Assembly: GCA_003022925.1 (NCBI GenBank) | Contig: PXRY01000100.1 | Span: forward strand, 28,111 to 84,703 | Length of the DNA stretch: 56,593 nucleotides | Source of the DNA: Halobacteriales archaeon QS_8_65_32 | GTDB taxonomy: Archaea > Halobacteriota > Halobacteria > Halobacteriales > Halococcaceae | Direction of reading: 5' to 3' | Part shown: positions 1 to 56,593 of the stretch, in pieces | Layout of the letters: each line of letters starts with the position of its first letter | Numbering within the stretch: the first letter of the stretch is position 1 | Program-made: the position numbers and the translations under genes | Notes under the pieces: model-generated | Told to the model about the DNA's origin: nothing | What the model saw: the letters and a program-made list of their open reading frames with translations, nothing else | Databases searched by the model: none

Positions 1-200
1 AAGGTCCCGCTTGCAGCAAAAACGCTCCGCGTTTTTGCCACATTCACGAGAACTCCGTTCTCGTGAGTAAATTGGGAACTCTTCGAGTTCCCATTACATC
101 ACAAAGGACGCTTCGCGTCTTTCGAACGACAGCGAGCCCCCAAGCCGAGCGTGTCGGGGGCTTCCGAAACGGTCTCGGCGGTTCTTCCTCTGAAAGCTGC
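1..200 (+). repeat. Mosaic hairpin element, copy 1 (left part cut by window edge)
   Basis: Chain of short hairpins (GCAAAAACGCTCCGCGTTTTTGC, GAGAACTCCGTTCTC, GGGAACTCTTCGAGTTCCC, AAGGACGCTTCGCGTCTTT). It ends in the family right terminus AGCGAGCCCCCAAGCCGAGCGTGTCGGGGGCTTCCGAAACGGTCTCGGCGGTTCTTCCTCTGAAAGCTGC. Confidence 0.8.
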
Positions 201-298
201 TACACGAAATGCGACCGCCTCGGTCCTTCGGCGACTTCGACCCCGACGCCTCGTGGGGAAGCCGCGGGAGTTTTGCTCCGCCCGGACCTACCCCGAGT

Positions 299-784
299 AT
301 GTCGACGTACGAACGCGAGACTCGCGTCGCGGCTCCCCTGCCGGAGGTATGGGACTTTCACTCGCGGATCACCGGCTTAGAAGCGCTCACGCCCGACTGG
401 ATGAACCTGTTCGTCGAGGAGATCAGGGGGCCCGACGGCGAGTTCGACCCCGGAATCTTAGAGGCGGGTTCGGAGATCGACCTCGCGATGCGTCCATTAG
501 GTATCGGCCCGCGCCAGGAGTGGACGACCCGGATCGTCGAACGCGAGGAAAGCGAGGGAGCCGCCTTCTTCCGCGATACGATGGAGAACGGCCCTTTCGC
601 CCGCTGGGTTCACTCCCATTACTTCTACGCCGACGGGAACGGAACGAGGATCCGCGATCGCGTCGAGTATCGACTGCCCGGCGGCGAACTCGGCCGGGTG
701 GCCGGCCCCTTCGCGGTCGTCGGGTTCGAGCCGATGTTTCGCTACCGCCACCGCGAGGCCGAGCGGCTGTTCGGCGGTCGCTGA
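299..784 (+). CDS. SRPBCC (polyketide cyclase/dehydrase-like) family protein
   Basis: The ORF 209..784 carries an internal ATG at 299 (MSTYERETRVAAPLPEVWDFHSRITGLEALTPDW...), a typical SRPBCC N-terminus. The upstream part of the ORF overlaps the repeat flank. Confidence 0.75.
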   Translation: MSTYERETRVAAPLPEVWDFHSRITGLEALTPDWMNLFVEEIRGPDGEFDPGILEAGSEIDLAMRPLGIGPRQEWTTRIVEREESEGAAFFRDTMENGPFARWVHSHYFYADGNGTRIRDRVEYRLPGGELGRVAGPFAVVGFEPMFRYRHREAERLFGGR

Positions 785-880
785 CTGTCGTATTCGGAAG
801 ATGTCCACGGACCGATCGCCGTCAGGTGACGTGGGTATTGGTACCACGGTTGTATGCATCGACGCGATAGGAGACGGCGT

Positions 881-1434
881 ATGACTGACGTTGTCGTCGG
901 CGGCGGCCCCGCCGGCCTCAGCGCCGCGTTGTTCACCGCGAAGAACGAACTCAGTACAACGGTGTTCGACACCGACGAGACCTGGATGCACAAAGCCCAT
1001 CTCTGGAACTACTCGGGTATCGAGAGCCAGGACGGAACCGCCTTCACCGAGGCGTCCCGGAACAGGCCGACAGCTTCGGGACCGATCGCTGCCAGGGCGA
1101 GGCAGTCACCGAAGTCACCGAGAACGGCGAGGGCTTTCTCGTGGGTACCGACGAGGGCGAGTACGAAGCGCCCTACGTAGTTCTCGCGACCGGCGCGGAT
1201 CGATCGATCGCGGAGAACCTGGGGTGTGAGACGACCGATGATGGGGTCGTGGACGTCGGCGTAACGATGAAGACCTCCGTTCCGAACGCCTACGCTACGG
1301 GCGCGATGGTCCGCGCCGAGGAGTGGCAGGCCGTGATCTCGGCGGGCGACGGCGCTGCGGCGGCGCTCAACGTCCTCACCAAGGAAAGAGGCGAGCACTT
1401 CCACGACTTCGACGTGCCCGCCGACGCCGAGTAA
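881..1434 (+). pseudogene. FAD-dependent (thioredoxin-reductase-like) oxidoreductase, frameshifted
   Basis: MTDVVVGGGPAGLSAALFTAK (GxGxxG) in the frame of ORF 854..1180 continues as ..EQADSFGTDRCQGEAVTEVTENGEGFLVGTDEGEYEAPYVVLATGADRS.. in the frame of ORF 1141..1434. The frame switches at about 1056-1060 (tcccgg|aacagg), consistent with one missing base. Confidence 0.7.
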
Positions 1435-1617
1435 TCGGTCGGGTCGTCGACCACCCACCACGACCGGTGGCAACCACCGCAACCGGTGGTCCACCACAAT
1501 CGGTAAGCGCCTACCTGCGCGAGTACAACGGGAACCAATGACCGGCCCGAAGCGGACGACCCACCGCACCGACGGCGAGGACCACGCCCGCGGCGCGGTT
1601 CGCGGGAGCGCGATTCC

Positions 1618-2637
1618 GTGAGCGAACGCGGGTCCGACACGTCGAGCGCGGCAACCGGCACCGGTGGCCGTCTCGACGCCCTCGTTACCCGGTTCGAAGC
1701 GCGGACGCCGCCGCTAGCGGCGCTCGCCGTTGCCGTGATCGCGGTGAGCACGAGTGCAATCCTCGTTCGCTGGAGCGCGGCTCCGAGCCTCGTGAACGCC
1801 CTCTATCGGGTGGTCTTCACCATTGCGTTGCTCGGCCCGTTCGCACTCTCGCGCGGCCGCGGGGGCGTGCGGTCGCTGTCGGGCCGCGATCTTCTCATGG
1901 CCGGGCTGGCGGGCGTCGCGCTCGCGATTCACTTCGCCAGCTGGTTCGAGAGCCTGTCGTGGACGAGTGTCGCCGCTTCGGTCACCTTGGTCCAAGCCCA
2001 GCCGTTGTTCGTCGTGTTAGGCGCGGCCCTGTTGCTCGACGAGCGCGTGACGCGACGGATGGACCTCGGTATTGGCGTCGCCCTCTGTGGCATGGCGGTC
2101 ATGTCGCTCGGCGATCTCGTTACCGGGGCAACGGTCGCGGGCGCGCGGCCGCTCTACGGTAATGCGCTCGCGATCGTCGGCGCGATCACCGCCGCGGCGT
2201 ACGTGCTCGCCGGCCGGGCGGTGCGCCAGCGCGTCTCCCTGCTTCCCTACGTCGTCGTGGTCTATACGGCGTGTGCCGCGACGCTACTGGTACTCGCACT
2301 CGCTCGGGGCGCGGCGCTTTTCGCCTACCCGCCTCGCGAGTGGCTACTCTTCGTCGGCATGGCGGTCGGTCCGGGTATCTTCGGCCACACCGTTATTAAC
2401 TGGGCGCTCGCCCATGTCGAATCGAGCGTCGTGAGCGTTTCTTTATTGGGTGAACCCGTCGGGAGCACGCTGCTTGCCTTGTTGTTGCTTGCGGAGGTCC
2501 CGACCCCAATAACGGTGCTCGGCGGTGCGGTCGTCCTCGCCGGGATCTACGCGACCGCGAGCGCCCGGTCGACTGCTGATTCCGGCCCAGGGCAGCGACT
2601 GGTTGACAGTGCCGGCACCGATGCCGATGAGGCGTGA
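1618..2637 (+). CDS. EamA/DMT family transporter
   Basis: 339-aa ORF with about 10 hydrophobic segments and a duplicated EamA-like layout. GTG start. Confidence 0.8.
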   Translation: MSERGSDTSSAATGTGGRLDALVTRFEARTPPLAALAVAVIAVSTSAILVRWSAAPSLVNALYRVVFTIALLGPFALSRGRGGVRSLSGRDLLMAGLAGVALAIHFASWFESLSWTSVAASVTLVQAQPLFVVLGAALLLDERVTRRMDLGIGVALCGMAVMSLGDLVTGATVAGARPLYGNALAIVGAITAAAYVLAGRAVRQRVSLLPYVVVVYTACAATLLVLALARGAALFAYPPREWLLFVGMAVGPGIFGHTVINWALAHVESSVVSVSLLGEPVGSTLLALLLLAEVPTPITVLGGAVVLAGIYATASARSTADSGPGQRLVDSAGTDADEA

Positions 2638-2703
2638 GCTACCCTCGTACCCCAGTGCTGATCGGGCAGCGACGAATCGGCTCCCTTTCGTGCTGGAACG
2701 GCG

Positions 2704-2867
2704 GCATCCGCGAGCGAATGAAATGAGCGAGCGGTTCACCGCGACTGAGCGAGTGGTGCGAGCGGGGGAGCGGGCCGACGAGAAACCAACGGGAACGAGG
2801 AGTGCTTTCGATGAACGTTTTGCCAAGCGGGCCGCGTCAGCGGCGAGCGCAGTGCAAAACGTTCATG
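2704..2867 (+). repeat. Intergenic repeat family 2, copy a
   Basis: GCATCCGCGAGCGAATGAAATGAGCGAGCGGTTCACCGCGACTGAGCGAG... matches copies b, c and d. It ends in the inverted repeat ATGAACGTTTTGC / GCAAAACGTTCAT, which overlaps the valS stop codon. Confidence 0.55.
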
Positions 2868-5649
2868 GGAAGACGAGTACGGTCGCGGGCTCGGTTTCGA
2901 GCACGGCGACCTCCTCGCCGTCAGCGCGTGGCTCCTCGCGCACGTCGAGCGCCGCGGCGTCGAGCACGACCACCTCGCCGTTCGCGTCGAGTTCGATCTC
3001 CCCCGTTCGTTCGACCTGGCGCTTGATCTCGGCCGGGTCGGCGTCCTCCAACGCGCCGATCACCGCGCCCGCCTGGTCGCGGAACTCGGGGCCGATCACG
3101 CTGTGATCCGGTTCGATGCCGACGGGCACGAGCGTCACGTCCGGCCGGCCGGCCTCGACGTAGATCGGCGCGCCGACGGTCTCGCTCAGATCGTAGCTGT
3201 CGACCCCTTCGACCGCCTCGGCGTTCTCGGGGTAGATCTCGATCCGTTCCACGTCGGCGTTGAGCGCGCGGCCGGTCTCGGATTTCCACGCGCGAACCTC
3301 GCTCGCGACCGCGGCGAGCAGTTCGCCGCGGGCTTCTGCCCCCTCGTCGCGCTCGTCGATCGCGGGCCAGGCGGCGGCGTGAACGCTGCCTTCCGTTGTC
3401 GGTAGGTGGCTGTAGGCTTCCTCGGTCACGAAGGGTGCAAACGGCGCGAGCATCGCGAGCGACGCTTCCAATACCGTAGCGAGTGCCTGCCGGGCGGCGT
3501 CGCGCTCGCCGGGCCGGCCTTCGTAGAGCCGTCCCTTGACGAGTTCGACGTAGTCGTCGGCCAGGTCGTGCCAGACGAACTCCCGAACGGTGCGCAGCGC
3601 CCGATCGAATCGGTAGGCGTCCATGTCCGCCGCGACCTCCTCCGCGACTTGCGAGCACCGCGACAGGATCCACCGGTCAGCGTCCCGGTAGGCCGGTTCC
3701 TCGACCGCGAGGTCGCCTTCCAGATGGCCCGCGGCGAACCGGGTGATGTTCCAGACCTTCGTCATGAACCGGGAGGCACTCGTCACTTCTTTCGGTTGGA
3801 ACTGGATATCGCTGCCCGGCTGTCCTCCCAAGGCGATCGCCTGGCGGAAGGCGTCCGCGGAGTGTTCGGAAACGACTTCCTCGGGCTGGACGAAGTTGTC
3901 CCGGGATTTCGACATCTTGTTGCCGTCCTCGCCGAAGACCATCCCGTGGATCAGCGCTTCCTTCCAGGGGATTTCGTCTTCGAGCGCCGCGGTTCGCAGC
4001 AGGGTATAGAACGCCCACGTCCGGATGATATCGTGGCCCTGTGGCCGTAGCGAGACCGGTTCGAAGCTCTCGTCGGGCCACCCGCTGACGAAAAGCGGCG
4101 AGATCGACGAGTCCATCCACGTGTCCATAACGTCGGTCTCGCCCTCCCAGTCACTCGCCCCGCAGTCCGGGCAGTCCCCGATGGCGGGCTCGTCGTCGGT
4201 CGGTTCGACCGGCAGTTCTTCGATGTTCGCGACGTGGCCGTGCCCACACTCCGAACAGAACCAGGCGGGGATCGGCGTTGCGAACACGCGCTGACGCGAG
4301 ATCACCCAGTCCCACACCATCCCTTCCGCCCAGTCCTCCAAGCGCCCGTAGGCGTGATCGGGAATCCAGTCGACTCCCTTCGCTTTCTCCAGGACCGCCT
4401 CGGAATCGACGCGGACGAACCACTGTTCCTTGCTCAGGATCTCGATCGGCGTGTCACATCGCCAGCAAGCCCCGACGGATTGTTCGGTCGGTTCCTCGTT
4501 GTCGAGATAGCTGGCCTTTTGCAGTTCGGTGGCGATCCGTTCTTTCGCAATCCCGATCTCCTCGCCGGCAAAGTCGCCCGCGGCGTCGGTCAAGCGGCCG
4601 TCCTCGGTAAGGACCTGCCGCAGCGGGAGGTCGTAGGTCTGCCACCAGGTCACGTCCTGTTTATCGCCGAACGTACAGATCATCACCGCGCCGGAACCGA
4701 ACTCGGGATCGACGTCGCTATCGGCGATCAGTGAAACCTCCTGGCCGAACAGCGGCACTTCGAAGGTCTCGCCCGCCCGTCCGTCGTAGCGCTCGTCGTC
4801 GGGATGGACGGCGATCGCGACACACGCCGCTAACAGTTCTGGCCGGGTCGTTGCGATCTCGATGTCGCCATTGTCGCCGTTCTCTGCGCTGCCGTGGTCC
4901 TCGTCGTTCTCGGTGTCGCCGCTTTCGGCGTCGTCGCCGTCGGCGGGTTCGTCTTTCGCTCCGGGGAACCGAACGTAGTACAGCGCCCCGCCACGATCGA
5001 TCGTCTCGACTTCGGCGTCGGCGATCGCGGTCTCACAGCGCGGACACCAGTTGACGGGATGTTCGTCGCGGTAGACGTACTCGCCGTCGTGCATTTCGAC
5101 GAACGATTGCTGGGTTCGGCCCCAGTAGTCCGGATCCATCGTCCGGAACTCCGCCGACCAGTCCTGCGAGAGGCCCAGTCCTCTCATGGTCTCTTTCATC
5201 GAGTCGATCTGGGTTTCGGTATGGGAGATGCACCACTCGCGGAACTGCTCGCGCGAGACGTCGGTCCGGTGGACGTCCTGGTTTTCCTCGACTTTGACTT
5301 CGGTCGGGAGGCCGTGACAGTCCCAGCCCTGGGGGAACAGGACGTTTTCGCCCCGAAGGCGGCGATACCGGGCGGCGAAGTCCATATAACACCACCCAAG
5401 GGCGTTGCCGATGTGAAAGTCCCCGGTCGGGTACGGCGGGGGCGTGTCGATCACGTACTCCGGCCGATCGGCATCAGCCTCGTCACCGTCGGTGTCGTCG
5501 GTACTGTCGATCTCATCGGTGTCGGTCGTATCGTCGGTTTCGGTACCGTCTGTGGCTTGTTCGTACTGGTAGAGATCGCTATCGGCCCACCGGTTGCGCC
5601 ACTTCGATTCTGCCTCGTCGGGATCGTAGCTGTCTGGAATCTCGCTCAT
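2863..5649 (-). CDS. valS: Valine--tRNA ligase
   Basis: 928 aa class I aaRS with a HIGH-type motif ([28 protein letters not shown]) and KMSKS ([10 protein letters not shown]). The archaeal ValRS-like layout carries acidic insertions. Confidence 0.9.
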
Positions 5650-5811
5650 CTGAATGTTCGTCGGTGCGGAGTCGTCGCTGTCGGTCGTCGATACGACGCG
5701 TCGAAAACGGTGACGCGGCTACGGACGTACTACCGCGGGTGCGACGCGCATATCGATACGAGACCGTCGGTGCTGATAAAACTTGGCGGTCGCAGCCCAG
5801 TAGTGTTCGAT

Positions 5812-6149
5812 GCAACAGTTTTCGAGAAGGGGGCCGCCGAGACCGTCTCGGAAGCCCCCGGACGCTCGACTCGGGGGGCTCGCTGCGCGCCTCGTCTCAC
5901 TCGCTGTGCTCGTTCGCCTGTCGTTCGAAAATCGAAGATTTTCGTGATGACAAGAGACGCTTCGCGTCTCTTGAACTACGGTGCTTACGTCGCCCGCCGT
6001 CGTCGAGCGGGAGGTCGGCTCCGCCGACCTCGGAATCCGTGGTCGTTCGAGAGAGCGGAACTCTCTCGTGATGAACGAAAGACGCCGGAGGCGTCTTTCG
6101 AACCACGGCGAAGCCACCACGCGCCCGGCCACTTCCAGTCCCACCCGAA
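5812..6149 (-). repeat. Mosaic hairpin element, copy 2
   Basis: The + strand starts with the reverse-complemented right terminus (GCAACAGTTTTCGAGAAGGGGGCCGCCGAGACCGTCTCGGAAGCCCCCG). Hairpins are AAGAGACGCTTCGCGTCTCTT, GAGAGAGCGGAACTCTCTC and GAAAGACGCCGGAGGCGTCTTTC. It ends with CGCCCGGCCACTTCCAGTCCCACCC, the reverse-complemented left terminus. Confidence 0.85.
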
Positions 6150-6230
6150 ACGGTATGCGACGGTCTTGGCTGCGTACTTGAACACCGCTGGTGAGTCCGG
6201 TGTCGGTGGCGATCGACCTGCAACCGTCGA

Positions 6231-8204
6231 CTACCCTTCGCCGCGGTCGGCGCGGTGCTCGCTGATCAGTCGATCGACCATCGACTCGCGACGGTCCTGG
6301 CGTCGCCGTTCGGCGCGTTCTTCCCACTCGTCGATCACCGTCTCGGTCTCGCGCTCGCGGGCAACGGCGAGTTCGTCGACCTCCTGGATCGTCACGTCCT
6401 CGGCGGGCCCGATCGGAACGTCGTGCTCGAACAGTTCCTCGTCGGAGACCCGCGAGAGCCCGCCGGTCGCAAGTACTACCTGGGGGTCGATCTCCGCGAG
6501 GCGTGCAGCGGCCTCCCGGCCGGCACCCGACGCGTCGCGTAGGAACACGACATCGCCCGCCGCGAGCCCGAAGCGTTCCTCGGCGTCGCGGATGGCAGAG
6601 ACGGTGAACTTCTCGACCGGTTTGACGGGCACGAGTCCGGCCTTCTCTTCGGCAACATCTGCAAAGTTCGAGTGATCGAGCCGCCAGAGCGCCTTTAGCC
6701 GGTCGAGTTTGTCTTCGAGCGCCGCGACATCGTTGGCTTCCGCATCACGTTCGCGTTCGAGCCGGCGGTTCTCGCGCTGGAGGCGGGCGACCTCGCGGCG
6801 CTCGCGGGCCTCCCGGCGTTCCTCCCGGCGCGCCTCGGAGAGTTCGTCCTCGGTCTCCTCGATCCGTTCGTCCTTGTCCTCGATAGTCGCTTCGAGATCC
6901 GAAGCGTACGCTTCGAGACGTTCGACCCGCGATTCGAGGCGTTTGATCTCCTCTTCTTCGGCCGAGAGTTCGCGCGGTTCGGGGCCTTTCTCCTCGGATT
7001 CGTCCTCGTCGGTCTCGGTCAGATCGCGGAGGACGGCCTCGACCGATTCCTCGCCGGCGATCACCCGGGCGATCACCTCGCCGCGATCGAGCCTGGGGGG
7101 TACCTTCTGCGTGATCCGCTCGAAGCGCTCGGTGTGCTCGTCAAAGGCGAACAGCGTGGCGGCCATCGCGTCGCGCTCGTGGTCGTTGTCGTAGCCCTCC
7201 TCTCGGGTCCGGTGTTGTTTCTCGTCGATCGGCAGGTCGCTTTCGGGAGTCCACCCGGCGGCGGCGAGGCTCCGGCGGATCTTCTCGACAGTAGAGGGCA
7301 TCGGCGTCACGTCCGCCGCCACGACGACCGGGCGGCCCCGACCGATGATCCACTCGATGACTTCTGCGGTGTCAGCCGTTCGCGTGTGCATGACGTCCAA
7401 CACCTCGCCGTCCAGATCGCAGATCGCGACGGCGGTGGTGGTGCCCGGGTCGATCCCGACGAGAACGTGATCGCGGCGTTTCGCGAGCGGCGCGAAGGTA
7501 ATGCCGTCGCGCTGGATCGACTCGACCTCGACGCGAACGTCGCCCGATCGGGCCGCCGAGACCGGGACGTCCGCCTTCGGGGCTTTGACCTCGAAGACGG
7601 CGTTCGCGTAGCCGCCATACTTCTCGGTGGCGTCTGTCTCGTAGTCCAGTCGAGCGTCGTCGAGCGCGGACTGGACCTCGCGGGCCTGGTGGCGAACCGC
7701 GCCGTGGATGCGTCGGGTGTACCGGTCCGCGGACCAGCCGCCCTTGCCCGTCGATCGGCCCCGCGAGACCTTTACTTTCGTTCGGTCGGTAAACGCCGAA
7801 ACTTCCTGGCCGACGTTCGCGGCGGCGAGGCGGGCGGCGGCTTCGGCTTCTTTCATGGGCTTTTTGTCGTAGGGCACGCCGTGGCGGGAGGCGACTCGCG
7901 AGAGGGATTCGGGCTGTTCGGCACCGGTTACCTGCACGAGTTTCGTCCCGTCGGGCAACCCCCGCAGGAGGTGGACGAGGGCGTCCTTGTCGGCCGCCAG
8001 TTCGTAGACGTTGTCGATGGCGACGATCCCAGGGGTCTCCCGGTCGATCAGCCGAAGCAGCTTCCGGCGGGAGACGACGTCGCGATCGATGTGCTCGCCG
8101 TCGAAGGCGACGACCGCATAGGAGGGGTTGTTCCCGCGAACGTCCCCGCTTTGAACGTCGACGCCGAAGACCAGCGTATCCAGAGCACGTGGGCGAGAAC
8201 TCAC
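6231..8204 (-). CDS. DUF460 domain protein (predicted RNase H-fold nuclease with C-terminal coiled coil)
   Basis: LVFGVDVQSG.. N-terminus, a second RNase-H-like block VLVGIDPGTTTAVAICDLDGEVL, and a long Glu/Arg coiled coil. The likely start is GTG at 8204, 25-30 nt downstream of a TTTATA box. The maximal ORF extends to 8285. Confidence 0.8.
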   Translation of the reverse strand: MSSRPRALDTLVFGVDVQSGDVRGNNPSYAVVAFDGEHIDRDVVSRRKLLRLIDRETPGIVAIDNVYELAADKDALVHLLRGLPDGTKLVQVTGAEQPESLSRVASRHGVPYDKKPMKEAEAAARLAAANVGQEVSAFTDRTKVKVSRGRSTGKGGWSADRYTRRIHGAVRHQAREVQSALDDARLDYETDATEKYGGYANAVFEVKAPKADVPVSAARSGDVRVEVESIQRDGITFAPLAKRRDHVLVGIDPGTTTAVAICDLDGEVLDVMHTRTADTAEVIEWIIGRGRPVVVAADVTPMPSTVEKIRRSLAAAGWTPESDLPIDEKQHRTREEGYDNDHERDAMAATLFAFDEHTERFERITQKVPPRLDRGEVIARVIAGEESVEAVLRDLTETDEDESEEKGPEPRELSAEEEEIKRLESRVERLEAYASDLEATIEDKDERIEETEDELSEARREERREARERREVARLQRENRRLERERDAEANDVAALEDKLDRLKALWRLDHSNFADVAEEKAGLVPVKPVEKFTVSAIRDAEERFGLAAGDVVFLRDASGAGREAAARLAEIDPQVVLATGGLSRVSDEELFEHDVPIGPAEDVTIQEVDELAVARERETETVIDEWEERAERRRQDRRESMVDRLISEHRADRGEG

Positions 8205-8228
8205 GGACAGGAGTACGAGCGAGGGAAG

Positions 8229-8234
8229 TATAAA
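8229..8234 (-). promoter_or_regulatory. TATA box for the DUF460 gene
   Basis: The minus strand reads TTTATA 25-30 nt upstream of the GTG at 8204, the spacing expected for a leaderless haloarchaeal transcript. Confidence 0.4.
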
Positions 8235-8468
8235 TTCGGTGGGGGCGGGACCAATCGACCGGAGGTCGATCGTGGTTCTCGGCACGAACGGGATAACAGC
8301 CGTTTCGTTTCGAGCGCAATGTCACGATGTTTATGCCGCTCGGGTAATACCGGTAGGACGAGAGCATCCGAACGCCATGTGGACCGAACGCACGATCGAA
8401 CCGGCAGTGACGAACTACAGAGGGTCGAACCGGCGGCCGAACGCCGACCGACGCCACGATGGGGGCGA

Positions 8469-10058
8469 ATGAGCTGCGCTCGTCCCGGCTCCGATCGGAG
8501 CCGGGGACGGTCGGCGGTCCTCGCGCTCGTCGTAGCCGCCCTCATCGTCGCACCGGTGGGGCTGTCCCTCGCAAGCACGCCGGCGAGCGCCCAGCAGGCC
8601 GGCGGGGAAAACGGGGAGGGAACAACCGACATCGTCGTCCGCCAGGGCGGGCAGTGCTACCCGGTCGAATCCTTCGGCAACGGCACTACCTCGGTACAGG
8701 AGTTCTATAGCTATCGGAACCCCGTCAGCGAACCGACGGGATGGTACTCCGCGTACGGGGAGCTAGCGGATCTCCTCCGCGAGGATACGAGCCAGGTCCT
8801 GCTCTACAACGGCTCGAACGGCCTCTCGCTCGTGTTCGTTAACGACGGCGTATCGACGGTGAACGGAAGCGGCGGAACGGCCACAATCGACGTGACCGGC
8901 CTGCCCGCCGACGGCAACTGGTCGGTGCAGGACGACGACTACCCCGGCCAGGACGACGTCTTCGACGTCGGCGGCTCGTCGGCGCACGTCGAGTGGGTCT
9001 GGAACGAGGGCAACCGCTCGGACGGGGCGGCCTTCGTCGGTCTCGGCGGAAGCGACTGGGAGGAGATCACCGTCAGACCGCGATTCAACGAGGCCTCGCC
9101 GCGCTATCCCTCCGAGAAGTGGGACGGCCCGCCCGAATCGAACCAAGTCGAACGCTGGGTCGTCCGCAGCGCGAACGAAAGCGCCAGCGCAACGGCGACG
9201 AACACTACGGACACTACCAACGGAACGAACGCCACCACGAACCGGAGCGTAACGACGGACACCGACGCGAACGCGACCGACGGGAACGGAAGCGCAACTC
9301 CGAACGCTACTGTGTCGGCGAGCGCCACCACAGAGGCGAACACGACCGACGGGAACGAAACGCGGAGCGCGAACGGGACGGCACCGGACGCTGGCGGGAC
9401 GAACGGAACGGTGTACGAACTGAACATGAGCGAGCCGATCACCGTCGCCCGCGGTCCCTGTGACGACGAGCCGCCGGCCGCCGCGCTCACGGCGAGTTCA
9501 CAGAATCCGACCCTCGGGGCCGAGGTAACGCTCGACGCGAACGGATCGACCGACAACGATGCCATCGCCGCCTACCGCTGGGATCTGAACGGTGATGGTA
9601 CCGTCGAGACCGTCACGAACGGATCGTCGCTCACCGCCACGTACAATCAGTCGGGGTCCTACGACGCTCGAGTCACCGTCATCGACCACGCGAACAACAC
9701 TGCGAACGCCTCCGTCTCGCTCCAGGTCGAAGAAGAGACGACTACGACGACCACTACCACGACACCCACGACGACCGCGACGTCAACGAACGCGCCGACG
9801 ACGGCTACGAACGGGGGAACGACCGACACGCCGACGACCGCTGGCGGCAGCGGTGGGACGACCGACGCCGCAGCACCGACCACGGAGGGCGAGTCGGGCG
9901 GCGACCCGACCGGCGGGTCGGACATCCGTCGGGAGGTCGAACGTACCGTCGATCGCGTCTCGAAGAGCCTGAGCGGAATGGACGACGCGAGCCTCGTCGG
10001 CCTCGGGGTGCTCGCGGTCGCCCTCGTGGTTATCGGGCTCGTCGTGTTCCGCCGCTGA
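8469..10058 (+). CDS. Secreted cell-surface glycoprotein with PKD domain, Thr-rich linker and C-terminal membrane anchor
   Basis: ATG at 8469 gives an N-terminal signal (MSCARPGSDRSRGRSAVLALVVAALIVAPVGLSLASTPASAQQ). It carries a dense N-X-S/T tract, a PKD-like repeat (YRWDLNGDGTVE..YNQSGSYDARVTVIDHANNTA), a T9 run and a terminal TM helix followed by RR. Confidence 0.8.
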   Translation: MSCARPGSDRSRGRSAVLALVVAALIVAPVGLSLASTPASAQQAGGENGEGTTDIVVRQGGQCYPVESFGNGTTSVQEFYSYRNPVSEPTGWYSAYGELADLLREDTSQVLLYNGSNGLSLVFVNDGVSTVNGSGGTATIDVTGLPADGNWSVQDDDYPGQDDVFDVGGSSAHVEWVWNEGNRSDGAAFVGLGGSDWEEITVRPRFNEASPRYPSEKWDGPPESNQVERWVVRSANESASATATNTTDTTNGTNATTNRSVTTDTDANATDGNGSATPNATVSASATTEANTTDGNETRSANGTAPDAGGTNGTVYELNMSEPITVARGPCDDEPPAAALTASSQNPTLGAEVTLDANGSTDNDAIAAYRWDLNGDGTVETVTNGSSLTATYNQSGSYDARVTVIDHANNTANASVSLQVEEETTTTTTTTTPTTTATSTNAPTTATNGGTTDTPTTAGGSGGTTDAAAPTTEGESGGDPTGGSDIRREVERTVDRVSKSLSGMDDASLVGLGVLAVALVVIGLVVFRR

Positions 10059-10286
10059 CCGATCGGCCTACTGGACCCGCAGGAACTCCGCGGCGCGATC
10101 CCGACGGCCGCTCGGCGGTCGACGGGCTGGCGCGGGAGGCTGGCGTCTCGGTTCGTGACGGAGGCCGGGATTGAAGGGGAGATCGAAGCCGCGTTCTCGT
10201 TTCCGAGCGCCAGCTATTAAACTCGGACGGCGGACGTCAGTTGCCGAGCGCACGGTGGCGGGTAACGGGCGACTGACGACCGACGG

Positions 10287-10937
10287 TCAGTCGCTCGCGT
10301 GGCGATCGGCGCGCGAGGGCGGCGGGACCTCGCGCCGGTCGCCGTCGAAGGGAGCCGGCGGGAGATGGGGCTTTTCGGTACCGTCGTCCTCGGCGTTCGT
10401 GTCGCCGTGGCCATTGATGTGGCGATACCGTCCGGGCGCGTTCGCGAGCGGGTGGGCGGGATTCTCGCCGCTCGCGATCCGGGCAGCACGCAACTCGGCG
10501 AACCCGTTGATCCGCGCACGAATGCCCCGCCAGTGAAAGCGCGAGCCGCTGGGGATCGAGGGAGCGTGGCCGGGCCAGTCGGGCTGGCGTGCCCGAAGCG
10601 TCGCGGTGTTGACGTTCGCCGCCAGGTCGTCGTGGTCGACAAGCACGCCGACGCGGGTGTCCGCGGAGGCGCGGGCAGCGAGGACGTCGAGACCCAAGTG
10701 CAGTGCTCGATACTCCGCGACGTTGTTGTCCGGCGCGCGATCGGGGATCGAAAGCCGGCCGACGCGCTCGCCCCCAGCCGTCTCGATCACGACGCCCAAT
10801 CCGCCACCGGACTCGCGGAAGGACCCGTCGGTCGCGAGGTAGTATTGGCGACGATGGGTGCGCGGTGGGTGGGCGATGTGGGGCGTCGGCGAGTCGTCGA
10901 ACAGGTTGCGGAGGGGTTGACGGCCATACGCGGCCAT
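10287..10937 (-). CDS. rnhA: Ribonuclease HI family protein
   Basis: ATDGSFRESGGGLGVVIE...DNNVAEYRALHLGLDVL...VLVDHDDL, a type 1 RNase H catalytic pattern with a C-terminal extension. Confidence 0.75.
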   Translation of the reverse strand: MAAYGRQPLRNLFDDSPTPHIAHPPRTHRRQYYLATDGSFRESGGGLGVVIETAGGERVGRLSIPDRAPDNNVAEYRALHLGLDVLAARASADTRVGVLVDHDDLAANVNTATLRARQPDWPGHAPSIPSGSRFHWRGIRARINGFAELRAARIASGENPAHPLANAPGRYRHINGHGDTNAEDDGTEKPHLPPAPFDGDRREVPPPSRADRHASD

Positions 10938-11098
10938 GTCACTGATTGTCCCGGGTCGTATTTAACTCTCGGGGATCGAAGGAAAATGGAGGGGAGACCG
11001 GCCCGCAGGTCGGCGGTTATTCCGCCCGAGGACGTCCGAATCTCACAGAGGGCTTACCGCGAGGTGCGAGCGACCGTGAGCGCCCCGAATCGGGGGAT

Positions 11099-11464
11099 TT
11101 GAACGCCGATCGGGTTCGGGACCTCGCCGCCGGGAGCGGGGCGACGGACGGATCGGAAGCGGGCGGAGAACAGGCCGGCGAGGGGGCCTCGACCGACGAG
11201 GCCGTCTCCCGACTGCGCGAGGGGTTCTTCACGACCGATCTCGACGGCGAGAACTGCACGGTCGTGACGCGGGCGTTGGAAACGCTCGTCAAGGACGACC
11301 GAGCGGAGGCGATCGAGATTCTCGAGGATCGATTCGAGAGCGTCTGTGAGCGCCAGCGACCGGTCCTCGGCGGCGGCCCTCACCCGGCTGCGTGTCACCT
11401 CTACGATCAGCCGGTAGAGGGCCCGAACACGAACGCCGCCGAAAGTACCGCCGACGACGACTGA
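11099..11464 (+). CDS. Hypothetical acidic protein
   Basis: High third-position GC starts at about 11100. The upstream part of ORF 10946..11464 has non-coding-like codons and a TATTTAA box near 10960. The TTG start at 11099 is uncertain. Confidence 0.45.
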   Translation: MNADRVRDLAAGSGATDGSEAGGEQAGEGASTDEAVSRLREGFFTTDLDGENCTVVTRALETLVKDDRAEAIEILEDRFESVCERQRPVLGGGPHPAACHLYDQPVEGPNTNAAESTADDD

Positions 11465-11495
11465 CGAGGGCCGAACGCGATCGGCCGACGAGGCC

Positions 11496-11906
11496 TCACG
11501 CACTCCGGTGGGGGTGACCGATCAACAGGGAGACGGCGTTGAGCGAGAGCAACGCGAGCAGCGCGAGTCCCTCCGCACGGGTCTCGACGCCGACGACTAA
11601 CAATGGCATGTACAGAAAGGGGAGCGTAACCGCGATCCAGAAACAGACCGCGCGGATCGCCGTCGTGAGCCGGTTGTCGCGGTACTGGGCCGTCAGCGAG
11701 AGCGAACCGCGCCGATCGCCGGCGGCTCCGATGGTACCGAGCCGTCCGCCGAACCCCGCCCCCGTTCCCGTCCCCGTCTCCATCTCCTTGCGGTCGTGAC
11801 CGTCGGCCGATCGGCCGCCGTCGGGGGCCGCGTCGGTCGAACCCGACGGCCGACTCGCGGGTTCGGTCCCCGCCCGCTCGTCGGCGCTTCGTGCCCCGTC
11901 AGACAT
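11496..11906 (-). CDS. Small membrane protein, hypothetical
   Basis: 136 aa with a disordered N-terminal half and two C-terminal hydrophobic helices (AIRAVCFWIAVTLPFLYMPLLVVGV, LALLALLSLNAVSLLIG). Confidence 0.6.
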   Translation of the reverse strand: MSDGARSADERAGTEPASRPSGSTDAAPDGGRSADGHDRKEMETGTGTGAGFGGRLGTIGAAGDRRGSLSLTAQYRDNRLTTAIRAVCFWIAVTLPFLYMPLLVVGVETRAEGLALLALLSLNAVSLLIGHPHRSA

Positions 11907-12015
11907 TCTTTTCGGCTATGTGTCTATCTGCAATAAAACTACTGCCGATCGATCGTCGCTGTAGAGGCGGCTGCGATCGGTCAAGGCGAGGGCAGGGAAC
12001 CGCAGCGCGTTCACC

Positions 12016-12324
12016 TCAGCGATCGTGGGCCATATCGCCATTGTCGGCCTCGTCCGCTCCGTCGAGTGCATCGCGGAGTTCGCTCCGGGTTTCGGGATCG
12101 AGATCGGCCGCGAGGTCGGCGGTGAAGGGGCTTTCCGCGAGCGTGGTTAGGGCGCGTCCGGTCTTCTCGCGGATACGGTCGATCGCCTTTGCGACGCTCT
12201 CGTCGGAGGTGTCGCGGGCGTCAGCGATCTCCGCGGTCGTTCGGCCCTCACCGAGTCGGTTCGCGACGTCGCGTTCGCCGCGGCTGAGGATCGAGGCGGT
12301 GTCGTGATCGGGTCGGTCGGTCAT
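12016..12324 (-). CDS. Helix-turn-helix (LuxR/sigma-70 region 4-like) DNA-binding protein
   Basis: LSRGERDVANRLGEGRTTAEIADARDTSDESVAKAIDRIREK, an HTH pattern, followed by an acidic tail. Confidence 0.65.
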   Translation of the reverse strand: MTDRPDHDTASILSRGERDVANRLGEGRTTAEIADARDTSDESVAKAIDRIREKTGRALTTLAESPFTADLAADLDPETRSELRDALDGADEADNGDMAHDR

Positions 12325-12436
12325 GGTCGTTGTCGGGGGTGAGGCGCTATGGGCGTGGTGGTCCGGTCGGCCGGCGACCGGCTGTCATGGAGCGCGGAAC
12401 CGCCGGAATCGAACGCCCGCACCGCAACTCGGCCGT

Positions 12437-12895
12437 TCATCCGAGCGCAAGCACCCGTACCTGGTGGGAGCCTCGGAGGCCGTCGAGTTCAGTCGTCGCG
12501 ACGATGGCGTCACCTGCGGCCTCACGCCAGGCGGCCACCCGGTCGGTGTGGCGCGCGTGGTGGCGATCGATCGAGTACGCGACATCGGGGTCGGCCCGGA
12601 GGCGTTCTTCGGTGTCGACCGCCTCGGGATAGGCCGGCATGGCGTCGCCGTCGAACAGAACCGCCGGATCGAGATGCAGCGGTCGTGGCGCGTCCTCGTA
12701 CTCGTCGGTACCGTACTCGTCGGTGCCTTCAACCTCGACGTGCAGGCGCGCGCGCATCCGGCCGGCAAAGGGCGGCGTTACCCGCAACACCGCACGGGGG
12801 CCGGGCGTCCGGTTGGTCTCGTAGGCAGAAACCACGTCGTCACGGCGAACCGCGATCGAGCGGACGTCGCGGTAGTCGCTCGACTCTGCGACCAT
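12437..12895 (-). CDS. Conserved hypothetical protein
   Basis: 152-aa ORF with good codon periodicity and acidic composition. No recognisable domain. Confidence 0.6.
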   Translation of the reverse strand: MVAESSDYRDVRSIAVRRDDVVSAYETNRTPGPRAVLRVTPPFAGRMRARLHVEVEGTDEYGTDEYEDAPRPLHLDPAVLFDGDAMPAYPEAVDTEERLRADPDVAYSIDRHHARHTDRVAAWREAAGDAIVATTELDGLRGSHQVRVLALG

Positions 12896-13085
12896 GACGC
12901 GCCGTACGCCCCCAACGGTCCTAAGGATACCGTCGGGCGTCGACCTGCCCGCTCGTTCGTTGGTTCGTTGGGTCCTCGCTCGCGTGCTATCGACGCGTCC
13001 CGTCGTCTCAGTGTCGTGTTTAATCCGCCGGTAAAGGCTGTTAGTAAACGAGTACTTACACGCACGCTACGTGTCTGATCGGAGG

Positions 13086-13361
13086 ATGGAGGCCGACATC
13101 TGGTACGTGCTCGCGGGAACGCGTGGCGGTACGAACCGGGTGCGGGTGGTCGAATTGCTCGTCGAGGAGCCGCGAAACGCGAACCGGATCGCGGAGGTCC
13201 TCGACCTCGATTACAAGACGGTACGCCACCACCTGGACGTGCTTTGCGAACACGAGGTCGTCGAACGCGCGGACGACGACTACGGCGCGCAGTACCGATT
13301 GACCGACGAAGCCCTCGAACACCGCTCGACGATCGACGCCGTGATCGAGACGGTCGGCTGA
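13086..13361 (+). CDS. ArsR-family winged-helix transcriptional regulator
   Basis: MEADIWYVLAGTRGGTNRVRVVELLVEEPRNANRIAEVLDLDYKTVRHHLDVLCEHEVVE. An alternative GTG start lies at 13071. Confidence 0.75.
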   Translation: MEADIWYVLAGTRGGTNRVRVVELLVEEPRNANRIAEVLDLDYKTVRHHLDVLCEHEVVERADDDYGAQYRLTDEALEHRSTIDAVIETVG

Positions 13362-13384
13362 AGGGCGAGCGAAACGCTGACGTA

Positions 13385-13514
13385 GCATCCGCGAGCGAGC
13401 GGTTCCCCGTGACTGAGCGACCGAAGGGAGCGAAGGAACGGACTTTTTGGTGCAGATTTTTGGAGGAGAGGTGCGCGAACGCAGTGAGCGCACCCGACGA
13501 CAAAAAGGTGCGCG
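13385..13514 (+). repeat. Intergenic repeat family 2, copy b
   Basis: GCATCCGCGAGCGAGCGGTTCCCCGTGACTGAGCGACCGAAGGGAGCGAAGGAACGGACTTTTTGGTGCAGATTTTTGG...CCCGACGACAAAAAGGTGCGCG. It lies between two convergent gene ends. Confidence 0.6.
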
Positions 13515-13516
13515 TT

Positions 13517-14236
13517 CTAGAAGGCCCCGAGGCTCGTCTGGCGGTCACGGTCCGCTTCGGTCTCGGTAGCGATGGCGAAGCCCACTAACGCACGCAGGTC
13601 CGTCGCGTAGACGGTGCCGCCCCTTCGGAGTACCAATACCCTGCCCTTCGTCCCGAGAACGGTGCCCGTCGCGACGGTTTCGGCGACCGGACGGTCGGCG
13701 AGCGAGAGGCCGTAATCGAACGCGAAGGTCTCGATCGGCGGGTACTCGTCGAGCAGTGCTCGCCAGGCCTCGCGATCGACCGCCGCGGCCAACCCGTCGA
13801 TCTTCGCGTCGACGCGCACGGCCTCGGGCATCCCGGCGGCGATCTCGCGTTCTACGTTGCGGGCGATCGGCCCCGAGGAGACGGTATGGATGTGAGCGGC
13901 CAGGTCCGCGCCCTGTTCGCGAAGCCGGGTGTCGAGCCGCCACGAGCGGGTGATGCCGACTTTGAACGAGTCCGGCGCAAAGGCCGCCAAGTAGACGGCG
14001 TACTCCTCGTCGGCGTAGCTGGGGGCCCAGTCGCGGGCGTGGCGATCGCAGTACGGCGCTTTCGGTCGGTCACAGGGGTAGTGCGTCCCGTCGTCGACGA
14101 GACCGGCACAGCGGCGTCCGCCGAGCGGGTAGGCGAGTTCGGTTCCCGACTCTAAGGGGACGCGCTCGACGTTTCCCTCGGCGGCGAGCACGAGAGCCGG
14201 ATCGTCGGGTCCGGTGCGGTAGCCGGCGATCTGCAC
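13517..14236 (-). CDS. Conserved hypothetical protein with Cys-rich motif (DUF2797-like)
   Basis: GGRRCAGLVDDGTHYPCDRPKAPYCDRHARDW motif. The probable GTG start at 14236 (VQIAGYRTG..) avoids overlap with the divergent gene. The maximal ORF extends to 14422. Confidence 0.6.
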   Translation of the reverse strand: MQIAGYRTGPDDPALVLAAEGNVERVPLESGTELAYPLGGRRCAGLVDDGTHYPCDRPKAPYCDRHARDWAPSYADEEYAVYLAAFAPDSFKVGITRSWRLDTRLREQGADLAAHIHTVSSGPIARNVEREIAAGMPEAVRVDAKIDGLAAAVDREAWRALLDEYPPIETFAFDYGLSLADRPVAETVATGTVLGTKGRVLVLRRGGTVYATDLRALVGFAIATETEADRDRQTSLGAF

Positions 14237-14410
14237 GCCTGCCGTACGACCGGCCCGATCAAAGGTGTGACGCCGGCGGCCAGCGAACTCCGCCGGATTG
14301 CCGTCGGACGAGCGAGCGGTCGGCGACCGAACGGAAGTCACGTGCCGACGACGAGCGACCGGCCGGTCGGCGGGCGTCGGTTTTTGCCTTCGGAGTCCGT
14401 CCTGTCGGCC

Positions 14411-14827
14411 ATGACGCTTCACGGCGACGTCGCGGCGACGACTCGAACGGACGGCGTACGTTTCGTCTTCGAGGTCACGAACGACGGGACGGCCGTCGAG
14501 GACATCATATTCCGGGACGCCGGGAAGGCCGACTTCGTTGTCGAACCCGAACAGGGGGACGGGGCCGGTCGTGACGGCGAAGACGGGAACGAGAGCAGCG
14601 GCGGGACTGAAGGCGAGAACGAAAGCGGCCGCACGCAGCAGTGGCGCTGGAGCGAGGGGCGGATGTTCGCCCAGGTGATCGAAACCGAGCGCCTCGATCC
14701 GGGCGAGTCAGCGACCTACGAGGGCGAGTGGTGCGCGCCCGATCCGGGAACCTACGTCGTCCGGGCGACGCTTCGCGCACACGATCACGACGCCGACGCC
14801 GAGTGTGCGTTCACGGTCGAGGAGTGA
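14411..14827 (+). CDS. BsuPI-like intracellular proteinase inhibitor domain protein
   Basis: MTLHGDVAATTRTDGVRFVFEVTNDGTAVEDIIFRDAGKADFVV...WRWSEGRMFAQVIETERLDPGESATYEGEW. ATG at 14411. Confidence 0.65.
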   Translation: MTLHGDVAATTRTDGVRFVFEVTNDGTAVEDIIFRDAGKADFVVEPEQGDGAGRDGEDGNESSGGTEGENESGRTQQWRWSEGRMFAQVIETERLDPGESATYEGEWCAPDPGTYVVRATLRAHDHDADAECAFTVEE

Positions 14828-14912
14828 GAGCGAACGGCCGAGCCGACGGTGCGACTCGCGGTGAACGGGTCCGAGCGGATCGGCCGCCGATCGACGAACG
14901 ACGAGCCGGGGG

Positions 14913-15671
14913 TCAGTCGCCGGCGTAGGCCTGTTCGAACGGGCGCGGGGGCAGTCGGAGTTCGTCGAGCCCCGGGAGGTGCTTGACGTTATAGATGACT
15001 TTCATCTCGTCGGTGGTCGGGATACCATTGCACGACAGTCGAATGCCGGCGTCGACCATACTGGACGGGAGGATGTTGTTGACGGGCATTTCGAGGTCGC
15101 CTTCGACGACCGCGATTGCACAGTTCGCACACGCCCCGCCCCGACAGGCATAGGGCCAGGCGAACCCGCGGTTCTCGGCGGCTTCGAGCAACGACTCGCC
15201 GGGGCGGACGAGAAATCGGCCGTAGTCCATCGGGTCGAGGTCGGCGCTCGCGGCCTTCGCGAAGAGGTCCTCGTCGCCGAGGTCCCACCCGTGGTCGTCG
15301 AGCACCTCGTAGTCCAAGTACTCGACGCGGGACGTCACCGCCTCCGTGTTGTCATCCTCGTCTTCGGTCCCGGCCTCGGTTTCGGTTCCGGTCGTCGCGG
15401 TCGTCTCGTCGCTGCTGGCCCCATCGGCGTCGCCGTTGGCGTCGGTGTCGGTGTCGGCGTCGGCGTTGTGGCCGTTCCGGTCTCGGTTCTCGCTCCCGTA
15501 GCCGGCTTTGATCTCCTCGTAGGCCGTTCTGACGAGCAGGAACTCCTCGGCCGACCCGCCACGGTCGGGATGGGTCCCTTTCGCGCGCTCGCGGTACGCC
15601 TGCCGTATTTCCTCTTCGTTCGCGTCGGGGTCGATCCGCAACACGTCGAACGGGGAATCCACTATGGACAC
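14913..15671 (-). CDS. J-domain (DnaJ N-terminal) / 2Fe-2S ferredoxin fusion protein
   Basis: N-terminal J domain with HPD (FDVLRIDPDANEEEIRQAYRERAKGTHPDRGG), an acidic linker, and a C-terminal plant-type ferredoxin motif (ACRGGACANCA ... LSCN). Confidence 0.8.
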   Translation of the reverse strand: MSIVDSPFDVLRIDPDANEEEIRQAYRERAKGTHPDRGGSAEEFLLVRTAYEEIKAGYGSENRDRNGHNADADTDTDANGDADGASSDETTATTGTETEAGTEDEDDNTEAVTSRVEYLDYEVLDDHGWDLGDEDLFAKAASADLDPMDYGRFLVRPGESLLEAAENRGFAWPYACRGGACANCAIAVVEGDLEMPVNNILPSSMVDAGIRLSCNGIPTTDEMKVIYNVKHLPGLDELRLPPRPFEQAYAGD

Positions 15672-15946
15672 GTAGCGGAGCCGAACGCAAAAGCGTTCCC
15701 GATCGGGAAGATATGCGCGAGGGCACTGCGTTGTACGACCTGATTTCCGGCGAGCGATAGCGGTCCCACGCGTCGATCAAGCGACTCGTCGGATGGATTA
15801 GCGGGTCAGGCAGACCTCGGTTCGAGTTAGCGTCGGTGCAAGTCGGGTTCGCTCCGAGCGAGTTCGGGTCGAGAATCGTGACGTCGGCAAAAAACGTCGC
15901 TATCGTCGTCCAGCGACGAGTTCGCGTGCCGCCATAGCGGAAGAGC

Positions 15947-16408
15947 TCAGATACGACCGGAGAGGTGTTCGACAAGCCGTTCGCGGATCTCCCAGAGTAT
16001 ACCTGGTGGCTGATCGTAATCGAACTCGATCGGTTCGTATCGGTAGTCCTCGTCCGGGTTGCCGCGCCACTGAAAGTGGTCCAATGCTTCAACGTAATCG
16101 TTCTCCTGTCGATGCCATCCACAGTCGTAGCCAGCACAGTCCCGGTAGTGGAATTTGAACTGATCGGGGCTGTCGGGGTGTATCCACCAGTTTACATACA
16201 GAGCAGCTTTATCGACCCCCAGCTTATCGCTTAGAAACACGTCGCAGTCGAAGTCCGCGCGAAGCTGTTGATCGATTCCAGTCCTCGTATCGACATATCG
16301 CACCGTGTCGGCTTCCGGAAACTGCTGCAGGTTCGATCGGAGTCGGGAGAGAACGTGGCTTCTGCGGCCGCCATTCAGATGCTTATCCGAGCGGGGGTCG
16401 GGGGTCAT
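15947..16408 (-). CDS. Hypothetical protein (low-GC islet)
   Basis: 153-aa ORF in visibly lower-GC DNA. Trp/Tyr/Asp-rich, with no recognisable domain. Confidence 0.55.
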   Translation of the reverse strand: MTPDPRSDKHLNGGRRSHVLSRLRSNLQQFPEADTVRYVDTRTGIDQQLRADFDCDVFLSDKLGVDKAALYVNWWIHPDSPDQFKFHYRDCAGYDCGWHRQENDYVEALDHFQWRGNPDEDYRYEPIEFDYDQPPGILWEIRERLVEHLSGRI

Positions 16409-16423
16409 AATCCTAATGATCCT

Positions 16424-16994
16424 TCACGCCGGCGTCGAGGTGCCAGCACTACTGTGCTCCTCGTAATGCTCGTATGCTTGTTTAACGAGCGAGAGGTCGT
16501 GTCGCACTGTTTCCCACTCCGATGCGGCCTGTCTGAGTTCGGTCATTTCTTCGGAATCGGCTTCATCACTAACGGCTCGAAATCGGAGATCGTCCGGCGT
16601 CTCGACGTCGTACTGCTCCTTGACGCTCTTGTCGCGTTCTTTCATCTCCTGCGACAAGTCTAAAAAGCTCGTCTCTGCTGTATTCCTCAGTCATTCTCGC
16701 AATAGCACGAAACCGAAGATAGCCTGCGTCCGGATAGTATTTGGTCACTCCTCGCGCAGTAGTCGATCCGACGATGCTGAGTTCCTGAAGTAAGGAGAGG
16801 TGATCCCGTGCAGTTTGTTCTGCGACTCCTGCCTCCTCTGCGATCGCCTTTGCCGTCTTGGACTGATTGATGGTGAGCGCCACCGAAATAACTCGCTCAA
16901 TAGCCTTCGTTCTCTGCTTCCAAGCGTCACTTCCCTTTTTTGTTTCGTCCGAAGCCTGTTCGACTGGTTCGGTCACTCGCGGTCCATCCGGCAT
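16424..16994 (-). pseudogene. HTH-domain transcriptional regulator, frameshifted (low-GC islet)
   Basis: ORF 16569..16994 (..KTAKAIAEEAGVAEQTARDHLSLLQELSIVG..EEYSRDEL) then turns into an Arg-rich tail. The plausible continuation LDLSQEMKERDKSVKEQYDVE.. is ORF 16424..16657, in the +1 frame. The switch falls at a T5 run (gagctttttagac, about 16660-16672). Confidence 0.5.
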
Positions 16995-17095
16995 AGTACA
17001 TCTAACAATTTGATCTCTGAGCTAATAATGTTATGACCGAGTATCGGGCAGCATCGATTCAACTGAGACGGCGCGAGCTACGGAGGAGGAGACCA

Positions 17096-18031
17096 TTACC
17101 GACGCTCGGCAACCAGTTCCCGAGCCGCCCGACGAACGGCGTCGTCACTCGAGTGTTCAGGAGTCCAGCCGAGCGCGGCGAGTTTCTCGATCGAGAGGCG
17201 CATCCGGGGGACGTCGCCGGTCCATCCACGGTCGCCGCCAGTATATGTATAGTCGGGATCCGCACCTATCTCGTCGGCGACGATGTCGGCGATGGTGTCC
17301 ACCGATGTCGTCGTTTCGGTGCCGAGGTTATAGGTGTGGACCGGGCCGCCGGCCGCGTTCTCGACGACGTGGCACATCGCGTCGACACACTCCGAGACGT
17401 GCATGTAGGACTTCTCCTGGCGGCCATCGCCCAGGATTTCGAGCGTTTCGGGGTTCGCGTCGAGTTTCTCGACGAAATCGGGGACCACCCCCGCGCCGAA
17501 CCGCGAGCCGACGATGTTCGCGAAACGGAAGACCCATACCGTGAAATCGTGCGAGTGGGCGTACACCGAGAGCAGCGCTTCTTCCGCGAGTTTCGCCGCC
17601 CCGTAGATACTGATGGGTTCGAGCGGCGCGAAGTCCTCGGGGGTCGGCCGAGGCGCTTCGCCGTACACCGTCGAGGAGGACGTGAAAACCAGGTTCCGGA
17701 CGCCGACATCGGCCATCCGTTCGACGAGAGTGTGGGTGAGGTCGTGGTTCGCCTCGAACTGGCGGCGGGGTTCCTCGGAGTTGACGTACTTGTCGGCGGC
17801 CGCGAGGTGACAGACCGCATCGAGGTCGGCGGTGACGACGCTCTCGACGAACGCAGCGTCGGTGAGGTCGCCCTCGGCGAACTCGACCGATGCGGGGACC
17901 TCCTCGCGGTCGCTGTTCGAGAGATCGTCGGCGACGATCACGTCGTTGTCACGGGCGAGACGCGTCGCGAGACGCGAGCCGATGAGTCCCGCGCCGCCGG
18001 TGACGAGCACGCGCTTTCCGGCGAGTTGCAT
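17096..18031 (-). CDS. NAD-dependent epimerase/dehydratase (UDP-sugar 4-epimerase-like)
   Basis: MQLAGKRVLVTGGAGLIGSRL (Rossmann GxxGxxG) and a YGAAK catalytic motif. Confidence 0.85.
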   Translation of the reverse strand: MQLAGKRVLVTGGAGLIGSRLATRLARDNDVIVADDLSNSDREEVPASVEFAEGDLTDAAFVESVVTADLDAVCHLAAADKYVNSEEPRRQFEANHDLTHTLVERMADVGVRNLVFTSSSTVYGEAPRPTPEDFAPLEPISIYGAAKLAEEALLSVYAHSHDFTVWVFRFANIVGSRFGAGVVPDFVEKLDANPETLEILGDGRQEKSYMHVSECVDAMCHVVENAAGGPVHTYNLGTETTTSVDTIADIVADEIGADPDYTYTGGDRGWTGDVPRMRLSIEKLAALGWTPEHSSDDAVRRAARELVAERR

Positions 18032-18341
18032 ACCTGCCCGCTCGCTCGCTTGAGTATGGTTCTTCTGATCGCTCGTCGTGTCACACCGTCGTGCCGGGAA
18101 CCGGCCGTCGTCGATACCCCGACCCGAGAACCGTCAGGTGGAGCGTCGGCGACCGCGGCGAGATCGGAAAGCGACGGCGACGACGAGCGGGGACGGCGAT
18201 AGCGCCGAGGCAGCGACAACCGGTGACGGCAGTGAATACCGGCGACGCTCGTCGCTGCCGCCGGTGATACTAAACAACGACGGCAGCCGACCGACGCCGC
18301 GCGACACAAACGCTTTGCTGGGGTGCGCTGAAACGACGACG

Positions 18342-18554
18342 ATGGATCGGGTCACGTACTCGGCCGTCGGGTACGCGCTGTTGTTCGCCGTCCCGCCGGG
18401 CGTCGGTGCCGGAGTGTTCATCGCTCGAATCCAGGGCGGTTCGCTCGCGCTCGGCGTTGGGTTCGGAGTCTGTCTCTCGCTCGGAGTCTTCCTGTTAGTA
18501 CTGTACGGCGCGAGTTTCGGAACGACCGACATCGATCGAAACGAAGGCCGATAG
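18342..18554 (+). CDS. Small two-helix membrane protein, hypothetical
   Basis: ATG at 18342: MDRVTYSAVGYALLFAVPPGVGAGVFIARIQGGSLALGVGFGVCLSLGVFLLVLYG. Confidence 0.5.
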   Translation: MDRVTYSAVGYALLFAVPPGVGAGVFIARIQGGSLALGVGFGVCLSLGVFLLVLYGASFGTTDIDRNEGR

Positions 18555-19018
18555 CGACGGCGGCCGGTCCGAGAGGAACAGCGACGGGGGACGACGAGAA
18601 CGGCGACCGCAGTCGGTCCCTTCATCGGCAGGCCGGTCGTTCCTTCCGGTCCGACATGTTCGGTTTCCCGGCGGCAGGGATCGCGTTCACCTTCGAGACC
18701 CGCGCGATAGCCCACCGCCACTTCTCTCTCGGATCGCCTCACGTCGAGCGCCCGGCGTAGCACTCTATTACCGCCTGCGTGTCGGTTGCACACGGACGAC
18801 AGACGGTCGCGCCGTGACCCGGCGTCGCCGTCGTGACCGCGATCCCACCTCGATCCGACGCTGCGTTCGGGGTGCTGGCGTCGGACAGCACCGACGCCTT
18901 GCGCTTTTGTTCCGTTCCACGCGCTCATCGGGGCCGGACGACGGTTCGTCGGAACCGGGCGACGCGGCTCACGAAGGTCGGTGTGATGAGGGGTTCGCCA
19001 TCGACGAGGGGAAGAATT

Positions 19019-19042
19019 AAAAAAGGGGGTGCACGGGCACCC
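19019..19042 (-). terminator. Hairpin plus T6 terminator on minus strand
   Basis: The minus strand reads GGGTGCCCGTGCACCCCC followed by TTTTTT. No CDS ends here. Confidence 0.45.
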
Positions 19043-19290
19043 ATAGCGGCTATACCCGCATGTCGAGTGATGTATCCTGCGGCCCGGGCCTGCTCGACCT
19101 ATCACCTTTCGAACGGGCCGTGTGGCCCGCTACCCCGCCCGGCGCACGCCATCACCACCACCACCGCCCGCCGGGCGGTTGGGCTTCTCAGCGTGTCGGA
19201 GTTCTCCCGTCCCGCCGACCGCGCCGTGAGTGAGGGAACCGTACCACCGTACGTATCGATCCGTCGTTCGCTTGTGGCAACATGCTCGTC
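19043..19290 (-). ncRNA. Candidate unannotated structured RNA (identity unknown)
   Basis: Gene-free, GC-rich, multiple local hairpins (GGGCCACACGGCCC, GTCGAG..CTCGAC, GCGGGTATAGCCGC), followed by the terminator at 19019-19042. The 5' end is not determined. Confidence 0.25.
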
Positions 19291-19365
19291 TCCAGTCACG
19301 TTTCGCTTGCCGCCGCCGGTTCGCGCACCGAGTCGCTCAAAGGCGTCCTCGTTCGAGCACGTAGC

Positions 19366-19905
19366 ATGCAGGACACACCGCCGGTCGTCGTGCTCCGGTT
19401 GGGACACCGGCCCGGTCGCGACGAGCGGATGACGACCCACGTCGGGTTGACCGCACGGGCGCTGGGGGCCGATCGCGTCTGTTTCGAGTCGAAAGCCGCG
19501 GGCGCGGGCGAGACGGTCGTGGAGGTCACCGAGCGGTTCGGCGGCCCGTTCGACGTTCGGGTCCTCGATACACCCCGACGATACCTCCGCGAGTGGGAGG
19601 GGGCGGTTACCCACCTCACGATGTACGGCCTGCCGGTCGAAGACGTCGAAGGGGAAATCAGGGAAGTCCACCGCGAAGAACCCCTGTTAGTGGTGGTCGG
19701 CGCGGAGAAGGTTCCCTTCTCGGTTTACGAGCGCGCCGACTGGAACCTCGGGGTCACCAACCAGCCACATTCGGAAGTCGCGGCGCTCGCGGTCTTCCTC
19801 GACCGACTGCATCAAGGACGGGAATTCGCCCGCGAGTGGGAGGGGGCGACGCGACGCGTGGTACCCGAAGCGGAGGGAAAGACCGTCGAATCGATCGAAG
19901 AGTGA
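19366..19905 (+). CDS. trm56: tRNA (cytidine56-2'-O)-methyltransferase
   Basis: MQDTPPVVVLRLGHRPGRDERMTTHVGLTARALGADRV...LLVVVGAEKVPFSVYERADWNLGVTNQPHSEVAALAVFLDRL, the SPOUT aTrm56 pattern. ATG at 19366. Confidence 0.85.
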   Translation: MQDTPPVVVLRLGHRPGRDERMTTHVGLTARALGADRVCFESKAAGAGETVVEVTERFGGPFDVRVLDTPRRYLREWEGAVTHLTMYGLPVEDVEGEIREVHREEPLLVVVGAEKVPFSVYERADWNLGVTNQPHSEVAALAVFLDRLHQGREFAREWEGATRRVVPEAEGKTVESIEE

Positions 19906-19950
19906 GTAATAGTCGTACCGACCGGGGCCGTCGCCGTATCCCGCTCCGGG

Positions 19951-22005
19951 TCACTCCGAGCGTTCGAGCGCGTCGATCCGGTCCCGGTCCTCGTCGGTGA
20001 GCGAAAAGCCGAAGACGTCGGCGTTCTCGATCACGTGTTCGGCGTCGGTGCTCGACGGGATCGGGACGACGCCGCGTTCGACGTTCCAGCGCAGAACGAC
20101 CCCGGCGGGCGTCACTCCGTGATCGGCGGCGATCTCGGCGAGAACGGGTTCGTCGAGCAGCCCGTCGGCCGACAGCGGCGAATGCGCCATCAGTCGAATC
20201 CCACGCTCCTCGCAGAACTCGACGAGGTCCTCGCGGGGGGTGTAGGGATCGCGCCCCACCTGGATGACCTGCGGAGGGATTTCGGCGACTTCGAGCAACT
20301 CGTCGAGGTCGGCGATCGAGAAGTTACTCACGCCGAGGGTCTCGACCCAGCCGTCCGCGACCAGCGACTCCATTGTCCGCCAGGTTTCCGCGAGCGTGAC
20401 GTCGGCTGCGACGGGATCGCCGTCGGCGTCGGTCGGGAACGTAAGGGCGGTCGCTTCCTCGTGAGATAGGTCGGCGAGGTCGTCGAGCGGTCCCTGGTGC
20501 GCCCAGGCGTCGGGCCAGTGGATCATATAGCAGTCGAGCGTTTCGACGCCGAGTGCCTCGCGAGAACGGTCACAGGCCGCTCGGAGGTCGGCCGGTGCGT
20601 GATTCGTGTTCCAGACCTTGCTCAATAAGAATAACGCGTCGCGATCGGGGCTTCCCGGCCGAGCCAGAATCTCGCCGATCCGAGCTTCGTTGCCGTACAG
20701 TTCGGCGCAGTCGAGCAGGCGGTAACCACAGTCGAGCGCGACTTCGATGGACTCACGCAGGTCGACGTAGGTGTCGCCGCCGCGATACCGCGAGCACCCG
20801 AAACCGATCGGCGGCATCGAAACCGTCCCGTCGTCCTTGCTCCCCGCGTTCGCCCCCGTTTCGGCTCTCGTCGTCGCGGTGGCGGGCGGCGGTAAGGCGG
20901 TCGCGGTCCCCCCGGCGTCGAGCGGCGTCGGACGCTCGACGTCCCTCGATTCGACCGCCACCGGCGCGTCCGACTCGGCACACGCCTCGATCGCCTCGAT
21001 CACCGAGACGAGGTGGGCCGCCCGCGTGCCGTTAGCGTGGTGTGGCCGCCCCACCTCGACGGCCGCCGCCATCTCGGCGATGCCGGAGGCGTACTCCAAC
21101 TTTCTCGGTGGAGCCCCCGGCGGGACGCGTCGGTATTCGCGGCCGAGACGGGCGAACTCGACCTCGCCGCCGGCACCGAACGCCGCGGCGTCGGCGAGGT
21201 GTATCGAACCACTGTCGCCGTGGATCTCCAGATCGTAGAAACTCCGGGTTCGGTGGGGGACGTACATGCTCGCGGTTAGTCGAACCGAAACGCCGTCGGC
21301 GAAGCGCAGCACACAGACGACGTGATCGGGCGTCTCCACCTCGAACGACCGGCCCTCGTGGGTGTGTTCATCGAGCAGGAGGTCGGCGTGGGCCGCTTCG
21401 ACCCGCTCTACCGGACCAAAGTAGCCGACGAGCACGGTGAGCGGGTAGACCGCTCCGTCGTGCAATGGGCCTGCCCGGAGGAACGGTTCGGGATTCGCGT
21501 TCCATTCGGTGAGCCGCCCGATGTTACAGTCGGCGTAGGCCGTCCGGACGGTCCCCAGTCGGCCCTCCTGGAAGTAGCGCCACGCGCGCTGTTGGGCATC
21601 GCCCATGAGGCTGATCGGCGCACAGCCCAGCCGGACGCCCCGCTCATCGGCGCGGTCGACGAGGTCCCACGCTTCCGCCGCGCTCGTCGCGAGCGGTTTC
21701 TCGCTGTAGACGTGTCTTTCCGCGTCGAGACACTGCCGCGTGACCCCCGCGTGGGCCTCGTGGGTCGTGAGATTGCAGACGAGCGACGCGTCGCTCCGGG
21801 CGAGCAGGCTATCGAGGTCGGCGTAGGCTGTCGCGTCCCGAGCGTCCGCGAGCCGGTCGGCGCGGGCGCGATCGAGGTCGGTGACCCCTACCAAGTCGAG
21901 CCCGTCCGCGCGGGAGATTCCCGGCGCGTAGCGATCGGCGATGGTTCCACAACCGACGATTCCGACCTTCACGTCCGAGGGGACACCGAGCGCGGACAAA
22001 AACAT
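19951..22005 (-). CDS. Gfo/Idh/MocA oxidoreductase fused to aldo/keto reductase
   Basis: N-terminal VKVGIVGCGTIADRYAP..EKPLA (Gfo/Idh/MocA), an Ala/Thr/Pro linker, and a C-terminal AKR (GFGCSRY..LDCAELYGNE..LLSKVWN..IHWP..LGVSNF..). Confidence 0.85.
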   Translation of the reverse strand: MFLSALGVPSDVKVGIVGCGTIADRYAPGISRADGLDLVGVTDLDRARADRLADARDATAYADLDSLLARSDASLVCNLTTHEAHAGVTRQCLDAERHVYSEKPLATSAAEAWDLVDRADERGVRLGCAPISLMGDAQQRAWRYFQEGRLGTVRTAYADCNIGRLTEWNANPEPFLRAGPLHDGAVYPLTVLVGYFGPVERVEAAHADLLLDEHTHEGRSFEVETPDHVVCVLRFADGVSVRLTASMYVPHRTRSFYDLEIHGDSGSIHLADAAAFGAGGEVEFARLGREYRRVPPGAPPRKLEYASGIAEMAAAVEVGRPHHANGTRAAHLVSVIEAIEACAESDAPVAVESRDVERPTPLDAGGTATALPPPATATTRAETGANAGSKDDGTVSMPPIGFGCSRYRGGDTYVDLRESIEVALDCGYRLLDCAELYGNEARIGEILARPGSPDRDALFLLSKVWNTNHAPADLRAACDRSREALGVETLDCYMIHWPDAWAHQGPLDDLADLSHEEATALTFPTDADGDPVAADVTLAETWRTMESLVADGWVETLGVSNFSIADLDELLEVAEIPPQVIQVGRDPYTPREDLVEFCEERGIRLMAHSPLSADGLLDEPVLAEIAADHGVTPAGVVLRWNVERGVVPIPSSTDAEHVIENADVFGFSLTDEDRDRIDALERSE

Positions 22006-22049
22006 CGGGGACCCGGAAACGGCAGTATTGATCTAGCGACAATGAGGAA

Positions 22050-22387
22050 AGAGCGGTACAGAGCGGTCGAAAGCCTCCGACACGCTCGACTTACGGAAGA
22101 CGGTCCTGCTCGCTCCCTGCGGTCGCTGTGCGGGCTGCGACTTCCGAACTCTCACTCGCTCACGCTGTTCGCTTGCGAGAATCGGGGGGCTCGCTGTCGT
22201 TCAAAAGACGCTTCGCATCTTTCATGAGTATTTACTCATGAAAACGGAGTTCTCGTGATGTTGTCAGAACACGAAGCGTTCTGACTGCGAGCGGGATCGA
22301 AGGTCCCGCACCGAACGAAAGACGTCGAAGGCGTCTTTCGAACCACGGCTACGCCGCCACGCAGTCGGCCCCTTTCAGTCCCGCCCC
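22050..22387 (-). repeat. Mosaic hairpin element, copy 3 (degenerate right terminus)
   Basis: Hairpins are AAAGACGCTTCGCATCTTT, CATGAGTATTTACTCATG, GTCAGAACACGAAGCGTTCTGAC, GCGGGATCGAAGGTCCCGC and GAAAGACGTCGAAGGCGTCTTTC. It ends with GGCCCCTTTCAGTCCCGCCCC, a left-terminus variant. Confidence 0.75.
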
Positions 22388-22714
22388 GTAGCGGTTGTTC
22401 GGCGGGCAATCGCGTAAGTCGACACCGCCGGCGGCGTTGACGTCTTCCGGCGAGTGAACTCGTGGGCTTCCGCTTGATTCGTGTCGCGACGGACGGCGAG
22501 CAGTGACCGCGGGCAATAACGGCAGAGCCGAACCGATCGGACACCAGCGGGCGTCCCGACGGCGTCCGTAACCCACCGCGCAGGTCGCATGGACGGAGCG
22601 GCGAAAGTGAAAGGTTCGACGGACGGAACCGGTCGGCAACCCGGGCGGAAACCGGGCGATGGATCACCCGTTACGAGCGTTTTATTCCGCCCCAGCCCCT
22701 CTTACCGGACGTCC

Positions 22715-22948
22715 ATGATAGAACAGCTCAAGGGAGCGGATCGCCAGACCCGAGTCCAGTACGGGCTGATGGTGATCTTCGGGATACTTACTCTCATCGC
22801 CGGGCTCGCCCCGCTCGAACCCCTCGTCCGCGTCGCAGCGGTCGGCACGACGTTTGGCTTCACTGCCGGGCTCTGGGTCTCCCATCTCATCGGGGTGCTC
22901 CAGCGTGCCGCCGAGAACAACCTCGACGTCGCCGCCGCCTCCGACTGA
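22715..22948 (+). CDS. Small membrane protein, hypothetical
   Basis: ATG at 22715, about 30 nt downstream of a TTTTATT box. Two hydrophobic helices. The stop overlaps the next start (TGATG). Confidence 0.55.
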   Translation: MIEQLKGADRQTRVQYGLMVIFGILTLIAGLAPLEPLVRVAAVGTTFGFTAGLWVSHLIGVLQRAAENNLDVAAASD

Positions 22949-23877
22949 TGAGTACGAACGACTCAACGCCCGAGGAGGGATCGTCGAACGGGGTATTCGA
23001 GGTCGTCGCCCCGCTTACCGGCGAGAACCCGAACCTGGCGTCGTTCTTCCTCGTCGTCGGGGCCGTTACCTGCGTGTTCATCGCGGTCTTCCAGCTCACG
23101 CTCCCGGAGGGAGTTCGCTTGCTCCTCACCGGCGGCGTGCTTCTGGTCACCGTGCTGAGCGCCATCGTGGCCTCGCTGTTGGAGACGCTCGGGTACTTCG
23201 ACGAAGAGACGTCGAAGGCGTCCGCGGACGAGGCCGAGACAGGGACCGGGACCGAGGGAGACACCGCGCCGTGGACGCCGACGTCCGGTACCAGGTACCC
23301 GCTGCCGCCGATGATCAACTTCGACGACGAACTCCGGACCTACCGCGAGATGTTCGACGGGGAACTCCCCGCGGAGTTCGACGAGTTCGTCGCCGAGTAC
23401 AAGCGACTGAAGACGACCAGGGACAATCGTACCAACGTCGCGAGCGATCTCCGAGCCGACTTGAACCCCGTGAGTGTGCTCTTCGAGGAGAGGTCGCGGG
23501 GGATGGAAATCCACGACGACATCAGCGAGCGACTGCTCCGATACGTCAACAATGACGCCATCGATTACGTCTCGCTGACCGACGTGGGCCTGTACGACGA
23601 CAACGGCGACGAAATCGACATGGCGTCGGCGGAGAGTGAACTCGCACACCTCAGAGCCGACATCGAAAACGAGGGCGAGACGGTAGCCGTCGAGCTGTTC
23701 GTCGAGTTCGTCGACGACGATGGCGACGGTATCCGGCGCGATACCTACCCGGTCGGGGAGATCAATCCGGCCGCGACCGAGACCTTCGATTCCGAGGTCT
23801 ACGTTCCCGCGGCCGCAGAACGTGCGACCACTAGCCTCAGCGTCACGAACCGCGCGGCTCAGGCTGCTAGCAGGTGA
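22948..23877 (+). CDS. Membrane-anchored hypothetical protein
   Basis: 309 aa with two N-terminal TM helices, an acidic linker and a soluble acidic C-terminal domain. Translationally coupled to the upstream ORF. Confidence 0.65.
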   Translation: MSTNDSTPEEGSSNGVFEVVAPLTGENPNLASFFLVVGAVTCVFIAVFQLTLPEGVRLLLTGGVLLVTVLSAIVASLLETLGYFDEETSKASADEAETGTGTEGDTAPWTPTSGTRYPLPPMINFDDELRTYREMFDGELPAEFDEFVAEYKRLKTTRDNRTNVASDLRADLNPVSVLFEERSRGMEIHDDISERLLRYVNNDAIDYVSLTDVGLYDDNGDEIDMASAESELAHLRADIENEGETVAVELFVEFVDDDGDGIRRDTYPVGEINPAATETFDSEVYVPAAAERATTSLSVTNRAAQAASR

Positions 23878-24205
23878 GCGCCCTGCCCCGCGGCGTCGCT
23901 ATTGCGGTAGTCCATTGGTCTGTTCGTCCGAGCGTGCCGGTAACGGATACGAGTTGCCTGCGCCGAAAACCGGCGTCCGGTCGTGCTGCTTTTCGGGGAG
24001 AGAACTTCCGATACGAGCACCGAGGCCGGAGCTAGATAACTATTGGGACGAGCGGTCGAATAGGTCGAACGAGACAGTCACAGTGGATAAGAAGGGAGAG
24101 CGGTGCTGATGAGGTTTTATGACAGCACCGTGGCAGCGAATCGACGGCGCGAGTGTGAAAACGACGACATCCGGTGGCGTCCCTGTCGATCGACTCGGGC
24201 CGCAA

Positions 24206-24940
24206 CTACACTCGTATCCACGGCCGATCGACGACCGCCAGGTCGCCGTCCGGCGTGACGTACACCGAGAGGGCATTGCTGTCCCATGCGGACCGCTCGC
24301 TCACCGCCCAGCGGCGGGTTACAGTTGACCCGTCGTCCAGTCGAACTGTGATTCGATAGGTGCCGGTCCGAAGCGGGACGTCCCCCCGTTCTACACCCTG
24401 CTGTGCATCGATACTGTCGGTCGAACGCAGCACTCGCTCGGGTGGAGTCGACCCGAGATAGGTAAGGGTCGTCGTGAGCGCGTGGTCGTTACCGTCGAAG
24501 TTCGAATAGTAGAGCGTGGTCTCGGCCGTTCCCCGCTTTTCGGTCGTCTCCGATGATCGTTCCGGTGCGTCTCGTGGCGTCATACGGATCGTCGTCGTAT
24601 CGTTGACGAAGTACAGTCGACCGTGACCGGGACCGCCGTTGCCGACGCCACCGCTCGCGCCGTAGACCGTCGTTCCACAACCGGCCGCGATATAAAAGCC
24701 GGCGGCGGTCTCGTTGATAAGGGTCGAGTTACAACCCAGTTCGACGCGATTCCCGATCTCCTTTCGATCCCTGTACTCGGCCGCTCGTTCGTACCCCGTC
24801 GTGTACGCGAGAGCGTTGTCTCGACTGAGGGGTGCCGGTCGATCGGGATACGCCGGCGCGTCGCTCGAACCGACGGGCGGCACGCCACCGAGACAGCCGG
24901 CGAGGAAAACGACGAGAACGCAGAGAACCTCGCGTTTCAT
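24206..24940 (-). CDS. Putative lipoprotein, hypothetical
   Basis: ATG at 24940: MKREVLCVLVVFLAGCLGG, a signal peptide plus lipobox. Confidence 0.65.
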   Translation of the reverse strand: MKREVLCVLVVFLAGCLGGVPPVGSSDAPAYPDRPAPLSRDNALAYTTGYERAAEYRDRKEIGNRVELGCNSTLINETAAGFYIAAGCGTTVYGASGGVGNGGPGHGRLYFVNDTTTIRMTPRDAPERSSETTEKRGTAETTLYYSNFDGNDHALTTTLTYLGSTPPERVLRSTDSIDAQQGVERGDVPLRTGTYRITVRLDDGSTVTRRWAVSERSAWDSNALSVYVTPDGDLAVVDRPWIRV

Positions 24941-25182
24941 GTCGGACAGCCTGTTCGTTGTGATAAATGCCTTGTGCAGATCAGAGGGGCGGTGTGTGGT
25001 CGAGGAATAAATGCCGATGGAAACCGTCTCGGGCGGGACTGAAACGGACCGACCGCGTGGCGGCTCTGCCGTGGCTCGAAAGAGCCCTGAAAGTATCACT
25101 GCCGACGACCATCACCCCAATGGGAAGGGAGGGGGGCTTCCGCACGCGAACGTGGGAATTGAAATATCGATATCGTGAGCAG

Positions 25183-26388
25183 TCACTCGCGGCCGACCAC
25201 GTTCGATTCGATGTCCCGCGGGAAGTAGGTGAGCGTCTCGGTACCCTCCTCGGTCACGGCCACGGTATCGGAGTGACGGTAGCCCTCGTCGTCGGTGTAC
25301 AGTCCCGGTTCGATCGTGTAGACCTGGCCCGGGGCGATCTCGGCGTCGCCGTCTTCCCGGTCATTCGCGTCGTCGTGCACGTGTGCCTCCCAGCCCCGAT
25401 CGAGATAGGGCGGTTCGTGCGCGCCGAGGCCGATGTTGTGCCCGACGTGGTGGCGAAGCAGGTCGGTGATTCCCTGTTCTTCGGCGTAGGCGAAAACGGC
25501 CTCATCGATCTCGTGGACGGGAACGCCGGGCGCGATCGCGTCGATCGCGATCTCCTGGACCTCTTTCATTAGCGCGAAGTAATGGGCCTGTTCGTCGGAG
25601 TACTCGCGGACGAACATCGTCCGTTCGAGTTCGGAATAGTAGCCGTCGACGTTCGCCGTCGCGCCGGTAATCAGGACGTCGCCCGGAGCGAGGCGCTCGT
25701 TCGGGGTGTGACCGTGGGGCAGGGCGGTTTCCGTTCCCGAGATGTAGCCCGCGTGGACCGGACCGCCGCCCCGCGTCCTGACGGCGTACTGTTCACTTAG
25801 AGTGTCGAGCATCGCCTGGGAGGCGTCGGTCGAAGCGCGCCCGCTCACCGTCACCGGGTGGGCACCGACCTCGGTGTATTCGGCGAGATAGCGATGGCCG
25901 AGGTTCGCCCACCGGGCGGACTCACGGATCAGGTCGATCTCGGTATCTGATTTCTCCCAGCGCATCCGCGAGACCCACTGCTGGGAGGAAACGTCGAGGA
26001 ACTCCGAGAGGGTCGGGCCTTCGTAGCCCATTACGCCCGGCGCGCCATCCCCATCGGCGGCGACGGTCTCGATACCGAGGTCGGCGAGCGTCTCGGCAAG
26101 TTCTCGAATCGGGGTCCCGCCGGGGTAATCGAAGTACGAGTACACCGCATCGATGCGCGAGTTCTGTGAGACGCGTTCGACTTCGAGACGGGGAACCGTG
26201 ATCGAAACCTGGTCGGGCGTGACGACGAGACAGACCGGCCGTTCGGTCTGGATATGGTGAAAGCCGGTGAGGTACTCGATAGCTGTTGCGCCAAAGAAGA
26301 CCCCAGCATCGGCGTCAGTGTCGGCGAGGCGGTCGCGGACGCGAGCGAGGCGGTCCGTGAATTCGGCGTCGGGAACCCGCGTCGTCAT
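25183..26388 (-). CDS. M24 family metallopeptidase (Xaa-Pro aminopeptidase-like)
   Basis: Creatinase-like N-domain plus the pita-bread core (..GDVLITGATANVDGYYSELERT..HHVGHNIGLGAHEPPYL..TIEPGLY). ATG at 26388. Confidence 0.85.
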   Translation of the reverse strand: MTTRVPDAEFTDRLARVRDRLADTDADAGVFFGATAIEYLTGFHHIQTERPVCLVVTPDQVSITVPRLEVERVSQNSRIDAVYSYFDYPGGTPIRELAETLADLGIETVAADGDGAPGVMGYEGPTLSEFLDVSSQQWVSRMRWEKSDTEIDLIRESARWANLGHRYLAEYTEVGAHPVTVSGRASTDASQAMLDTLSEQYAVRTRGGGPVHAGYISGTETALPHGHTPNERLAPGDVLITGATANVDGYYSELERTMFVREYSDEQAHYFALMKEVQEIAIDAIAPGVPVHEIDEAVFAYAEEQGITDLLRHHVGHNIGLGAHEPPYLDRGWEAHVHDDANDREDGDAEIAPGQVYTIEPGLYTDDEGYRHSDTVAVTEEGTETLTYFPRDIESNVVGRE

Positions 26389-26505
26389 ACGTGCTTCGTG
26401 CGATCGGGAGGGACGAAAACCCTCGGATGCTCCTATCGACGCGGGGTGAGCGAAAGCCCGTTGTCCGACGCGCCCGAAAGAGGTCGAACGAACGGGAGAC
26501 CGATC

Positions 26506-26865
26506 GTGACCGGAAACGACGCCGACCGACACACGAGTCCGAGCACCGACCGGAGCGAACACGAAAGCGATCAAAACTGGGATGGGGAGGGAAGCGGCGG
26601 GAGTTCCGACGCCGACGCCGATCACGACGGCGACCGCGAGACCGACCTCGAAGCGCGGGTCGCGGCGCTCGAAGGAACGGTCGCGGACCTCGAAGCGGAA
26701 CTCGATCGGCGGGAGCGGGCGTTTCGCCTGTTGGCCGGGAACGCCGATATCGCGCCGGTAACTGCGCGGTGTCCCGAGTGTGAAACGGGCGAACTACGCC
26801 GACAATCGGGGCTGAGCTGGGCGAAACTGTACTGTACGGAGTGCGGGGCTAAGTGGGAGCTGTGA
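26506..26865 (+). CDS. Coiled-coil / zinc-ribbon protein, hypothetical
   Basis: Acidic N-terminus, the coiled coil LEARVAALEGTVADLEAELDRRE, and CPECETG...CTECGAKW (CxxC..CxxC). The start is uncertain (GTG 26506 or TTG 26461). Confidence 0.55.
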   Translation: MTGNDADRHTSPSTDRSEHESDQNWDGEGSGGSSDADADHDGDRETDLEARVAALEGTVADLEAELDRRERAFRLLAGNADIAPVTARCPECETGELRRQSGLSWAKLYCTECGAKWEL

Positions 26866-27051
26866 GCGTTCCCGAACGGAACCGGAGGGAGCCAGCGAGC
26901 GGCGGCAAAGAAGCATCGCTCGTTCGTCGGCGGTGGACCTAATACCGCCGACGAACGCGCCACATCGAGTGTGTAACGATTCATACCGGTCCGCCCTCTG
27001 ATCGCACTACCGCGGAACCCTCAATAGAGGACGCTTCCGTAAGGAAACACT

Positions 27052-27880
27052 GTGAATCACGACCAATGGACGGCAGAACAGGACCGAACCATCGTTAGCG
27101 TCGATGGCCACCGATTGAACCTCGCGTACCGGGATAGCGGAGCCGGCGACCCAGTCGTTTTCCTTCATGGAATCCCGACCTGGTCGTTCCGCTGGCGACG
27201 GATCGCTCCCTGACTGGAAGACCGGTTTCGAACGATCGTCCCCGATCTGGTCGGGTACGGCAACAGCGACCGACGGGACTCGTTCGATCGGTCGATCCGC
27301 GCACAAGAACAGGTCCTCGCCGGACTCGTCGACGACCTCGGGCTCGAACGGTTCCACGTCGCCTACGACATCGGCGGCGTTGCGCTCCGATACGGTGCAC
27401 ACACCGATGGCCGGATCGACCGGCTGGTGCTTTCGAACGCGACGTGTTATGGCTCGTGGCCGGTCGAGTACGTCACAACGCTCGGGCTCCCGCGGACGCT
27501 CGACATGGACCCGGGAGCGTTCGAAGACGCTCTGGACGAGGCGTTCGTCGGCGGACTCGCGAGCGACGATCCGGACCCGACGTGGGAATCGGGGATCGAG
27601 GCCCCGTGGCTGCGCGACGACGGCCAACGGGCCTATGCGCGCGCGGCGGTCGCGACGAACACGAATCACACGACCGAGATCGAGCACGACGAGATCGACG
27701 CCTCGCTGCTATGTCTCCGGGGAGCGGACGACGCCGGACAACCGGTCGAGGACGGCGAGCGACTCGTCGAGGACATCGGCGGAGAACTCGTCGCGCTCGA
27801 CGACGCCCGTCACTGGGTTGATGGAGGACCGACCCGACGCCTACCTCGAACGGATCGAGCGCTTTCTCGCGGCCGAGTGA
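27052..27880 (+). pseudogene. Alpha/beta hydrolase (haloalkane dehalogenase/epoxide hydrolase-like), disrupted
   Basis: GTG 27052: ..VSVDGHRLNLAYRDSGAGDPVVFLHGIPTWSFRWRRIAP, then an in-frame TGA (27211-27213), then LEDRFRTIVPDLVGYGNSD..AYDIGG... The C-terminus HWV|MEDRPDAYLERIERFLAAE needs a 1-nt frame change near 27818. Confidence 0.75.
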
Positions 27881-27927
27881 CTACTCTGATCGACGGATAC
27901 GGCCGGATCGACACGATCGAAAGAGGA

Positions 27928-28001
27928 TCCGCACTCCCCGATTTGAACGGGGGACAAGCCGATCTACAGTCGGCTGCTCTGCCAGGCTGAGCTAAGCGCG
28001 G
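27928..28001 (-). tRNA. tRNA-Tyr (GUA)
   Basis: The minus strand reads CCGCGCTTAGCTCAGCCTGGCAGAGCAGCCGACTGTAGATCGGCTTGTCCCCCGTTCAAATCGGGGAGTGCGGA. It folds as a cloverleaf with the archaeal C1-G72 pair and anticodon loop CTGTAGA. Confidence 0.9.
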
Positions 28002-28280
28002 GCACCCACAGGTAGACCGGTCGTCGGACTTAACCGTTTCCTTCGCTATGAGGGAAGCCGAACGCCCACCTCGAAGTCCGCGCGGGGAAAGACTCGTTCG
28101 GCGACGGGATGCGTCGGACGACGAGCGTCCGACCCGAACGATCGCCCGTCGTCCTCGGGGCCGTCCGGCAGCGAGCGGCGGGGAAAAACCGGAGCGGGGA
28201 CACGCGGGTGGAGGGCCGTCAGACGCCCGTCAGCCAGCGCGGAAGATACAAGCCCGTGGGAGACGACCCATGGGACAGCG

Positions 28281-28829
28281 GTGAGCAAGATCACCTTCCG
28301 GGCCGACGACGACCTCATCCGCCAACTCGACGAGTTCGACGACTCGAAGAGCGAGGTCCTGCGCGACGCGCTCCGGGAGTACCTCGAAGCCGATGTCACC
28401 GAACGGCCGCAAACCGGCCGTAAACGTGCCGCAGAAGACGAGACGAGCCTCGATGACCTGGTTGCCGACCGGATCGACGCGCTCGTGAGCGAGCGCCTGT
28501 CGGCGGCGTTTACGCCCACACAGGCTCCCGACATCAATGTAAACATCACGCTCGAAGGCGGAGACACCGACTCGGTGGACGTGTCCGACGAGGAGGCCCC
28601 CGAGCGTAAGACGGCCCCCGAAGAGCCGGGACGCGCGTCGGACGCGGCTCGTAAGACGTGTGGGCAGTGTGGCGAAAACGTGGCCGCAGAGCACGTCTAC
28701 TGCCCGAACTGCGGCGAGAACACGAGTAAAACGTTCTGTGAATGCGGCGAAGAATTAGGGTCGGACTGGGCGTTTTGTCCCGCATGTGGGAGCCGAACGC
28801 CGGCCGCCGACGTACTCGATAACTCGTAA
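28281..28829 (+). CDS. cdrL: Ribbon-helix-helix protein with C-terminal zinc ribbons (CdrL-like)
   Basis: MSKITFRADDDLIRQLDEFDDSKSEVLRDALREYLE (RHH) and CGQCG..CPNCG..CECG..CPACG. It sits upstream of cdrS-ftsZ2, as in described haloarchaeal loci. Confidence 0.75.
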   Translation: MSKITFRADDDLIRQLDEFDDSKSEVLRDALREYLEADVTERPQTGRKRAAEDETSLDDLVADRIDALVSERLSAAFTPTQAPDINVNITLEGGDTDSVDVSDEEAPERKTAPEEPGRASDAARKTCGQCGENVAAEHVYCPNCGENTSKTFCECGEELGSDWAFCPACGSRTPAADVLDNS

Positions 28830-28878
28830 AGGGCCGACATCGGGCGTTTACAGGGTGCAAACCGGTCATTTGCATCCC

Positions 28879-29036
28879 GTCTTACGCGGTCCGGAATCTT
28901 TATTACGGTGCAGTCAGAGCATACGTTTGCGTAAGACGGTCGTCTTACACGAGGTCGATCCGGTTCGGATCGGTCCGCCGTATGGCGGGTTTGCTCGTGT
29001 AAGACGCGCGAGCACACGAGTGCGTCGCCGTCTTAC
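28879..29036. promoter_or_regulatory. cdrL-cdrS intergenic region with five GTCTTAC/GTAAGAC heptamers (candidate RHH operator)
   Basis: GTCTTAC occurs at 28879, 28942 and 29030; GTAAGAC at 28931 and 28999. This includes the perfect palindrome GTAAGAC-GGTC-GTCTTAC (28931-28948). A TTTATTA box lies at about 28899. Confidence 0.45.
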
Positions 29037-29056
29037 CGGAACGGGGATAGCCAATC

Positions 29057-29263
29057 ATGGAGCGTGTGACACTACGCATACCGAAGCAGCAGATCGAGAG
29101 CGTCGAGCGAATGGTCGAGACCGGGGAGTACCCCAACCGGAGCGAGGCGATCCGGTGTGCGGTTCGGGAGATGCTCGCCGAGCAGGACGACCGGCCGGAA
29201 CGACCCTCCGAGCGCCGTCAGAGCGAACGCGGACGGACAGACCGGAGTTGGGCGAGGGTCTAA
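29057..29263 (+). CDS. cdrS: Ribbon-helix-helix cell division regulator CdrS
   Basis: [40 protein letters not shown]. The stop TAA lies 1 nt before the ftsZ2 ATG. Confidence 0.85.
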
Positions 29264-29264
29264 T

Positions 29265-30455
29265 ATGCAGGACATCGTTCAGGAGGCGCTTGAAAACGCC
29301 GAACGCGAGGAACAGGCCCGGAACGAGGCCGATACCGACATCGACGAGTTCGGCGACCCGCGCATCGTCGTCGTCGGCTGTGGCGGCGCTGGTAACAACA
29401 CCGTCAATCGCCTGTATAACATGGGTATCGAGGGTGCAGAAACCGTCGCCGTGAACACCGACAAACAGCACCTCCAGATGATCGAGGCCGACTCGCGGGT
29501 GCTCGTCGGGAAATCCCTCACCGGCGGACTCGGCGCGGGCGGCGACCCCGAGATGGGCGAGCGCGCGACCGAGATGGCCCGGGGCACCGTCAAGGACGTC
29601 CTGAGCGACGCCGACCTCGTGTTCATCACTGCGGGCATGGGCGGCGGTACCGGGACCGGCGCAGCGCCCGTCGTTGCGAAGATCGCAAAGGAATCCGGTG
29701 CGATCGTCGTCGGGATGATCTCGACGCCCTTTACCGTCGAGCGTGCCCGGACGGTGCGCGCCGAAGAGGGTCTGGAGAACCTCCGCGGGGAGGCCGACTC
29801 GATCATCGTTCTCGACAATAACCGGCTACTCGATTACGTGCCGAACCTACCGATCGGCAAGGCCTTCTCAGTCATGGACCAGATCATCGCCGAAACCGTC
29901 AAGGGGATCGCCGAAACGATCACCCAGCCCTCGCTGATCAACCTCGATTACGCCGACATGACTGCCATCATGAACCAGGGCGGCGTTGCAGTCATGCTCG
30001 TCGGCGAGACCCAGGACAAGAACAAGACCGAGGAGGTCGTTCGCGACGCGATGAATCACCCCCTCTTGGACGTCGACTACCGCGGTGCCTCGGGGGGACT
30101 GGTCCACATCACTGGAGGACCCGACCTCACCCTCAAAGAGGCCGAAGGCGTCGCCCAGGACATCACCGAACGGCTCGAAGCGGACGCGAACGTCATCTGG
30201 GGCGCACGCATCCGCGAGGAGTACAAGGGCAAAGTTCGCGTGATGGCGATCATGACCGGCGTCCAGTCGGCCCAGATCCTCGGCCCCGGCGTCCAAGAAC
30301 AGGCCGAACAGTCCCGACAGGCCCTCCAATACGGCGAGGAGGGCTACGGCTTCGCCGACGCCAGCGGCCGGAGCGGCAACGCTCAAAGCGACGGCGGGCG
30401 TAACGAGGACATCACAAAGGACGAACGTAACCACGGTCTCGACGTCGTCCGCTGA
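29265..30455 (+). CDS. ftsZ2: Cell division protein FtsZ2
   Basis: [17 protein letters not shown], the tubulin signature GGGTGTG ([18 protein letters not shown]), and NLDYADM. ATG at 29265. Confidence 0.92.
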
Positions 30456-30653
30456 ACGCGTTCGACGGGCGCGGTCCGTGATCCCGTGTCGCCCGCGACG
30501 GCTCCCGGCTGACGACGTATCGGCCCTCCACTACCAACTATTGAACTCCCGACCGCGGTCGCCCGTCGGGCGACGCGCCGGGAGAATTTTTGAAGGCATC
30601 GGACGATGGTAGCGATGACTGCGATTTCACTCACGTCCACATACGTCGGCTCG

Positions 30654-31706
30654 TTAGTCGGTTGTGTGGACGCTCTCGACGAGTTGGCACTTCCGACAGA
30701 CGTCCTGGGTCGTCGCCGCGCCACACCGCTCGCACTCCCGAAGCGCAGGGCCGCTGTCGCCGTCGCTGCTGTCGGTGCTTTCGACGCCCCCGTCGTCAAT
30801 GCCGTCGCCGTTGGCACCCATGCCATCGCCGCCGCTTCCGTCGTCCCGGTGCTCGCGGGCGGCGAGCGCGGCGAGTTCCTCGTAGCCGGCCATGATCGAG
30901 TGCCGAGTTCCGGGATGATTCTCTTCGAGTCCGAGCAGGAGGGCTTTGATCTCGCCGCGGTAGGCCTCGCTCGCGTGGGGACATTCGGCCATGTGTACCG
31001 GCAGGTCCCGGAGGTGAGCGTACAGCGCGACTTCCTTCTCGGGAACGTCGCGCAGCGGTTTCGCCCGGGGGACGAACGCCTCCGAGTCGCCTCGCTCGTC
31101 GAACCCGCCCAAGCTCGCGTCGAAGTGTTTCGCGACCTGGCGGACATCACCCCCGAAGAGGTTCATCAGCGCGGTCTGGGCCTCGTCGTCGAGATTGTGG
31201 CCGGTCAGCAGTTTGTCGGCGTCGTACTTTCTCGCACCTGCTTCGAGCAGGTTCCGGCGAAAGACCCCGCAGTACGCACACGGGGCCATTCCTTCGGGGT
31301 CCTCGCGGGCGACGTCGTCCATCTCCAGGTCGAACTCCTCGGCGTAGCTCAGCAATTCGTGGTCAAGCCCGAGCGAGTCGGCTAACTCGACCGAGGCATC
31401 GACGCTCGCGTCGCGATAGCCCTCGATGCCCTCGTGGATCGTGAGACACACTAACCGTATCCGGGGGTCCTCGGCGAAGGTCTCTTGGAGGACCTGAGTG
31501 AGGGCGACGCTGTCCTTGCCACCTGAGAGGCCGATCAGCCAGGTTTCGGGCTCGTCGGGAGAAGCGGCGGGACTGATCAGGCCGTCCGAGCGGACGCGGC
31601 GACGGACCCGTTTTTCGACCGAGCGACAGAGATGGGCCTCACAGAGGTGACTGCCCGAGTACGCCGCGTAGTGGACCGCCGGGCGAGAACACCGGTCGCA
31701 ATCCAT
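30654..31706 (-). CDS. ncsA: tRNA 2-thiolation PP-loop ATPase (NcsA/TtcA family)
   Basis: N-terminal CxxC..C zinc finger, PP-loop GLSGGKDS, and a C-terminal CERCG..CRKC. It neighbours ftsZ2, as I recall for Haloferax (not checked here). Confidence 0.85.
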   Translation of the reverse strand: MDCDRCSRPAVHYAAYSGSHLCEAHLCRSVEKRVRRRVRSDGLISPAASPDEPETWLIGLSGGKDSVALTQVLQETFAEDPRIRLVCLTIHEGIEGYRDASVDASVELADSLGLDHELLSYAEEFDLEMDDVAREDPEGMAPCAYCGVFRRNLLEAGARKYDADKLLTGHNLDDEAQTALMNLFGGDVRQVAKHFDASLGGFDERGDSEAFVPRAKPLRDVPEKEVALYAHLRDLPVHMAECPHASEAYRGEIKALLLGLEENHPGTRHSIMAGYEELAALAAREHRDDGSGGDGMGANGDGIDDGGVESTDSSDGDSGPALRECERCGAATTQDVCRKCQLVESVHTTD

Positions 31707-31745
31707 TGAGGGTCATTTCTGCCGAAGCGGGTTTGTGGGTTTCGA

Positions 31746-31864
31746 CTCGCACCTTTTTCCTGAGGTCCTCGCTCGCACGCCTTCGACGTGCTCGGCTGCA
31801 GGCTCGGCAAAAATCTGCAGCAAAGACCGTTCGTTCGCCGTCTCCGACGGCTCACTCACGGATG
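31746..31864 (-). repeat. Intergenic repeat family 2, copy c
   Basis: The minus strand reads CATCCGTGAGTGAGCC..GAACGAACGGTCTTTGCTGCAGATTTTTGCCGAG..CAGGAAAAAGGTGCGAG, directly upstream of ncsA. Confidence 0.55.
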
Positions 31865-31964
31865 ACGAATCTGGACCGCCCCGCAATACAGACGCAAATC
31901 ATCGGCAAGCCGTTCTCGAAAAACCGTGTTGACCTACGCATCTGCTCGTCAAACAACCGCAAGA

Positions 31965-32397
31965 GGCGGGACTGGAAGGGGCCGGGCGGTCACGGGCGCG
32001 AAGCGCCCGTGAGCTCGGGAGAGCTTCGCTCTCCCGTAGGTCGGCGAACCCCGGCGTTCACGAGAGCGAAGTGGTTCAAGAGAGCGGAACTCTCTTTTTA
32101 TGCCAAGAGATGCTTCGCGTCTCTCGTAGCACTCTCGTGAGCCAACAGGATCTCCCTGCGATCCTGTGACGACGCAAGCACGTGAGCGACTGAAAGGAGC
32201 GAACGCGCGCAGCGAGCCGCGGGTAGTCGTTCGAGAGAGCAAAGCTCTCTCGTGATGACGGGAGAACTCCGTTCTCCCGAACCACGCGGGACTCGAAGAG
32301 TCCCGCGGACCATGCGAACGGGCCTCCGGCCCGTGAGCAGAAGCCGAGCGGCCGGGGGCTTCCTAAACGGTCGCGGCAACTCTCTCGAAATAGCTCG
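31965..32397 (+). repeat. Mosaic hairpin element, copy 4 (longest)
   Basis: It starts GGCGGGACTGGAAGGGGCCGGGCGG. Hairpins are CACGGGCGCGAAGCGCCCGTG, GGGAGAGCTTCGCTCTCCC, GAGAGCGGAACTCTC, GAGATGCTTCGCGTCTC, CAGGATCTCCCTGCGATCCTG, GAGAGAGCAAAGCTCTCTC, GGGAGAACTCCGTTCTCCC, CGCGGGACTCGAAGAGTCCCGCG and GGGCCTCCGGCCC. It ends GCCGAGCGGCCGGGGGCTTCCTAAACGGTCGCGG. Confidence 0.9.
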
Positions 32398-32596
32398 ATC
32401 GAACACGACCCACTCAGCAGACAGAAGCGTTTTGTTCGTACCCGCGAAGATCGATGTAGTATGGAGACCCTTTTCCGCGGCGTCTGACGGGACTGGCCTC
32501 GCGTCCGACGCGGGTCATCGGCGTTCCGGCGGGTTTCGTCGGCTCGTTTTCCGGCTTTCGAGCGACCGCTCTCAACTACCCGACCCGCCATAACGA

Positions 32597-33901
32597 ATGC
32601 GAATACGACGACTTAGACGACTGCTCGCATCGATTACGGAGTACTACTCATCGCTCGAAGAGCTACGCGACCGCCGTCTCGCGGTGCTCGCGCTTGCGAA
32701 CCTGCTCGACATGGCATCGACGTCGATCGTCGTGCCCCTGTTGCCGATCTATGCCGAACGGTTGGGAGCTGGCCCGGTCTTTCTGGGTCTGCTCTTTACC
32801 CTGCCGACGGCGGTCAGCACCCTCTTGAGCACGCCGTTTGGCTACCTCGCCGACCGAACCTCGCGGAAACCCCCGATCGTCGCCGGCACGATCCTCGGGG
32901 GACTGTCGGTCGTCGGCGTCGGCTTCGCGGGCGACCCGACGACGCTGCTCCTCTTCAGGGGTATCGACGGCGCGGCGATGGCGATGCGTTCGGCCCCGAC
33001 GACCGCGTACCTCGGCGACATCGCCGGCGAGGACAACCGCGGGAGCGTCATGTCGGCGTATCACGCCGCCGGCATGGTCTCGATCGCTGGCGGCCCGGTG
33101 CTCGGCGGTTCGCTCGCGGCGGTCGGCTCGCTCGCAACGCCGTTTTTCGTCCTCGGCGGCGTCACCTTGATCGGCGGCGTCGTTCTCGTGGGCCTCCCCC
33201 GGAGCCCGCGGGACGAACCGACCGACGGCTCGCTCTTCGGCGAATCGTCACTCGGCGAGTCGGCACTGTCGGCGGTACGGTCGGCGATCGAAACTACCCG
33301 CGAGCGCGCTTCGCTCACGGTCGGCGCGCTCCTGGCGAGTGCCTTTCTCGCCCAGGTCGGGACGAGCGCATTGAGCCCGCTGTTCGCGCCGTTGCTCGAA
33401 GCGACCGTCGGCGGCGGGCCGGCGGTCGCGAGCCTCGCCTGGAGCGCGCTCGGCGTCGGCGTGCTCGTCTTCGTCCCCGTCGGCGGGACGCTCGCCGACC
33501 GCGCCGGCCGCAAGTCCACGCTGATCGCCGGGAAGTCGATCTGGTTCGCCGTCACAATCGGACTCGTTCTCGCGTGGACACCCCTCCTGCCGGTGGTACT
33601 GATGGCCGGTGGCGGGATCGCAAGCGCCTTTACCGGACCGGCCCAGACCGCGCTACGATACGAGTCCGCACCCGAGGGCGGCGAGGGGTCGCTGATCGGC
33701 CTGTACGGGACGGCGGCCTCGATCGGCGGGACGATCGGTCCGCTCTGTGGCGGGTTCGTCGCCGGCGCGATCGGCGCCCGAGGGGCAGTACTCGCGATCG
33801 GCGTGCTCTGGGCGGTCGACGCGCTCGTGATCGGCCTCGGCGTTCGGGATCGAACGACGACGAACCGGGTAACTGGCAGACCGGAACATGCCGAGAACTG
33901 A
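32597..33901 (+). CDS. MFS transporter
   Basis: 434 aa with about 12 TM segments and the MFS signature region GYLADRTSRKPPI. Confidence 0.85.
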   Translation: MRIRRLRRLLASITEYYSSLEELRDRRLAVLALANLLDMASTSIVVPLLPIYAERLGAGPVFLGLLFTLPTAVSTLLSTPFGYLADRTSRKPPIVAGTILGGLSVVGVGFAGDPTTLLLFRGIDGAAMAMRSAPTTAYLGDIAGEDNRGSVMSAYHAAGMVSIAGGPVLGGSLAAVGSLATPFFVLGGVTLIGGVVLVGLPRSPRDEPTDGSLFGESSLGESALSAVRSAIETTRERASLTVGALLASAFLAQVGTSALSPLFAPLLEATVGGGPAVASLAWSALGVGVLVFVPVGGTLADRAGRKSTLIAGKSIWFAVTIGLVLAWTPLLPVVLMAGGGIASAFTGPAQTALRYESAPEGGEGSLIGLYGTAASIGGTIGPLCGGFVAGAIGARGAVLAIGVLWAVDALVIGLGVRDRTTTNRVTGRPEHAEN

Positions 33902-33947
33902 GCGACAGTACGGTTACCGGTCGGCCAGCGACCGGCGACGATCGGGG

Positions 33948-35885
33948 TCACTCGGCTTCGACGGCGTCGTCGAAGCCCATCGGTTCGGGGCCTGCTCCCT
34001 CGCGGCCGAGCGCCCGGCCGAGGTACAGCGCGGAGTTGATCAGGCCGATGTGGCTAAAGGCCTGTGGGAAGTTCCCCAGGTGTGTGCCTGTCTCGGGGTC
34101 GATCTCCTCAGCGAGCAGGCCCAGGGGGTTCGCGTAGGAGATCAGGCTCTCGAAGAGGTCGTGGGCCTCTTCGATCCGCCCCGAGAGGGTCAGCGCGTCG
34201 ACGAGCCAGAACGAACAGAGCACGAACGCGCCTTCCTCGCCCTCCAGGCCGTCCTCGCCGTCGTACCGGTAGACCAGCCCGTCGTCGCTGGTCAGGCCCT
34301 CGATGGTGGCGTCGATCGTCCCCTGCACCCGCCGGTCGTCGAACGGCAAGAAGCCGACGATCGGGAGCAGTAGTCCAGCCGCATCGAGGTCGTCACCGTC
34401 GAGCGTCCGGGTGAAACTGCCCTGCTCGCCGATCGACTCGTCGAACCCGCGATCGAGTACCGTCTCCCTGATCTCCTCGCGACACGCACGCCAGTCGTCG
34501 AGCGGCGCATCGAGGTCGTTCGAGGCGGCCATCTCGATGCCACGGTCGAGGGCGGCCCAGCACATCACCTTCGAGAAGACGAACTGTTTCGGGTTACAAC
34601 GGACTTCCCAGATACCCTCGTCGGGTTCGTCCCACACCTCCCGGGCGTGCTCGATGATTTCCCGTAGCGCGGGCCACTCGCTTGCGTCGAGGTCAGCGCC
34701 ACCGTTCGTCGTCTCGTGGGCAGCGATTAGGAGTTCGCCGAAGACGTCGAGTTGGCGCTGCTCGCGGGCGGCGTTGCCGACTCGTACCGGAGTCGACCCG
34801 CAGTACCCCGAGAGGTGATCGAGCTCCCGCTCAGTCAGATCGGTCTCGCCGTGGAGGCCGTAGAGCGGCTGGAGGTCGGCCGGATCGGTGTGACAGAGCC
34901 CCTGGAACCACTCGAAGAAGGCCCGTGCCTCGGCGCGATGGCCCAGGTTCGAAAGCGCCTGGATCGTAAAGGCACCGTCGCGCAGCCAGCTGAAGCGGTA
35001 GTCCCAATTACGTTCGCCGCCGATCTCCTCGGGCAACGACGTGGTCGGCGCGGCGGCGATCGCGCCTGACCCGTCGTGGGCGAGCAACTTGAGCACTAAC
35101 CCCGAGCGGGTCGTCAGGTCGTGCCACTGACCGTCGAAGACACAGTCGTGATCGCCGCAGTCGTGCGCCCACTCGCGCCAGTACTCGACAGTGTCGTCGA
35201 GACGGCGCTCCGGGTCGACCGGACCGTCGCGGTTAGTGGATGCGTCGGCGTCGACGCCAACGTCGACTGACCCGGCGTCGGCCGCTTCGGTCTCGCGATA
35301 CTGGAGCACGAACCACGCCGTCTGGCCGGCCGAGAGCGTCGTTCTAGCGGTCGCTACCCCGTCGTCGACGGTCCACTCGACCGAGGCGGAAAGCGACAGC
35401 GCCTCGCCGTCCGCACGGGCGCGAAGGCTCCCGTCGGCCGTATCGATCGTGTCGACCGTCGTTTCCGCCCGAGCGAAGTCGAGCCGGGGGGCGAACTCGA
35501 CGCCGATCTCGACTGCCCCAGCGGTGGCTTCGGCCTTTCGGTAGATCGCCCGCCGATCGTCGCTGCCGCCGGTATCGGTGCTTCCGTCGTCAACCGGCAT
35601 GAAGTCGGTGAGTCGAAGGGTACCCGTATCGGTCTCGAAGGTCGTTTCGAGCACGTTCGTTCGGTCGGCGTACGCCTGGCTCGACTCGAAGGAGCCCGTA
35701 GGACGTATCGAAAACGAGCCGCCCCGGTCGGCGTCGAGGATGGCGGCGAATACCCCGGCGGATTCGAGATGGGGAGCCGGGAACCAGTCGATCGAGCCGT
35801 CCCGGCTCACGAGGGCACAGCTCACCCCGTCGCCGACGAGGCCGTACCCGGCGATCGGCGTGTATTCGTGCCCGCTCTCGCTCAT
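33948..35885 (-). CDS. Glycoside hydrolase family 15 (glucoamylase/trehalase-like), paralog 1
   Basis: ATG 35885: MSESGHEYTPIAGYGLVGDGVSCALVSRDGSIDWF.. with the (alpha/alpha)6 core motifs ..NWDYRFSWLRDGAF.. and ..GNFPQAFSHIGLINSA. Confidence 0.88.
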   Translation of the reverse strand: MSESGHEYTPIAGYGLVGDGVSCALVSRDGSIDWFPAPHLESAGVFAAILDADRGGSFSIRPTGSFESSQAYADRTNVLETTFETDTGTLRLTDFMPVDDGSTDTGGSDDRRAIYRKAEATAGAVEIGVEFAPRLDFARAETTVDTIDTADGSLRARADGEALSLSASVEWTVDDGVATARTTLSAGQTAWFVLQYRETEAADAGSVDVGVDADASTNRDGPVDPERRLDDTVEYWREWAHDCGDHDCVFDGQWHDLTTRSGLVLKLLAHDGSGAIAAAPTTSLPEEIGGERNWDYRFSWLRDGAFTIQALSNLGHRAEARAFFEWFQGLCHTDPADLQPLYGLHGETDLTERELDHLSGYCGSTPVRVGNAAREQRQLDVFGELLIAAHETTNGGADLDASEWPALREIIEHAREVWDEPDEGIWEVRCNPKQFVFSKVMCWAALDRGIEMAASNDLDAPLDDWRACREEIRETVLDRGFDESIGEQGSFTRTLDGDDLDAAGLLLPIVGFLPFDDRRVQGTIDATIEGLTSDDGLVYRYDGEDGLEGEEGAFVLCSFWLVDALTLSGRIEEAHDLFESLISYANPLGLLAEEIDPETGTHLGNFPQAFSHIGLINSALYLGRALGREGAGPEPMGFDDAVEAE

Positions 35886-36122
35886 CGATTCGCCCCGCTG
35901 AGGTCGGTCGGGACGGCCGAGGCGCTCGGGGCGACCGGGGCCCACGCCGGAAGTGGGTCGGAAGTCGTCATCGATCCACGGAGGGGCTGAACGGGCGAAA
36001 AGCCTCCGGCGGTCGTGTGCCGTCGGTGCCGACGCGTCGGCGGCGATAGACGGTATGGGCAACGGACGGTGCGAGCGCGACGAATCGGCGTCGGACGTCG
36101 CGGCGAGTCGGCACCGGAGAAC

Positions 36123-38108
36123 TCAATCGGAGCGGCCCGACTCGCCGTCGGGGTCGCTCCCGTCGGTACCGATCGGCTCGACGGCGTAGTCGGTGTCCAC
36201 GCTGGGACCCGCGGGCTGTTCCACGTACCCGGATTCGAGCTGTGCCTCGCGGGCTTCGCTCAACAACAGCGCCGAGTTGATCAGGCCGATGTGGCTGAAT
36301 GCCTGCGGGAAGTTGCCCCGGCCTTCGCCGGTCTCGGGGTCGACCTCCTCCGCGAGCAACCCCAACGGACTCGCGAACGACACGACCGAGTCGAACAGTT
36401 CGGTCGCTTCCTCGATGCGGCCCGAGAGGGCGAGCGCGTCGACGAGCCAGAACGAACAGAGCACGAAGGGGTTGTCCTCGCCAGCGACGCCGTCAGGAGC
36501 GTCGTAGCGATAGACCAGCCCGTCGTCGGTCGCGAGCCGCGAGCGAACCGCGTCGATCGTCCCCTGGATCCGCCGGTCGTCGACGGACAAGAAGCCGACG
36601 ACCGGCAACAACAAGGCGGTGGCGTCGACCGCGGTGTCGGTCTCAAAGGTTCGGGTGAAACTGCCGTGGTCGCCGATCGCCGGATTGAACCCCGCTTCGA
36701 GCACCGTTTCCTTGATCTCCGCGCGGGTCTCGCGCCAAGCCCGTGTCGGGGCGTCGAAGCCCTGCTCGCGAGCCATTTCGATGCCACGGTCGAGGGCGGC
36801 CCAGCACATCACCTTCGAGAAGACGAACTGTCGCGGCTCGCTGCGGACCTCCCAGATGCTGCTTCCCGGCAGGTTCCAGACCTCGCGGGCGCGCTCGATC
36901 ACCCGGCGGACCGTTGCCCACGTTTCGGCTGAGAGGCCCTCGCCGCGCCGGGAGGTCTCGTAGACCGCGAGGACGAGTTCGCCGTAGACGTCGAGTTGGC
37001 GCTGGTCGCGGGCGGCGTTGCCGATCCTAACAGGGGCCGACCCGCGATAGCCCTCGAACCCGTCGAGGATCTCCTCGCCGACATCGGTTTCGCCGCGTAG
37101 GCCGTATAACGGGCGGTAGAGCGGCTGGTCCAAGCTCTCCGGATCGCCTTCAGCCAGGCCGAGACACCAGTCGAAGTAGCGTCTCGCTGCGTCGGTGTTG
37201 CCGAGGCGGTAGAGCGCCTGGACCGAAAAGGCGGCGTCGCGTAGCCAACTGAAGCGGTAATCCCAGTTGCGCACCCCGCCGATCTCCTCGGGTAGCGAGG
37301 TCGTCGGCGCGGCGGCGATCGCGCCGGTCCCGTAGTGGGTGAGCAGCTTGAGCACCAACCCCGAGCGCACTACGAGGTCGTACCGGGGACTGTCGAAAAC
37401 ACACTGGGAGGGGTGGGTACACCGACGCGCCCACGCGCGCCAGTAGCGGATCGTCCCCGCCAGGGCGGCCTCGTGCTCGGCGGGCGAGAGCGGATCGTGC
37501 GCGCCGTACTGGAGGGAAACGACCAGGTTCTCGCCCGCCGAAAGCGTGTGGGCCGCGTGCGCGGTATGATCCCGGGTCCAGCGGTCGCCGCCGTCGCCAT
37601 CGTCACCGTCGTCGATCGAGAAATCGAGCGGTGCCGACGCCGACAGGAAGAGGCGCTCGCCGTCCGCGCGGGCGACGACGCCGGCAGAAGTCGGTTCGAT
37701 CCCCGTCGCCGCCCGAGCGTAGTCGAACCGAGGGGCGAAGTCGACGGCGATGCCGACCGCGCCTTTCGTGCACTCGACCCGTCGGTAGATCGCTCGTGTC
37801 GGGAGTTCGGGCGTCCGTTCGTTATCCGTGACGGGCATGAAGTCCGTGAGCGTTATCCGGCCGGTCGGCGTCTCGAATTCGGTCTCTAAGACGTTCGTGC
37901 GGGAAACGTACGACTGCTCGCTCGCGTACTCGCCGGCCGGCCGAAGGGCGAAGTGTCCCCCGCGGTCGGTATCGAGGATCGCCGCGAAGACGCTCGGGGA
38001 GGCCAACTCCGGTACCGGAAACCAGTCGATCGAGCCGTCGCTGCCGACGAGCGAACACGTCTCTACGTTCCCGAGGAGGCCGTACTCCGCGAGCGGCGTA
38101 TATTCCAT
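36123..38108 (-). CDS. Glycoside hydrolase family 15, paralog 2
   Basis: ATG 38108: MEYTPLAEYGLLGNVETCSLVGSDGSIDWF.. with NWDYRFSWLRDAAF and GNFPQAFSHIGLINSA. Tandem with paralog 1. Confidence 0.88.
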   Translation of the reverse strand: MEYTPLAEYGLLGNVETCSLVGSDGSIDWFPVPELASPSVFAAILDTDRGGHFALRPAGEYASEQSYVSRTNVLETEFETPTGRITLTDFMPVTDNERTPELPTRAIYRRVECTKGAVGIAVDFAPRFDYARAATGIEPTSAGVVARADGERLFLSASAPLDFSIDDGDDGDGGDRWTRDHTAHAAHTLSAGENLVVSLQYGAHDPLSPAEHEAALAGTIRYWRAWARRCTHPSQCVFDSPRYDLVVRSGLVLKLLTHYGTGAIAAAPTTSLPEEIGGVRNWDYRFSWLRDAAFSVQALYRLGNTDAARRYFDWCLGLAEGDPESLDQPLYRPLYGLRGETDVGEEILDGFEGYRGSAPVRIGNAARDQRQLDVYGELVLAVYETSRRGEGLSAETWATVRRVIERAREVWNLPGSSIWEVRSEPRQFVFSKVMCWAALDRGIEMAREQGFDAPTRAWRETRAEIKETVLEAGFNPAIGDHGSFTRTFETDTAVDATALLLPVVGFLSVDDRRIQGTIDAVRSRLATDDGLVYRYDAPDGVAGEDNPFVLCSFWLVDALALSGRIEEATELFDSVVSFASPLGLLAEEVDPETGEGRGNFPQAFSHIGLINSALLLSEAREAQLESGYVEQPAGPSVDTDYAVEPIGTDGSDPDGESGRSD

Positions 38109-38354
38109 CTGGAGGGCTTCAGTAATAATGCGTACCTTCACTACATAAGGTTGTTGGCCGGTGTGAAAGTGGCACGTACGCCTAACCGTCAGTAGCCGGC
38201 GACTACCGGCGGTCGTATCGGCTGGGATCCGACGAGTATGAGTCCAGCGGTCAACGATTCGGTGTAACGGTCGTGTCGAGTGGCGGGGGCGCGACAAGGC
38301 AGAGCGAGCGGCAGCGGTACTAATCGGCCGGTGAGCGTTGCCACAGGCTGTACC

Positions 38355-38510
38355 GGGTGGGACTGGAAGCTCCCGGACGGTCGGCGAAGGCGGACGACGC
38401 GAGCACCGTAGGTGAGCGACGAAAGGGAACGAACCGAGGAGCGCAGCGAGGCCTCCGAGTTGATTCGTCCGGGGGCTTCCGAAACGATCCCAGCAGCTCG
38501 TTTCCCGAAG
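38355..38510 (+). repeat. Mosaic hairpin element, copy 5 (minimal: termini only)
   Basis: GGGTGGGACTGGAAGCTCCCGG...GTGAGCGACGAAAGGGAACGAACCGAGGAGCGCAGCGAGGCC..CCGGGGGCTTCCGAAACGATCCC. There are no internal hairpin cassettes. Confidence 0.7.
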
Positions 38511-38578
38511 ATTACGAACCGAGCACTACCCGGCCGACAGCGGAAACGGTTTTGCGCGCCGGGCGAGAAGGGGAAGCG

Positions 38579-39241
38579 ATGGACGACTCGGATGGCATCG
38601 ATCGATCGGCGGCGGTTGCGCGGCTCTCCCGGCTGGTCGAGACGATAGAGAGCGAGGTCATGCCGGTGCCGGTCCGGGAGCTGTGGACCTACGGCGACGT
38701 CGCGCTCGGGCTCGATCCCGTCTCGCGGCTCGACGTCTATCTGACGAAAGACCTGCTGTTTCACGGCGAGGGCGAGCGCGAAGCCGACTTTCGCGAGTCA
38801 CACGGCGTCGAAGGCGTCGGGAAGACGGTACGCGCGGCGTGGGCCGAGCAGTTCCCCGAGTACGTCAGGGCGAACGCCAATGGCCACGTCGCACCCGAAA
38901 AGTGTCTCGCGGCACACCTCGTCGACGACGACGAGCCGATCCACGTCGAGGTGTGTAACGCGAGCTTCGAGGACAACGTCACCCAGCGCCTGCGTGGGGC
39001 GACCGCGCGGGGGAACTACGAACAGATCCTCGACCCGCGCGGAGTGTGTCTCTGGGCGGAAGGCACCCGCAGCGAGACGGCCTTTTCGAAGCTACAAGAG
39101 GGCGAGTTCGTCTTCCCGACGCTCGGAGAGGCACTTACCATGATCGGCATGGACGACGACGAAGCAGCCGAAGCCGCCGACGCGATGGCCGCCTACCGCG
39201 CTAATCAAGAAGGCGCAACGGTTCGCGGCGACGTAGTGTAG
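38579..39241 (+). CDS. Conserved hypothetical protein
   Basis: ATG 38579: MDDSDGIDRSAAVARLSRLVETIESEVMPVPVRELWTYGDVALGLDP... Good codon periodicity. The upstream part of ORF 38357 lies in the repeat. Confidence 0.65.
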   Translation: MDDSDGIDRSAAVARLSRLVETIESEVMPVPVRELWTYGDVALGLDPVSRLDVYLTKDLLFHGEGEREADFRESHGVEGVGKTVRAAWAEQFPEYVRANANGHVAPEKCLAAHLVDDDEPIHVEVCNASFEDNVTQRLRGATARGNYEQILDPRGVCLWAEGTRSETAFSKLQEGEFVFPTLGEALTMIGMDDDEAAEAADAMAAYRANQEGATVRGDVV

Positions 39242-39369
39242 CTCCACCGTCACGGCGTCGAGCGGTCACGGAATCGAGCGGCCACGGGAGCGGACACGAC
39301 CGATCGGACGGGGACGGCGCACTGGTAGCCACACACTATTTGTTCACCGCGGGAGAGGGGAGAATCGGA

Positions 39370-39657
39370 ATGAACGACGATCGAACGGCGACGCGACGAC
39401 AGACGCTTCGTACTGCCGGACTGCTGGCGGTAGCAGGACTTGCCGGCTGTGCGGCTCCCAGCGGTGGCGGCGAAGGTGAGGGTGGAGGCGAAGGGGGCGG
39501 TGAAGGTGGCGGTGGCGAAGGCGGTGGGGGGGAAGGCGAGGGCGGCGGAGAAGGTGGTGAAGGCGGCGGTGGCGAAGGAGAGGGCGGTGAAGGTGGCGGC
39601 GAGGGTAGGGGCGGCGGATACGGCGGTGGGGAGGGAGAAGGCGGCGAGGGGGGCTGA
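39370..39657 (+). CDS. Tat-signal lipoprotein with Gly/Glu low-complexity mature region
   Basis: MNDDRTATRRQTLRTAGLLAVAGLAGC (twin-arginine motif plus lipobox), then about 65 residues made almost only of G and E. Confidence 0.6.
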   Translation: MNDDRTATRRQTLRTAGLLAVAGLAGCAAPSGGGEGEGGGEGGGEGGGGEGGGGEGEGGGEGGEGGGGEGEGGEGGGEGRGGGYGGGEGEGGEGG

Positions 39658-39684
39658 CCGATCGGTGGCGGCGTCGAGGGGCGC

Positions 39685-40545
39685 TCAGTCGCTTCCGCCG
39701 CGCAGTCGTGCGACGCATTCGATGTTCCAGGCGTAACCCCGGCCGTCCTCAGTGGGGGTTTCAAGTATCAACGGGCGCTCGCCGAGGGCGTCGTCCGAAA
39801 CGATCGCCGCCATCCCCGCCGCGCCGATCTCACCCTCGCTGACGTGGGCGTGTTCGTCGGCGTTCGACCCGCGGGGGTGCTTCGAGTCGTTCAGGTGGAT
39901 GCATCGAAGGTGATCGAGTCCGACCGTCGAATCGAACGCCTCGACGGTTTCTGCCACGCCTTCGGGCGTCGAGAGATCGTAGCCCGCGGCGAAGGCGTGG
40001 GCGGTGTCGAGACAGACCCCGATATCGGTATCGGCGAGGTCCCGGACCCGCCCGAGGTGGGCGAAGTCGTCGCCGAGTTTCGTCCCGCTACCGGCGTCAC
40101 TCTCTATGAGCAACGTCACGCCCTCGGGTACGTCGAGCGCGTCGATGGCGCTCGCGGCGTTTTCCAACCCCGCCTCGACGCCCGCGCCGGTGTGTGCGCC
40201 GAGGTGGACATTCACGTACTCGATTTCCAGTTGGGCAGCGGCGTCGAGTTCTTTCTGTAGACTCGAAATCGACTTCTCGCGTAAGTCGTCCTTCGGGGTC
40301 GCGAGATTTACCAGATACGAGGAGTGAATCACCCACGGGCCGTCGATCGCGTCCTCGCTTTCGTCTCTGAAGCGTTCGGCGATGTCGGCGTCGATCGGCG
40401 GTTGCTTCCAGACCTGCGGGGAGTGGGTGAACACCTGCCCGCAGTTGCCGCCGACGTCGAGCTGGCGCTCTACTGCGTTGTCGATCCCGCCGGCGACCGA
40501 GACGTGCGCGCCGACGTGTGCCGCGTGCGTGTCGGACGTAACCAT
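39685..40545 (-). CDS. nfo: Deoxyribonuclease IV (endonuclease IV)
   Basis: [55 protein letters not shown].. (AP endonuclease family 2 metal ligands). Confidence 0.9.
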
Positions 40546-40651
40546 GGTCGCGCTCCGGCCGGTGCGAACATAGCGGCTTCGACTTCCCGGCTCGTCGTTC
40601 GACCCGGCGAAGGGGTTTTAGCTCCTGTATACGTGCATACGTACGTAATCG

Positions 40652-40903
40652 ATGGGGACGAAGACGATCAGCCTCGACGACGCAGCATACGATCGCCTGC
40701 GCGCGGAAACCGCGAGGACGAGAGCTTCAGCGATGCGGTCAAACGGATCACCGATGTCGTGGCAGCGGATTGGCGGCGCGGGTTCGGCCGGTACGGCGAG
40801 GACGAGGCGGATGCCGACGTGTTCGAGGAGACGATGCAGCGGTTTGGCGCGATCACGCCGAGGAGTTCGTCTGGAACTGGTGACTGTCTATGTCGAACAG
40901 TAG
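40652..40903 (+). pseudogene. Archaeal VapB-like antitoxin (DUF217-like), frameshifted, no cognate toxin
   Basis: MGTKTISLDDAAYDRLRAE continues as REDESFSDAVKRITDVVAADWRRGFGRYGEDEADADVFEE in another frame, with the shift at about 40705 (gaaaccgcgagg). The downstream sequence runs into the CRISPR remnant instead of a PIN-domain gene. Confidence 0.55.
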
Positions 40904-41147
40904 ATCGGGATAACCTCAACCTCAACCTCATAGGGAGTTCGTTTGCAACCCGGTTCATCGGTCACCGTCTCGGCGTCGTCAACGTCGCTTCAATCCCACA
41001 AAGAGTTCGTCTGTAACTCGGCACGGGGGTGATCGGCGATGACTGAACAAGCTTCGATCCCACAAGGAGGTCGTCCGTAACGCAGACAGAGATGTCTGGT
41101 TTCCGCATCGGATGCAGCTTCGATCCCACAAAGAGTTCGTCTGTAAC
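40847..41147 (-). CRISPR. Orphan CRISPR remnant: three good and two degenerate repeats, haloarchaeal type I-B-like
   Basis: The minus-strand repeat is GTTACAGACGAACTCTTTGTGGGATTGAAGC, at 40987-41017, 41051-41081 (variant) and 41117-41147. Degenerate copies lie at 40919-40949 (22/31) and 40847-40877 (3' half only). Spacers are 33-41 nt. Confidence 0.8.
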
Positions 41148-41327
41148 GATGCCAGATCCGCGAGGGACAGAGTCCGTATCCGTCGCTAGGTACATAGTGT
41201 TTCCGTCGACCTCCGATACCCAGCTCACCCCCGGGGAGTCGATGGAAACCAGTGGCTCGGACGGCCGAGGGTGATCGGACTCGCGTCCGGCGAGGATACA
41301 AATACCGGGATCGGAGCAAAACGTCTC

Positions 41328-41775
41328 ATGGACGAACCGGTCGGCCTCACGGTCGGCGAGCAGGCTCCCGACGCCGCCGCGACGCTCGTTCGCCCCGGCG
41401 GCGAGACCGAACGCGTGGCGCTGTCGGCGCTGGTTCGCGAGCGCCCGGTACTGCTCTCGTTTTACCCGATCGATTTCAGCCCCGATTGCATCCGAGAGTG
41501 GTGTGCGTTCCGCGACTTCGAGTGGTTCGCGAGCGGCGAGAACAACCGATCTCGGGCTCGCGGACGCCTTCGGCGTCAAATACCGGGCCTTCGGCGTCTC
41601 GACGTGCGCCCGCCGGTCGTGTTCCCTCGTTGACGAAGACAGGGAGGTCAGGTATCGTTGGGTCGCCGAACACTGGCTCGATCCGACGCGAGACGTCCCC
41701 TCGATGGCCGAACTGTCGACGGGGATCCGCGAGGCACTCGACATCGAAGCCCCCGATCGCTTCGGGATGGCCTGA
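41328..41775 (+). pseudogene. Peroxiredoxin/redoxin family protein, internally deleted and frameshifted
   Basis: MDEPVGLTVGEQAPDAAA..PVLLSFYPIDFSPDCIREWCAFRDFEWFASGENN switches frame near 41545 to DLGLADAFGVKYRAFG..RRSCSLVDEDREVRYRWV. The Cys-to-beta-strand spacing is about 30 residues shorter than in BCP-type peroxiredoxins. Confidence 0.6.
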
Positions 41776-41873
41776 GCGGTGAGCGAACGGCAGCGAGACG
41801 TTCGGATCGGTCTGAGGCAGGTCCGTGCGTCGCGAACCGACCCGGGCGCTGACACGATCGACCAGCCGATCGG

Positions 41874-42722
41874 CTAGCGTGTCGCCCGACCGGTCGTCAG
41901 GCCCCGGTTCCACTCGTCCGTGGCGTACTTCCCTTCCGCACGTTCGTGTGCACGCGAGAGTTCGTCGTCGGTCCACTCGCCCGCATCGGCGTTCGCCCAC
42001 TCGCGAAGCGTTCGGGCGAGAGTCTCGACCGCTTCGTTGCGACCGACGGCGGCGTGGGCGTCGATGCCGGTCACTCGCTCGCAAAAATCCCGTAGAGTGG
42101 CGTCGGGGTCGGCGAAGACCGCGAGGTGACGGTCGGCGTCGACGGAGTAGGTGAGCGAGCCGTGCTGGACGACCGCATCCCGGCGGCGGTACTGGGCGTT
42201 GCCGCTCACTTTTTTCTCGCCGCCGTCCTGGCTGTCCTCTCCGTCCCCGCTCACGACGACGTCGTGGGCCGGGTGCAGCGCCCGCAGGTAACAGGCAGGC
42301 TCGTAGATCGCCGGCTGTGAAGCCTCGGCGAAGCGCGCGTCGACGCCCAGCCGCGAGAACGCCGCCAAGACCGGCTCGCAGAGTCGTTCGTACGAGTCCA
42401 TGAGGTCGCCGGGGAGTTCCTCGACGGGCGCGACGATCGAATAGGAGACGTCGCCCCACGAGTCATGATAGATCCCCCCGCCGCCAGTCTGGCGGCGCAC
42501 GACGTCGATCCCCTCGCGCTCGCAGAACTCCCAGTCGACGGTTTCGGGCGCTTGGTGGTAGCCGAGCGAGAGGGTCGCGGGCTCCCAGCGGTAGACCCGG
42601 AGGGTCCGCGGGCCACCGGCGGCGGCGGTTTCGGCGGCTATCTCGTCGAGCGCCATGTTCATCGCCCCGCCGCGGACGTCCTCAGCGATGAGTCGCCAGT
42701 CCCGGTCGGCGAGCGTCGTCAT
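41874..42722 (-). CDS. lplA: Lipoate--protein ligase A family protein
   Basis: MTTLADRDWRLI..GAMNMALDEIAAE..LRVYRWEPATLSLGYHQ..VVRRQTGGGGIYHD..KVSGNAQYRR. ATG at 42722. Confidence 0.85.
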   Translation of the reverse strand: MTTLADRDWRLIAEDVRGGAMNMALDEIAAETAAAGGPRTLRVYRWEPATLSLGYHQAPETVDWEFCEREGIDVVRRQTGGGGIYHDSWGDVSYSIVAPVEELPGDLMDSYERLCEPVLAAFSRLGVDARFAEASQPAIYEPACYLRALHPAHDVVVSGDGEDSQDGGEKKVSGNAQYRRRDAVVQHGSLTYSVDADRHLAVFADPDATLRDFCERVTGIDAHAAVGRNEAVETLARTLREWANADAGEWTDDELSRAHERAEGKYATDEWNRGLTTGRATR

Positions 42723-42850
42723 AGTTCGAGAAGGGGCCAGGACCCGAAAGCGATTGCGATGATCGAAGTCCGAAACGTGCGAGCCCACTGCTGCGATGAT
42801 TGGATACACCGGGTGAACGGACACGCCCTGGCGAAGGTTGGGTTAGTTTA

Positions 42851-43197
42851 GCAGCTTTCAGGAAGATCCGCTGAGACCGTTTTAGAAGCCCCCGACCGCT
42901 CGGCTTCTGCTCATGGGCCGGAGGCCCGTTCGCATGGTCCGCGGGGCTCTTCGAGTCCCGCGTGGTTCGGGAGGACGGAGTTCTCCCGTCATCACGAGAG
43001 AGCTTTGCTCTCTCGAACGACTACCCGCGGCTCGCTGTCGTTCAAAAGGCCGCGCGAGGCGCGGCCTTTTGTGATGACGAAAGGCGCTTCGCGCTTTTCG
43101 TTATGCCGAGAGACGCGAAGCGTCTCTCGTAGCACTCTCCCGAGCTAACGGGCGCTTCGCGCCCGTGACCGCCCGGCCCCTTCCAGTCCCACCCGAA
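42851..43197 (-). repeat. Mosaic hairpin element, copy 6 (complete)
   Basis: The + strand begins GCAGCTTTCAGGAAGATCCGCTGAGACCGTTTTAGAAGCCCCCG (right terminus, reverse complement), holds 8 hairpins, and ends CGCCCGGCCCCTTCCAGTCCCACCCGAACC (left terminus, reverse complement). Confidence 0.9.
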
Positions 43198-43288
43198 CCG
43201 GTTCCGTCGGTTTTTATTGCCTAACCAGACACCGCCGTGGCGAACCGATACCTCATGGCGACGGCGACCGTTCGACGGGACAGCGACG

Positions 43289-43999
43289 ATGGCAGGGCAC
43301 GATCAAATCCACGGAGGCGAATGGAACGACGGGAACAGACGCGACAGCGGAACAGATCAAAAAGAGTTAAAAGCGACCGAAAGGCCGCAATTCAGGCGAT
43401 ACGAGCCGGCCGACGCCGACGCCGTGTGGGAGTTACACGAGCGGGCACTGCGCGATGCCGGTACCGACCCGGCGGACGTCCCGGGTACCGAGGACCTCCG
43501 CCGGATCGAAGCGGCCTACCTCGATGTCGGCGGCGAGTTCCTGATCGGTGTCGTTCCCGCGACCGAGGACGAGAACGTAAACGGAAACCCGCGCGACGAT
43601 CCCGGGGCCGAAGCCGAGGACGACGGCGCGAGTCCGGAGCGTCGAACGCACCGCCGGCCGTCACGTGCGCGGGAGCTACGCACCGACGACGGCCTACTCG
43701 TCGCGATGGGTGGGTTCGTCCCTCGCGAGGCGAGCGACGCGGGCAAGCGAACGCTCGCCGGGGCGGCCGAACTCCACCGGATGCGGGTCGCCCCGGCCGT
43801 CCAGCGGCGCGGGTACGGCCGGGAGCTACTGGAGCGCGTGGAAAGGCGGGCCGCCGACTCAGGGTTCGACCGACTGCTCGCAACGACCGCGCGCAACCAG
43901 TCGGCGGCAATCGCCTTCTATCCCGCAGCGGGGTACGAACGCGTCGGCGAGTCGACCGACTCGGGCTATCGGTTGCTCCACTTCGAGAAACGACTGTGA
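43289..43999 (+). CDS. GNAT family N-acetyltransferase with acidic insertion
   Basis: FRRYEPADADAVWELHERAL... and the acetyl-CoA motif LHRMRVAPAVQRRGYGRELLERVERRA..AIAFYPAAGYE. The start is uncertain (ATG 43289). Confidence 0.75.
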   Translation: MAGHDQIHGGEWNDGNRRDSGTDQKELKATERPQFRRYEPADADAVWELHERALRDAGTDPADVPGTEDLRRIEAAYLDVGGEFLIGVVPATEDENVNGNPRDDPGAEAEDDGASPERRTHRRPSRARELRTDDGLLVAMGGFVPREASDAGKRTLAGAAELHRMRVAPAVQRRGYGRELLERVERRAADSGFDRLLATTARNQSAAIAFYPAAGYERVGESTDSGYRLLHFEKRL

Positions 44000-44100
44000 A
44001 TCGGCGTTGGCCTGCTTCGTGGTCGATCCGGACCGAATCACGTCGGATCGGTCGCTCGACTCGATACGACACGGTACCGATATTGGATCAGAAGCCGGGA

Positions 44101-44490
44101 TCAGTCTCCGACACGCGCGGCGATCGCGTCGCGGGCGTTCTCCGCACAGTCGCGATCCCCGCGGCCAAAGTGCAGGGTGTTCTCGTTGATCGGGTCGCTG
44201 AGCAATCCCCCGGAGTCGACCGCGACGCCGGCTTGCTCGATCTGGATGTAGCCGATGGTGATCCCCGCCGAGTAATCGACCCCCCGGAGTTCGTCGACCG
44301 GGATCGTCTTGTCGTCGAACTTCGAGCGCGGGACCCGTTCGATGACGACGCGGTCGTCATGCACCGCGAGGGTCCCGTCCTGGAACTCACAGACAACGAC
44401 GGCATCGGCGTGGGCGTCCGCGTGTTCGGCCGCCGGATCGGTGCCCGTCGGTTCACCGTCGTCCCGGTTCCACGGGAGCTTCACCATCAC
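44101..44490 (-). CDS. PH-like domain hypothetical protein
   Basis: 129 aa: ..VVVCEFQDGTLAVHDDRVVIERVPRSKFDDKTIPVDELRGVDYSAGITIGYIQIEQ.., a bacterial/archaeal PH-like pattern. The assignment is weak. Confidence 0.55.
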   Translation of the reverse strand: MMVKLPWNRDDGEPTGTDPAAEHADAHADAVVVCEFQDGTLAVHDDRVVIERVPRSKFDDKTIPVDELRGVDYSAGITIGYIQIEQAGVAVDSGGLLSDPINENTLHFGRGDRDCAENARDAIAARVGD

Positions 44491-44877
44491 TGTTCCGTAC
44501 TTCGGAGCCTCTCAAAAAGGGTTTGCCCGCCGCCGTCGAACCCGAACCGCTGTGTGCCACGGCCGGCGAACGGCACGGCTGTGAGCCAGACGGGCGATCG
44601 ACTCAGTGGCGACTTACTCCTCGGTGTGCGGGCCGGTCTATTCGTCGTCAACCTGGAAGGGGACTTCGTCGGGCGGCAGGTAGCGGCGAACGGGGGCGCG
44701 TCCCCTACGAGGGACACGGCTATGAGGTCCGTTGCCACGAGTTCGACAAGCCCCTATGAGAAGGCACCGACGAGTCAGCGCCCGGCCCGGTAGCTCGACG
44801 ATGTATCGACCGGAGAAGTACGGCTCCACTGGTCGGCATCGAAGAGTTTTCGCCGGCCCGTCCCCGAGAAGTAGGAA

Positions 44878-46233
44878 GTGACGAGAGTCCTCCATTACGC
44901 CGACCTCGAAAGCGCCTACGACGATCCCGAACGGATCGGTCGGCTAGCCGGACTCGTTCGAAGCCGGCGGGACGGCGAGACGATCGTCGTGGGAAGCGGC
45001 GACAACACGGGCCCCGGCGTCCTGGCACTGAAGACGAACGGCCGGCAGTCGCTCGATTTCTTCCGCGCCGTCGATCCGGACGCCGATACGTTCGGCAATC
45101 ACGAGTTCGATTACGAACCGGAGACGACCCGAGGGCTCGTCCGCGAGTCGCCACAAACGTGGGTGTGTGCGAACGCTTTCGACGGTGACGAGCCCTTTGC
45201 CGTCGAGGAGGGCGTCGTTCCGTGGACCGTCGTCGGGACGACAAGCAGCCAGGTCGGCGTGTTCGGCGTCGCCTCGCCCGACACCGGTGACATATCGCCG
45301 CCTGCGGCGTCGCTCTCGTTCACCGATCCGATCGACGCCGCCCGCGACGCGGTCGCCGCCCTTCGCGAGCGGGACGTCGATCGCGTTCTCGGCCTCTCAC
45401 ACTGCGGCGACGACGACGATCTCGCGGCGGCGATCGAGGCGGACGCAATCTGCGGCGGTCACTATCACGAGCCGCGCGAAGACATCGTGGCCGACACGCT
45501 GGTCGTCCGTCCCGGTGCCAGTGGCGAGCACCTCGTCGAGGTCGATCTCGACACCGATAGGCCGACGGCGACCTGGCACACCGTTACCGACGGTCCGCTC
45601 GACGAGGGGGTCGCAGACCGTCTGCGCGAGCGGATGCGGGCGGTCGGTCTCGACGAGGTCGTCACGACGCTCGATGTGCCGATCGACCGACGGCCAATGC
45701 TCGGCGAGACCGCCGTCGGCAACTTCATTGCCGATGCCTTCCGGCACGCCGGCGAGACGGACGTCGGTCTCGTCCACGCGGGGTCCGTCCGGGATACGAA
45801 CGAGCCGTTCGTCGGCGAGGTGACCGTTGGCGATCTCGTTTCGCTGCTTCCGTTCGATAACGAGTTGGTGACGCTCGAACTCTCCGGTCGGGAACTCCGA
45901 GAGACGGCGCGTCTGGCGAGCGGTAGCCACCTCGATCTCCCCGACGAACGCTGGTGGCCGGGCCACTTCAGCAACGTCACGATCGTCTGGGATCACCCGT
46001 CCCGGGAGCTCGTAGATGGGACGGTCGGCGGCGAGCCGATCGACGACGAGCGAACCTATACGCTGACGACGTTCGACTACAACATCACGTACGATCCGCT
46101 GTTCCCCCGTCTGACCGACGAGCGCGTCCTCGAAACCATCGGCTCACAGCACGACGCCATGATCGCGTACGCTCGGGAGTTCGGCATTCCGACCGAAACC
46201 GACGGGCGCTTGATCCGACACGGACTGGAATAG
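44878..46233 (+). CDS. Bifunctional metallophosphatase/5'-nucleotidase, paralog 1
   Basis: VLHYADLESAYD..VGSGDNTGPG..FGNHEFDY..LSHCG..GGHYHE plus a C-terminal 5'-nucleotidase domain. GTG start. Confidence 0.85.
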   Translation: MTRVLHYADLESAYDDPERIGRLAGLVRSRRDGETIVVGSGDNTGPGVLALKTNGRQSLDFFRAVDPDADTFGNHEFDYEPETTRGLVRESPQTWVCANAFDGDEPFAVEEGVVPWTVVGTTSSQVGVFGVASPDTGDISPPAASLSFTDPIDAARDAVAALRERDVDRVLGLSHCGDDDDLAAAIEADAICGGHYHEPREDIVADTLVVRPGASGEHLVEVDLDTDRPTATWHTVTDGPLDEGVADRLRERMRAVGLDEVVTTLDVPIDRRPMLGETAVGNFIADAFRHAGETDVGLVHAGSVRDTNEPFVGEVTVGDLVSLLPFDNELVTLELSGRELRETARLASGSHLDLPDERWWPGHFSNVTIVWDHPSRELVDGTVGGEPIDDERTYTLTTFDYNITYDPLFPRLTDERVLETIGSQHDAMIAYAREFGIPTETDGRLIRHGLE

Positions 46234-46267
46234 ATGTCGAACACCCCTACCGGACCGACCTCATAGC

Positions 46268-47617
46268 ATGACGCCACGGACCCTCCAGTACTCCGATCTC
46301 GAAAACGCCTACGACCACCCCGAGCGGATCGGTCGGCTGGCCGGCCTTCTGAACCGCTTACGCGGAGCCGACACCCTCGTCGTCGGTTCGGGCGACGACC
46401 TCGCGCCGGGGGTGTGCTCGCTCGCGACCCGGGGTCGGTGTGCGCTTCCCTTCTTCCGTGCCGTTCGCCCCGACATCGAAACCTTCGGCAACCACGACTT
46501 CGACTACGGCCTCGATCGCACGCTCGAAATCGTCCGCGAGTCGCCCCAAGAGTGGATCAGCGCCAACGTCGCCGTCGAGGGGACGCGCTTCGGGGCCGCT
46601 GAGGGCGTTCGCCCCGCCACCGTCCGCGAGGTCGACGGGCGGCGCGTCGGGTTCGTCGGCGTCACCGACCCCGCGACGACCGACATGACCCCAGTCGCGG
46701 GCGACCTCGACATCGACGATCCGATCGCGGCGATCGCCCGGCGCTGTGACGTCGACGCCGTCCTCGGCGGGCACGTCCACGACGAGCGGATCGCGACGAT
46801 CGACGGGACCGTCTGTACGCGGCTGAACGCGAACGGCCGCCGGATCTGCGAAATCGATCTCGACGCGGGCGAAGCGCGATTCCACGAGACTGCCGAGGGG
46901 CCGCTCGACGAGGAGGTACAGGCGGCCTACGAGGCGACCTATGAGGAAACGGGTCTGGGGGAGGTCGTCGCCGTTATCGACGAGCCGATTGCCCGGTCGC
47001 GGGCGCTGCGCTTGGGCGGGGAGTGTCGAGCGGGGAACTTCGTCGCGAACGCTTACCGTTGGGCGGCCGGCGCGGACTGTGGGCTGCACGACGCAGGCGG
47101 GATGCGCGACGGGCCGGCGCTCGCAGGCGCGGTCAGGGTCGCCGATCTCGTGAGCCTCGTCCCCTTCGACAAGCGGGTCGTTTGCTGTGAGATCACGGGG
47201 CGGGAGTTACGCGAAGTCCTCGCCGAGGGATACCGGGCGTCCCGCGGGAGCGGCGAGCCGAACTGGTACGCCCACGTGAGCGGGCTTCGGGTCGTCCACG
47301 ATACGAGTAACCGAACCGTCGTCGAGTGCTGGATCGACGGCGACGACGAGGGCGACGATGGAGAGAACGGCGACAAGGGCGACGACGGTAGTGAGAACGA
47401 CGGTATCGAGGACGATAGCGGAGAACTCCTCGACCCCGACCGGACGTACACGCTCGCGACGAACGACTACCTGCTCGCGACGCACTACGAGGTCTCGACG
47501 TTCACGCCCGCCCACCGATCGCGGGATCTCGACGTTCAATGGGAGGTACTCGCCGCTTACGCCCGCGAGCGCGGCATCGATCCCCGGATCGACGGCCGAA
47601 TCGTCCTCCGCGAGTGA
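46268..47617 (+). CDS. Metallophosphatase/5'-nucleotidase, paralog 2 (lacks the SHxG block, carries an acidic insertion)
   Basis: LQYSDLENAYD..VGSGDDLAPG..FGNHDFDY..GGHVHDE. The region equivalent to RVLGLSHCGDDDDLAAAIEADAI of paralog 1 is absent. It has the extra tract DGDDEGDDGENGDKGDDGSENDGIEDD. Confidence 0.8.
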   Translation: MTPRTLQYSDLENAYDHPERIGRLAGLLNRLRGADTLVVGSGDDLAPGVCSLATRGRCALPFFRAVRPDIETFGNHDFDYGLDRTLEIVRESPQEWISANVAVEGTRFGAAEGVRPATVREVDGRRVGFVGVTDPATTDMTPVAGDLDIDDPIAAIARRCDVDAVLGGHVHDERIATIDGTVCTRLNANGRRICEIDLDAGEARFHETAEGPLDEEVQAAYEATYEETGLGEVVAVIDEPIARSRALRLGGECRAGNFVANAYRWAAGADCGLHDAGGMRDGPALAGAVRVADLVSLVPFDKRVVCCEITGRELREVLAEGYRASRGSGEPNWYAHVSGLRVVHDTSNRTVVECWIDGDDEGDDGENGDKGDDGSENDGIEDDSGELLDPDRTYTLATNDYLLATHYEVSTFTPAHRSRDLDVQWEVLAAYARERGIDPRIDGRIVLRE

Positions 47618-47741
47618 GAGGTGAGATCGGGCGAGCGAGTCCGCATAGCGGGACGTTTCGAACGCCCGTCGCTGACTCCCCGGCGAACGGCTCCCCGTCG
47701 AATAGAAAGGTTGAGAACGCTCGGGTCGAAACGGCGACCGA

Positions 47742-48146
47742 ATGGTGTCGGTGCTGGCCCCGGTTCGCTATCCTCTCTCCGAGTTCTCGAAGACGACCCT
47801 CCGGGAGGGCGCTCGCCTTGCCCGCGAGCGCGAGGCGAACCTCGTCGTGTTGCACGTCACACCGTATCACGCGAGTGAGAACGTGACCCGCCGGGAGTTG
47901 AAACGCGCCGCCGAACGCGTCGTCGGCCGCCTCCCCCAGGCGCGCTATCTCGTCCGATCGGGCTTTCTCATCGAGGAGACGATCTTGGAGGAAGTCGCCG
48001 CCGAAGGTGCCGACATCGTCGTGATCGGCAAGAGTCAGGCGAGTCGCTGGCGGCGGGTCTTCCGGCGGATCGCGGATGACCCGGACGTCGAACGCTTCCT
48101 GCGCCGGGAACTCGACTGTAAGGTCGTCACCGTTGCCGAGCCCTAA
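47742..48146 (+). CDS. Universal stress protein (UspA family)
   Basis: VLAPVRYPLSE..NLVVLHV..ADIVVIGKS.. pattern, 134 aa. Confidence 0.75.
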   Translation: MVSVLAPVRYPLSEFSKTTLREGARLAREREANLVVLHVTPYHASENVTRRELKRAAERVVGRLPQARYLVRSGFLIEETILEEVAAEGADIVVIGKSQASRWRRVFRRIADDPDVERFLRRELDCKVVTVAEP

Positions 48147-48314
48147 TATCCCTGAGCGGTCGGCCACCGGCCGGAGGACCTGCCGCCGTCGACGCGCCCC
48201 ACGCCGACGCGAACGACCCTAGCTGCTCGTTCCCGGATCGTCGCTGCCGATCGGGCTAACCCTCTTCGTGTAACGTCGGTGCAGCGAGAGTTCGGCGTCC
48301 AGTAACCGTGCCGT

Positions 48315-49631
48315 CTACCGGTCGTCCGGCGTTCGACCGTCGGCGCCGGCTCCGGAACCGGAGCCGGTTTCCCCTTCAGTCGTCGCCTCGGTCGTTGTTC
48401 CGGAGTCGGTTCCGTGGCCCGACTCGGGTTCCGGTTCCGGTTCGGGTTCGAACCCGGGTCCGGAACCGGTGCGCTCGCCGTCGCCGAACCGTCGCCTTTC
48501 GTCGTCTCCCGCGCCACCGGCCCGCTCGTCGAGCGATATCGGAAGGGTGCCGCTCGTCTCGTCGAACACGAGATGCGAGTGGGGGTAGGCCATCTCGACG
48601 TCGGCGTCGTCCAGGGCCTCCCAGACGTTCTCCTGGACCGCGGAGCGCACGGTGAGCAGTTTGTACGGCTCGCGGGCCCAGTACCGAAGCGTGAGCAACA
48701 CGCCGTGGTCGGCGAACTCGTTGATGTAACACGTCGGCGCGGCCGGGTACCGAGCGCTACCGATCCGGATATCCGGGCCACCGGAGACGACGACCTCTAC
48801 CTTCCGGGCGGCGCGCTCGATGAGGGTGCGTGCCTCCGCTAAGTCGCCCTCGTACGTAACGAGGACGTCGAGACGCAGGCGGGTCCGGGGGTCCTCGGCG
48901 GAGTAGTTGATCACGTCGCGATCGCGCATCGTCGCGTTCGGAACGACCATGAACGTGTTGTCGAGCGTGAATATCTTGGTGTAACGAAGGGTGATGTCCT
49001 CGACGAACCCTCGCTGGCCGGTCTGATTGCGGTTTGCGCTGTCGACGAACTCGATCATGTCGCCGATCTCGTAGGGTTGGTCGGCGAGGATCAACAGTCC
49101 ATTGACGATGCTACCGATGATCGGCGTCAACACGAGCACCGTCGCGGCGGTGAGCACCGTCGCAGACAGCACGAGGTCGCTGATCCGTAGGACTCCGGCG
49201 ACACCGAGGGCGACGAATACCGCGGCGAGCATGATCACACTACGGATACTTCCGAGCACCGATTGGACGACGCTCGGTCGTCGGAATCGACGGGCGACCC
49301 GCCGGCTGAGCAGGCGGACGACGAGTTTCGAGCCGTACCACGCGACGAGTAGTACCATCAACGCGAGCACCAGACGAACGAGCCACGTCGGGATCATTGG
49401 CAGCCAGTCCGGCCAGAGATCGCCAAGGAAGTCGACGGTTCGCTGAGTACTTTCGTCGATCTGTTGGCCCGGTGCCGGTCCGCTCGCGTTGTCCGTCCCG
49501 TTCGTGTTACCCGAACTGTTCGTCGTAGTTCCGTTCGCGCCGATACCGACCCCGGTCTGTAGCGGAAGGGTAACGAACGCGGCACTCGCTATTGCGCGCG
49601 ACACCACGGTCACCACACCCGCCAGGCCCAT
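48315..49631 (-). CDS. Mechanosensitive ion channel (MscS family)
   Basis: N-terminal TM helices, the MscS beta-domain motif (ADQPYEIGDMIEF..GFVEDITLRYTKIFTLDNTFMVVPN), and an acidic C-terminal tail. Confidence 0.85.
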   Translation of the reverse strand: MGLAGVVTVVSRAIASAAFVTLPLQTGVGIGANGTTTNSSGNTNGTDNASGPAPGQQIDESTQRTVDFLGDLWPDWLPMIPTWLVRLVLALMVLLVAWYGSKLVVRLLSRRVARRFRRPSVVQSVLGSIRSVIMLAAVFVALGVAGVLRISDLVLSATVLTAATVLVLTPIIGSIVNGLLILADQPYEIGDMIEFVDSANRNQTGQRGFVEDITLRYTKIFTLDNTFMVVPNATMRDRDVINYSAEDPRTRLRLDVLVTYEGDLAEARTLIERAARKVEVVVSGGPDIRIGSARYPAAPTCYINEFADHGVLLTLRYWAREPYKLLTVRSAVQENVWEALDDADVEMAYPHSHLVFDETSGTLPISLDERAGGAGDDERRRFGDGERTGSGPGFEPEPEPEPESGHGTDSGTTTEATTEGETGSGSGAGADGRTPDDR

Positions 49632-49669
49632 GACGGTCGCTTCGACCCACAGGGAAAAAACGTTCCGAC

Positions 49670-49837
49670 ACCCGCTTTTTCGCTCGCACCTTTTTTTCGT
49701 CGGGTTTCCTCGCTCGTGCCTCCGACGCTCGCTGCGGAAACCACTCCTACGAAAGTCCGCACCGAAAGCCGCGACTCTCGCTCGTCTTCGACTCGCTTGG
49801 TTGCGGGGAACCGCTTGCGCTCCGCGCTCGCGGATGC
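49670..49837 (-). repeat. Intergenic repeat family 2, copy d
   Basis: The minus strand reads GCATCCGCGAGCGCGGAGCGCAAGCGGTTCCCCGCAACCAAGCGAGTCGAAGACGAGCGAG..CCCGACGAAAAAAAGGTGCGAGCG, directly upstream of the MscS gene. Confidence 0.55.
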
Positions 49838-49939
49838 GCTGGTTCCGCCCTGACCGAGTCTCCCGTTCGGTCTCGACGCGTCGCTCACGAGAAACCCGTT
49901 AATCGCCGGCTGATCGTATCCCGAATACGCCGGCCGACC

Positions 49940-50682
49940 ATGGCAACACGGGAACGGCGTTCGACGTCGTTCACGAGACAGTTCCGTCCGACGTGTTGCT
50001 TGCCGGTTTCTCGGAGTTCGGCCCGACAGGGCTCACTGCTGTCGATTACCTCATCGACCAGCTCGACTCGGAAGGACCAGCCACGTCACTGCGGAAAACT
50101 TGCCGCCGATCGCGCCCTTCTCGGGGGGTGTGCCTCGCCATCACACCCGGCTGTTCTCGAAGCCCGATCTCGATCGCACCGTATTCGTCGGCGAACTGTT
50201 CGTCTCGCTCGGGGCCGCGGATGCCTTCGCGAGCGCGGTCATCGAGTGGATCGAGCGAAACGACGCCGAGGAAATCGCCGCTCTCTCGGGGTCCCGATCA
50301 CCACGGGCCCAACGCACATCGGACCTTTCACATCGCAACCGACGACTACCGCGAGCAACGCCTCGTCGATCTCGATTCCGAACACGCCCCGGCACCGATG
50401 GGCAACGGTTATCTCAGTGGTGTCAACGGCGCGCTCGTGACCCACGGGCTCGACCACTCGCTCGTGGTCAACGTCCTTTCGACATCCGTCCATGCCCGGG
50501 GGCCGGACGTCGACGGCGCGTTGCGCCTGCTCGAAACGGTCGTCGACATCTACGGGCTCGACGTCGACACCGCGCCCTTGGAGGAGTTCGCTGCGAGCGT
50601 CGCCGGCCACCACGAGCGCCCCGCCGAACACGTCGAAGACACTCAGGACGACACCCGGTACGATGACCGGATATTCATGTGA
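49940..50682 (+). pseudogene. Proteasome assembly chaperone (PAC2) family protein, multiple frame switches
   Basis: PAC2-like segments lie in different frames. AFDVVHETVPSDVLLAGFSEFGPTGLTAVDYLIDQLD is in the frame of ORF 49993. ENLPPIAPFSGGVPRHHTRLFSKPDLDRTVFVGELFVS..IEWIERNDAEEIAALSG is in the frame of ORF 50100. HRTFHIATDDYREQRLVD..GVNGALV..VHARGPDVDGALRLLETVVDIYGLDVD returns to the frame of 49993. Confidence 0.65.
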
Positions 50683-50832
50683 TCGCCGGCGGGCGTTCGT
50701 CCGTACCGACCCCTGCCGTCCCCGTTCCGATATGTATAGTCCCGGCGGCTTTTTCCCCCGGAAAGCGGCCGAGGCGACCACCGCCGTATGTGCTGGCACC
50801 ATCGTTTTGTGAGCGACACCGCAAGGAGAATC

Positions 50833-51228
50833 ATGGCACACGACCGATCGAGTTCCGACGACCGGGCGACGAGCGAGGCCGCCGAGGACGTTACCGACGC
50901 CGCGGGACGGCGGCGACGCGAGCGTGCCGAAAGCGCCGAACAGGCCTCGCGTGAACTGGAGGGCGACTTCGAGGCGATCGAGTACCCCGTGGCGAGCGAG
51001 GACTTGGCGATCGAGTACGCCGACCGGGAGATCGAGATGGCGAACGAGACCGAATCGCTCGGCAGCGTCTTCGACCGGCTCGCCGGCGAACAGTACGACT
51101 CGCCCGAAGAAGTCAGGGAGGCGGTCTACGGCGAGCTCACCGGCCAGGCCGGGACGATGAACGAGGCGAACGCGGAACGCGACCTCCAGGGGCTCGACGA
51201 GCACAATCCCGACGACGCCGCCGACTGA
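50833..51228 (+). CDS. Conserved haloarchaeal acidic protein (DUF5789-like)
   Basis: ATG 50833: ..LEGDFEAIEYPVASEDLAIEYADREIEMANETESLGSVFDRLAGEQYDSPEEVREAVYGEL.. Confidence 0.65.
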   Translation: MAHDRSSSDDRATSEAAEDVTDAAGRRRRERAESAEQASRELEGDFEAIEYPVASEDLAIEYADREIEMANETESLGSVFDRLAGEQYDSPEEVREAVYGELTGQAGTMNEANAERDLQGLDEHNPDDAAD

Positions 51229-51384
51229 CGGTCGAAGGGAGGAAACGCTCCGATACGGACCCGCTACGGCGATGCAAACGACCGGGAGCCGACACGGATA
51301 GGGGTCGAAAGTGACGATCGGCCTCGTCGCTCAGGCACGAGGGGCGGTGTTTAGTTGCGCGATGAAGACCGACGAGAACGGTTC

Positions 51385-51765
51385 GGGTGGGACCGGAAGG
51401 TGCCGACCGCTCGGCGTTCTTGTAAGCGAGTGGAACGAGCGAACGAGAGCTCGAAGGACGAGCGAAGCAAGTCCTTCGTAGAACCCCAGCGTTCTTGCGA
51501 GCGAGAGCAGGGAAGAACTTTGCTCCGACCGCGTTCGCGAGAACGAAGTGGTTCGAGAGAGCGGAGCTCTCTTGTCATGCCGAGAGACGCGAAGCGTCTC
51601 TCGTAGTACTCTCGTGAGCCAACAGGATCGCGGTGCGATCCTGTGATGACACAAGCACGTGAGCGATGAACGAACTAAAGGAGCGAGCGCGCGCAGCGAG
51701 CCGCAGGAGCCGAGCGCGTCGGGGGCTTTCAAAACGGTCTCGCCAGCTCTTCTCCTGAAAGTCGC
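51385..51765 (+). repeat. Mosaic hairpin element, copy 7
   Basis: It starts GGGTGGGACCGGAAGGTGCCG. Hairpins include GAAGGACGAGCGAAGCAAGTCCTTC, GAGAGAGCGGAGCTCTCTT, GAGAGACGCGAAGCGTCTCTC and CAGGATCGCGGTGCGATCCTG. The right arm is GTGAGCGATGAACGAACTAAAGGAGCGAGCGCGCGCAGCGAGCCGCAGGAGCCGAGCGCGTCGGGGGCTTTCAAAACGGTCTCG..CTGAAAGTCGC. Confidence 0.85.
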
Positions 51766-51794
51766 AAAAACGGCCAGCACGGAACAGCTAAGGG

Positions 51795-52316
51795 TTAACT
51801 GTCGAACGGTTCCTCGTCGCGGTGGGCGTCGGGGTTCGACGACTCGCGGGCGGCGGCCTCGCGTTCTACCGACTCTTCGACCTCCTGTTCGGCTTCCTGT
51901 TCCTGGGTACGTTTGCGGGCTTCCTCGCTCGCCTCGGTACCCTCCTCGTTGGCTGCGCGGGCGAGGTCGACGTCGGCGTCGTGTTCGTTGTCCGCCGAAC
52001 GGTCGGCCTCGGCGTCGCCGCGTCGCAGGGTAATCGCCTCGCCGTCCTCGGCGACCGAGTCGATCGCGATCCGAGGAAGCGGGTAGTCGTCGGCCCCATG
52101 GTCGCCGCCTCCGCCGTCGCTGCCTCTACCGTCGCCGCCGTCCCCGTTCTCGGTTGTCGCATCCCAGCCGAGCGTCGCGAGCACGGTCTCGGGGGCGTCG
52201 GCGGCCGGTTCGACGTAGGCGACGCCCTCGTCAACGTGGGCAACGCTGCCGAGGCGATCGCCGTCGGGTGTGTGGACGGTTGCGTCGACGACCGCTTCAG
52301 TGAGGTCGCGGACCAT
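51795..52316 (-). CDS. Hypothetical highly acidic protein
   Basis: MVRDLTEAVVDATVHTPDGDRLGSVAHVDEGVAYVEP.. followed by a long acidic tail. The maximal ORF extends to 52337. Confidence 0.6.
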   Translation of the reverse strand: MVRDLTEAVVDATVHTPDGDRLGSVAHVDEGVAYVEPAADAPETVLATLGWDATTENGDGGDGRGSDGGGGDHGADDYPLPRIAIDSVAEDGEAITLRRGDAEADRSADNEHDADVDLARAANEEGTEASEEARKRTQEQEAEQEVEESVEREAAARESSNPDAHRDEEPFDS

Positions 52317-52711
52317 ATCGGAACGAGGAACGGGCAATTATTGTGCGTACTGCCTGCCCGTGCAGGCAGGTACGATAATACCGCTCCGTCCGGGCGGGGA
52401 GCGAAGGGAAACTATAGACGACCGACCACTGAGCGGGGCGTACCGGGTGCCGTTCGCCGGGCGTTCGACGGCTCCACTCACGCGCCGCGGAGACGCTACG
52501 AATACACCGCGAAGCTACTACAAAGCGAACCCAAAACAGGGGTCGAACCGGTGTGACACATTCAAAACATTATTCGGAACGATATCGTGGCTCGAAACGA
52601 CGAAGCATTTAAGTATAATCGACTCGTTTCGTTGGATACGAACTGTGGCTCTCGGGTTTTCGGTCAATCTGACCTTGGAGTCGGAACCCTGCCTCGACCG
52701 GTGACGAAACC

Positions 52712-53701
52712 ATGACAGACACTCGATTCAGAGCGCGACCGGAGCGCACCGACGAGCGCGAGCAACGCGAGGGTGAACGCACCGAGGAGAGCAGCGAGGA
52801 GGTGACCTGCCCGGAGTGCAGCGGCCGCCTGTTGACCGACGCCGAACACGGCGAGACGGTCTGTGAGGACTGCGGGCTCGTCGTCGACGACAGCGAAGTC
52901 GATCGCGGTCCCGAGTGGCGTGCGTTCGATTCCCGGGAGAAGGACGAAAAGAGCCGGGTCGGCGCGCCGACGACGAAGATGATGCACGACCAAGGTCTCT
53001 CTACCAACATCGACTGGCGCGACAAGGACGCCTACGGTAACACCTTGAGTTCGCGCCAGCGCGCGAAGATGCAGCGGCTCCGGACCTGGGACGAACGCTT
53101 TCGGACCCGAGACGCAAAGGAACGAAACCTCAAGCAGGCCTTGGGCGAGATCGAGCGGATGGCCTCGGCACTCGGGTTGCCCGAGAACGTCCGTGAGACC
53201 GCGAGCGTGATCTACCGCCGGGCGCTCGACGAGGACCTCCTGCCCGGGCGGTCGATCGAGGCGATCGCCACCGCATCGTTGCACGCGGCTGCCCGCCAGG
53301 CCGGCGTCCCTCGGAGTATCGACGAGGTCGCCGACGTCAGCCGGATCGAACAAATGGAGTTCGAGCGCGCCTATCGGTACATCGTTCGCGAACTCGGCCT
53401 CGGCATCAGGCCCGCCGACCCGACGAGTTACGTCGGTCGCTTCGCCTCCGATCTCGACGTGAGCGACGAGGTCGAACAGCGGGCACGCGAACTACTCGAA
53501 ACCACCAAACGCGAGGGTGCTCACAGCGGTAAGAGTCCCGTCGGACTCGCCGCTGCGGCCGTCTACGCCGCTGCCCTGTTGACCAATCAGCGGGTCACTC
53601 AGAGCGAGGTCAGCGAGGTCGCCGACGTCAGCGAGGTCACGATCCGCAATCGGTACAAGGAACTCCTCGAAGTCGAGGGCGAAGCGCGCGCGGTCGCCTG
53701 A
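52712..53701 (+). CDS. tfb: Transcription initiation factor IIB (TFB)
   Basis: Zinc ribbon CPECSGRLLTDAEHGETVCEDCG, B-reader/linker, and two cyclin repeats (..NLKQALGEIERMASALGLP.., ..YVGRFASDLD..). Confidence 0.92.
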   Translation: MTDTRFRARPERTDEREQREGERTEESSEEVTCPECSGRLLTDAEHGETVCEDCGLVVDDSEVDRGPEWRAFDSREKDEKSRVGAPTTKMMHDQGLSTNIDWRDKDAYGNTLSSRQRAKMQRLRTWDERFRTRDAKERNLKQALGEIERMASALGLPENVRETASVIYRRALDEDLLPGRSIEAIATASLHAAARQAGVPRSIDEVADVSRIEQMEFERAYRYIVRELGLGIRPADPTSYVGRFASDLDVSDEVEQRARELLETTKREGAHSGKSPVGLAAAAVYAAALLTNQRVTQSEVSEVADVSEVTIRNRYKELLEVEGEARAVA

Positions 53702-54046
53702 AGCGGTCGCTCACCCTCGCTCGGAACGATCGTCGTCCGCTTCTCGCGCTCCCCTCGTTCATTAGGGTCTCCGCTCGCATTCGCCGGTGACCGACGGGAC
53801 CCGCTGTGAACATTCGGTAGAGCGAACGCCGCGGTCACGGCGCGGGTACCCGGTTCCGCTCAGGTCGCCGGGTCGCTTCGGCCGCGCGTTCGGGCGATGG
53901 ACGAGTGCCTGTTCGAGCGGTTGCGCGCGGTCGACGGCGTGAAGTCAGCGCCCTGGCGGCCGCCCAACCGATGGGAACCCGGACGGAGCGATCGCGTAGA
54001 TGCGGCCGAGCGATAAGCGAGCGACGAACGCGACGAAAACCGGTCC

Positions 54047-54216
54047 GGGTGGGACTGGAAGGGGTCGGGCGCGCGGCGGCTTCGCCGTAGTTCGAAAGAC
54101 ACCCTCGGCGTCTTTCGTTCAGTGCGGGACCGAAGGTCCCGCTCGCAGTCAGAACGCTTCGCGTTCTGACCACATTCACGAGAACGGAGTTCTCGTCTCA
54201 GCAACCCTCTCAGAAG
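54047..54216 (+). repeat. Mosaic hairpin element, copy 8 (lacks canonical right terminus; abuts tRNA-Ser)
   Basis: It starts GGGTGGGACTGGAAGGGGTCGGGCGCG. Hairpins are GAAAGACACCCTCGGCGTCTTTC, GCGGGACCGAAGGTCCCGC, GTCAGAACGCTTCGCGTTCTGAC and GAGAACGGAGTTCTC. It ends 45 nt from the tRNA-Ser 3' end. Confidence 0.8.
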
Positions 54217-54260
54217 GAGTTAATAAACACTACCAGTTCACGAACACGAAAACTCGGAAG

Positions 54261-54345
54261 CGCCGGGGGTGAGATTTGAACTCACGAGTCCGTGAGGACA
54301 GTTGCTTTCGAGGCAACCGCCTTGGCCAGGCTAGGCTACCCCGGC
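54261..54345 (-). tRNA. tRNA-Ser (CGA)
   Basis: The minus strand reads GCCGGGGTAGCCTAGCCTGGCCAAGGCGGTTGCCTCGAAAGCAACTGTCCTCACGGACTCGTGAGTTCAAATCTCACCCCCGGCG. It has a long variable arm and anticodon loop CTCGAAA. Confidence 0.9.
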
Positions 54346-54460
54346 TGTACCTCGCGCTTTGGACGATCGGGTATTATCGGTTTCGGTTCGTCCGACGGAC
54401 GTAGGGACCCGAGCGACGGCGTGCGAACGATGTTGGAAGACCGGAGAACGGAAGCAGCCC

Positions 54461-55066
54461 CTATTGGGAGAGTAGCCGGTGAAACGGCGTCCGGCCGTTG
54501 GCAGCGCGCTGGACGTCGGTGAGCCGGTCGTTCGCGGCGTCGCGTGCGTCGTCGAGGTCGGCCGGATCGATCGACTCGCCGTCGGATCGGCGTCGGGAGA
54601 GGTCGTACAGCTCGGCCGTCGCCGCGCGATACTCGCCAACGGCGACGGCGAGGTGGACCGATGCTCCCAGCGCGTCCCGGTCGGCCACCGAGACGCGATC
54701 GTCGAACCCGGCGGCGTCGTCGGCTTCCGGAAGATCGTCGCTACCTTCGGTATCGTCGGTTTCATCGAGATCATCGTTACTCGCGAGATCGGCGTCGTCC
54801 ACGTCGCGGAGCGCGAGAACCGGCGTATTCGACCGGCAGCGTTCGCCCGACCGGACGGCCGCGAGGAGGTCAGTGCCCGGTCCGTCGGGCAATTCGGAAG
54901 CGACGAGCACGGCGGCCGGGTCGTCGTCGAGCGCGTTGCGAGCGTCGGCGACGCGCGAAGTCCCCCTGACTTCCCTATCGGACAGGATGTCGGCGACGCG
55001 CGAGGCCGTGTCGTCCGGAGCGGCGACGAGAACTGTCACAGACACCGGGAGGGACCGAGCGGGCAT
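54461..55066 (-). CDS. Response-regulator-like protein with C-terminal HalX-like helical domain
   Basis: ATG 55066: ..VTVLVAAPDD..AAVLVASELPDGPGTDLLAAVR..TPVLALR.. (receiver-like), then an acidic linker and a helical C-terminus (ASVHLAVAVGEYRAATAELYDL..). Confidence 0.6.
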   Translation of the reverse strand: MPARSLPVSVTVLVAAPDDTASRVADILSDREVRGTSRVADARNALDDDPAAVLVASELPDGPGTDLLAAVRSGERCRSNTPVLALRDVDDADLASNDDLDETDDTEGSDDLPEADDAAGFDDRVSVADRDALGASVHLAVAVGEYRAATAELYDLSRRRSDGESIDPADLDDARDAANDRLTDVQRAANGRTPFHRLLSQ

Positions 55067-55280
55067 AGCCCCTTCGCAGTCGGGACGATCGTTCACCCCG
55101 CGTCGGCGTCGACCTCGCTCGCGCTCCGTCCCCCGTGATCGCAGTGTCGGCGGCCATGAGGCGATACCGCGTCGAGGGGCTGAGGATGAGGAATGGTAAC
55201 CGACACCGATGAGGGACGAACGACGGGTGGCGAACCGACTCGAAACGAAGGTGCCCCGAACAGCTCCGAACGGACGGCGT

Positions 55281-56593
55281 TCACAGATCGAGCGCATCGA
55301 GATCGACGTGATCACGGAGGAGCGCGGCCGCCCGGTCGTGCGGCGACCGACTCGCCTCGGTGGCGGCCGCCGGGCGGGACCGGCCGGCGTGGGTAAAGAC
55401 GGCATCGAGAAAGGCCTCGCGGGCGACGGCGTTCTCGAACAGGCCGTGGAGATACGTCCCGAACACCCGGTCGGTGGCCACAGCGCTTGCCTCGGCCGTC
55501 TCCCCCTTCTCTACAGTGTCGTTTCCTGGCTCGTCTCCACCACTCTCGTCGCTCTCATTGCTCTCATCGCTGTCGTCGCTTCCGTCGCCAGCTGCAAAGG
55601 GCCGACGTGCCTCGCCGATGAGGACGGTCCGGCCGTGGTGGATCTCGTAACCGGTTACCGGCCCGCGTGCGCCGGCGAGCGGGCCACAGCCCCGAAGCTT
55701 CCGCGTGACCGGCGTGACGGTCTTCGATGTCGAAAAGCGCGTCTCGACGGGGAGCAAGCCGATGCCATCGATCGCGTCGGGCGCGCCGACCGAACCCGTC
55801 CCTTCCTGTGAGGCGTTCGTGAGCCGCTCGCCGAGCAGCTGATAGCCACCACAGAGGCCGACGATCGGACCGTCAAAGGCCCGCAGCCGCTCGGGAAAGC
55901 CCGCCGCTCGAAGCGCGAGCAGGTCGTCGACCGTATTCTTACTGCCTGGAACCACCACCGCGTCGATGCCTGTTTCGAGCGACGCATCCACCGGAAGGTA
56001 CGCAACGCTCACGCCGGGTTCGCGGGCGAGCGGGGCGACATCGGTGGAATTCGAGATCCGAGGTAGGCGCAGGACGCCGATCGTGACACACTCGCTGGCC
56101 GGAACGCCGTCGTCGCCGCCGAGCACTCGCCGCTCGCCCTCGGGCGGAAGCGAGACGCTGTCCTCGGCGGGGAGCCCGGGGTCGTCGTAGGGCAGTACTC
56201 CGAGCACCGGAACGCCCGTCTTCGCCTCGATTTCCTCGATACCCGGCCGCAGCAGGTCGCGATCGCCCCGGAACTTCGTGATCAGCGCGCCGACGAGCCG
56301 GTCGCGGACGTCGGCGAGCATGAGGCGAATCGTCCCGTACAGGCTCGCAAACGCCCCGCCGCGCTCGATGTCCACTAATAAAATTACCTCGGCGTTGGCG
56401 AACCGGGCGGTCTCGACGTTCGCCAGGTCGCGGTGATGCAGATTGATCTCCGCGATACTCCCAGCGCCCTCGGCGGTCACGACGTCGTGTGCGCTCGCCA
56501 GTCGCTCCCAGGCTTCGCGGGCGGCCGTCCGGGCGCGCTTCCAGAAATCGTCGTAGTACTCGCCGGCCGCGACGTTACCGACTGCCCGGCCGT
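55281..56593 (-). CDS. cobQ: Cobyric acid synthase CobQ (5' end beyond window)
   Basis: ..[50 protein letters not shown].. plus the GATase1-like domain ([29 protein letters not shown]). The reading frame stays open to the window end. Confidence 0.88.

Follow-up and report, generated by a model that had tools for sequence, protein, structure and literature searches.

A probable vestigial orphan type I-B CRISPR array beside a broken vapB gene in an uncultured Halobacteriales genome

A bona fide chromosomal CRISPR locus lies in the window (the whole stretch of 56,593 nucleotides analysed here, on contig C100 of a 3.28-Mb assembly with 127 contigs and 77.75% completeness). It is of a known kind, the ordinary orphan remnant, and not a new system. 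The locus probably represents a vestigial, non-functional leftover of a type I-B array, which has ceased to confer immunity and is now drifting. Its signs of decay are plain: the internal repeat R2 has 4 substitutions, R4 retains 22/31 matches and has undergone slippage, R5 is truncated, the stems are weak and no cas gene was detected. The value of the finding lies mainly in annotation, in that a real CRISPR locus with its leader is now marked in an uncultured Halobacteriales MAG; it brings no new mechanism. What it adds, modestly, is a decay series across four species and the junction between a repeat and vapB.

Repeats, spacers and leader

A sequence-only reading of this DNA had described three conserved repeats followed by two degenerate ones. 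Its placing of repeats and spacers is borne out by direct reading and a repeat scan, which recover the three full repeats R1-R3, and the 22/31 matches that it had counted in R4 are found again (Table 1). R1 differs from R3 by 1 mismatch. With 27-31 of 31 positions in agreement, R1-R3 form a series of at least three near-identical direct repeats of a length within the 23-47-nt range of CRISPR repeats, and the spacers between them are unique and of similar length. The earlier reading had held that the CRISPR call would fail if fewer than three repeats stood up to scrutiny; three do, far beyond chance. If at most 3 mismatches are allowed, the full repeat yields 2 matches where shuffled sequences give an expectation of 0.00, and the 15-nt pattern of the 5' half-repeat, which is itself derived from the data, yields 5, all on the minus strand and spaced by 64-72 nt, against 0.02 expected. 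A chance origin of the repeats is excluded. The spacing of 72 nt between R4 and R5 is explained by one extra unit of hexamer slippage, without which it would be 66 nt; the unit belongs to a tandem AACCTC (3.2 copies on the plus strand, 40912-40930) that has arisen from the 3' end of R4.

Table 1. Features of the array and its surroundings (positions in the window)
Feature	Position	Strand	Remarks
AP-endonuclease-family gene	39685-40545	-	flanks the array
vapB pseudogene (PF02697-type antitoxin)	40652-40862	+	two 1-nt deletions, from alignment to the intact G014:C40 pair
Truncated repeat R5	40863-40877	-	first 15 nt remain (GTTCCAGACGAACTC), fused directly to vapB sequence
Relic spacer S4	40878-40918	-	41 nt including an extra 6-nt slippage unit; ~35 nt without it
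Degenerate repeat R4	40919-40949	-	22/31 matches; 3' end enlarged by hexamer slippage
Spacer S3	40950-40986	-	37 nt
Repeat R3	40987-41017	-	GTTACAGACGAACTCTTTGTGGGATTGAAGC; nearest to the Haloferax form; Rfam CRISPR-DR24 30.8 bits (gathering score 35)
Spacer S2	41018-41050	-	33 nt
Repeat R2	41051-41081	-	internal; 4 substitutions relative to R3
Spacer S1	41082-41116	-	35 nt
Repeat R1	41117-41147	-	31 nt, leader-proximal; Rfam CRISPR-DR24 25.1 bits (gathering score 35)
CRISPR leader	41148-41262	-	~115 nt; canonical haloarchaeal type I-B kind, by homology
LplA	41874-42824	-	flanks the array on the leader side

The closest well-described relatives of this array are the type I-B loci of H. volcanii (P1 and P2 on pHV4, C on the main chromosome; PMC6546412, PMC3945376), which share its repeat family but have a 30-nt repeat, GTTTCAGACGAACCCTTGTGGGATTGAAGC, instead of the 31-nt form found here. 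In that species an 8-nt 5' handle and a 22-nt 3' handle derive from the repeat, and the promoter lies within the leader (PMC6546412). The resemblance to the Haloferax type I-B repeat, noted in the earlier reading, is confirmed by comparison with the pHV4 repeat, from which R3 departs by no more than T4A, an inserted base and a single C-to-T change. This comparison recovers the family pattern GTTxCAGACGAAC...GTGGG.TTGAAGC together with the 8-nt 5'-handle region; the Rfam CRISPR-DR24 matches to R3 and R1, both on the minus strand, remain under the gathering score. Handle region and orientation logic are the same in the two organisms, and the 3' 8 nt of R1, ATCGAAGC, would form the 5' handle of a crRNA. 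However, the window has 3 full repeats where the pHV4 locus has 40, and its repeat shows one extra base, a weakened stem and internal mutations, while the trailer is truncated and no cas gene was detected in the genome. In all window copies the stem amounts to -2.6 to -4.7 kcal/mol, compared with -7.1 for the Haloferax repeat and -10.2 for that of a second array, on contig C55 of the same assembly. Across the genome collection, the 31-nt repeat pattern is carried by only 1 related MAG.

The sequence directly upstream of R1 aligns over 41148-41262 with the leader of the C55 array, the corresponding loci in three sister species and the P1 leader of H. volcanii pHV4, which adjoins cas6-cas8b-cas7-cas5-cas3 and is followed by its long series of repeats. 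In its conserved core (~41192-41249), a C-run/G-run is enclosed by two inverted 12-nt arms (41199-41210 and 41238-41249), and the paired GTCGAC-GGAAAC arms are present in the homologous H. volcanii leader as well. A conserved leader shared with arrays of the same type thus precedes the first repeat. Recognition of these ~115 nt, by homology, as a canonical type I-B leader is new relative to the earlier reading, which had put transcription on the minus strand and the leader beyond 41148; this is the very place where it was located. Leader, repeat family and strand therefore define a haloarchaeal type I-B CRISPR locus. The leader presumably holds a promoter.

In a leader-only search, the leader core was present in 55 of 301 Halobacteriales genomes, often as two copies 8-13 kb apart, an arrangement that would suit a cas cassette placed between two arrays, as in H. 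volcanii. In other genera the leader is usually followed by at least 20 repeats within 1.5 kb downstream. The window's core is 81% identical to the core of G279, from a distant genus that has long arrays, as against 64-68% to its own syntenic orthologues; it lies nearer to the order-wide consensus than these orthologues do, which fits continued constraint.

That the repeats are not CRISPR at all, but a tandem repeat of chance or coding origin or a piece of a mobile repeat element, is extremely improbable. Such a reading could point to the shortness of the array and to full-length Rfam matches that fall under the gathering threshold. Against it stand a canonical leader directly upstream, whose homologue belongs to a CRISPR locus studied by experiment, a repeat near-identical to that of H. 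volcanii, unique spacers of canonical length, the chance expectations of 0.00-0.02 and the presence of the same leader and repeat at the syntenic site of relatives. Leader homology and the chance tests effectively refute it.

The trailer end and its toxin-antitoxin neighbours

At the trailer end the array abuts a plus-strand vapB gene. The earlier claim that this VapB-like gene is frameshifted was upheld by DNA alignment to the intact vapB-vapC pair of a sister species, located on G014:C40 (L059), in which Pfam supports both the vapB antitoxin (PF02697) and its PIN-domain vapC partner. By comparison, the window copy has lost its last ~40 codons and the whole of vapC, and a Pfam search with the broken window ORF gave no match. 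The homology to G014:C40 ends at ~40862, precisely where the half-repeat starts, and R5 was therefore cut in mid-repeat and fused to the vapB stump rather than gradually mutated. The outermost repeat, previously regarded as progressively degenerate, is thus a truncated one with vapB homology beginning exactly at the cut, and the proposal that the array abuts a broken toxin-antitoxin locus is supported. Whatever once lay beyond R5 has been lost along with the 3' part of vapB and with vapC. A vapBC cassette formerly situated beside or within the array has lost its 3' part and its toxin gene, and the stump is now joined inside a repeat. Erosion toward the trailer, which had also been suggested, describes R4 and R5, both damaged there, but not the whole array, since the internal R2 carries its own substitutions and all stems are weakened.

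The site that corresponds to the intact pair is found elsewhere in this genome and is empty: G000:C84:8380-8570 measures 190 nt compared with ~1190 nt in G014, and its flanks are 76-82% conserved relative to G014:C40. The vapB-vapC cassette is therefore mobile or variable, and the sole copy in this genome is the broken one at the array.

Toxin-antitoxin genes also adjoin the second mini-array, that of contig C55 (L004, G000 contig C55 1-436). It has three repeats and a homologous leader, and an orthologue on G014:C29 (L006 1231-1532). The C55 repeat belongs to the same 31-nt family as that of the window, with 3 differences, but its copies are identical to each other save for one base and have kept a 6-bp stem, whereas the window stems are weakened. 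Between C55 and G014:C29, identity reaches 96.7% over the 270 nt upstream, leader included, compared with 74-76% for the downstream MNT and HEPN genes, and the spacers differ; this suggests either recent exchange of the leader-side segment or strong constraint on it. Given the state of its repeats and of the leader side, the C55 locus therefore looks younger or better maintained than that of the window.

On G014:C29, a MazE/AbrB-type antitoxin gene lies upstream of the mini-array, and the ORF behind it was judged by eye to be a putative PIN toxin. About 160 nt past this ORF, the contig holds a solitary full repeat with a very degenerate second one and without a leader (G014:C29:34056-34126; L006 minus 440-510). 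On visual inspection, the downstream flank of this solitary repeat and the trailer of a 12-repeat array in another sister species, G015 (G015:C29), have a short GGGATACAAGGG motif in common, and the solitary repeat may occupy the place of that array. This would be a second case of a toxin-antitoxin cassette abutting a truncated array.

cas genes and the same site across the genus

Haloarchaeal cas operons often reside on plasmids or in IS-rich islands and bin poorly. The absence of cas genes from the window, stated in the sequence-only reading, extends to the whole assembly. Profiles for Cas1, Cas6, Cas7/Csh2 (TIGR02590), Cas5h and Cas3 gave nothing above cut-off anywhere in it, window included, and tblastn with every ORF of at least 120 aa from the type I-B cas regions of two relatives returned zero cas homologues in 3.28 Mb. 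PF01905 (DevR) proved unsuitable as a Cas7 model for haloarchaea, as it gave no match even in the Haloferax control. A cognate cas6-cas8b-cas7-cas5-cas3(-cas4-cas1-cas2) set was not found in this 77.75%-complete assembly, for which reason we class the locus as a type I-B-type array and not as a complete system. Apart from the window's array and the three-repeat array on C55 the assembly contains no other, and blastn-short and a k-mer CRISPR finder detected none with at least 4 repeats; the k-mer finder overlooked the array of the window because R2 is mutated.

With no detectable cas gene in the genome, the array is most likely an orphan, as had been proposed. However, orphan status is unprovable, because the MAG is incomplete and because an array far from its cas genes is normal in H. 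volcanii, where array locus C lies on the main chromosome and the cas genes on pHV4 (PMC6546412). A mini-array that still works, transcribed from an intact leader and supplying crRNAs in trans to a type I-B Cascade whose genes lie on a replicon or island absent from the MAG, is clearly less likely than a vestige. The 22% of the genome that is missing, and the fact that the type I-B cas clusters of two sister species run off contig ends, are in its favour, as is the usual separation of array and cas genes in Haloferax (PMC6546412); not one cas fragment was found in 3.28 Mb, however, and Cas1 was detected in none of the 4 genus genomes.

The MAG is related to Atacama halite MAGs, and its sister species differ from it. 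In G014, the nearest named relative (MAG Halobacteriales archaeon QH_6_64_20), cas6-cas8b and the start of cas7 are preserved up to a contig end, and in G016 a contig end likewise cuts cas6-cas8b-cas7-cas5-cas3 (L058, G016:C58:86700-92712). The cas6 and cas5 genes of G016 are each spread across two frames, which reflects cas decay or else indels of the assembly; in these MAGs, frameshifts may have arisen through errors of assembly. In G015, whose genome is 79% complete, no cas gene was detected; there, a leader at a contig start is followed by 12 identical 30-nt repeats and then by 2 degenerate terminal ones (L060, G015:C29:1-1000). The type I-B cas genes of G014 and G016 and the healthy G015 array thus indicate that CRISPR-Cas was recently active in the genus. 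Cas1, detected nowhere in the 4 genomes of the genus, was detected in 6 of the 13 from the neighbouring genus. In a synteny test for a clean cas deletion, the sequences on either side of the cas clusters in G014 and G016 turned out to be mosaics that map to many different contigs of the present assembly.

The site of the array, between the AP-endonuclease-family gene and LplA, holds a leader and 1-5 repeats in all 4 species of the genus. One 30-nt repeat is left at the syntenic locus of G014, and one or two badly degraded repeats with a mutated leader at that of G016. At the locus of G015 (L024, G015:C15, 1307-1470), a variant repeat with 4/8 handle positions altered (ATCAATGT in place of ATTGAAGC) occurs as three near-identical copies, so that repeat duplication must have continued after the handle had mutated. 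No spacer is common to any of the species or loci, the cross-matches being all repeat-to-repeat or flank-to-flank. Occupation of the same site in all 4 species, together with unshared spacers, therefore implies that the locus dates back to the ancestor of the genus and remained active, with turnover of spacers, after speciation. Its shrinkage now proceeds independently in each lineage. Two other features of the leader side were observed in passing. An AhpC/TSA peroxiredoxin gene next to the leader (41329-41640, plus strand) matches Pfam over the first ~50 profile positions only and lacks an internal segment found in G014:C18; it is probably a pseudogene. A non-coding element of ~160 nt at 42843-43000 has at least 45 copies in the genome, with 82-96% identity.

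Spacer targets and functional status

The earlier proposal to search the spacers against haloviruses, plasmids and the host genome was carried out and uncovered no protospacer. In the genome itself no spacer has a self-target or any match above 18 nt. S1 has no match with up to 3 mismatches in 400 Halobacteriales genomes, and S2 and S3 have no protospacer in 21 family genomes. Among the INPHARED phages only Ralstonia phage noise at E~0.9 appeared, among the PLSDB plasmids only matches to leader and repeat, and in IMG/VR the 22-23-mers of five spacers found no protospacer. In two metagenome scans, neither the leader-repeat junction nor the repeat was found. Absence of protospacers is usual for environmental archaea.

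By analogy with H. volcanii (PMC6546412), the leader would drive a short pre-crRNA, which Cas6b, if present, would cut 8 nt before the 3' end of each repeat. The product would be at most two well-formed crRNAs (S1 and S2) with AT(C/T)GAAGC 5' handles, and perhaps a third (S3) that ends in the degenerate R4. Transcription, the processing sites and the loss of function at this locus are what we infer from these comparisons. For a mini-array that still works, it is favourable that the leader core is well preserved, that R1 and R3 are nearly perfect and that the 8-nt handle region is intact in R1-R3. Nevertheless, just two to three usable spacers would be left to it, none of them with a protospacer found; substitutions as numerous as those of the internal R2 are rare in actively adapting arrays, and the stem is weakened in every repeat of the window. 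The vestigial orphan is therefore the reading that we prefer.

Such orphan or degenerate arrays are left behind after cas loss, as exemplified by the type I-F CRISPR4 remnants of E. coli (PMC8616872). The array of the window resembles them in being small, in having no cognate cas genes, in occupying a fixed site across related lineages and in degenerating. The E. coli orphan arrays carry anti-cas spacers, for which interference was shown (PMC8616872), whereas the spacers of the window match no cas genes. An anti-cas array of the CRISPR4 type was rejected here, as only chance matches of up to 13 nt were found to 104 kb of type I-B cas loci from the relatives and H. volcanii.

Toxin-antitoxin genes commonly cluster with defence loci, in a non-specific manner. 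A more particular association is reportedly provided by CreTA, a module within the cas operon of the Haloarcula hispanica type I-B system, in which two pseudo-repeats are said to flank one pseudo-spacer that targets the creT promoter, the toxin itself being an RNA. Like CreTA, the locus of the window combines degenerate repeats of the same haloarchaeal type I-B family with a toxin-antitoxin association. Unlike CreTA, it has a normal leader, several spacers of ordinary length, no cas operon and a broken vapBC of the protein type. A CreTA module was discarded for want of a cas operon and of any spacer match above 18 nt anywhere in the genome.

It is very unlikely, more generally, that the array is kept for a non-immune function, such as a CreTA-like or toxin-antitoxin-linked regulatory RNA. 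The spacers, which are not conserved between species, speak against a conserved regulatory guide; they match the cas loci at chance level only and have no self-target in the genome. The persistence of one chromosomal site in all 4 species, each time with a recognisable leader, would agree with such a role, as would the toxin-antitoxin genes that accompany both mini-array loci, vapB in the window and abrB-PIN plus MNT-HEPN at C55/G014:C29. However, the genes that adjoin the array of the window are broken, and the clustering of toxin-antitoxin with defence genes is too common to be specific.

For the vestigial orphan, the site in four species offers a graded picture: a single repeat, three variant repeats, three repeats with two relics, and a nearly erased copy. 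Together with the cas genes of the sister species, it forms a small natural time-course of CRISPR-Cas decay, and it shows that a type I-B system, once active in the genus, is disappearing from one lineage after another. That the mini-arrays of the genus are selectively retained and are not mere debris seems quite unlikely to us. The idea arises because the leader and 1-5 repeats persist in 4 species while cas genes are lost or eroding, and because toxin-antitoxin cassettes occur repeatedly at, or fused into, the ends of arrays. The repeats would then serve as recombination or landing sites for these cassettes, or the mini-arrays, driven by their leader, might have a cas-independent or standby role, in the latter case ready for use on the arrival of a cas plasmid.

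Follow-up and report, generated by a model that had tools for sequence, protein, structure and literature searches.

Intergenic hairpin repeats in a haloarchaeal contig: probable decayed members of a nested MITE/REP-like family

Nine non-coding copies in the window

The window, as we call the whole stretch of 56,593 nucleotides that was analysed from a contig of Halobacteriales archaeon QS_8_65_32, carries nine copies of a non-coding repeat between its genes. Each copy, E1 to E9, is about 190-490 bp long; they are short, transposase-less and numerous, as MITEs are. The copies, and the parts of the focal copy E6, are as follows.

1-219, plus strand: E1, right part only, cut by the window edge
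5800-6189, minus strand: E2, between a DUF460 gene and a class I tRNA synthetase gene
22021-22429, minus strand: E3, divergent in sequence; 16 nt separate its right end from the start codon (ATG) of ORF 19951-22005
24988-~25180, plus strand: E9, a short degenerate copy, right end uncertain
31922-32410, plus strand: E4, carrying cassettes; sister copy of E6 (168 nt at 95% identity)
38311-38530, plus strand: E5, a full element, ~46 nt upstream of the DUF7095 gene start
38355-38480, plus strand: core unit in E5, the sole uninterrupted ~115-nt unit of the window
42828-42835, minus strand: right flanking direct repeat of E6, TTCGCCAG, at the same offsets as the 8-bp duplications of relatives
42836-43236, minus strand: E6, the focal copy, 401 bp including both inverted repeats, with GGCGGTGTCTGGTTAGGC at its left end and GCTAAACTAACCCAACC at its right
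42884-42893, minus strand: core 3' motif of E6, GGGGGCTTCT, which pairs with GGAAG in the 5' motif (columns 11-15 against 128-132)
42963-43020, minus strand: nested double-hairpin cassette of E6, TCGTTCGAGAGAGC..GCTCTCTCGTGATGACGGGAGAAC..CCTCCCGAACCA, 58 nt
43170-43194, minus strand: core 5' motif of E6, GGGTGGGACTGGAAGGGGCCGGGCG, an exact match to the search pattern
43237-43244, minus strand: left flanking direct repeat of E6, TTCGCCAC, a 7/8 match to the right repeat
51343-51775, plus strand: E7, with the densest variable sites among strains (5.8%)
54005-54234, plus strand: E8, right inverted repeat TTAATAAACACTACC; strain-specific 111-nt right-arm deletion at ~54196

Eight of the copies had been proposed in a sequence-only reading of this DNA. 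Comparison of the copies with the window by blastn, and the long inverted and direct matches within it, show that those eight intervals are homologous repeats far beyond chance. The count missed E9, and the ends had been drawn too short by about 40-60 nt on both sides, conservation extending ~43 nt more upstream and ~45-50 nt more downstream. Measured from terminal inverted repeat to terminal inverted repeat, the family covers ~3.0 kb, or 5.3% of the window, instead of the ~2.4 kb and ~4% first estimated. A 25-nt motif said to start every copy has four matches at three or fewer mismatches where 100 shuffles lead one to expect none, but of the 7 copies with a preserved 5' end just 4 match it within three mismatches; the common part is GGGYGGGACYGRAAS.

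Other parts of that first description hold. The family is ORF-free and multi-copy, with GC-rich hairpins, recurring linkers, and hairpin cassettes that vary in number and order in a manner resembling REP/BIME mosaics. All copies are intergenic, as judged from Pfam-supported window genes and from genes called on near-identical contigs. Pfam matched no transposase family in 30 window ORFs, nor is one found among the Pfam families listed for genes on near-identical contigs covering 22.6-56.6 kb. As single-stranded DNA, E6 has a predicted fold of -112.4 kcal/mol (z = -7.2, 100 shuffles). E8 is without its right arm because of the 111-nt deletion in this strain.

The core hairpin unit across Halobacteria

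The repeat is not specific to this genome: the conserved segments that had been taken for its termini are the base of a hairpin unit found across Halobacteria. This core is an imperfect hairpin of ~115 nt (105-125 nt), laid out from 5' to 3' as GGGYGGGACUGAAAGGGG ... GCAAGCACCGCAG-(variable tip)-GAGGAGCGCAGCGAG ... GGGGGCUUUC. A covariance model of the unit scores 87.8 bits (E = 4.5e-14) at 38355-38480, where the predicted RNA fold is rod-like and stable (-68.4 kcal/mol, z = -3.0), and it matches pieces of all the other full copies in the window. A scan with the model beyond the window, one of the checks suggested by the sequence-only reading, finds further copies with structural covariation in many haloarchaeal genera; 634 kb of loci from haloarchaea hold 110 units.

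Columns of the 5' motif are invariant or almost so in 40 units; a 20-nt motif is more than 90% conserved class-wide, and the internal loops are constant. Among the 110 units, 94.4% of cells at pair positions are paired and double changes occur in 23 of 30 pairs, counts that lean towards structure in that the alignment behind them was fitted to the model. None of 500 shuffles scores as high, and slid controls give 31-48%. G·T combinations outnumber A·C combinations at pair positions by 107 to 31 in these units, a strand-specific excess, while a tally of the pair table from a MAFFT alignment gives about 39 to 13.

A known RNA family was rejected as the source of this structure. At gathering scores, Rfam 15 matches in the window are two tRNAs only, and permissive searches (E <= 5 for the window, E <= 1 for seven loci) return no credible match to the element. 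The literature searched for the motif, for haloarchaeal MITE names and for archaeal REP/RAYT contains no description of it. Annotation pipelines leave such intergenic DNA nearly blank, with "none" under almost all matches listed.

The unit is present in 90 plasmid records, representing at least 10 named genera plus 21 more first words of record names. Examples are Haloferax volcanii pHV4 (14804-14908) and Halobacterium salinarum R1 plasmid PHS2 (72013-72119). Copy number is very uneven, with 9 per 57 kb in the window vs 3 per 636 kb on pHV4. The unit also lies within a conserved non-coding block of ~290 nt, shared by many of the 149 plasmid records with a match; on pHV4 the unit-bearing block is ~280 nt from an IS110-like transposase gene, ISHvo9. 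An IS110 bridge RNA was considered and rejected, as this unit and the gene are on opposite strands and hardly any other unit has such a gene beside it; ISHvo9 is more likely an IS that happens to sit beside the repeat, and IS110-family elements are known in REPs (PMC8450116). An origin from the right end (omega-RNA) of IS605/TnpB elements was set aside because no TnpB-like or recurrent transposase ORF occurs beside the 110 units; the ORF families that do recur there are not transposase-like, and most are housekeeping. Copy number, spacing and housekeeping neighbours speak against replication-origin (ORB) repeats and integron attC arrays. Viral collections gave no phage-record match and one IMG/VR match at chance level, so the unit is effectively absent from them and viral carriage was discarded.

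Units show no orientation bias relative to genes: in co-directional spacers 17 run in the sense direction and 18 in the antisense direction. An apparent bias of 65:11 towards downstream genes came from a gene caller that confused sense with codon-aligned antisense, and it is gone with a caller validated on the Pfam-supported window genes. Divergent, promoter-bearing spacers hold 24 units vs 6 in convergent spacers, and in both the window and Halovenus the DUF7095 gene is preceded, at much the same distance, by a unit. By eye, no promoter-like sequence is consistent upstream of units. Among the H. volcanii transcription starts listed, the motifs appear in no 70-nt upstream string. Adjacent units in other genera form doublets, 17 head-to-head, 3 tail-to-tail and 0 tandem, whose partners are no more similar than random units; a promoter of their own or a bidirectional TATA in the doublet spacers was rejected for want of any consistent AT-rich box. 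The window contains no doublets. Carriers of the unit in other genera are the head-to-head doublets or the plasmid-conserved block, without inverted repeats of the window type.

Outer ends, nested cassettes and strain variation

The sequence-only reading had denied the elements inverted repeats. That is correct for the truncated ends it described; the outer ends are imperfect terminal inverted repeats, GGYRGTGTTCA(G/A)AT, recovered within one mismatch in loci from several MAGs. Window examples are imperfect, such as GGCGGTGTTCAAG vs GTAGTGTTCGATG in E2, and derivatives with internal deletions retain identical element ends. Inspection of flanks for target-site duplications, also suggested at the outset, found an 8-bp duplication at a fixed offset among 10 elements, two perfect (L067, L045) and two at 7/8 (L004, L047), while 2 of 90 mismatched control pairings reached 8/8. 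The cleaner relatives with perfect duplications are other Halobacteriales, and the inverted repeats together with these duplications mark the outer shell as MITE-like. The flanks of E6, TTCGCCAC and TTCGCCAG, agree at 7 of 8 positions; the remaining window copies have no recognisable duplication. No autonomous element or IS with these inverted repeats occurs in 97 loci. A 48-nt left-end BLAST query against plasmids found nothing haloarchaeal, the repeat being too short for BLAST.

The cassettes are separate mini-elements nested in the repeat, with ends and insertion sites of their own. Each is a double hairpin of 57-62 nt, T(G/C)GTTCG-(hairpin)-GTCATCAC-(hairpin)-CGAAC(G/C)A, with inverted ends of 7-8 nt (TGGTTCG and CGAACGA). 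The left flank always ends in SCG, and there is no duplication. Preferred sites inside the unit are GCACCG^CAG and GGAGCG^CAGCGAG, used in either orientation. The framework of the E6 cassette recurs at other loci, also beyond this genus, and in several genera cassettes occupy defined sites. In the ~99%-identical contig L108 the 58-nt cassette of E6 is precisely missing, and the empty site reads GGGTAG^CGCGGG, without duplication. The mosaic of the window copies arises because cassettes insert into elements. With PATEs and IS200/IS605-derived elements the cassettes share near-terminal palindromes, lack of duplication, and a short fixed oligonucleotide beside the insertion. Such elements have no inverted terminal repeats, and their ends are related to those of a TnpA/TnpB element; the cassettes do have inverted ends, and no TnpA or TnpB gene lies near them. 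A hammerhead-like reading of the three-way junction in the cassette was rejected, the core being GUGAUGA...GAAC and not CUGAUGA...GAAA, with no Rfam match.

E4 to E9 occur at the same sites in all near-identical contigs covering them, 1-7 other contigs of ~99% identity. E6 is at the same site in contigs L103-L106 and partly so in L107 and L108, which break inside it. The presence/absence comparison of sister strains thus uncovered a polymorphic 58-nt cassette and no whole-element polymorphism among these six elements, so that transposition in this species is historical and not demonstrated. What looks like a deletion of E7 in L108 is a run of Ns that marks a scaffold gap. The genes on either side of E2 and E3 gave no match in exact-protein look-ups. 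Several metagenome contigs end inside elements, and such contig breaks in metagenome assemblies are caused by the elements.

The density of variable sites is 2.4 times as high inside elements as outside them. Matching of exact contexts showed a loop inverted to its reverse complement in 5 of the 17 hairpins that could be assessed, and inspection by eye showed more. E4 and its counterpart in contig L100 differ by three loop inversions and a 60-nt indel; this and the 111-nt indel lie between short repeats. In a sister strain, two substitutions fall within the otherwise invariant 5' motif of E5. Dense variation and motif substitutions are as expected of unconstrained individual copies, and no reading frame can be conserved through the indels and loop flips that separate the strains. 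Loop inversions at many hairpins in strains ~1% diverged imply a high rate. Minute hairpin inversions occur in chloroplast DNA. Template switching yields loop inversions and one-step compensatory changes (PMC8794818); the quasi-palindrome mutations described there are alike in that a loop is replaced by its exact reverse complement with the stems unchanged, whereas here the inversions are a population polymorphism at many hairpins within one repeat family.

Comparison with known elements and rival explanations

The elements resemble the haloarchaeal MITEs, MITEHsal of Halobacterium and those of Haloquadratum, in being small, non-coding, multi-copy and intergenic with terminal inverted repeats (PMC7002104, PMC3119063), and also in the 7-8-bp target duplication and in being targeted by other mobile elements. 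Those described from Halobacterium measure ~400 bp and are AT-rich, with 47.7-48.7% G+C. The present element differs from them in that no cognate IS was found and in its interior, which is a class-wide covarying 115-nt hairpin and not unrelated filler; no sequence relation was noted. With REP/BIME/REPIN-RAYT systems it shares abundant extragenic palindromes, mosaics, long vertical persistence and, in other genera, inverted doublets. Unlike REPs, however, the unit is 115 nt and not 20-40 nt, it has the tag GGGYGGGAC and not GTAG or CGTC, so that it falls outside the definition of a REP palindrome, it is archaeal, and its window copies have inverted repeats and a duplication. The PATE/SMR-A elements of Haloquadratum walsbyi are transposase-free palindromic repeats in which nesting is the rule (PMC3119063). 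SMR-A repeats have prominent inverted ends and enter the palindromes of other mobile elements without making a duplication, and PATEs that consist of termini only are as short as 52 bp (PMC3119063). The cassettes behave like SMR-A repeats in their insertion. Compared by description only, SMR-A is ~110 bp and targets IS605-type ends, while the cassettes are 57-62 nt and have another host element; Haloquadratum is AT-rich.

We consider it probable that the window copies belong, in decayed form, to a selfish MITE/REP-like family that is non-autonomous and has three layers nested in one another, and that template switching during replication is now the main process reshaping it. The outer shell, with its inverted repeats and 8-bp duplication, would have been inserted by cut-and-paste through a DDE-type transposase acting in trans. 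The folded single strand of the core may be what the propagation machinery recognises. The core stems change in sequence yet keep pairing, and the internal loops stay constant. If only copies with an intact hairpin multiply, structure would be kept, helped by template-switch repair of both arms. Cassettes would insert after ...SCG without duplication and create the mosaic. Whole elements would by now be fixed in this species and would change mainly by hairpin-mediated replication errors that invert loops, delete sequence between short repeats, and add or remove cassettes. The inverted repeats with duplications at a consistent offset, the deletion derivatives that retain the ends, the many covarying units, the lack of orientation bias, variation of the kind expected from unconstrained copies, the defined cassette sites, the cassette polymorphism, the loop inversions and the indels between short repeats are counted in favour of this reading, as are the missing Rfam and viral matches and the lack of recurrent transposase-like neighbours. 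Against it, the class-wide 20-nt motif, the constant loops and the G·T excess exceed what an ordinary MITE needs and would suit an RNA or single-stranded DNA site used by the host as well. Carriers differ in other genera, so that mobilisation of shell and core may be separate. No autonomous partner was found, the six elements compared show no whole-element polymorphism, and most window copies lack a recognisable duplication.

An HUH/Y1-type enzyme could instead mobilise the ~115-nt unit as folded single-stranded DNA, as an analogue of REPIN-RAYT or of IS200/IS605-derived palindrome elements, with the inverted-repeat shell as a secondary carrier and the cassettes as minimal two-palindrome derivatives. 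The strand-specific folding signal seen in the G·T excess, the unpaired nucleotides conserved inside a covarying hairpin, the neighbouring units that are almost always inverted doublets, with partners no more similar than random units, and the cassettes that enter in both orientations after a short fixed sequence without duplication would all suit such an enzyme, as would the PATEs of 52 bp and the entry of SMR-A into palindromes without duplication (PMC3119063). We nevertheless find it unlikely: the ORF families beside units are mostly housekeeping and none looks like a transposase, the unit is 3-5x REP length, HUH transposition does not make inverted repeats with 8-bp duplications such as those of the window, and the window has no doublets. 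We attach about the same small weight to a broader proposal, that the ~115-nt unit is the conserved single-stranded (DNA or RNA) substrate of a dedicated class-wide protein, an archaeal counterpart of REPIN-RAYT, or else a new structured RNA, with the 58-nt cassettes as its parasites and a high rate of hairpin flip-flop.

Were the unit a functional structured RNA spread by transposons (a small RNA gene, cis stabiliser, terminator or insulator), its covariation would reflect selection that acts, locus by locus, on how the RNA folds. Conservation throughout the class, accompanied by compensatory changes and a one-strand G·U excess, the stable rod-like fold, the enrichment in divergent promoter-bearing spacers, and the recurrent position upstream of the DUF7095 gene point that way. 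But units have no preferred orientation in co-directional spacers, no consistent upstream promoter-like sequence by eye, no Rfam match and a widely differing copy number, and copies of near-identical strains tolerate large insertions, deletions and mutations of the invariant motif. Template switching, moreover, can give compensatory changes without RNA selection (PMC8794818), and we judge an RNA role distinctly improbable. A DNA site used by the host, bound or cleaved by, for example, a chromatin, repair, recombination or replication protein, with many copies retained to maintain the genomes of polyploid haloarchaea, seems more doubtful still, in fact very unlikely. Class-wide sequence blocks, dispersed intergenic placement, the ~290-nt plasmid-conserved block and the in-vivo hairpin behaviour implied by loop inversions agree with it, yet copy number is very uneven between genera, decay, truncation and invasion of copies are tolerated, and the G·T vs A·C asymmetry is unexpected for a duplex binding site. 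We know of no candidate protein for the unit.

If the unit is as widespread as the scans suggest, it would form a major unannotated part of haloarchaeal intergenic DNA, including that of the model organisms H. volcanii and H. salinarum, and the covariance model can be used for masking and annotating such regions. The repeats offer a natural system with three nested levels of non-coding mobile DNA. Covariation of the kind sought in RNA may stem from DNA template switching, which calls for caution in ncRNA discovery in GC-rich genomes, and population-level loop inversions could serve to gauge hairpin or cruciform formation in vivo in polyploid archaea.

The repeat family in the window and its ends

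When the copies were searched against the window with blastn, exactly the eight places named in the sequence-only reading were recovered as mutually homologous, together with a further match at 25031-25083 and a weak piece at 52760. A repeat finder links the copies through arms, the longest of 168 nt with 95% identity. All eight copies stand, and a ninth, short one (E9) is present as well. The window copies are:

E1, 1-219, plus strand
E2, 5800-6189, minus strand
E3, 22021-22429, minus strand
E9, 24988-~25180, plus strand, short copy
E4, 31922-32410, plus strand
E5, 38311-38530, plus strand
E6, 42836-43236, minus strand, focal copy; flanks TTCGCCAC (43237-43244) and TTCGCCAG (42828-42835)
E7, 51343-51775, plus strand
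E8, 54005-54234, plus strand

The 25-nt start that had been quoted for every copy occurs four times at three or fewer mismatches (0 in 100 shuffles), while the remaining copies carry a looser version, GGGYGGGACYGRAAS. As had been stated, all copies are intergenic; the genes around them have Pfam support or are gene calls of near-identical contigs. No transposase is among the 30 ORFs scanned.

Flank alignment extends the conservation about 43 nt upstream of the earlier start (GCGGTGT...ACCG..TTC) and about 45-50 nt past the earlier end. The family is cleaner in several Halobacteriales MAGs than in the window, and the ends of these relatives, GG(C/T)(A/G)GTGTTCA(G/A)ATA(A/C)GCG ... CTTATCTGAACAC(T)ACC, are real terminal inverted repeats, contrary to the earlier judgement that the ends are not convincing as such. 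Outside them, at constant offset, lie 8-bp direct repeats, perfect in L067 and L045 (CGTCCGGC and GCGTCACG) and matching at 7/8 in L004 and L047, all four being compared haloarchaeal stretches. Mismatched pairings, with any offset allowed, served as the control and gave 8/8 in only 2 of 90. The extent of the focal copy, 42836-43236, follows from the revised ends and the constant-offset flanking repeats. The other window copies, old in appearance, have degenerate inverted repeats and no recognisable duplication. The same ends are retained in derivatives that have lost part or all of the interior (L090; L067 4370-4495). The right inverted repeat of E3 stops 16 nt from the ATG of the ORF at 19951-22005 (gap 22006-22021); if that predicted start is real (the annotated start may differ), the promoter of the ORF would fall inside E3.

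A structured core unit and its carriers

RNAalifold resolves 40 MAFFT-aligned core units into a single long, imperfect hairpin; of its 30 pairs, 20 show compensatory changes. In the model-based alignment of 110 units, pairing holds in 94.4% of cells, and double changes occur at 23 of the 30 pairs, in 574 cells. Neither the paired fraction nor the double-change value was reached in any of 500 shuffles, and sliding the 3' partners lowers pairing to 31-48%. The 110-unit alignment was fitted to the model; the MAFFT result is therefore the more independent. G·T pairs are more frequent than A·C mismatches, 107 against 31 (78 to 30 with the richest column left out; about 39 to 13 by our tally of the MAFFT pair table), and the fold is thus kept on the strand as written. 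What does not vary is the 5' tail GGGY, a GGAC/GUYC helix, GAAAG/CUUUC, an internal loop rich in G, and two blocks, GCAAGCAC and GCGCAGCGAG, that have fixed unpaired A residues.

A one-genome-per-species pattern scan gave at least 97 matching stretches. About 86 of those listed are Halobacteriales from many genera (Salinarchaeum, Haloarcula, Halovenus, Halorussus, Halosimplex, Natronomonas, Halobaculum, Halolamina, Halomarina, Halopiger and others); the rest of the unit is missing in the 11 bacterial matches among the stretches listed. The usual length of the unit, taken from the 5' motif up to the first GGGGGCTTTC, is 105-125 nt. Window copies are stretched versions of this unit, the only uninterrupted one lying at 38355-38480 (87.8 bits, E = 4.5e-14). 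By blastn the consensus unit matches 90 plasmid records, which tally to ten named genera plus 21 more first words and include Haloferax volcanii DS2 pHV4 (three places), Halobacterium salinarum R1 PHS2, Haloferax mediterranei, Halorubrum and Natrinema. Existing annotation under nearly every listed plasmid match reads "none". The same consensus has no blastn match in phage records, and IMG/VR gave one match to the unit, at chance level.

The core is constant and its carriers differ. In Haloarcula, Halovenus and Salinarchaeum the units form mostly inverted doublets (17 head-to-head, 3 tail-to-tail, 0 tandem), with spacers of 16-28 nt, or about 118 nt in Salinarchaeum, and doublet partners are no more similar than random units (0.707 vs 0.704). 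Another subfamily has doubled GGTRGCCGGCAC modules within the same inverted repeats. On plasmids, a variant of the unit closes, on the 3' side, a non-coding block at most about 290 nt long, exemplified by:

L099 2820-3113, block on Hbt. salinarum R1 PHS2, 71832-72125
L098 2396-2605, block on H. volcanii pHV4

A query spanning block and flanks matches 149 haloarchaeal plasmid records. The shared block begins at ATGGTCGGTCGCGAGCGACGCGGAGG in three aligned plasmid examples and often adjoins genes for HalOD1-domain and winged-helix proteins; the pHV4 block lies about 280 nt from an IS110-like ISHvo9 gene.

Cassettes, strain variation and genomic surroundings

The recurring linkers of the sequence-only reading are parts of a 57-62-nt module, the cassette, T(G/C)GTTCG-[hairpin 1]-GTCATCAC-[hairpin 2]-CGAAC(G/C)A, whose stems vary in sequence and keep their complementarity. 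Cassettes sit exactly inside the unit at GAGGA(G/C)CG^CAGCGAG in L069, L094, L014 and L040, and at GCACCG^CAG in L001, L072 and window E2. They occur in both orientations, and taking the module out restores the unit sequence. Direct evidence that the cassette is a discrete unit comes from L108, about 99% identical to the window, which is without the 58-nt cassette 42963-43020; the site there reads GGGTAG^CGCGGG, a precise difference without duplication.

Exact-protein look-ups led to eleven contigs from metagenomes that share about 99% identity with the window. E4 to E9 lie at the same sites in every covering contig, so that presence/absence of whole elements between sister strains was not seen for these six. 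In several hairpins the stems are identical and the loop is swapped for its reverse complement (CTTCG/CGAAG, TCC/GGA, GAA/TTC, CTC/GAG). A scan requiring exact context found this in 5 of 17 assessable hairpins, and further flips with an extra substitution were seen by eye. Intramolecular template switching at quasi-palindromes characteristically leaves inverted loops and double changes made in a single step (PMC8794818). E4 in the near-identical contig L100 has 60 nt extra between GCGTTC repeats, E5 in the same contig differs at two positions of the 5' motif, which is otherwise invariant, and the right arm of E8 is lost in the window strain through a 111-nt deletion. Variable sites are 2.4-fold denser within E6, E7 and E8 than outside (4.8% vs 2.1%, Fisher p = 1e-6). 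The near-identical contig L107 (1-289), which ends in E6, departs wholly from the window within that element and carries other cassette sequence as far as its end, either another allele or a misassembly caused by the repeat; the ends of several further contigs likewise fall within elements. At window 46722-46736, colinearity with L106-L108 is broken within tandem 5'-nucleotidase genes, where the contigs' gene calls differ.

Spacers holding units were classed with a codon-position frame caller, checked on Pfam-supported window genes: 24 are divergent, 6 convergent, 17 co-directional sense and 18 co-directional antisense. The units show no orientation preference relative to genes (17 sense vs 18 antisense), and the only recurrent protein families beside them are housekeeping genes or apparent shadow ORFs.

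Halovenus L025 2553-3037 has a head-to-head unit doublet between directly divergent TtuA-like and DUF7095 genes. In the window (32597-38297) these genes are split by an MFS gene and two tandem GH15/TREH_N glycoside hydrolase paralogues (33948-36062 and 36123-38297, DNA about 75% identical), with E4 and E5 at opposite edges of the stretch. The distance to the DUF7095 start is nearly equal, about 96 nt for E5 and 100 nt for the Halovenus unit. Just downstream of the DUF7095 gene, at 39454-39654, is a G-rich repeat (GGnGGnGAAGG-like; start-to-start 12, 15 or 18 nt). Four direct repeats of about 32 nt, spaced 64-68 nt, at 40922-41151 look like a small degenerate orphan CRISPR-like array; two weakly match Rfam CRISPR-DR24 on the minus strand (30.8 and 25.1 bits; gathering score 35). 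G+C dips to 59% from about 66% at 16001-18000, around an NAD-dependent epimerase/dehydratase gene (17096-18031, minus), possibly marking acquired glycosylation genes.

Nature of the family

Rfam 15 has no match to the repeat family, in line with the earlier impression, and among the searchable papers none carries the motif or a description of such a family. The general kind (MITE, REP-like, nested palindromic repeats) is already known. In a 2024 bulk census, the archaeal genomes carrying the most MITEs are Halobacteriales MAGs, namely an unclassified Haloarculaceae with 251 and a Halovenus (PMC11602168); those MITEs and the window repeats may be the same family. Judged against Rfam 15 and the searchable papers, the class-wide structured core, three-level nesting, doublet rule and frequent loop flip-flop would set the family apart from a routine new member.

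In its behaviour the outer shell is a MITE, with inverted repeats, 8-bp duplication and deletion derivatives. The cassettes, smaller still, act as palindromic elements that make no duplication, and resemble the SMR-A repeats and the terminal-only PATEs of Haloquadratum (PMC3119063). The core is the unusual part, being class-wide conserved, strand-specific and covarying; its individual copies are dispensable, decaying and placed regardless of gene orientation. Inverted doublets and strand asymmetry would suit mobilisation of the core as single-stranded DNA by an HUH/RAYT-like enzyme, a reading we consider unlikely. That the core is a functional RNA seems less likely again, and that it is a host DNA site is highly improbable. 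We favour, with some reserve, a selfish family, since this fits the conservation and covariation of the core, the decay of copies and their gene-independent placement together. The hairpin of such a selfish family would probably be a cis-acting structure needed for propagation, and its covariation would arise not from host RNA function but by selection among replicating lineages and template-switch repair.

Follow-up and report, generated by a model that had tools for sequence, protein, structure and literature searches.

The window, by which we mean the whole 56,593-nt stretch of haloarchaeal DNA analysed here (G+C of the source DNA, 65.8%), contains eight copies of a repeat element of 220–490 nt (Table 1). 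Every copy is intergenic, both orientations occur, and the elements amount in total to 2.65 kb, about 5% of the window. Most copies sit between divergent genes, copies 7 and 8 between convergent genes, and no genes were called inside the elements in the strain contigs. The element is bounded by terminal inverted repeats (TIRs), GGTAGTGTTCAGAT...ATCTGAACACTACC, and in ten copies from several MAGs the ends GG(T/C)(A/G)GTGTTCAGAT...ATCTGAACACTACC are spaced 120–270 nt apart. Some copies in the window have degenerate TIRs, as at the left end of copy 8. Three forms of the element are known: minimal, core, and cassette-rich.

Table 1. Positions of the element copies in the window, and of the parts of copies 1 and 8
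Feature	Positions	Strand	Description
Copy 1 (E1)	1..216	+	Cut by window start; hairpins 16-38 and 44-66
Copy 1 hairpin	16-38	+	GCAAAAACGC-TCC-GCGTTTTTGC
Copy 1 hairpin	44-66	+	TCACGAGAAC-TCC-GTTCTCGTGA; loop varies among strains
Copy 2 (E2)	5799..6188	-	Complete, clear TIRs (AGTAGTGTTCGA...TTGAACACCGCT); two loops flip among strains
Copy 3 (E3)	22180..22420	-	Collinear with copies 1 and 8; without right arm
Copy 4 (E4)	31922..32408	+	Complete, about 490 nt, 8 hairpins; three loops flip
Copy 5 (E5)	38310..38532	+	"Core" form without hairpin cassettes
Copy 6 (E6)	42842..43240	-	Loops 43043 and 43107 exactly inverted relative to the window in some strains; loop 42995 TTT in the window, GAA or TTC among strains
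Copy 7 (E7)	51342..51790	+	Loops vary by multi-base changes other than exact inversion
Copy 8 (E8)	53995..54234	+	Whole element; start approximate, left end degenerate; from alignment to other copies and TIR consensus
Left arm of copy 8	54047..54071	+	Conserved; GGGTGGGACTGGAAGGGGTCGGGCG
Copy 8 hairpin	54093..54117	+	CGAAAGACACC-CTC-GGCGTCTTTCG; 11-bp stem, one A.C mismatch; homologous to 6076-6100 and 22316-22340
Copy 8 hairpin	54124..54142	+	GCGGGACC-GAA-GGTCCCGC; one-sided C>T in one strain
Copy 8 hairpin	54148..54170	+	GTCAGAACGC-TTC-GCGTTCTGAC; identical in 7/7 covering assemblies
Copy 8 hairpin	54178..54196	+	ACGAGAAC-GGA-GTTCTCGT; loop GGA or TCC among strains
Deletion junction in copy 8	54196..54197	+	111 nt, internal; 2-nt GT microhomology
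Copy 8 tail	54197..54234	+	Remaining right-arm end and right TIR
Right TIR of copy 8	54225-54234	+	AAACACTACC

The left arm is present in window copies 2–8 and, among the matches listed from a genome scan with an 18-mer, at least at about 20 Halobacteriales loci, the bulk of the matches listed being chance bacterial sequences. A metagenome scan with a 21-mer from the same arm gave eight matches; the element is present only in L112, and the others are chance protein-coding sequences. The anchor together with the second hairpin, CACATTCACGAGAACNNNGTTCTCG, had no match in the metagenome scan. Two matches in viral contigs were both due to chance, and the plasmid database yielded a single weak match of 37 nt, from Halobaculum. 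No direct repeat was found beside the TIRs of 10 copies; as the boundaries were drawn without an empty site, a target-site duplication of 1–2 bp is possible. TIR pairs in the fetched loci are 120–270 nt apart, with one pair at 780 nt, and none of them flanks a transposase gene; among the Pfam assignments for genes on the window's strain contigs, the Y1 transposase family is likewise absent. In Rfam 15 two tRNAs alone exceeded the threshold, with no credible match on any element at E <= 5. An IS200/IS605-derived palindromic element (PATE) and a TnpB guide RNA are ruled out by the presence of TIRs and by the lack of a match to such RNA families. Since no presence/absence polymorphism of copies was seen, mobility is read from copy number and distribution. 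Searches of the literature by name, topic, and sequence string found no description of the element, and the family appears not to have been described before. Under the best explanation of the locus, which as a whole we favour on balance, the repeat family is a non-coding, TIR-bounded, high-copy mobile element of Halobacteriales, similar to MITEs or to "small mobile repeats" (SMRs).

In this organism the interior of the element is an array of perfect palindromes of 8–13 bp, closed by a C-G pair and with GAA/TTC or GGA/TCC as centres. The 2.65 kb of elements contain 21 triloop hairpins with a stem of at least 8 bp, vs three in the other 53.9 kb, an enrichment of about 140-fold. The loop is GAA, TTC, GGA, or TCC in 19 of 23 cases, and GCGNAGC with its complement is about 10-fold enriched. 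The stems themselves differ in sequence, with at least 15 kinds that lack a common head motif, and are set in fixed collinear arrays inside the TIR-bounded element. Stability is documented for d(GNA) triloops closed by a C-G pair (PMC3201870, PMC13037366). Folding of the flagged region of copy 8, on either strand and as RNA or as DNA, gives z-scores between -3.5 and -5.7 (-4.6 for DNA folding). With regard to L7Ae binding, no kink-turn-like motif was noticed by eye.

An earlier note had drawn attention to compensatory stem changes and loop inversion between copies 1 and 8, and direct reading bears out the letters on which it relied. Copy 8 has GTCAGAACGC-TTC-GCGTTCTGAC at 54148-54170, followed by CACATTCACGAGAAC-GGA-GTTCTCG, and copy 1 has GCAAAAACGC-TCC-GCGTTTTTGC at 16-38, followed by CACATTCACGAGAAC-TCC-GTTCTCG. 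The first stem differs at three positions of the 5' arm, each with the complementary change on the 3' arm, and the next hairpin does look as if it had been flipped, its loops GGA and TCC being exact reverse complements and the sole difference there. The loops are thus inverted as claimed, but not as a fixed difference between copies: both orientations occur at both loci, the copy 1 loop being TCC in four assemblies and GGA in two, and the copy 8 loop being evenly split, with GGA and TCC in three assemblies each. Two occurrences of the anchor CACATTCACGAGAAC were found (0.06 expected) and three of GAAAGAC..GTCTTTC (0 expected). The latter hairpin had been thought to recur with unrelated loops; copies 2, 3, and 8 in fact have one common 11-bp stem, CGAAAGACGCC/GGCGTCTTTCG, with a single mismatch each in copies 3 and 8, and its triloops read TCC, TTC, and CTC in element orientation.

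Copy 8 had also been described as lacking its canonical right arm, which suggested truncation. The arm is indeed mostly missing, but the end is intact: an internal deletion of 111 nt took out two hairpins together with the greater part of the right arm, and the last 38 nt are kept. This deletion is found only in this genome. The full version, with two further hairpins and the canonical right arm, is present in all five informative strain contigs, of which L106, L107, and L122 are full length and L108 and L109 reach into the extra segment. The element stops at 54234, which is 25 nt from the 3' end of tRNA-Ser and not 45 nt, as had been stated. The tRNA-targeted insertion that this proximity had suggested is ruled out, because one copy out of eight adjoins a tRNA and none lies near tRNA-Tyr.

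The two arms of the hairpins covary between copies. In alignments that are small, with about six independent paralogues per cassette, 97% of the cells of type A are paired, and nine pairs are changed on both sides vs 2.4 in shuffles (0/500 shuffles as high; slid controls, 0–2); type B hairpins show the same covariation. The stem beside the conserved arms covaries across copies from different genomes (0/5000 permutations), and pairing is retained across genera. Compensated pairs between paralogues number three for copy 1 vs copy 8 and four for the E4 type vs the L019 type, and L040 carries one symmetric 1-bp deletion in both arms.

Among near-identical strains, represented by 17 contigs from close relatives that are 97–100% identical to the window over aligned stretches, loop inversion is frequent. 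Of 132 comparisons with orthologous copies, 15 show exact inversion; 9 of the 35 window hairpins are affected, as are two hairpins of orthologous copies that are absent from the window. The changes seen are TTC<->GAA, TCC<->GGA, and GAG<->CTC, between arms that are perfect over 8–13 bp; each inverted loop is an exact reverse complement flanked by inverted repeats, the form taken by template switches and small inversions. Recurrent inversion at many hairpins among contigs this similar is the signature of a palindrome-dependent event at the DNA level. A SNP at 54029 and a loop state within 160 bp of it occur in all four combinations, which points to recurrent flipping or recombination. Mismatches per site reach 14.5% in loops, compared with 1.13% in stems, 1.27% in other element DNA, and 0.66% outside the elements, so that loop sites vary 22 times as much as the background. 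Stems are not constrained at the population level, the share of segregating sites being 4.3% in stems vs 2.8% in unpaired element DNA, and strand bias is absent: loop orientations are balanced (nine of purine type vs ten of pyrimidine type), as are mismatch types (11 A.C vs 6 G.T, p = 0.33). No compensated double change was seen among the strains; 20/20 stem variants are one-sided, and arm-to-arm correction is therefore something that we infer rather than observe. Singletons make up 80% of stem variants vs 61–67% elsewhere, a difference that is not significant; the share in stems would fit weak purifying selection too.

The explanation that we regard, with moderate confidence, as the probable one is template switching in the DNA, mediated by the hairpins, which both maintains the palindromes as perfect and inverts their centres. 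During replication, a palindrome would fold into a hairpin or cruciform, and the nascent strand would switch template and copy from the opposite arm. The outcome would be either an inverted 3-nt centre or one arm overwritten with the complement of the other. The arms would thereby evolve together, and compensated stems and inverted loops would be products of one DNA-level process. The stable d(C-GNA-G) mini-hairpin, on either strand, would nucleate the fold-back. By rough estimate, a hairpin flips about 9 times as often as a single site in the elements is substituted, and to hold mismatches at the level seen, about 6% of pairs, correction would have to run at about 30 times the substitution rate; the two are of the same order, switches that do not cross the loop leaving no trace. 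We know of no study of template switching in haloarchaea. Single template-switching events are known to yield compensatory changes of several bases as well as inverted loops (PMC8794818), so compensated stems and inverted loops can both be explained without selection. In chloroplast DNA, small inversions at hairpins are widespread (PMC12371153). We infer that template switching, rather than selection, maintains the perfect stems. A simple inversion moves a mismatch to the other side without repairing it, and repair requires asymmetric switches. The loops are confined to the GNA/TNC set, a hint of constraint on foldability.

The pattern had originally been attributed to selection on structure as opposed to neutral decay. 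The repeats are indeed not simply decaying, as pairing is kept while the stems drift, but selection on structured RNA finds little favour in the flips, the one-sided stem variants, and the absence of strand bias; structured single-stranded DNA, which the earlier note gave as its alternative, is viable. Selection on DNA structure, in which the palindromes must form ssDNA hairpins or supercoil-driven cruciforms and the flips are a tolerated by-product, is the more serious competitor, possible though unlikely. The structure could serve the element's own mobilisation or be used by the host, through protein binding, supercoil absorption, or replication pausing, as proposed for REP/BIME. A C-G-closed G(A/G)A loop, on one strand or the other, is almost universal here; it is the most stable DNA mini-hairpin motif and would suit such a role, as would the DNA folding and the persistence of pairing across genera, and the strand-symmetric constraint is what is expected for duplex or cruciform DNA. 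However, the polymorphism of stems among strains equals or exceeds that of the unpaired element DNA. Whole cassettes and arms have gone missing with no evident harm, as seen in the 111-nt deletion, in the 60-nt indel by which copy 4 of strain L118 differs from the window, and in core and minimal copies, which have no cassettes, and no partner protein or transposase was found.

Selection on RNA structure supposes that the elements are transcribed, either together with adjacent genes or in the form of small RNAs, the hairpins acting as 3'-end stabilisers, terminators, or processing or protein-binding sites. Covariation above controls and strong RNA folding on both strands are consistent with it, as are the position of copies 7 and 8 between convergent genes and the T runs that end some stems (T5 in copy 1 has become T8 in one strain). 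We nevertheless consider it distinctly unlikely. The RNAalifold covariation term is slightly unfavourable (+1.9), there is no Rfam match, and the elements occur in both orientations, mainly between divergent genes. Loops flip freely between the GAA and UUC types, two types that are not interchangeable in RNA; there is no G.U strand bias, and triloops outnumber tetraloops, the type usual in stable RNA hairpins. A deletion of two hairpins with most of the right arm is tolerated, and stems are not depleted of polymorphism, their variants all being one-sided. A terminator role was rejected, since terminator-like sites are not enriched (9 sites in a consensus scan vs 9.7 expected) and none lies in the elements. 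That the flips arose where metagenome assembly went wrong at palindromes, and that the compensated pairs are coincidences in decaying repeats, is hardly credible. The comparison sequences are admittedly for the most part short-read metagenome assemblies that break at the element, and one apparent 1-kb deletion, by which L122 seemed to have lost copy 7, proved to be a scaffold gap of 100 N. Yet the hairpins, at 19–29 nt, are far below the k of 119 in the ENA contig names, so that a flipped path needs reads spanning the flipped centre and both flanks, and each loop state repeats in independent ENA, JGI, and Logan assemblies. Chance pairing is rejected by the controls, and at about 1% divergence three adjacent substitutions that together yield the exact reverse complement should arise at about 1e-7 per hairpin.

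The mobile element on which template switching probably acts can be compared with several known systems. Like a MITE, it is short (<~600 bp), non-coding, dispersed, and TIR-bounded. It shares with the transposase-free SMRs of Haloquadratum walsbyi (PMC3119063) a short, non-coding, intergenic, TIR-bounded build without evident target duplication, and no related transposase was found in the fetched loci and strain contigs, but the family spans several Halobacteriales lineages (the comparison with HqIRS families being by description only). It differs from both SMRs and MITEs in that its interior is a variable array of mini-palindromes and its subterminal arms are more conserved than its TIRs. REP, BIME, and REPIN sequences are bacterial and mobilised by RAYT transposases (IS200/IS605-like Y1), a REP being one conserved imperfect palindrome of 20–40 nt with a GTAG head, found singly or as inverted doublets. 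As with REP/BIME/REPIN, BOX, RUP, and Correia elements, the element is a mosaic of short palindromes found in many intergenic copies and in both orientations, with a hairpin potential that outlasts sequence drift, and it may act as ssDNA or RNA. Unlike REP/BIME, however, the element is archaeal, its stems are diverse without a conserved GTAG-headed REP, the whole array is TIR-bounded, no RAYT or IS200-type gene lies near it, and its centres are uniform C-G-closed GNA/TNC triloops.

The mutational pattern resembles that of template-switch hairpin mutations (Monttinen & Loytynoja 2022, PMC8794818) and chloroplast small inversions (Kelchner & Wendel 1996, as cited in PMC12371153): loops are exact reverse complements, stems carry multi-base compensated changes, and states recur among close relatives in conflict with nearby markers. 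In contrast to those cases, the loops here are of 3 nt only and about one quarter of the hairpins are polymorphic at 97–100% identity, and the events take place in a mobile repeat of a polyploid archaeon instead of rRNA genes, microRNA genes, or plastid spacers. Most cassette centres read C-G(A/G)A-G on one strand, many of them GCGAAGC exactly, as in d(GCGNAGC) mini-hairpins (PMC13037366; PMC3201870). So far the motif is known from oligonucleotides and from a small number of sites in viruses or promoters, whereas here the motif heads genomic palindromes of 8–13 bp and changes strand by inversion.

A bolder conjecture, which we put forward as rather improbable, is that haloarchaea carry genome-wide mobile arrays of cruciform-prone d(C-GNA-G) mini-hairpins whose centres invert at about 10 times the per-site substitution rate. 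Such arrays would be an archaeal counterpart of REP/BIME, kept and used as DNA (e.g. to absorb supercoils, as hot spots of replication or recombination, or as stochastic switches), and a natural system for watching template switching create and maintain perfect stems. Two-sided stem changes are usually taken as proof of functional RNA structure; at this locus they stand beside population evidence of DNA-level rewriting, and this calls for care when RNAs are sought through covariation in archaeal genomes rich in repeats. Hairpins number dozens per 50 kb and probably hundreds in a genome; the part that template switching plays in producing perfect stems and maintaining them, long a matter of debate, would be measurable here in a culturable polyploid archaeon. 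The repeat family also interrupts metagenome assemblies, whose contigs end at element copies.

The window DNA is haloarchaeal (65.8% G+C, with genes for TFB, tRNA-Ser, and tRNA-Tyr) and carries eight copies of a non-coding element, E1 to E8, all of them intergenic and in mixed orientations. Two conserved arms, GGGTGGGACTGGAAGGGGCCGG on the left and CCGGGGGCTTCCGAAACGGTC... on the right, are shared by the copies whose ends are intact. An alignment of copies from other genomes indicates that the element reaches about 45 nt past each arm and that its termini are inverted repeats (GGTAGTGTTCAGAT...ATCTGAACACTACC). Minimal copies (about 125 nt) consist of fused left and right arms, core copies such as E5 measure about 220 nt, and long copies, common in the organism of the window, contain 4–9 hairpin cassettes each, i.e. 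short palindromic units in the element interior. Two collinear subfamilies can be told apart among the long copies: E1, E3, E8, part of E2, and locus L039 from another genome make up type A, and E4, E6, E7, and the retrieved sequences L102, L019, and L040 make up type B.

Copies of the non-coding element, in window coordinates
Copy	Position	Strand	Remark
E1	1-216	+	cut by window start
E2	5799-6188	-	
E3	22180-22420	-	without right arm
E4	31922-32408	+	
E5	38310-38532	+	core copy
E6	42842-43240	-	
E7	51342-51790	+	
E8	~53995-54234	+	most of right arm lost

Among the matches listed in a left-arm search, further copies were found in the Halobacteriales MAGs QS_9_67_17, QH_7_66_36, QH_2_65_14, and QH_6_64_20, as well as in Halomarina oriensis, Halobellus salinus, and Saliphagus infecundisoli. 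No target duplication is visible beside the terminal repeats, no transposase partner was found within the fetched loci, and neither a match in Rfam, a useful match in the plasmid database, nor a description in the searchable literature was retrieved. The family appears undescribed. Its general kind is already known, that of a TIR-bounded non-coding mobile repeat similar to REP/BIME in lifestyle; the closest described category is that of MITEs and the "small mobile repeat" class of Haloquadratum (PMC3119063).

An earlier note, made by a model from the sequence alone, had singled out 170 nt of E8; its observation was largely right, its interpretation only in part. Direct reading gives GTCAGAACGC-TTC-GCGTTCTGAC at 54148-54170 in E8 and GCAAAAACGC-TCC-GCGTTTTTGC at 16-38 in E1, both followed by the spacer CACAT, and each of the three differences between the 5' arms is indeed accompanied by the complementary change in the 3' arm. 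The next hairpins, (TC)ACGAGAAC-GGA-GTTCTCGT (54178-54196) and TCACGAGAAC-TCC-GTTCTCGTGA (44-66), have reverse-complementary loops, as had been noticed. The GAAAGAC hairpins, thought to carry unrelated loops, are in fact variants of a common 11-bp stem, in which copies 3 and 8 each have one mismatch; the triloops are TCC, TTC, and CTC in element orientation. The pattern is beyond chance, since a 15-nt anchor occurs twice (0.06 expected), GAAAGAC..GTCTTTC occurs three times (0 expected), and the fold z-scores of the 170 nt are -3.5 (+ strand, RNA), -4.6 (+ strand, DNA), and -5.7 (- strand, RNA).

Palindromes of this type are concentrated in the element: the 2.65 kb of element DNA contain 21 triloop hairpins with a perfect stem of at least 8 bp, the other 53.9 kb contain 3. 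The loop is GAA, TTC, GGA, or TCC in 19 of 23 element hairpins, and the loop-closing pair is 5'-C...G-3' in every element loop read. Each cassette therefore has a d(C-GNA-G) centre on one strand, a centre documented as making DNA mini-hairpins exceptionally stable (PMC3201870, PMC13037366); GCGNAGC or its complement is about 10-fold enriched. In the element sense, loop orientation is balanced (9 purine-type versus 10 pyrimidine-type). About 24 mismatches occur in about 380 pairs of about 39 hairpins, 17 of them of the transition type (11 A.C versus 6 G.T in the element sense, p = 0.33), and they show no strand bias.

Among copies, the arms do covary, albeit in small samples. The type A alignment (6 sequences) has 97% paired cells and 9 double-sided pair changes, versus 2.4 +/- 1.2 after shuffling (0 of 500 shuffles as high) and 0-2 in slid controls. 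For the left two hairpins of type B, 95% of cells are paired and 10 are double-sided, versus 3.7 when shuffled (0/500); these changes include four compensated pairs between the E4 and L019 types and the symmetric loss of 1 bp from both arms in L040. The arm-adjacent stem of core copies from different genomes reads CGGCTCG/CGAGCCG, CCGTCTCGGC/GCCGAGACGG, CGTCTTGAC/GTCAAGACG, or GCGCTGGAGCGAT/ATCGCTCCAGCG, always complementary, and own arms pair better than arms mixed between copies (0/5000 permutations). The earlier rejection of neutral decay therefore stands. The RNAalifold covariation term is slightly unfavourable (+1.9), because one-sided changes are common too.

The decisive evidence comes from strain comparison. 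Exact-protein look-ups provided 17 contigs from closely related populations (ENA assemblies ERZ27230146-60, three JGI metagenomes, and one Logan run), which align to the window in long blocks of 98.5-100% identity; polymorphisms were counted only where the aligned sequence was at least 97% identical. Between the window and its orthologous copies, mismatches per site amount to 0.66% outside elements, 1.27% in element DNA outside hairpins, 1.13% in stems, and 14.5% in loops. Most of the loop excess consists of flips, i.e. exact inversions of the 3-nt centre, found in 15 of 132 hairpin comparisons and at 9 of 35 window hairpins. At a tenth hairpin (42995), the other strains are split between GAA and TTC, and flips also affect two hairpins that the window lacks. 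The inversion between E1 and E8 is not a fixed difference between copies, both loci being polymorphic among assemblies (TCC in four and GGA in two at E1, three of each at E8); the contrast in the window is an accident of sampling. SNP 54029 and the E8 loop state occur in all four possible combinations, so that either flipping recurs or recombination has occurred. Segregating sites make up 1.9% of DNA outside elements, 2.8% of unpaired element DNA, 4.3% of stems, and 34% of loops. All 20 stem variants among strains are one-sided (16 are singletons), with no compensated pair caught arising among them; stems are therefore unprotected at the population level.

The same contigs clarify the structure of E8. 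All three that span it (L106, L107, and L122) have an extra 111 nt between 54196 and 54197, and two others (L108 and L109) run into this segment, which comprises the hairpins GGGAACTC-GGA-GAGTTCCC and AAAAGGCCGCGC-GAG-GCGCGGCCTTTT and the canonical right arm. The E8 of the window therefore carries an internal deletion, seen in this genome only, with 2 nt of microhomology (GT) at the junction. The right arm, described as lacking, is indeed mostly gone, but not through end truncation, as the last 38 nt are retained; the right terminal repeat ends at 54234, 25 nt from the tRNA-Ser 3' end, not the 45 nt proposed. Full-length E8 is collinear with E1 throughout (82% identity).

Recurrent exact loop inversions at about a quarter of hairpins cannot originate from point mutation. 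An assembly artefact is unlikely: one suspected structural difference did prove, when checked, to be a scaffold gap, but the hairpins, at 19-29 nt, fall far below the k of 119 given in ENA contig names, and each loop state recurs in independent assemblies. Inversions of 3 nt between inverted arms of 8-13 bp, in near-identical genomes, point to a palindrome-dependent process at the DNA level. A single event of template switching within a hairpin during replication is known to invert a loop, to introduce compensatory changes at several bases, or to create a new perfect stem (PMC8794818), and small inversions associated with hairpins are pervasive in plastid DNA (PMC12371153). In a rough comparison, flips outpace per-site substitution in elements about 9-fold, and holding mismatches at about 6% of pairs requires a correction rate roughly 30 times the element substitution rate, i.e. 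of about the same order; switches within perfect stems are traceless. On the basis of these inversions, precedents, and rates, we think that compensated stems and flipped loops are two outputs of a single mutational process.

This process would probably start when a stable GNA mini-hairpin folds on the strand carrying GNA, and template switching could suffice without selection. Selection for DNA foldability is a serious rival, as loops remain inside the GNA/TNC set. Selection on structured RNA, the first of two readings offered in the earlier note, is least supported: strand bias is absent, copies lie in either orientation relative to neighbouring genes, GAA and UUC types swap freely, the loops are triloops and not tetraloops, no Rfam family matches, and terminator-like sites show no enrichment. 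Both the density of mini-hairpins and their flipping within populations are unusual, and the hypothesis that template switching maintains stems is directly testable.

Other changes among strains were also observed. Clustered multi-base changes other than simple inversions, at E1 73-75 and E7 51632-51635, resemble templated complex mutations. Three strains have TC-AGAACTC in place of TTGGGAACTC and thereby acquire the TCAGAAC of the neighbouring hairpin family; the loop GGT is replaced by CCT in one strain, and in another GGTG reads GACA. In the E1 hairpin at 16-38, the T5 run of the 3' arm reads T8 in one strain contig (L126), and in another (L128) a T replaces the G after the run, giving T7. 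This instability unbalances the stem and makes oligo-T tracts, the archaeal termination signal, on both strands. Cassette content varies through repeat-mediated indels: E4 in contig L118 (9594-9653, versus window 32054-32069) is 60 nt longer, the extra segment lying between copies of the direct repeat GCGTTC and resembling E7 segment 51490-51545.

Regarding the element itself, the left arm GGGTGGGACTGGAAGGGGCCGGG (54047-54069, also in E4 and E6) matches by eye a G-quadruplex consensus, with four G runs of at least 3 and loops of 1, 7, and 2 nt. Together, the two arms constitute an imperfect inverted repeat in subterminal position (GGAAG...CCGG / CCGG...CTTCC) that encloses a G-rich internal loop. 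In L039 (1745-2122, MAG QH_7_66_36), two copies lie head to head, left arms facing, about 100 nt apart; possibly the element inserts close to, or targets, existing copies. In the organism of the window, it is a principal source of assembly fragmentation: the ends of nearly all of the population's metagenome contigs (L108, L109, L119-L121, and L123-L130) fall inside copies, and a 100-N scaffold gap crosses one in L122 (8077-8176).

Elsewhere in the window, four degenerate direct repeats with a length of about 30 nt and a spacing of 64-68 nt (40922-41151) resemble on the minus strand the haloarchaeal type I-B CRISPR repeat (GTTACAGACGAACTCTTTGTGGGATTGA...), with sub-threshold Rfam CRISPR-DR24 matches (30.8 and 25.1 bits); they look like a small decayed orphan array within a gene-free gap of about 700 nt. 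A tandem pair of paralogous glycoside-hydrolase-15 (trehalase-like) genes, 74-82% identical in DNA, occupies 33948-38105 on the minus strand. Finally, 39451-39677 is a long imperfect repeat (period 9-24 nt) of GGN/GAA codons, Gly/Glu-rich if translated, of uncertain coding status.
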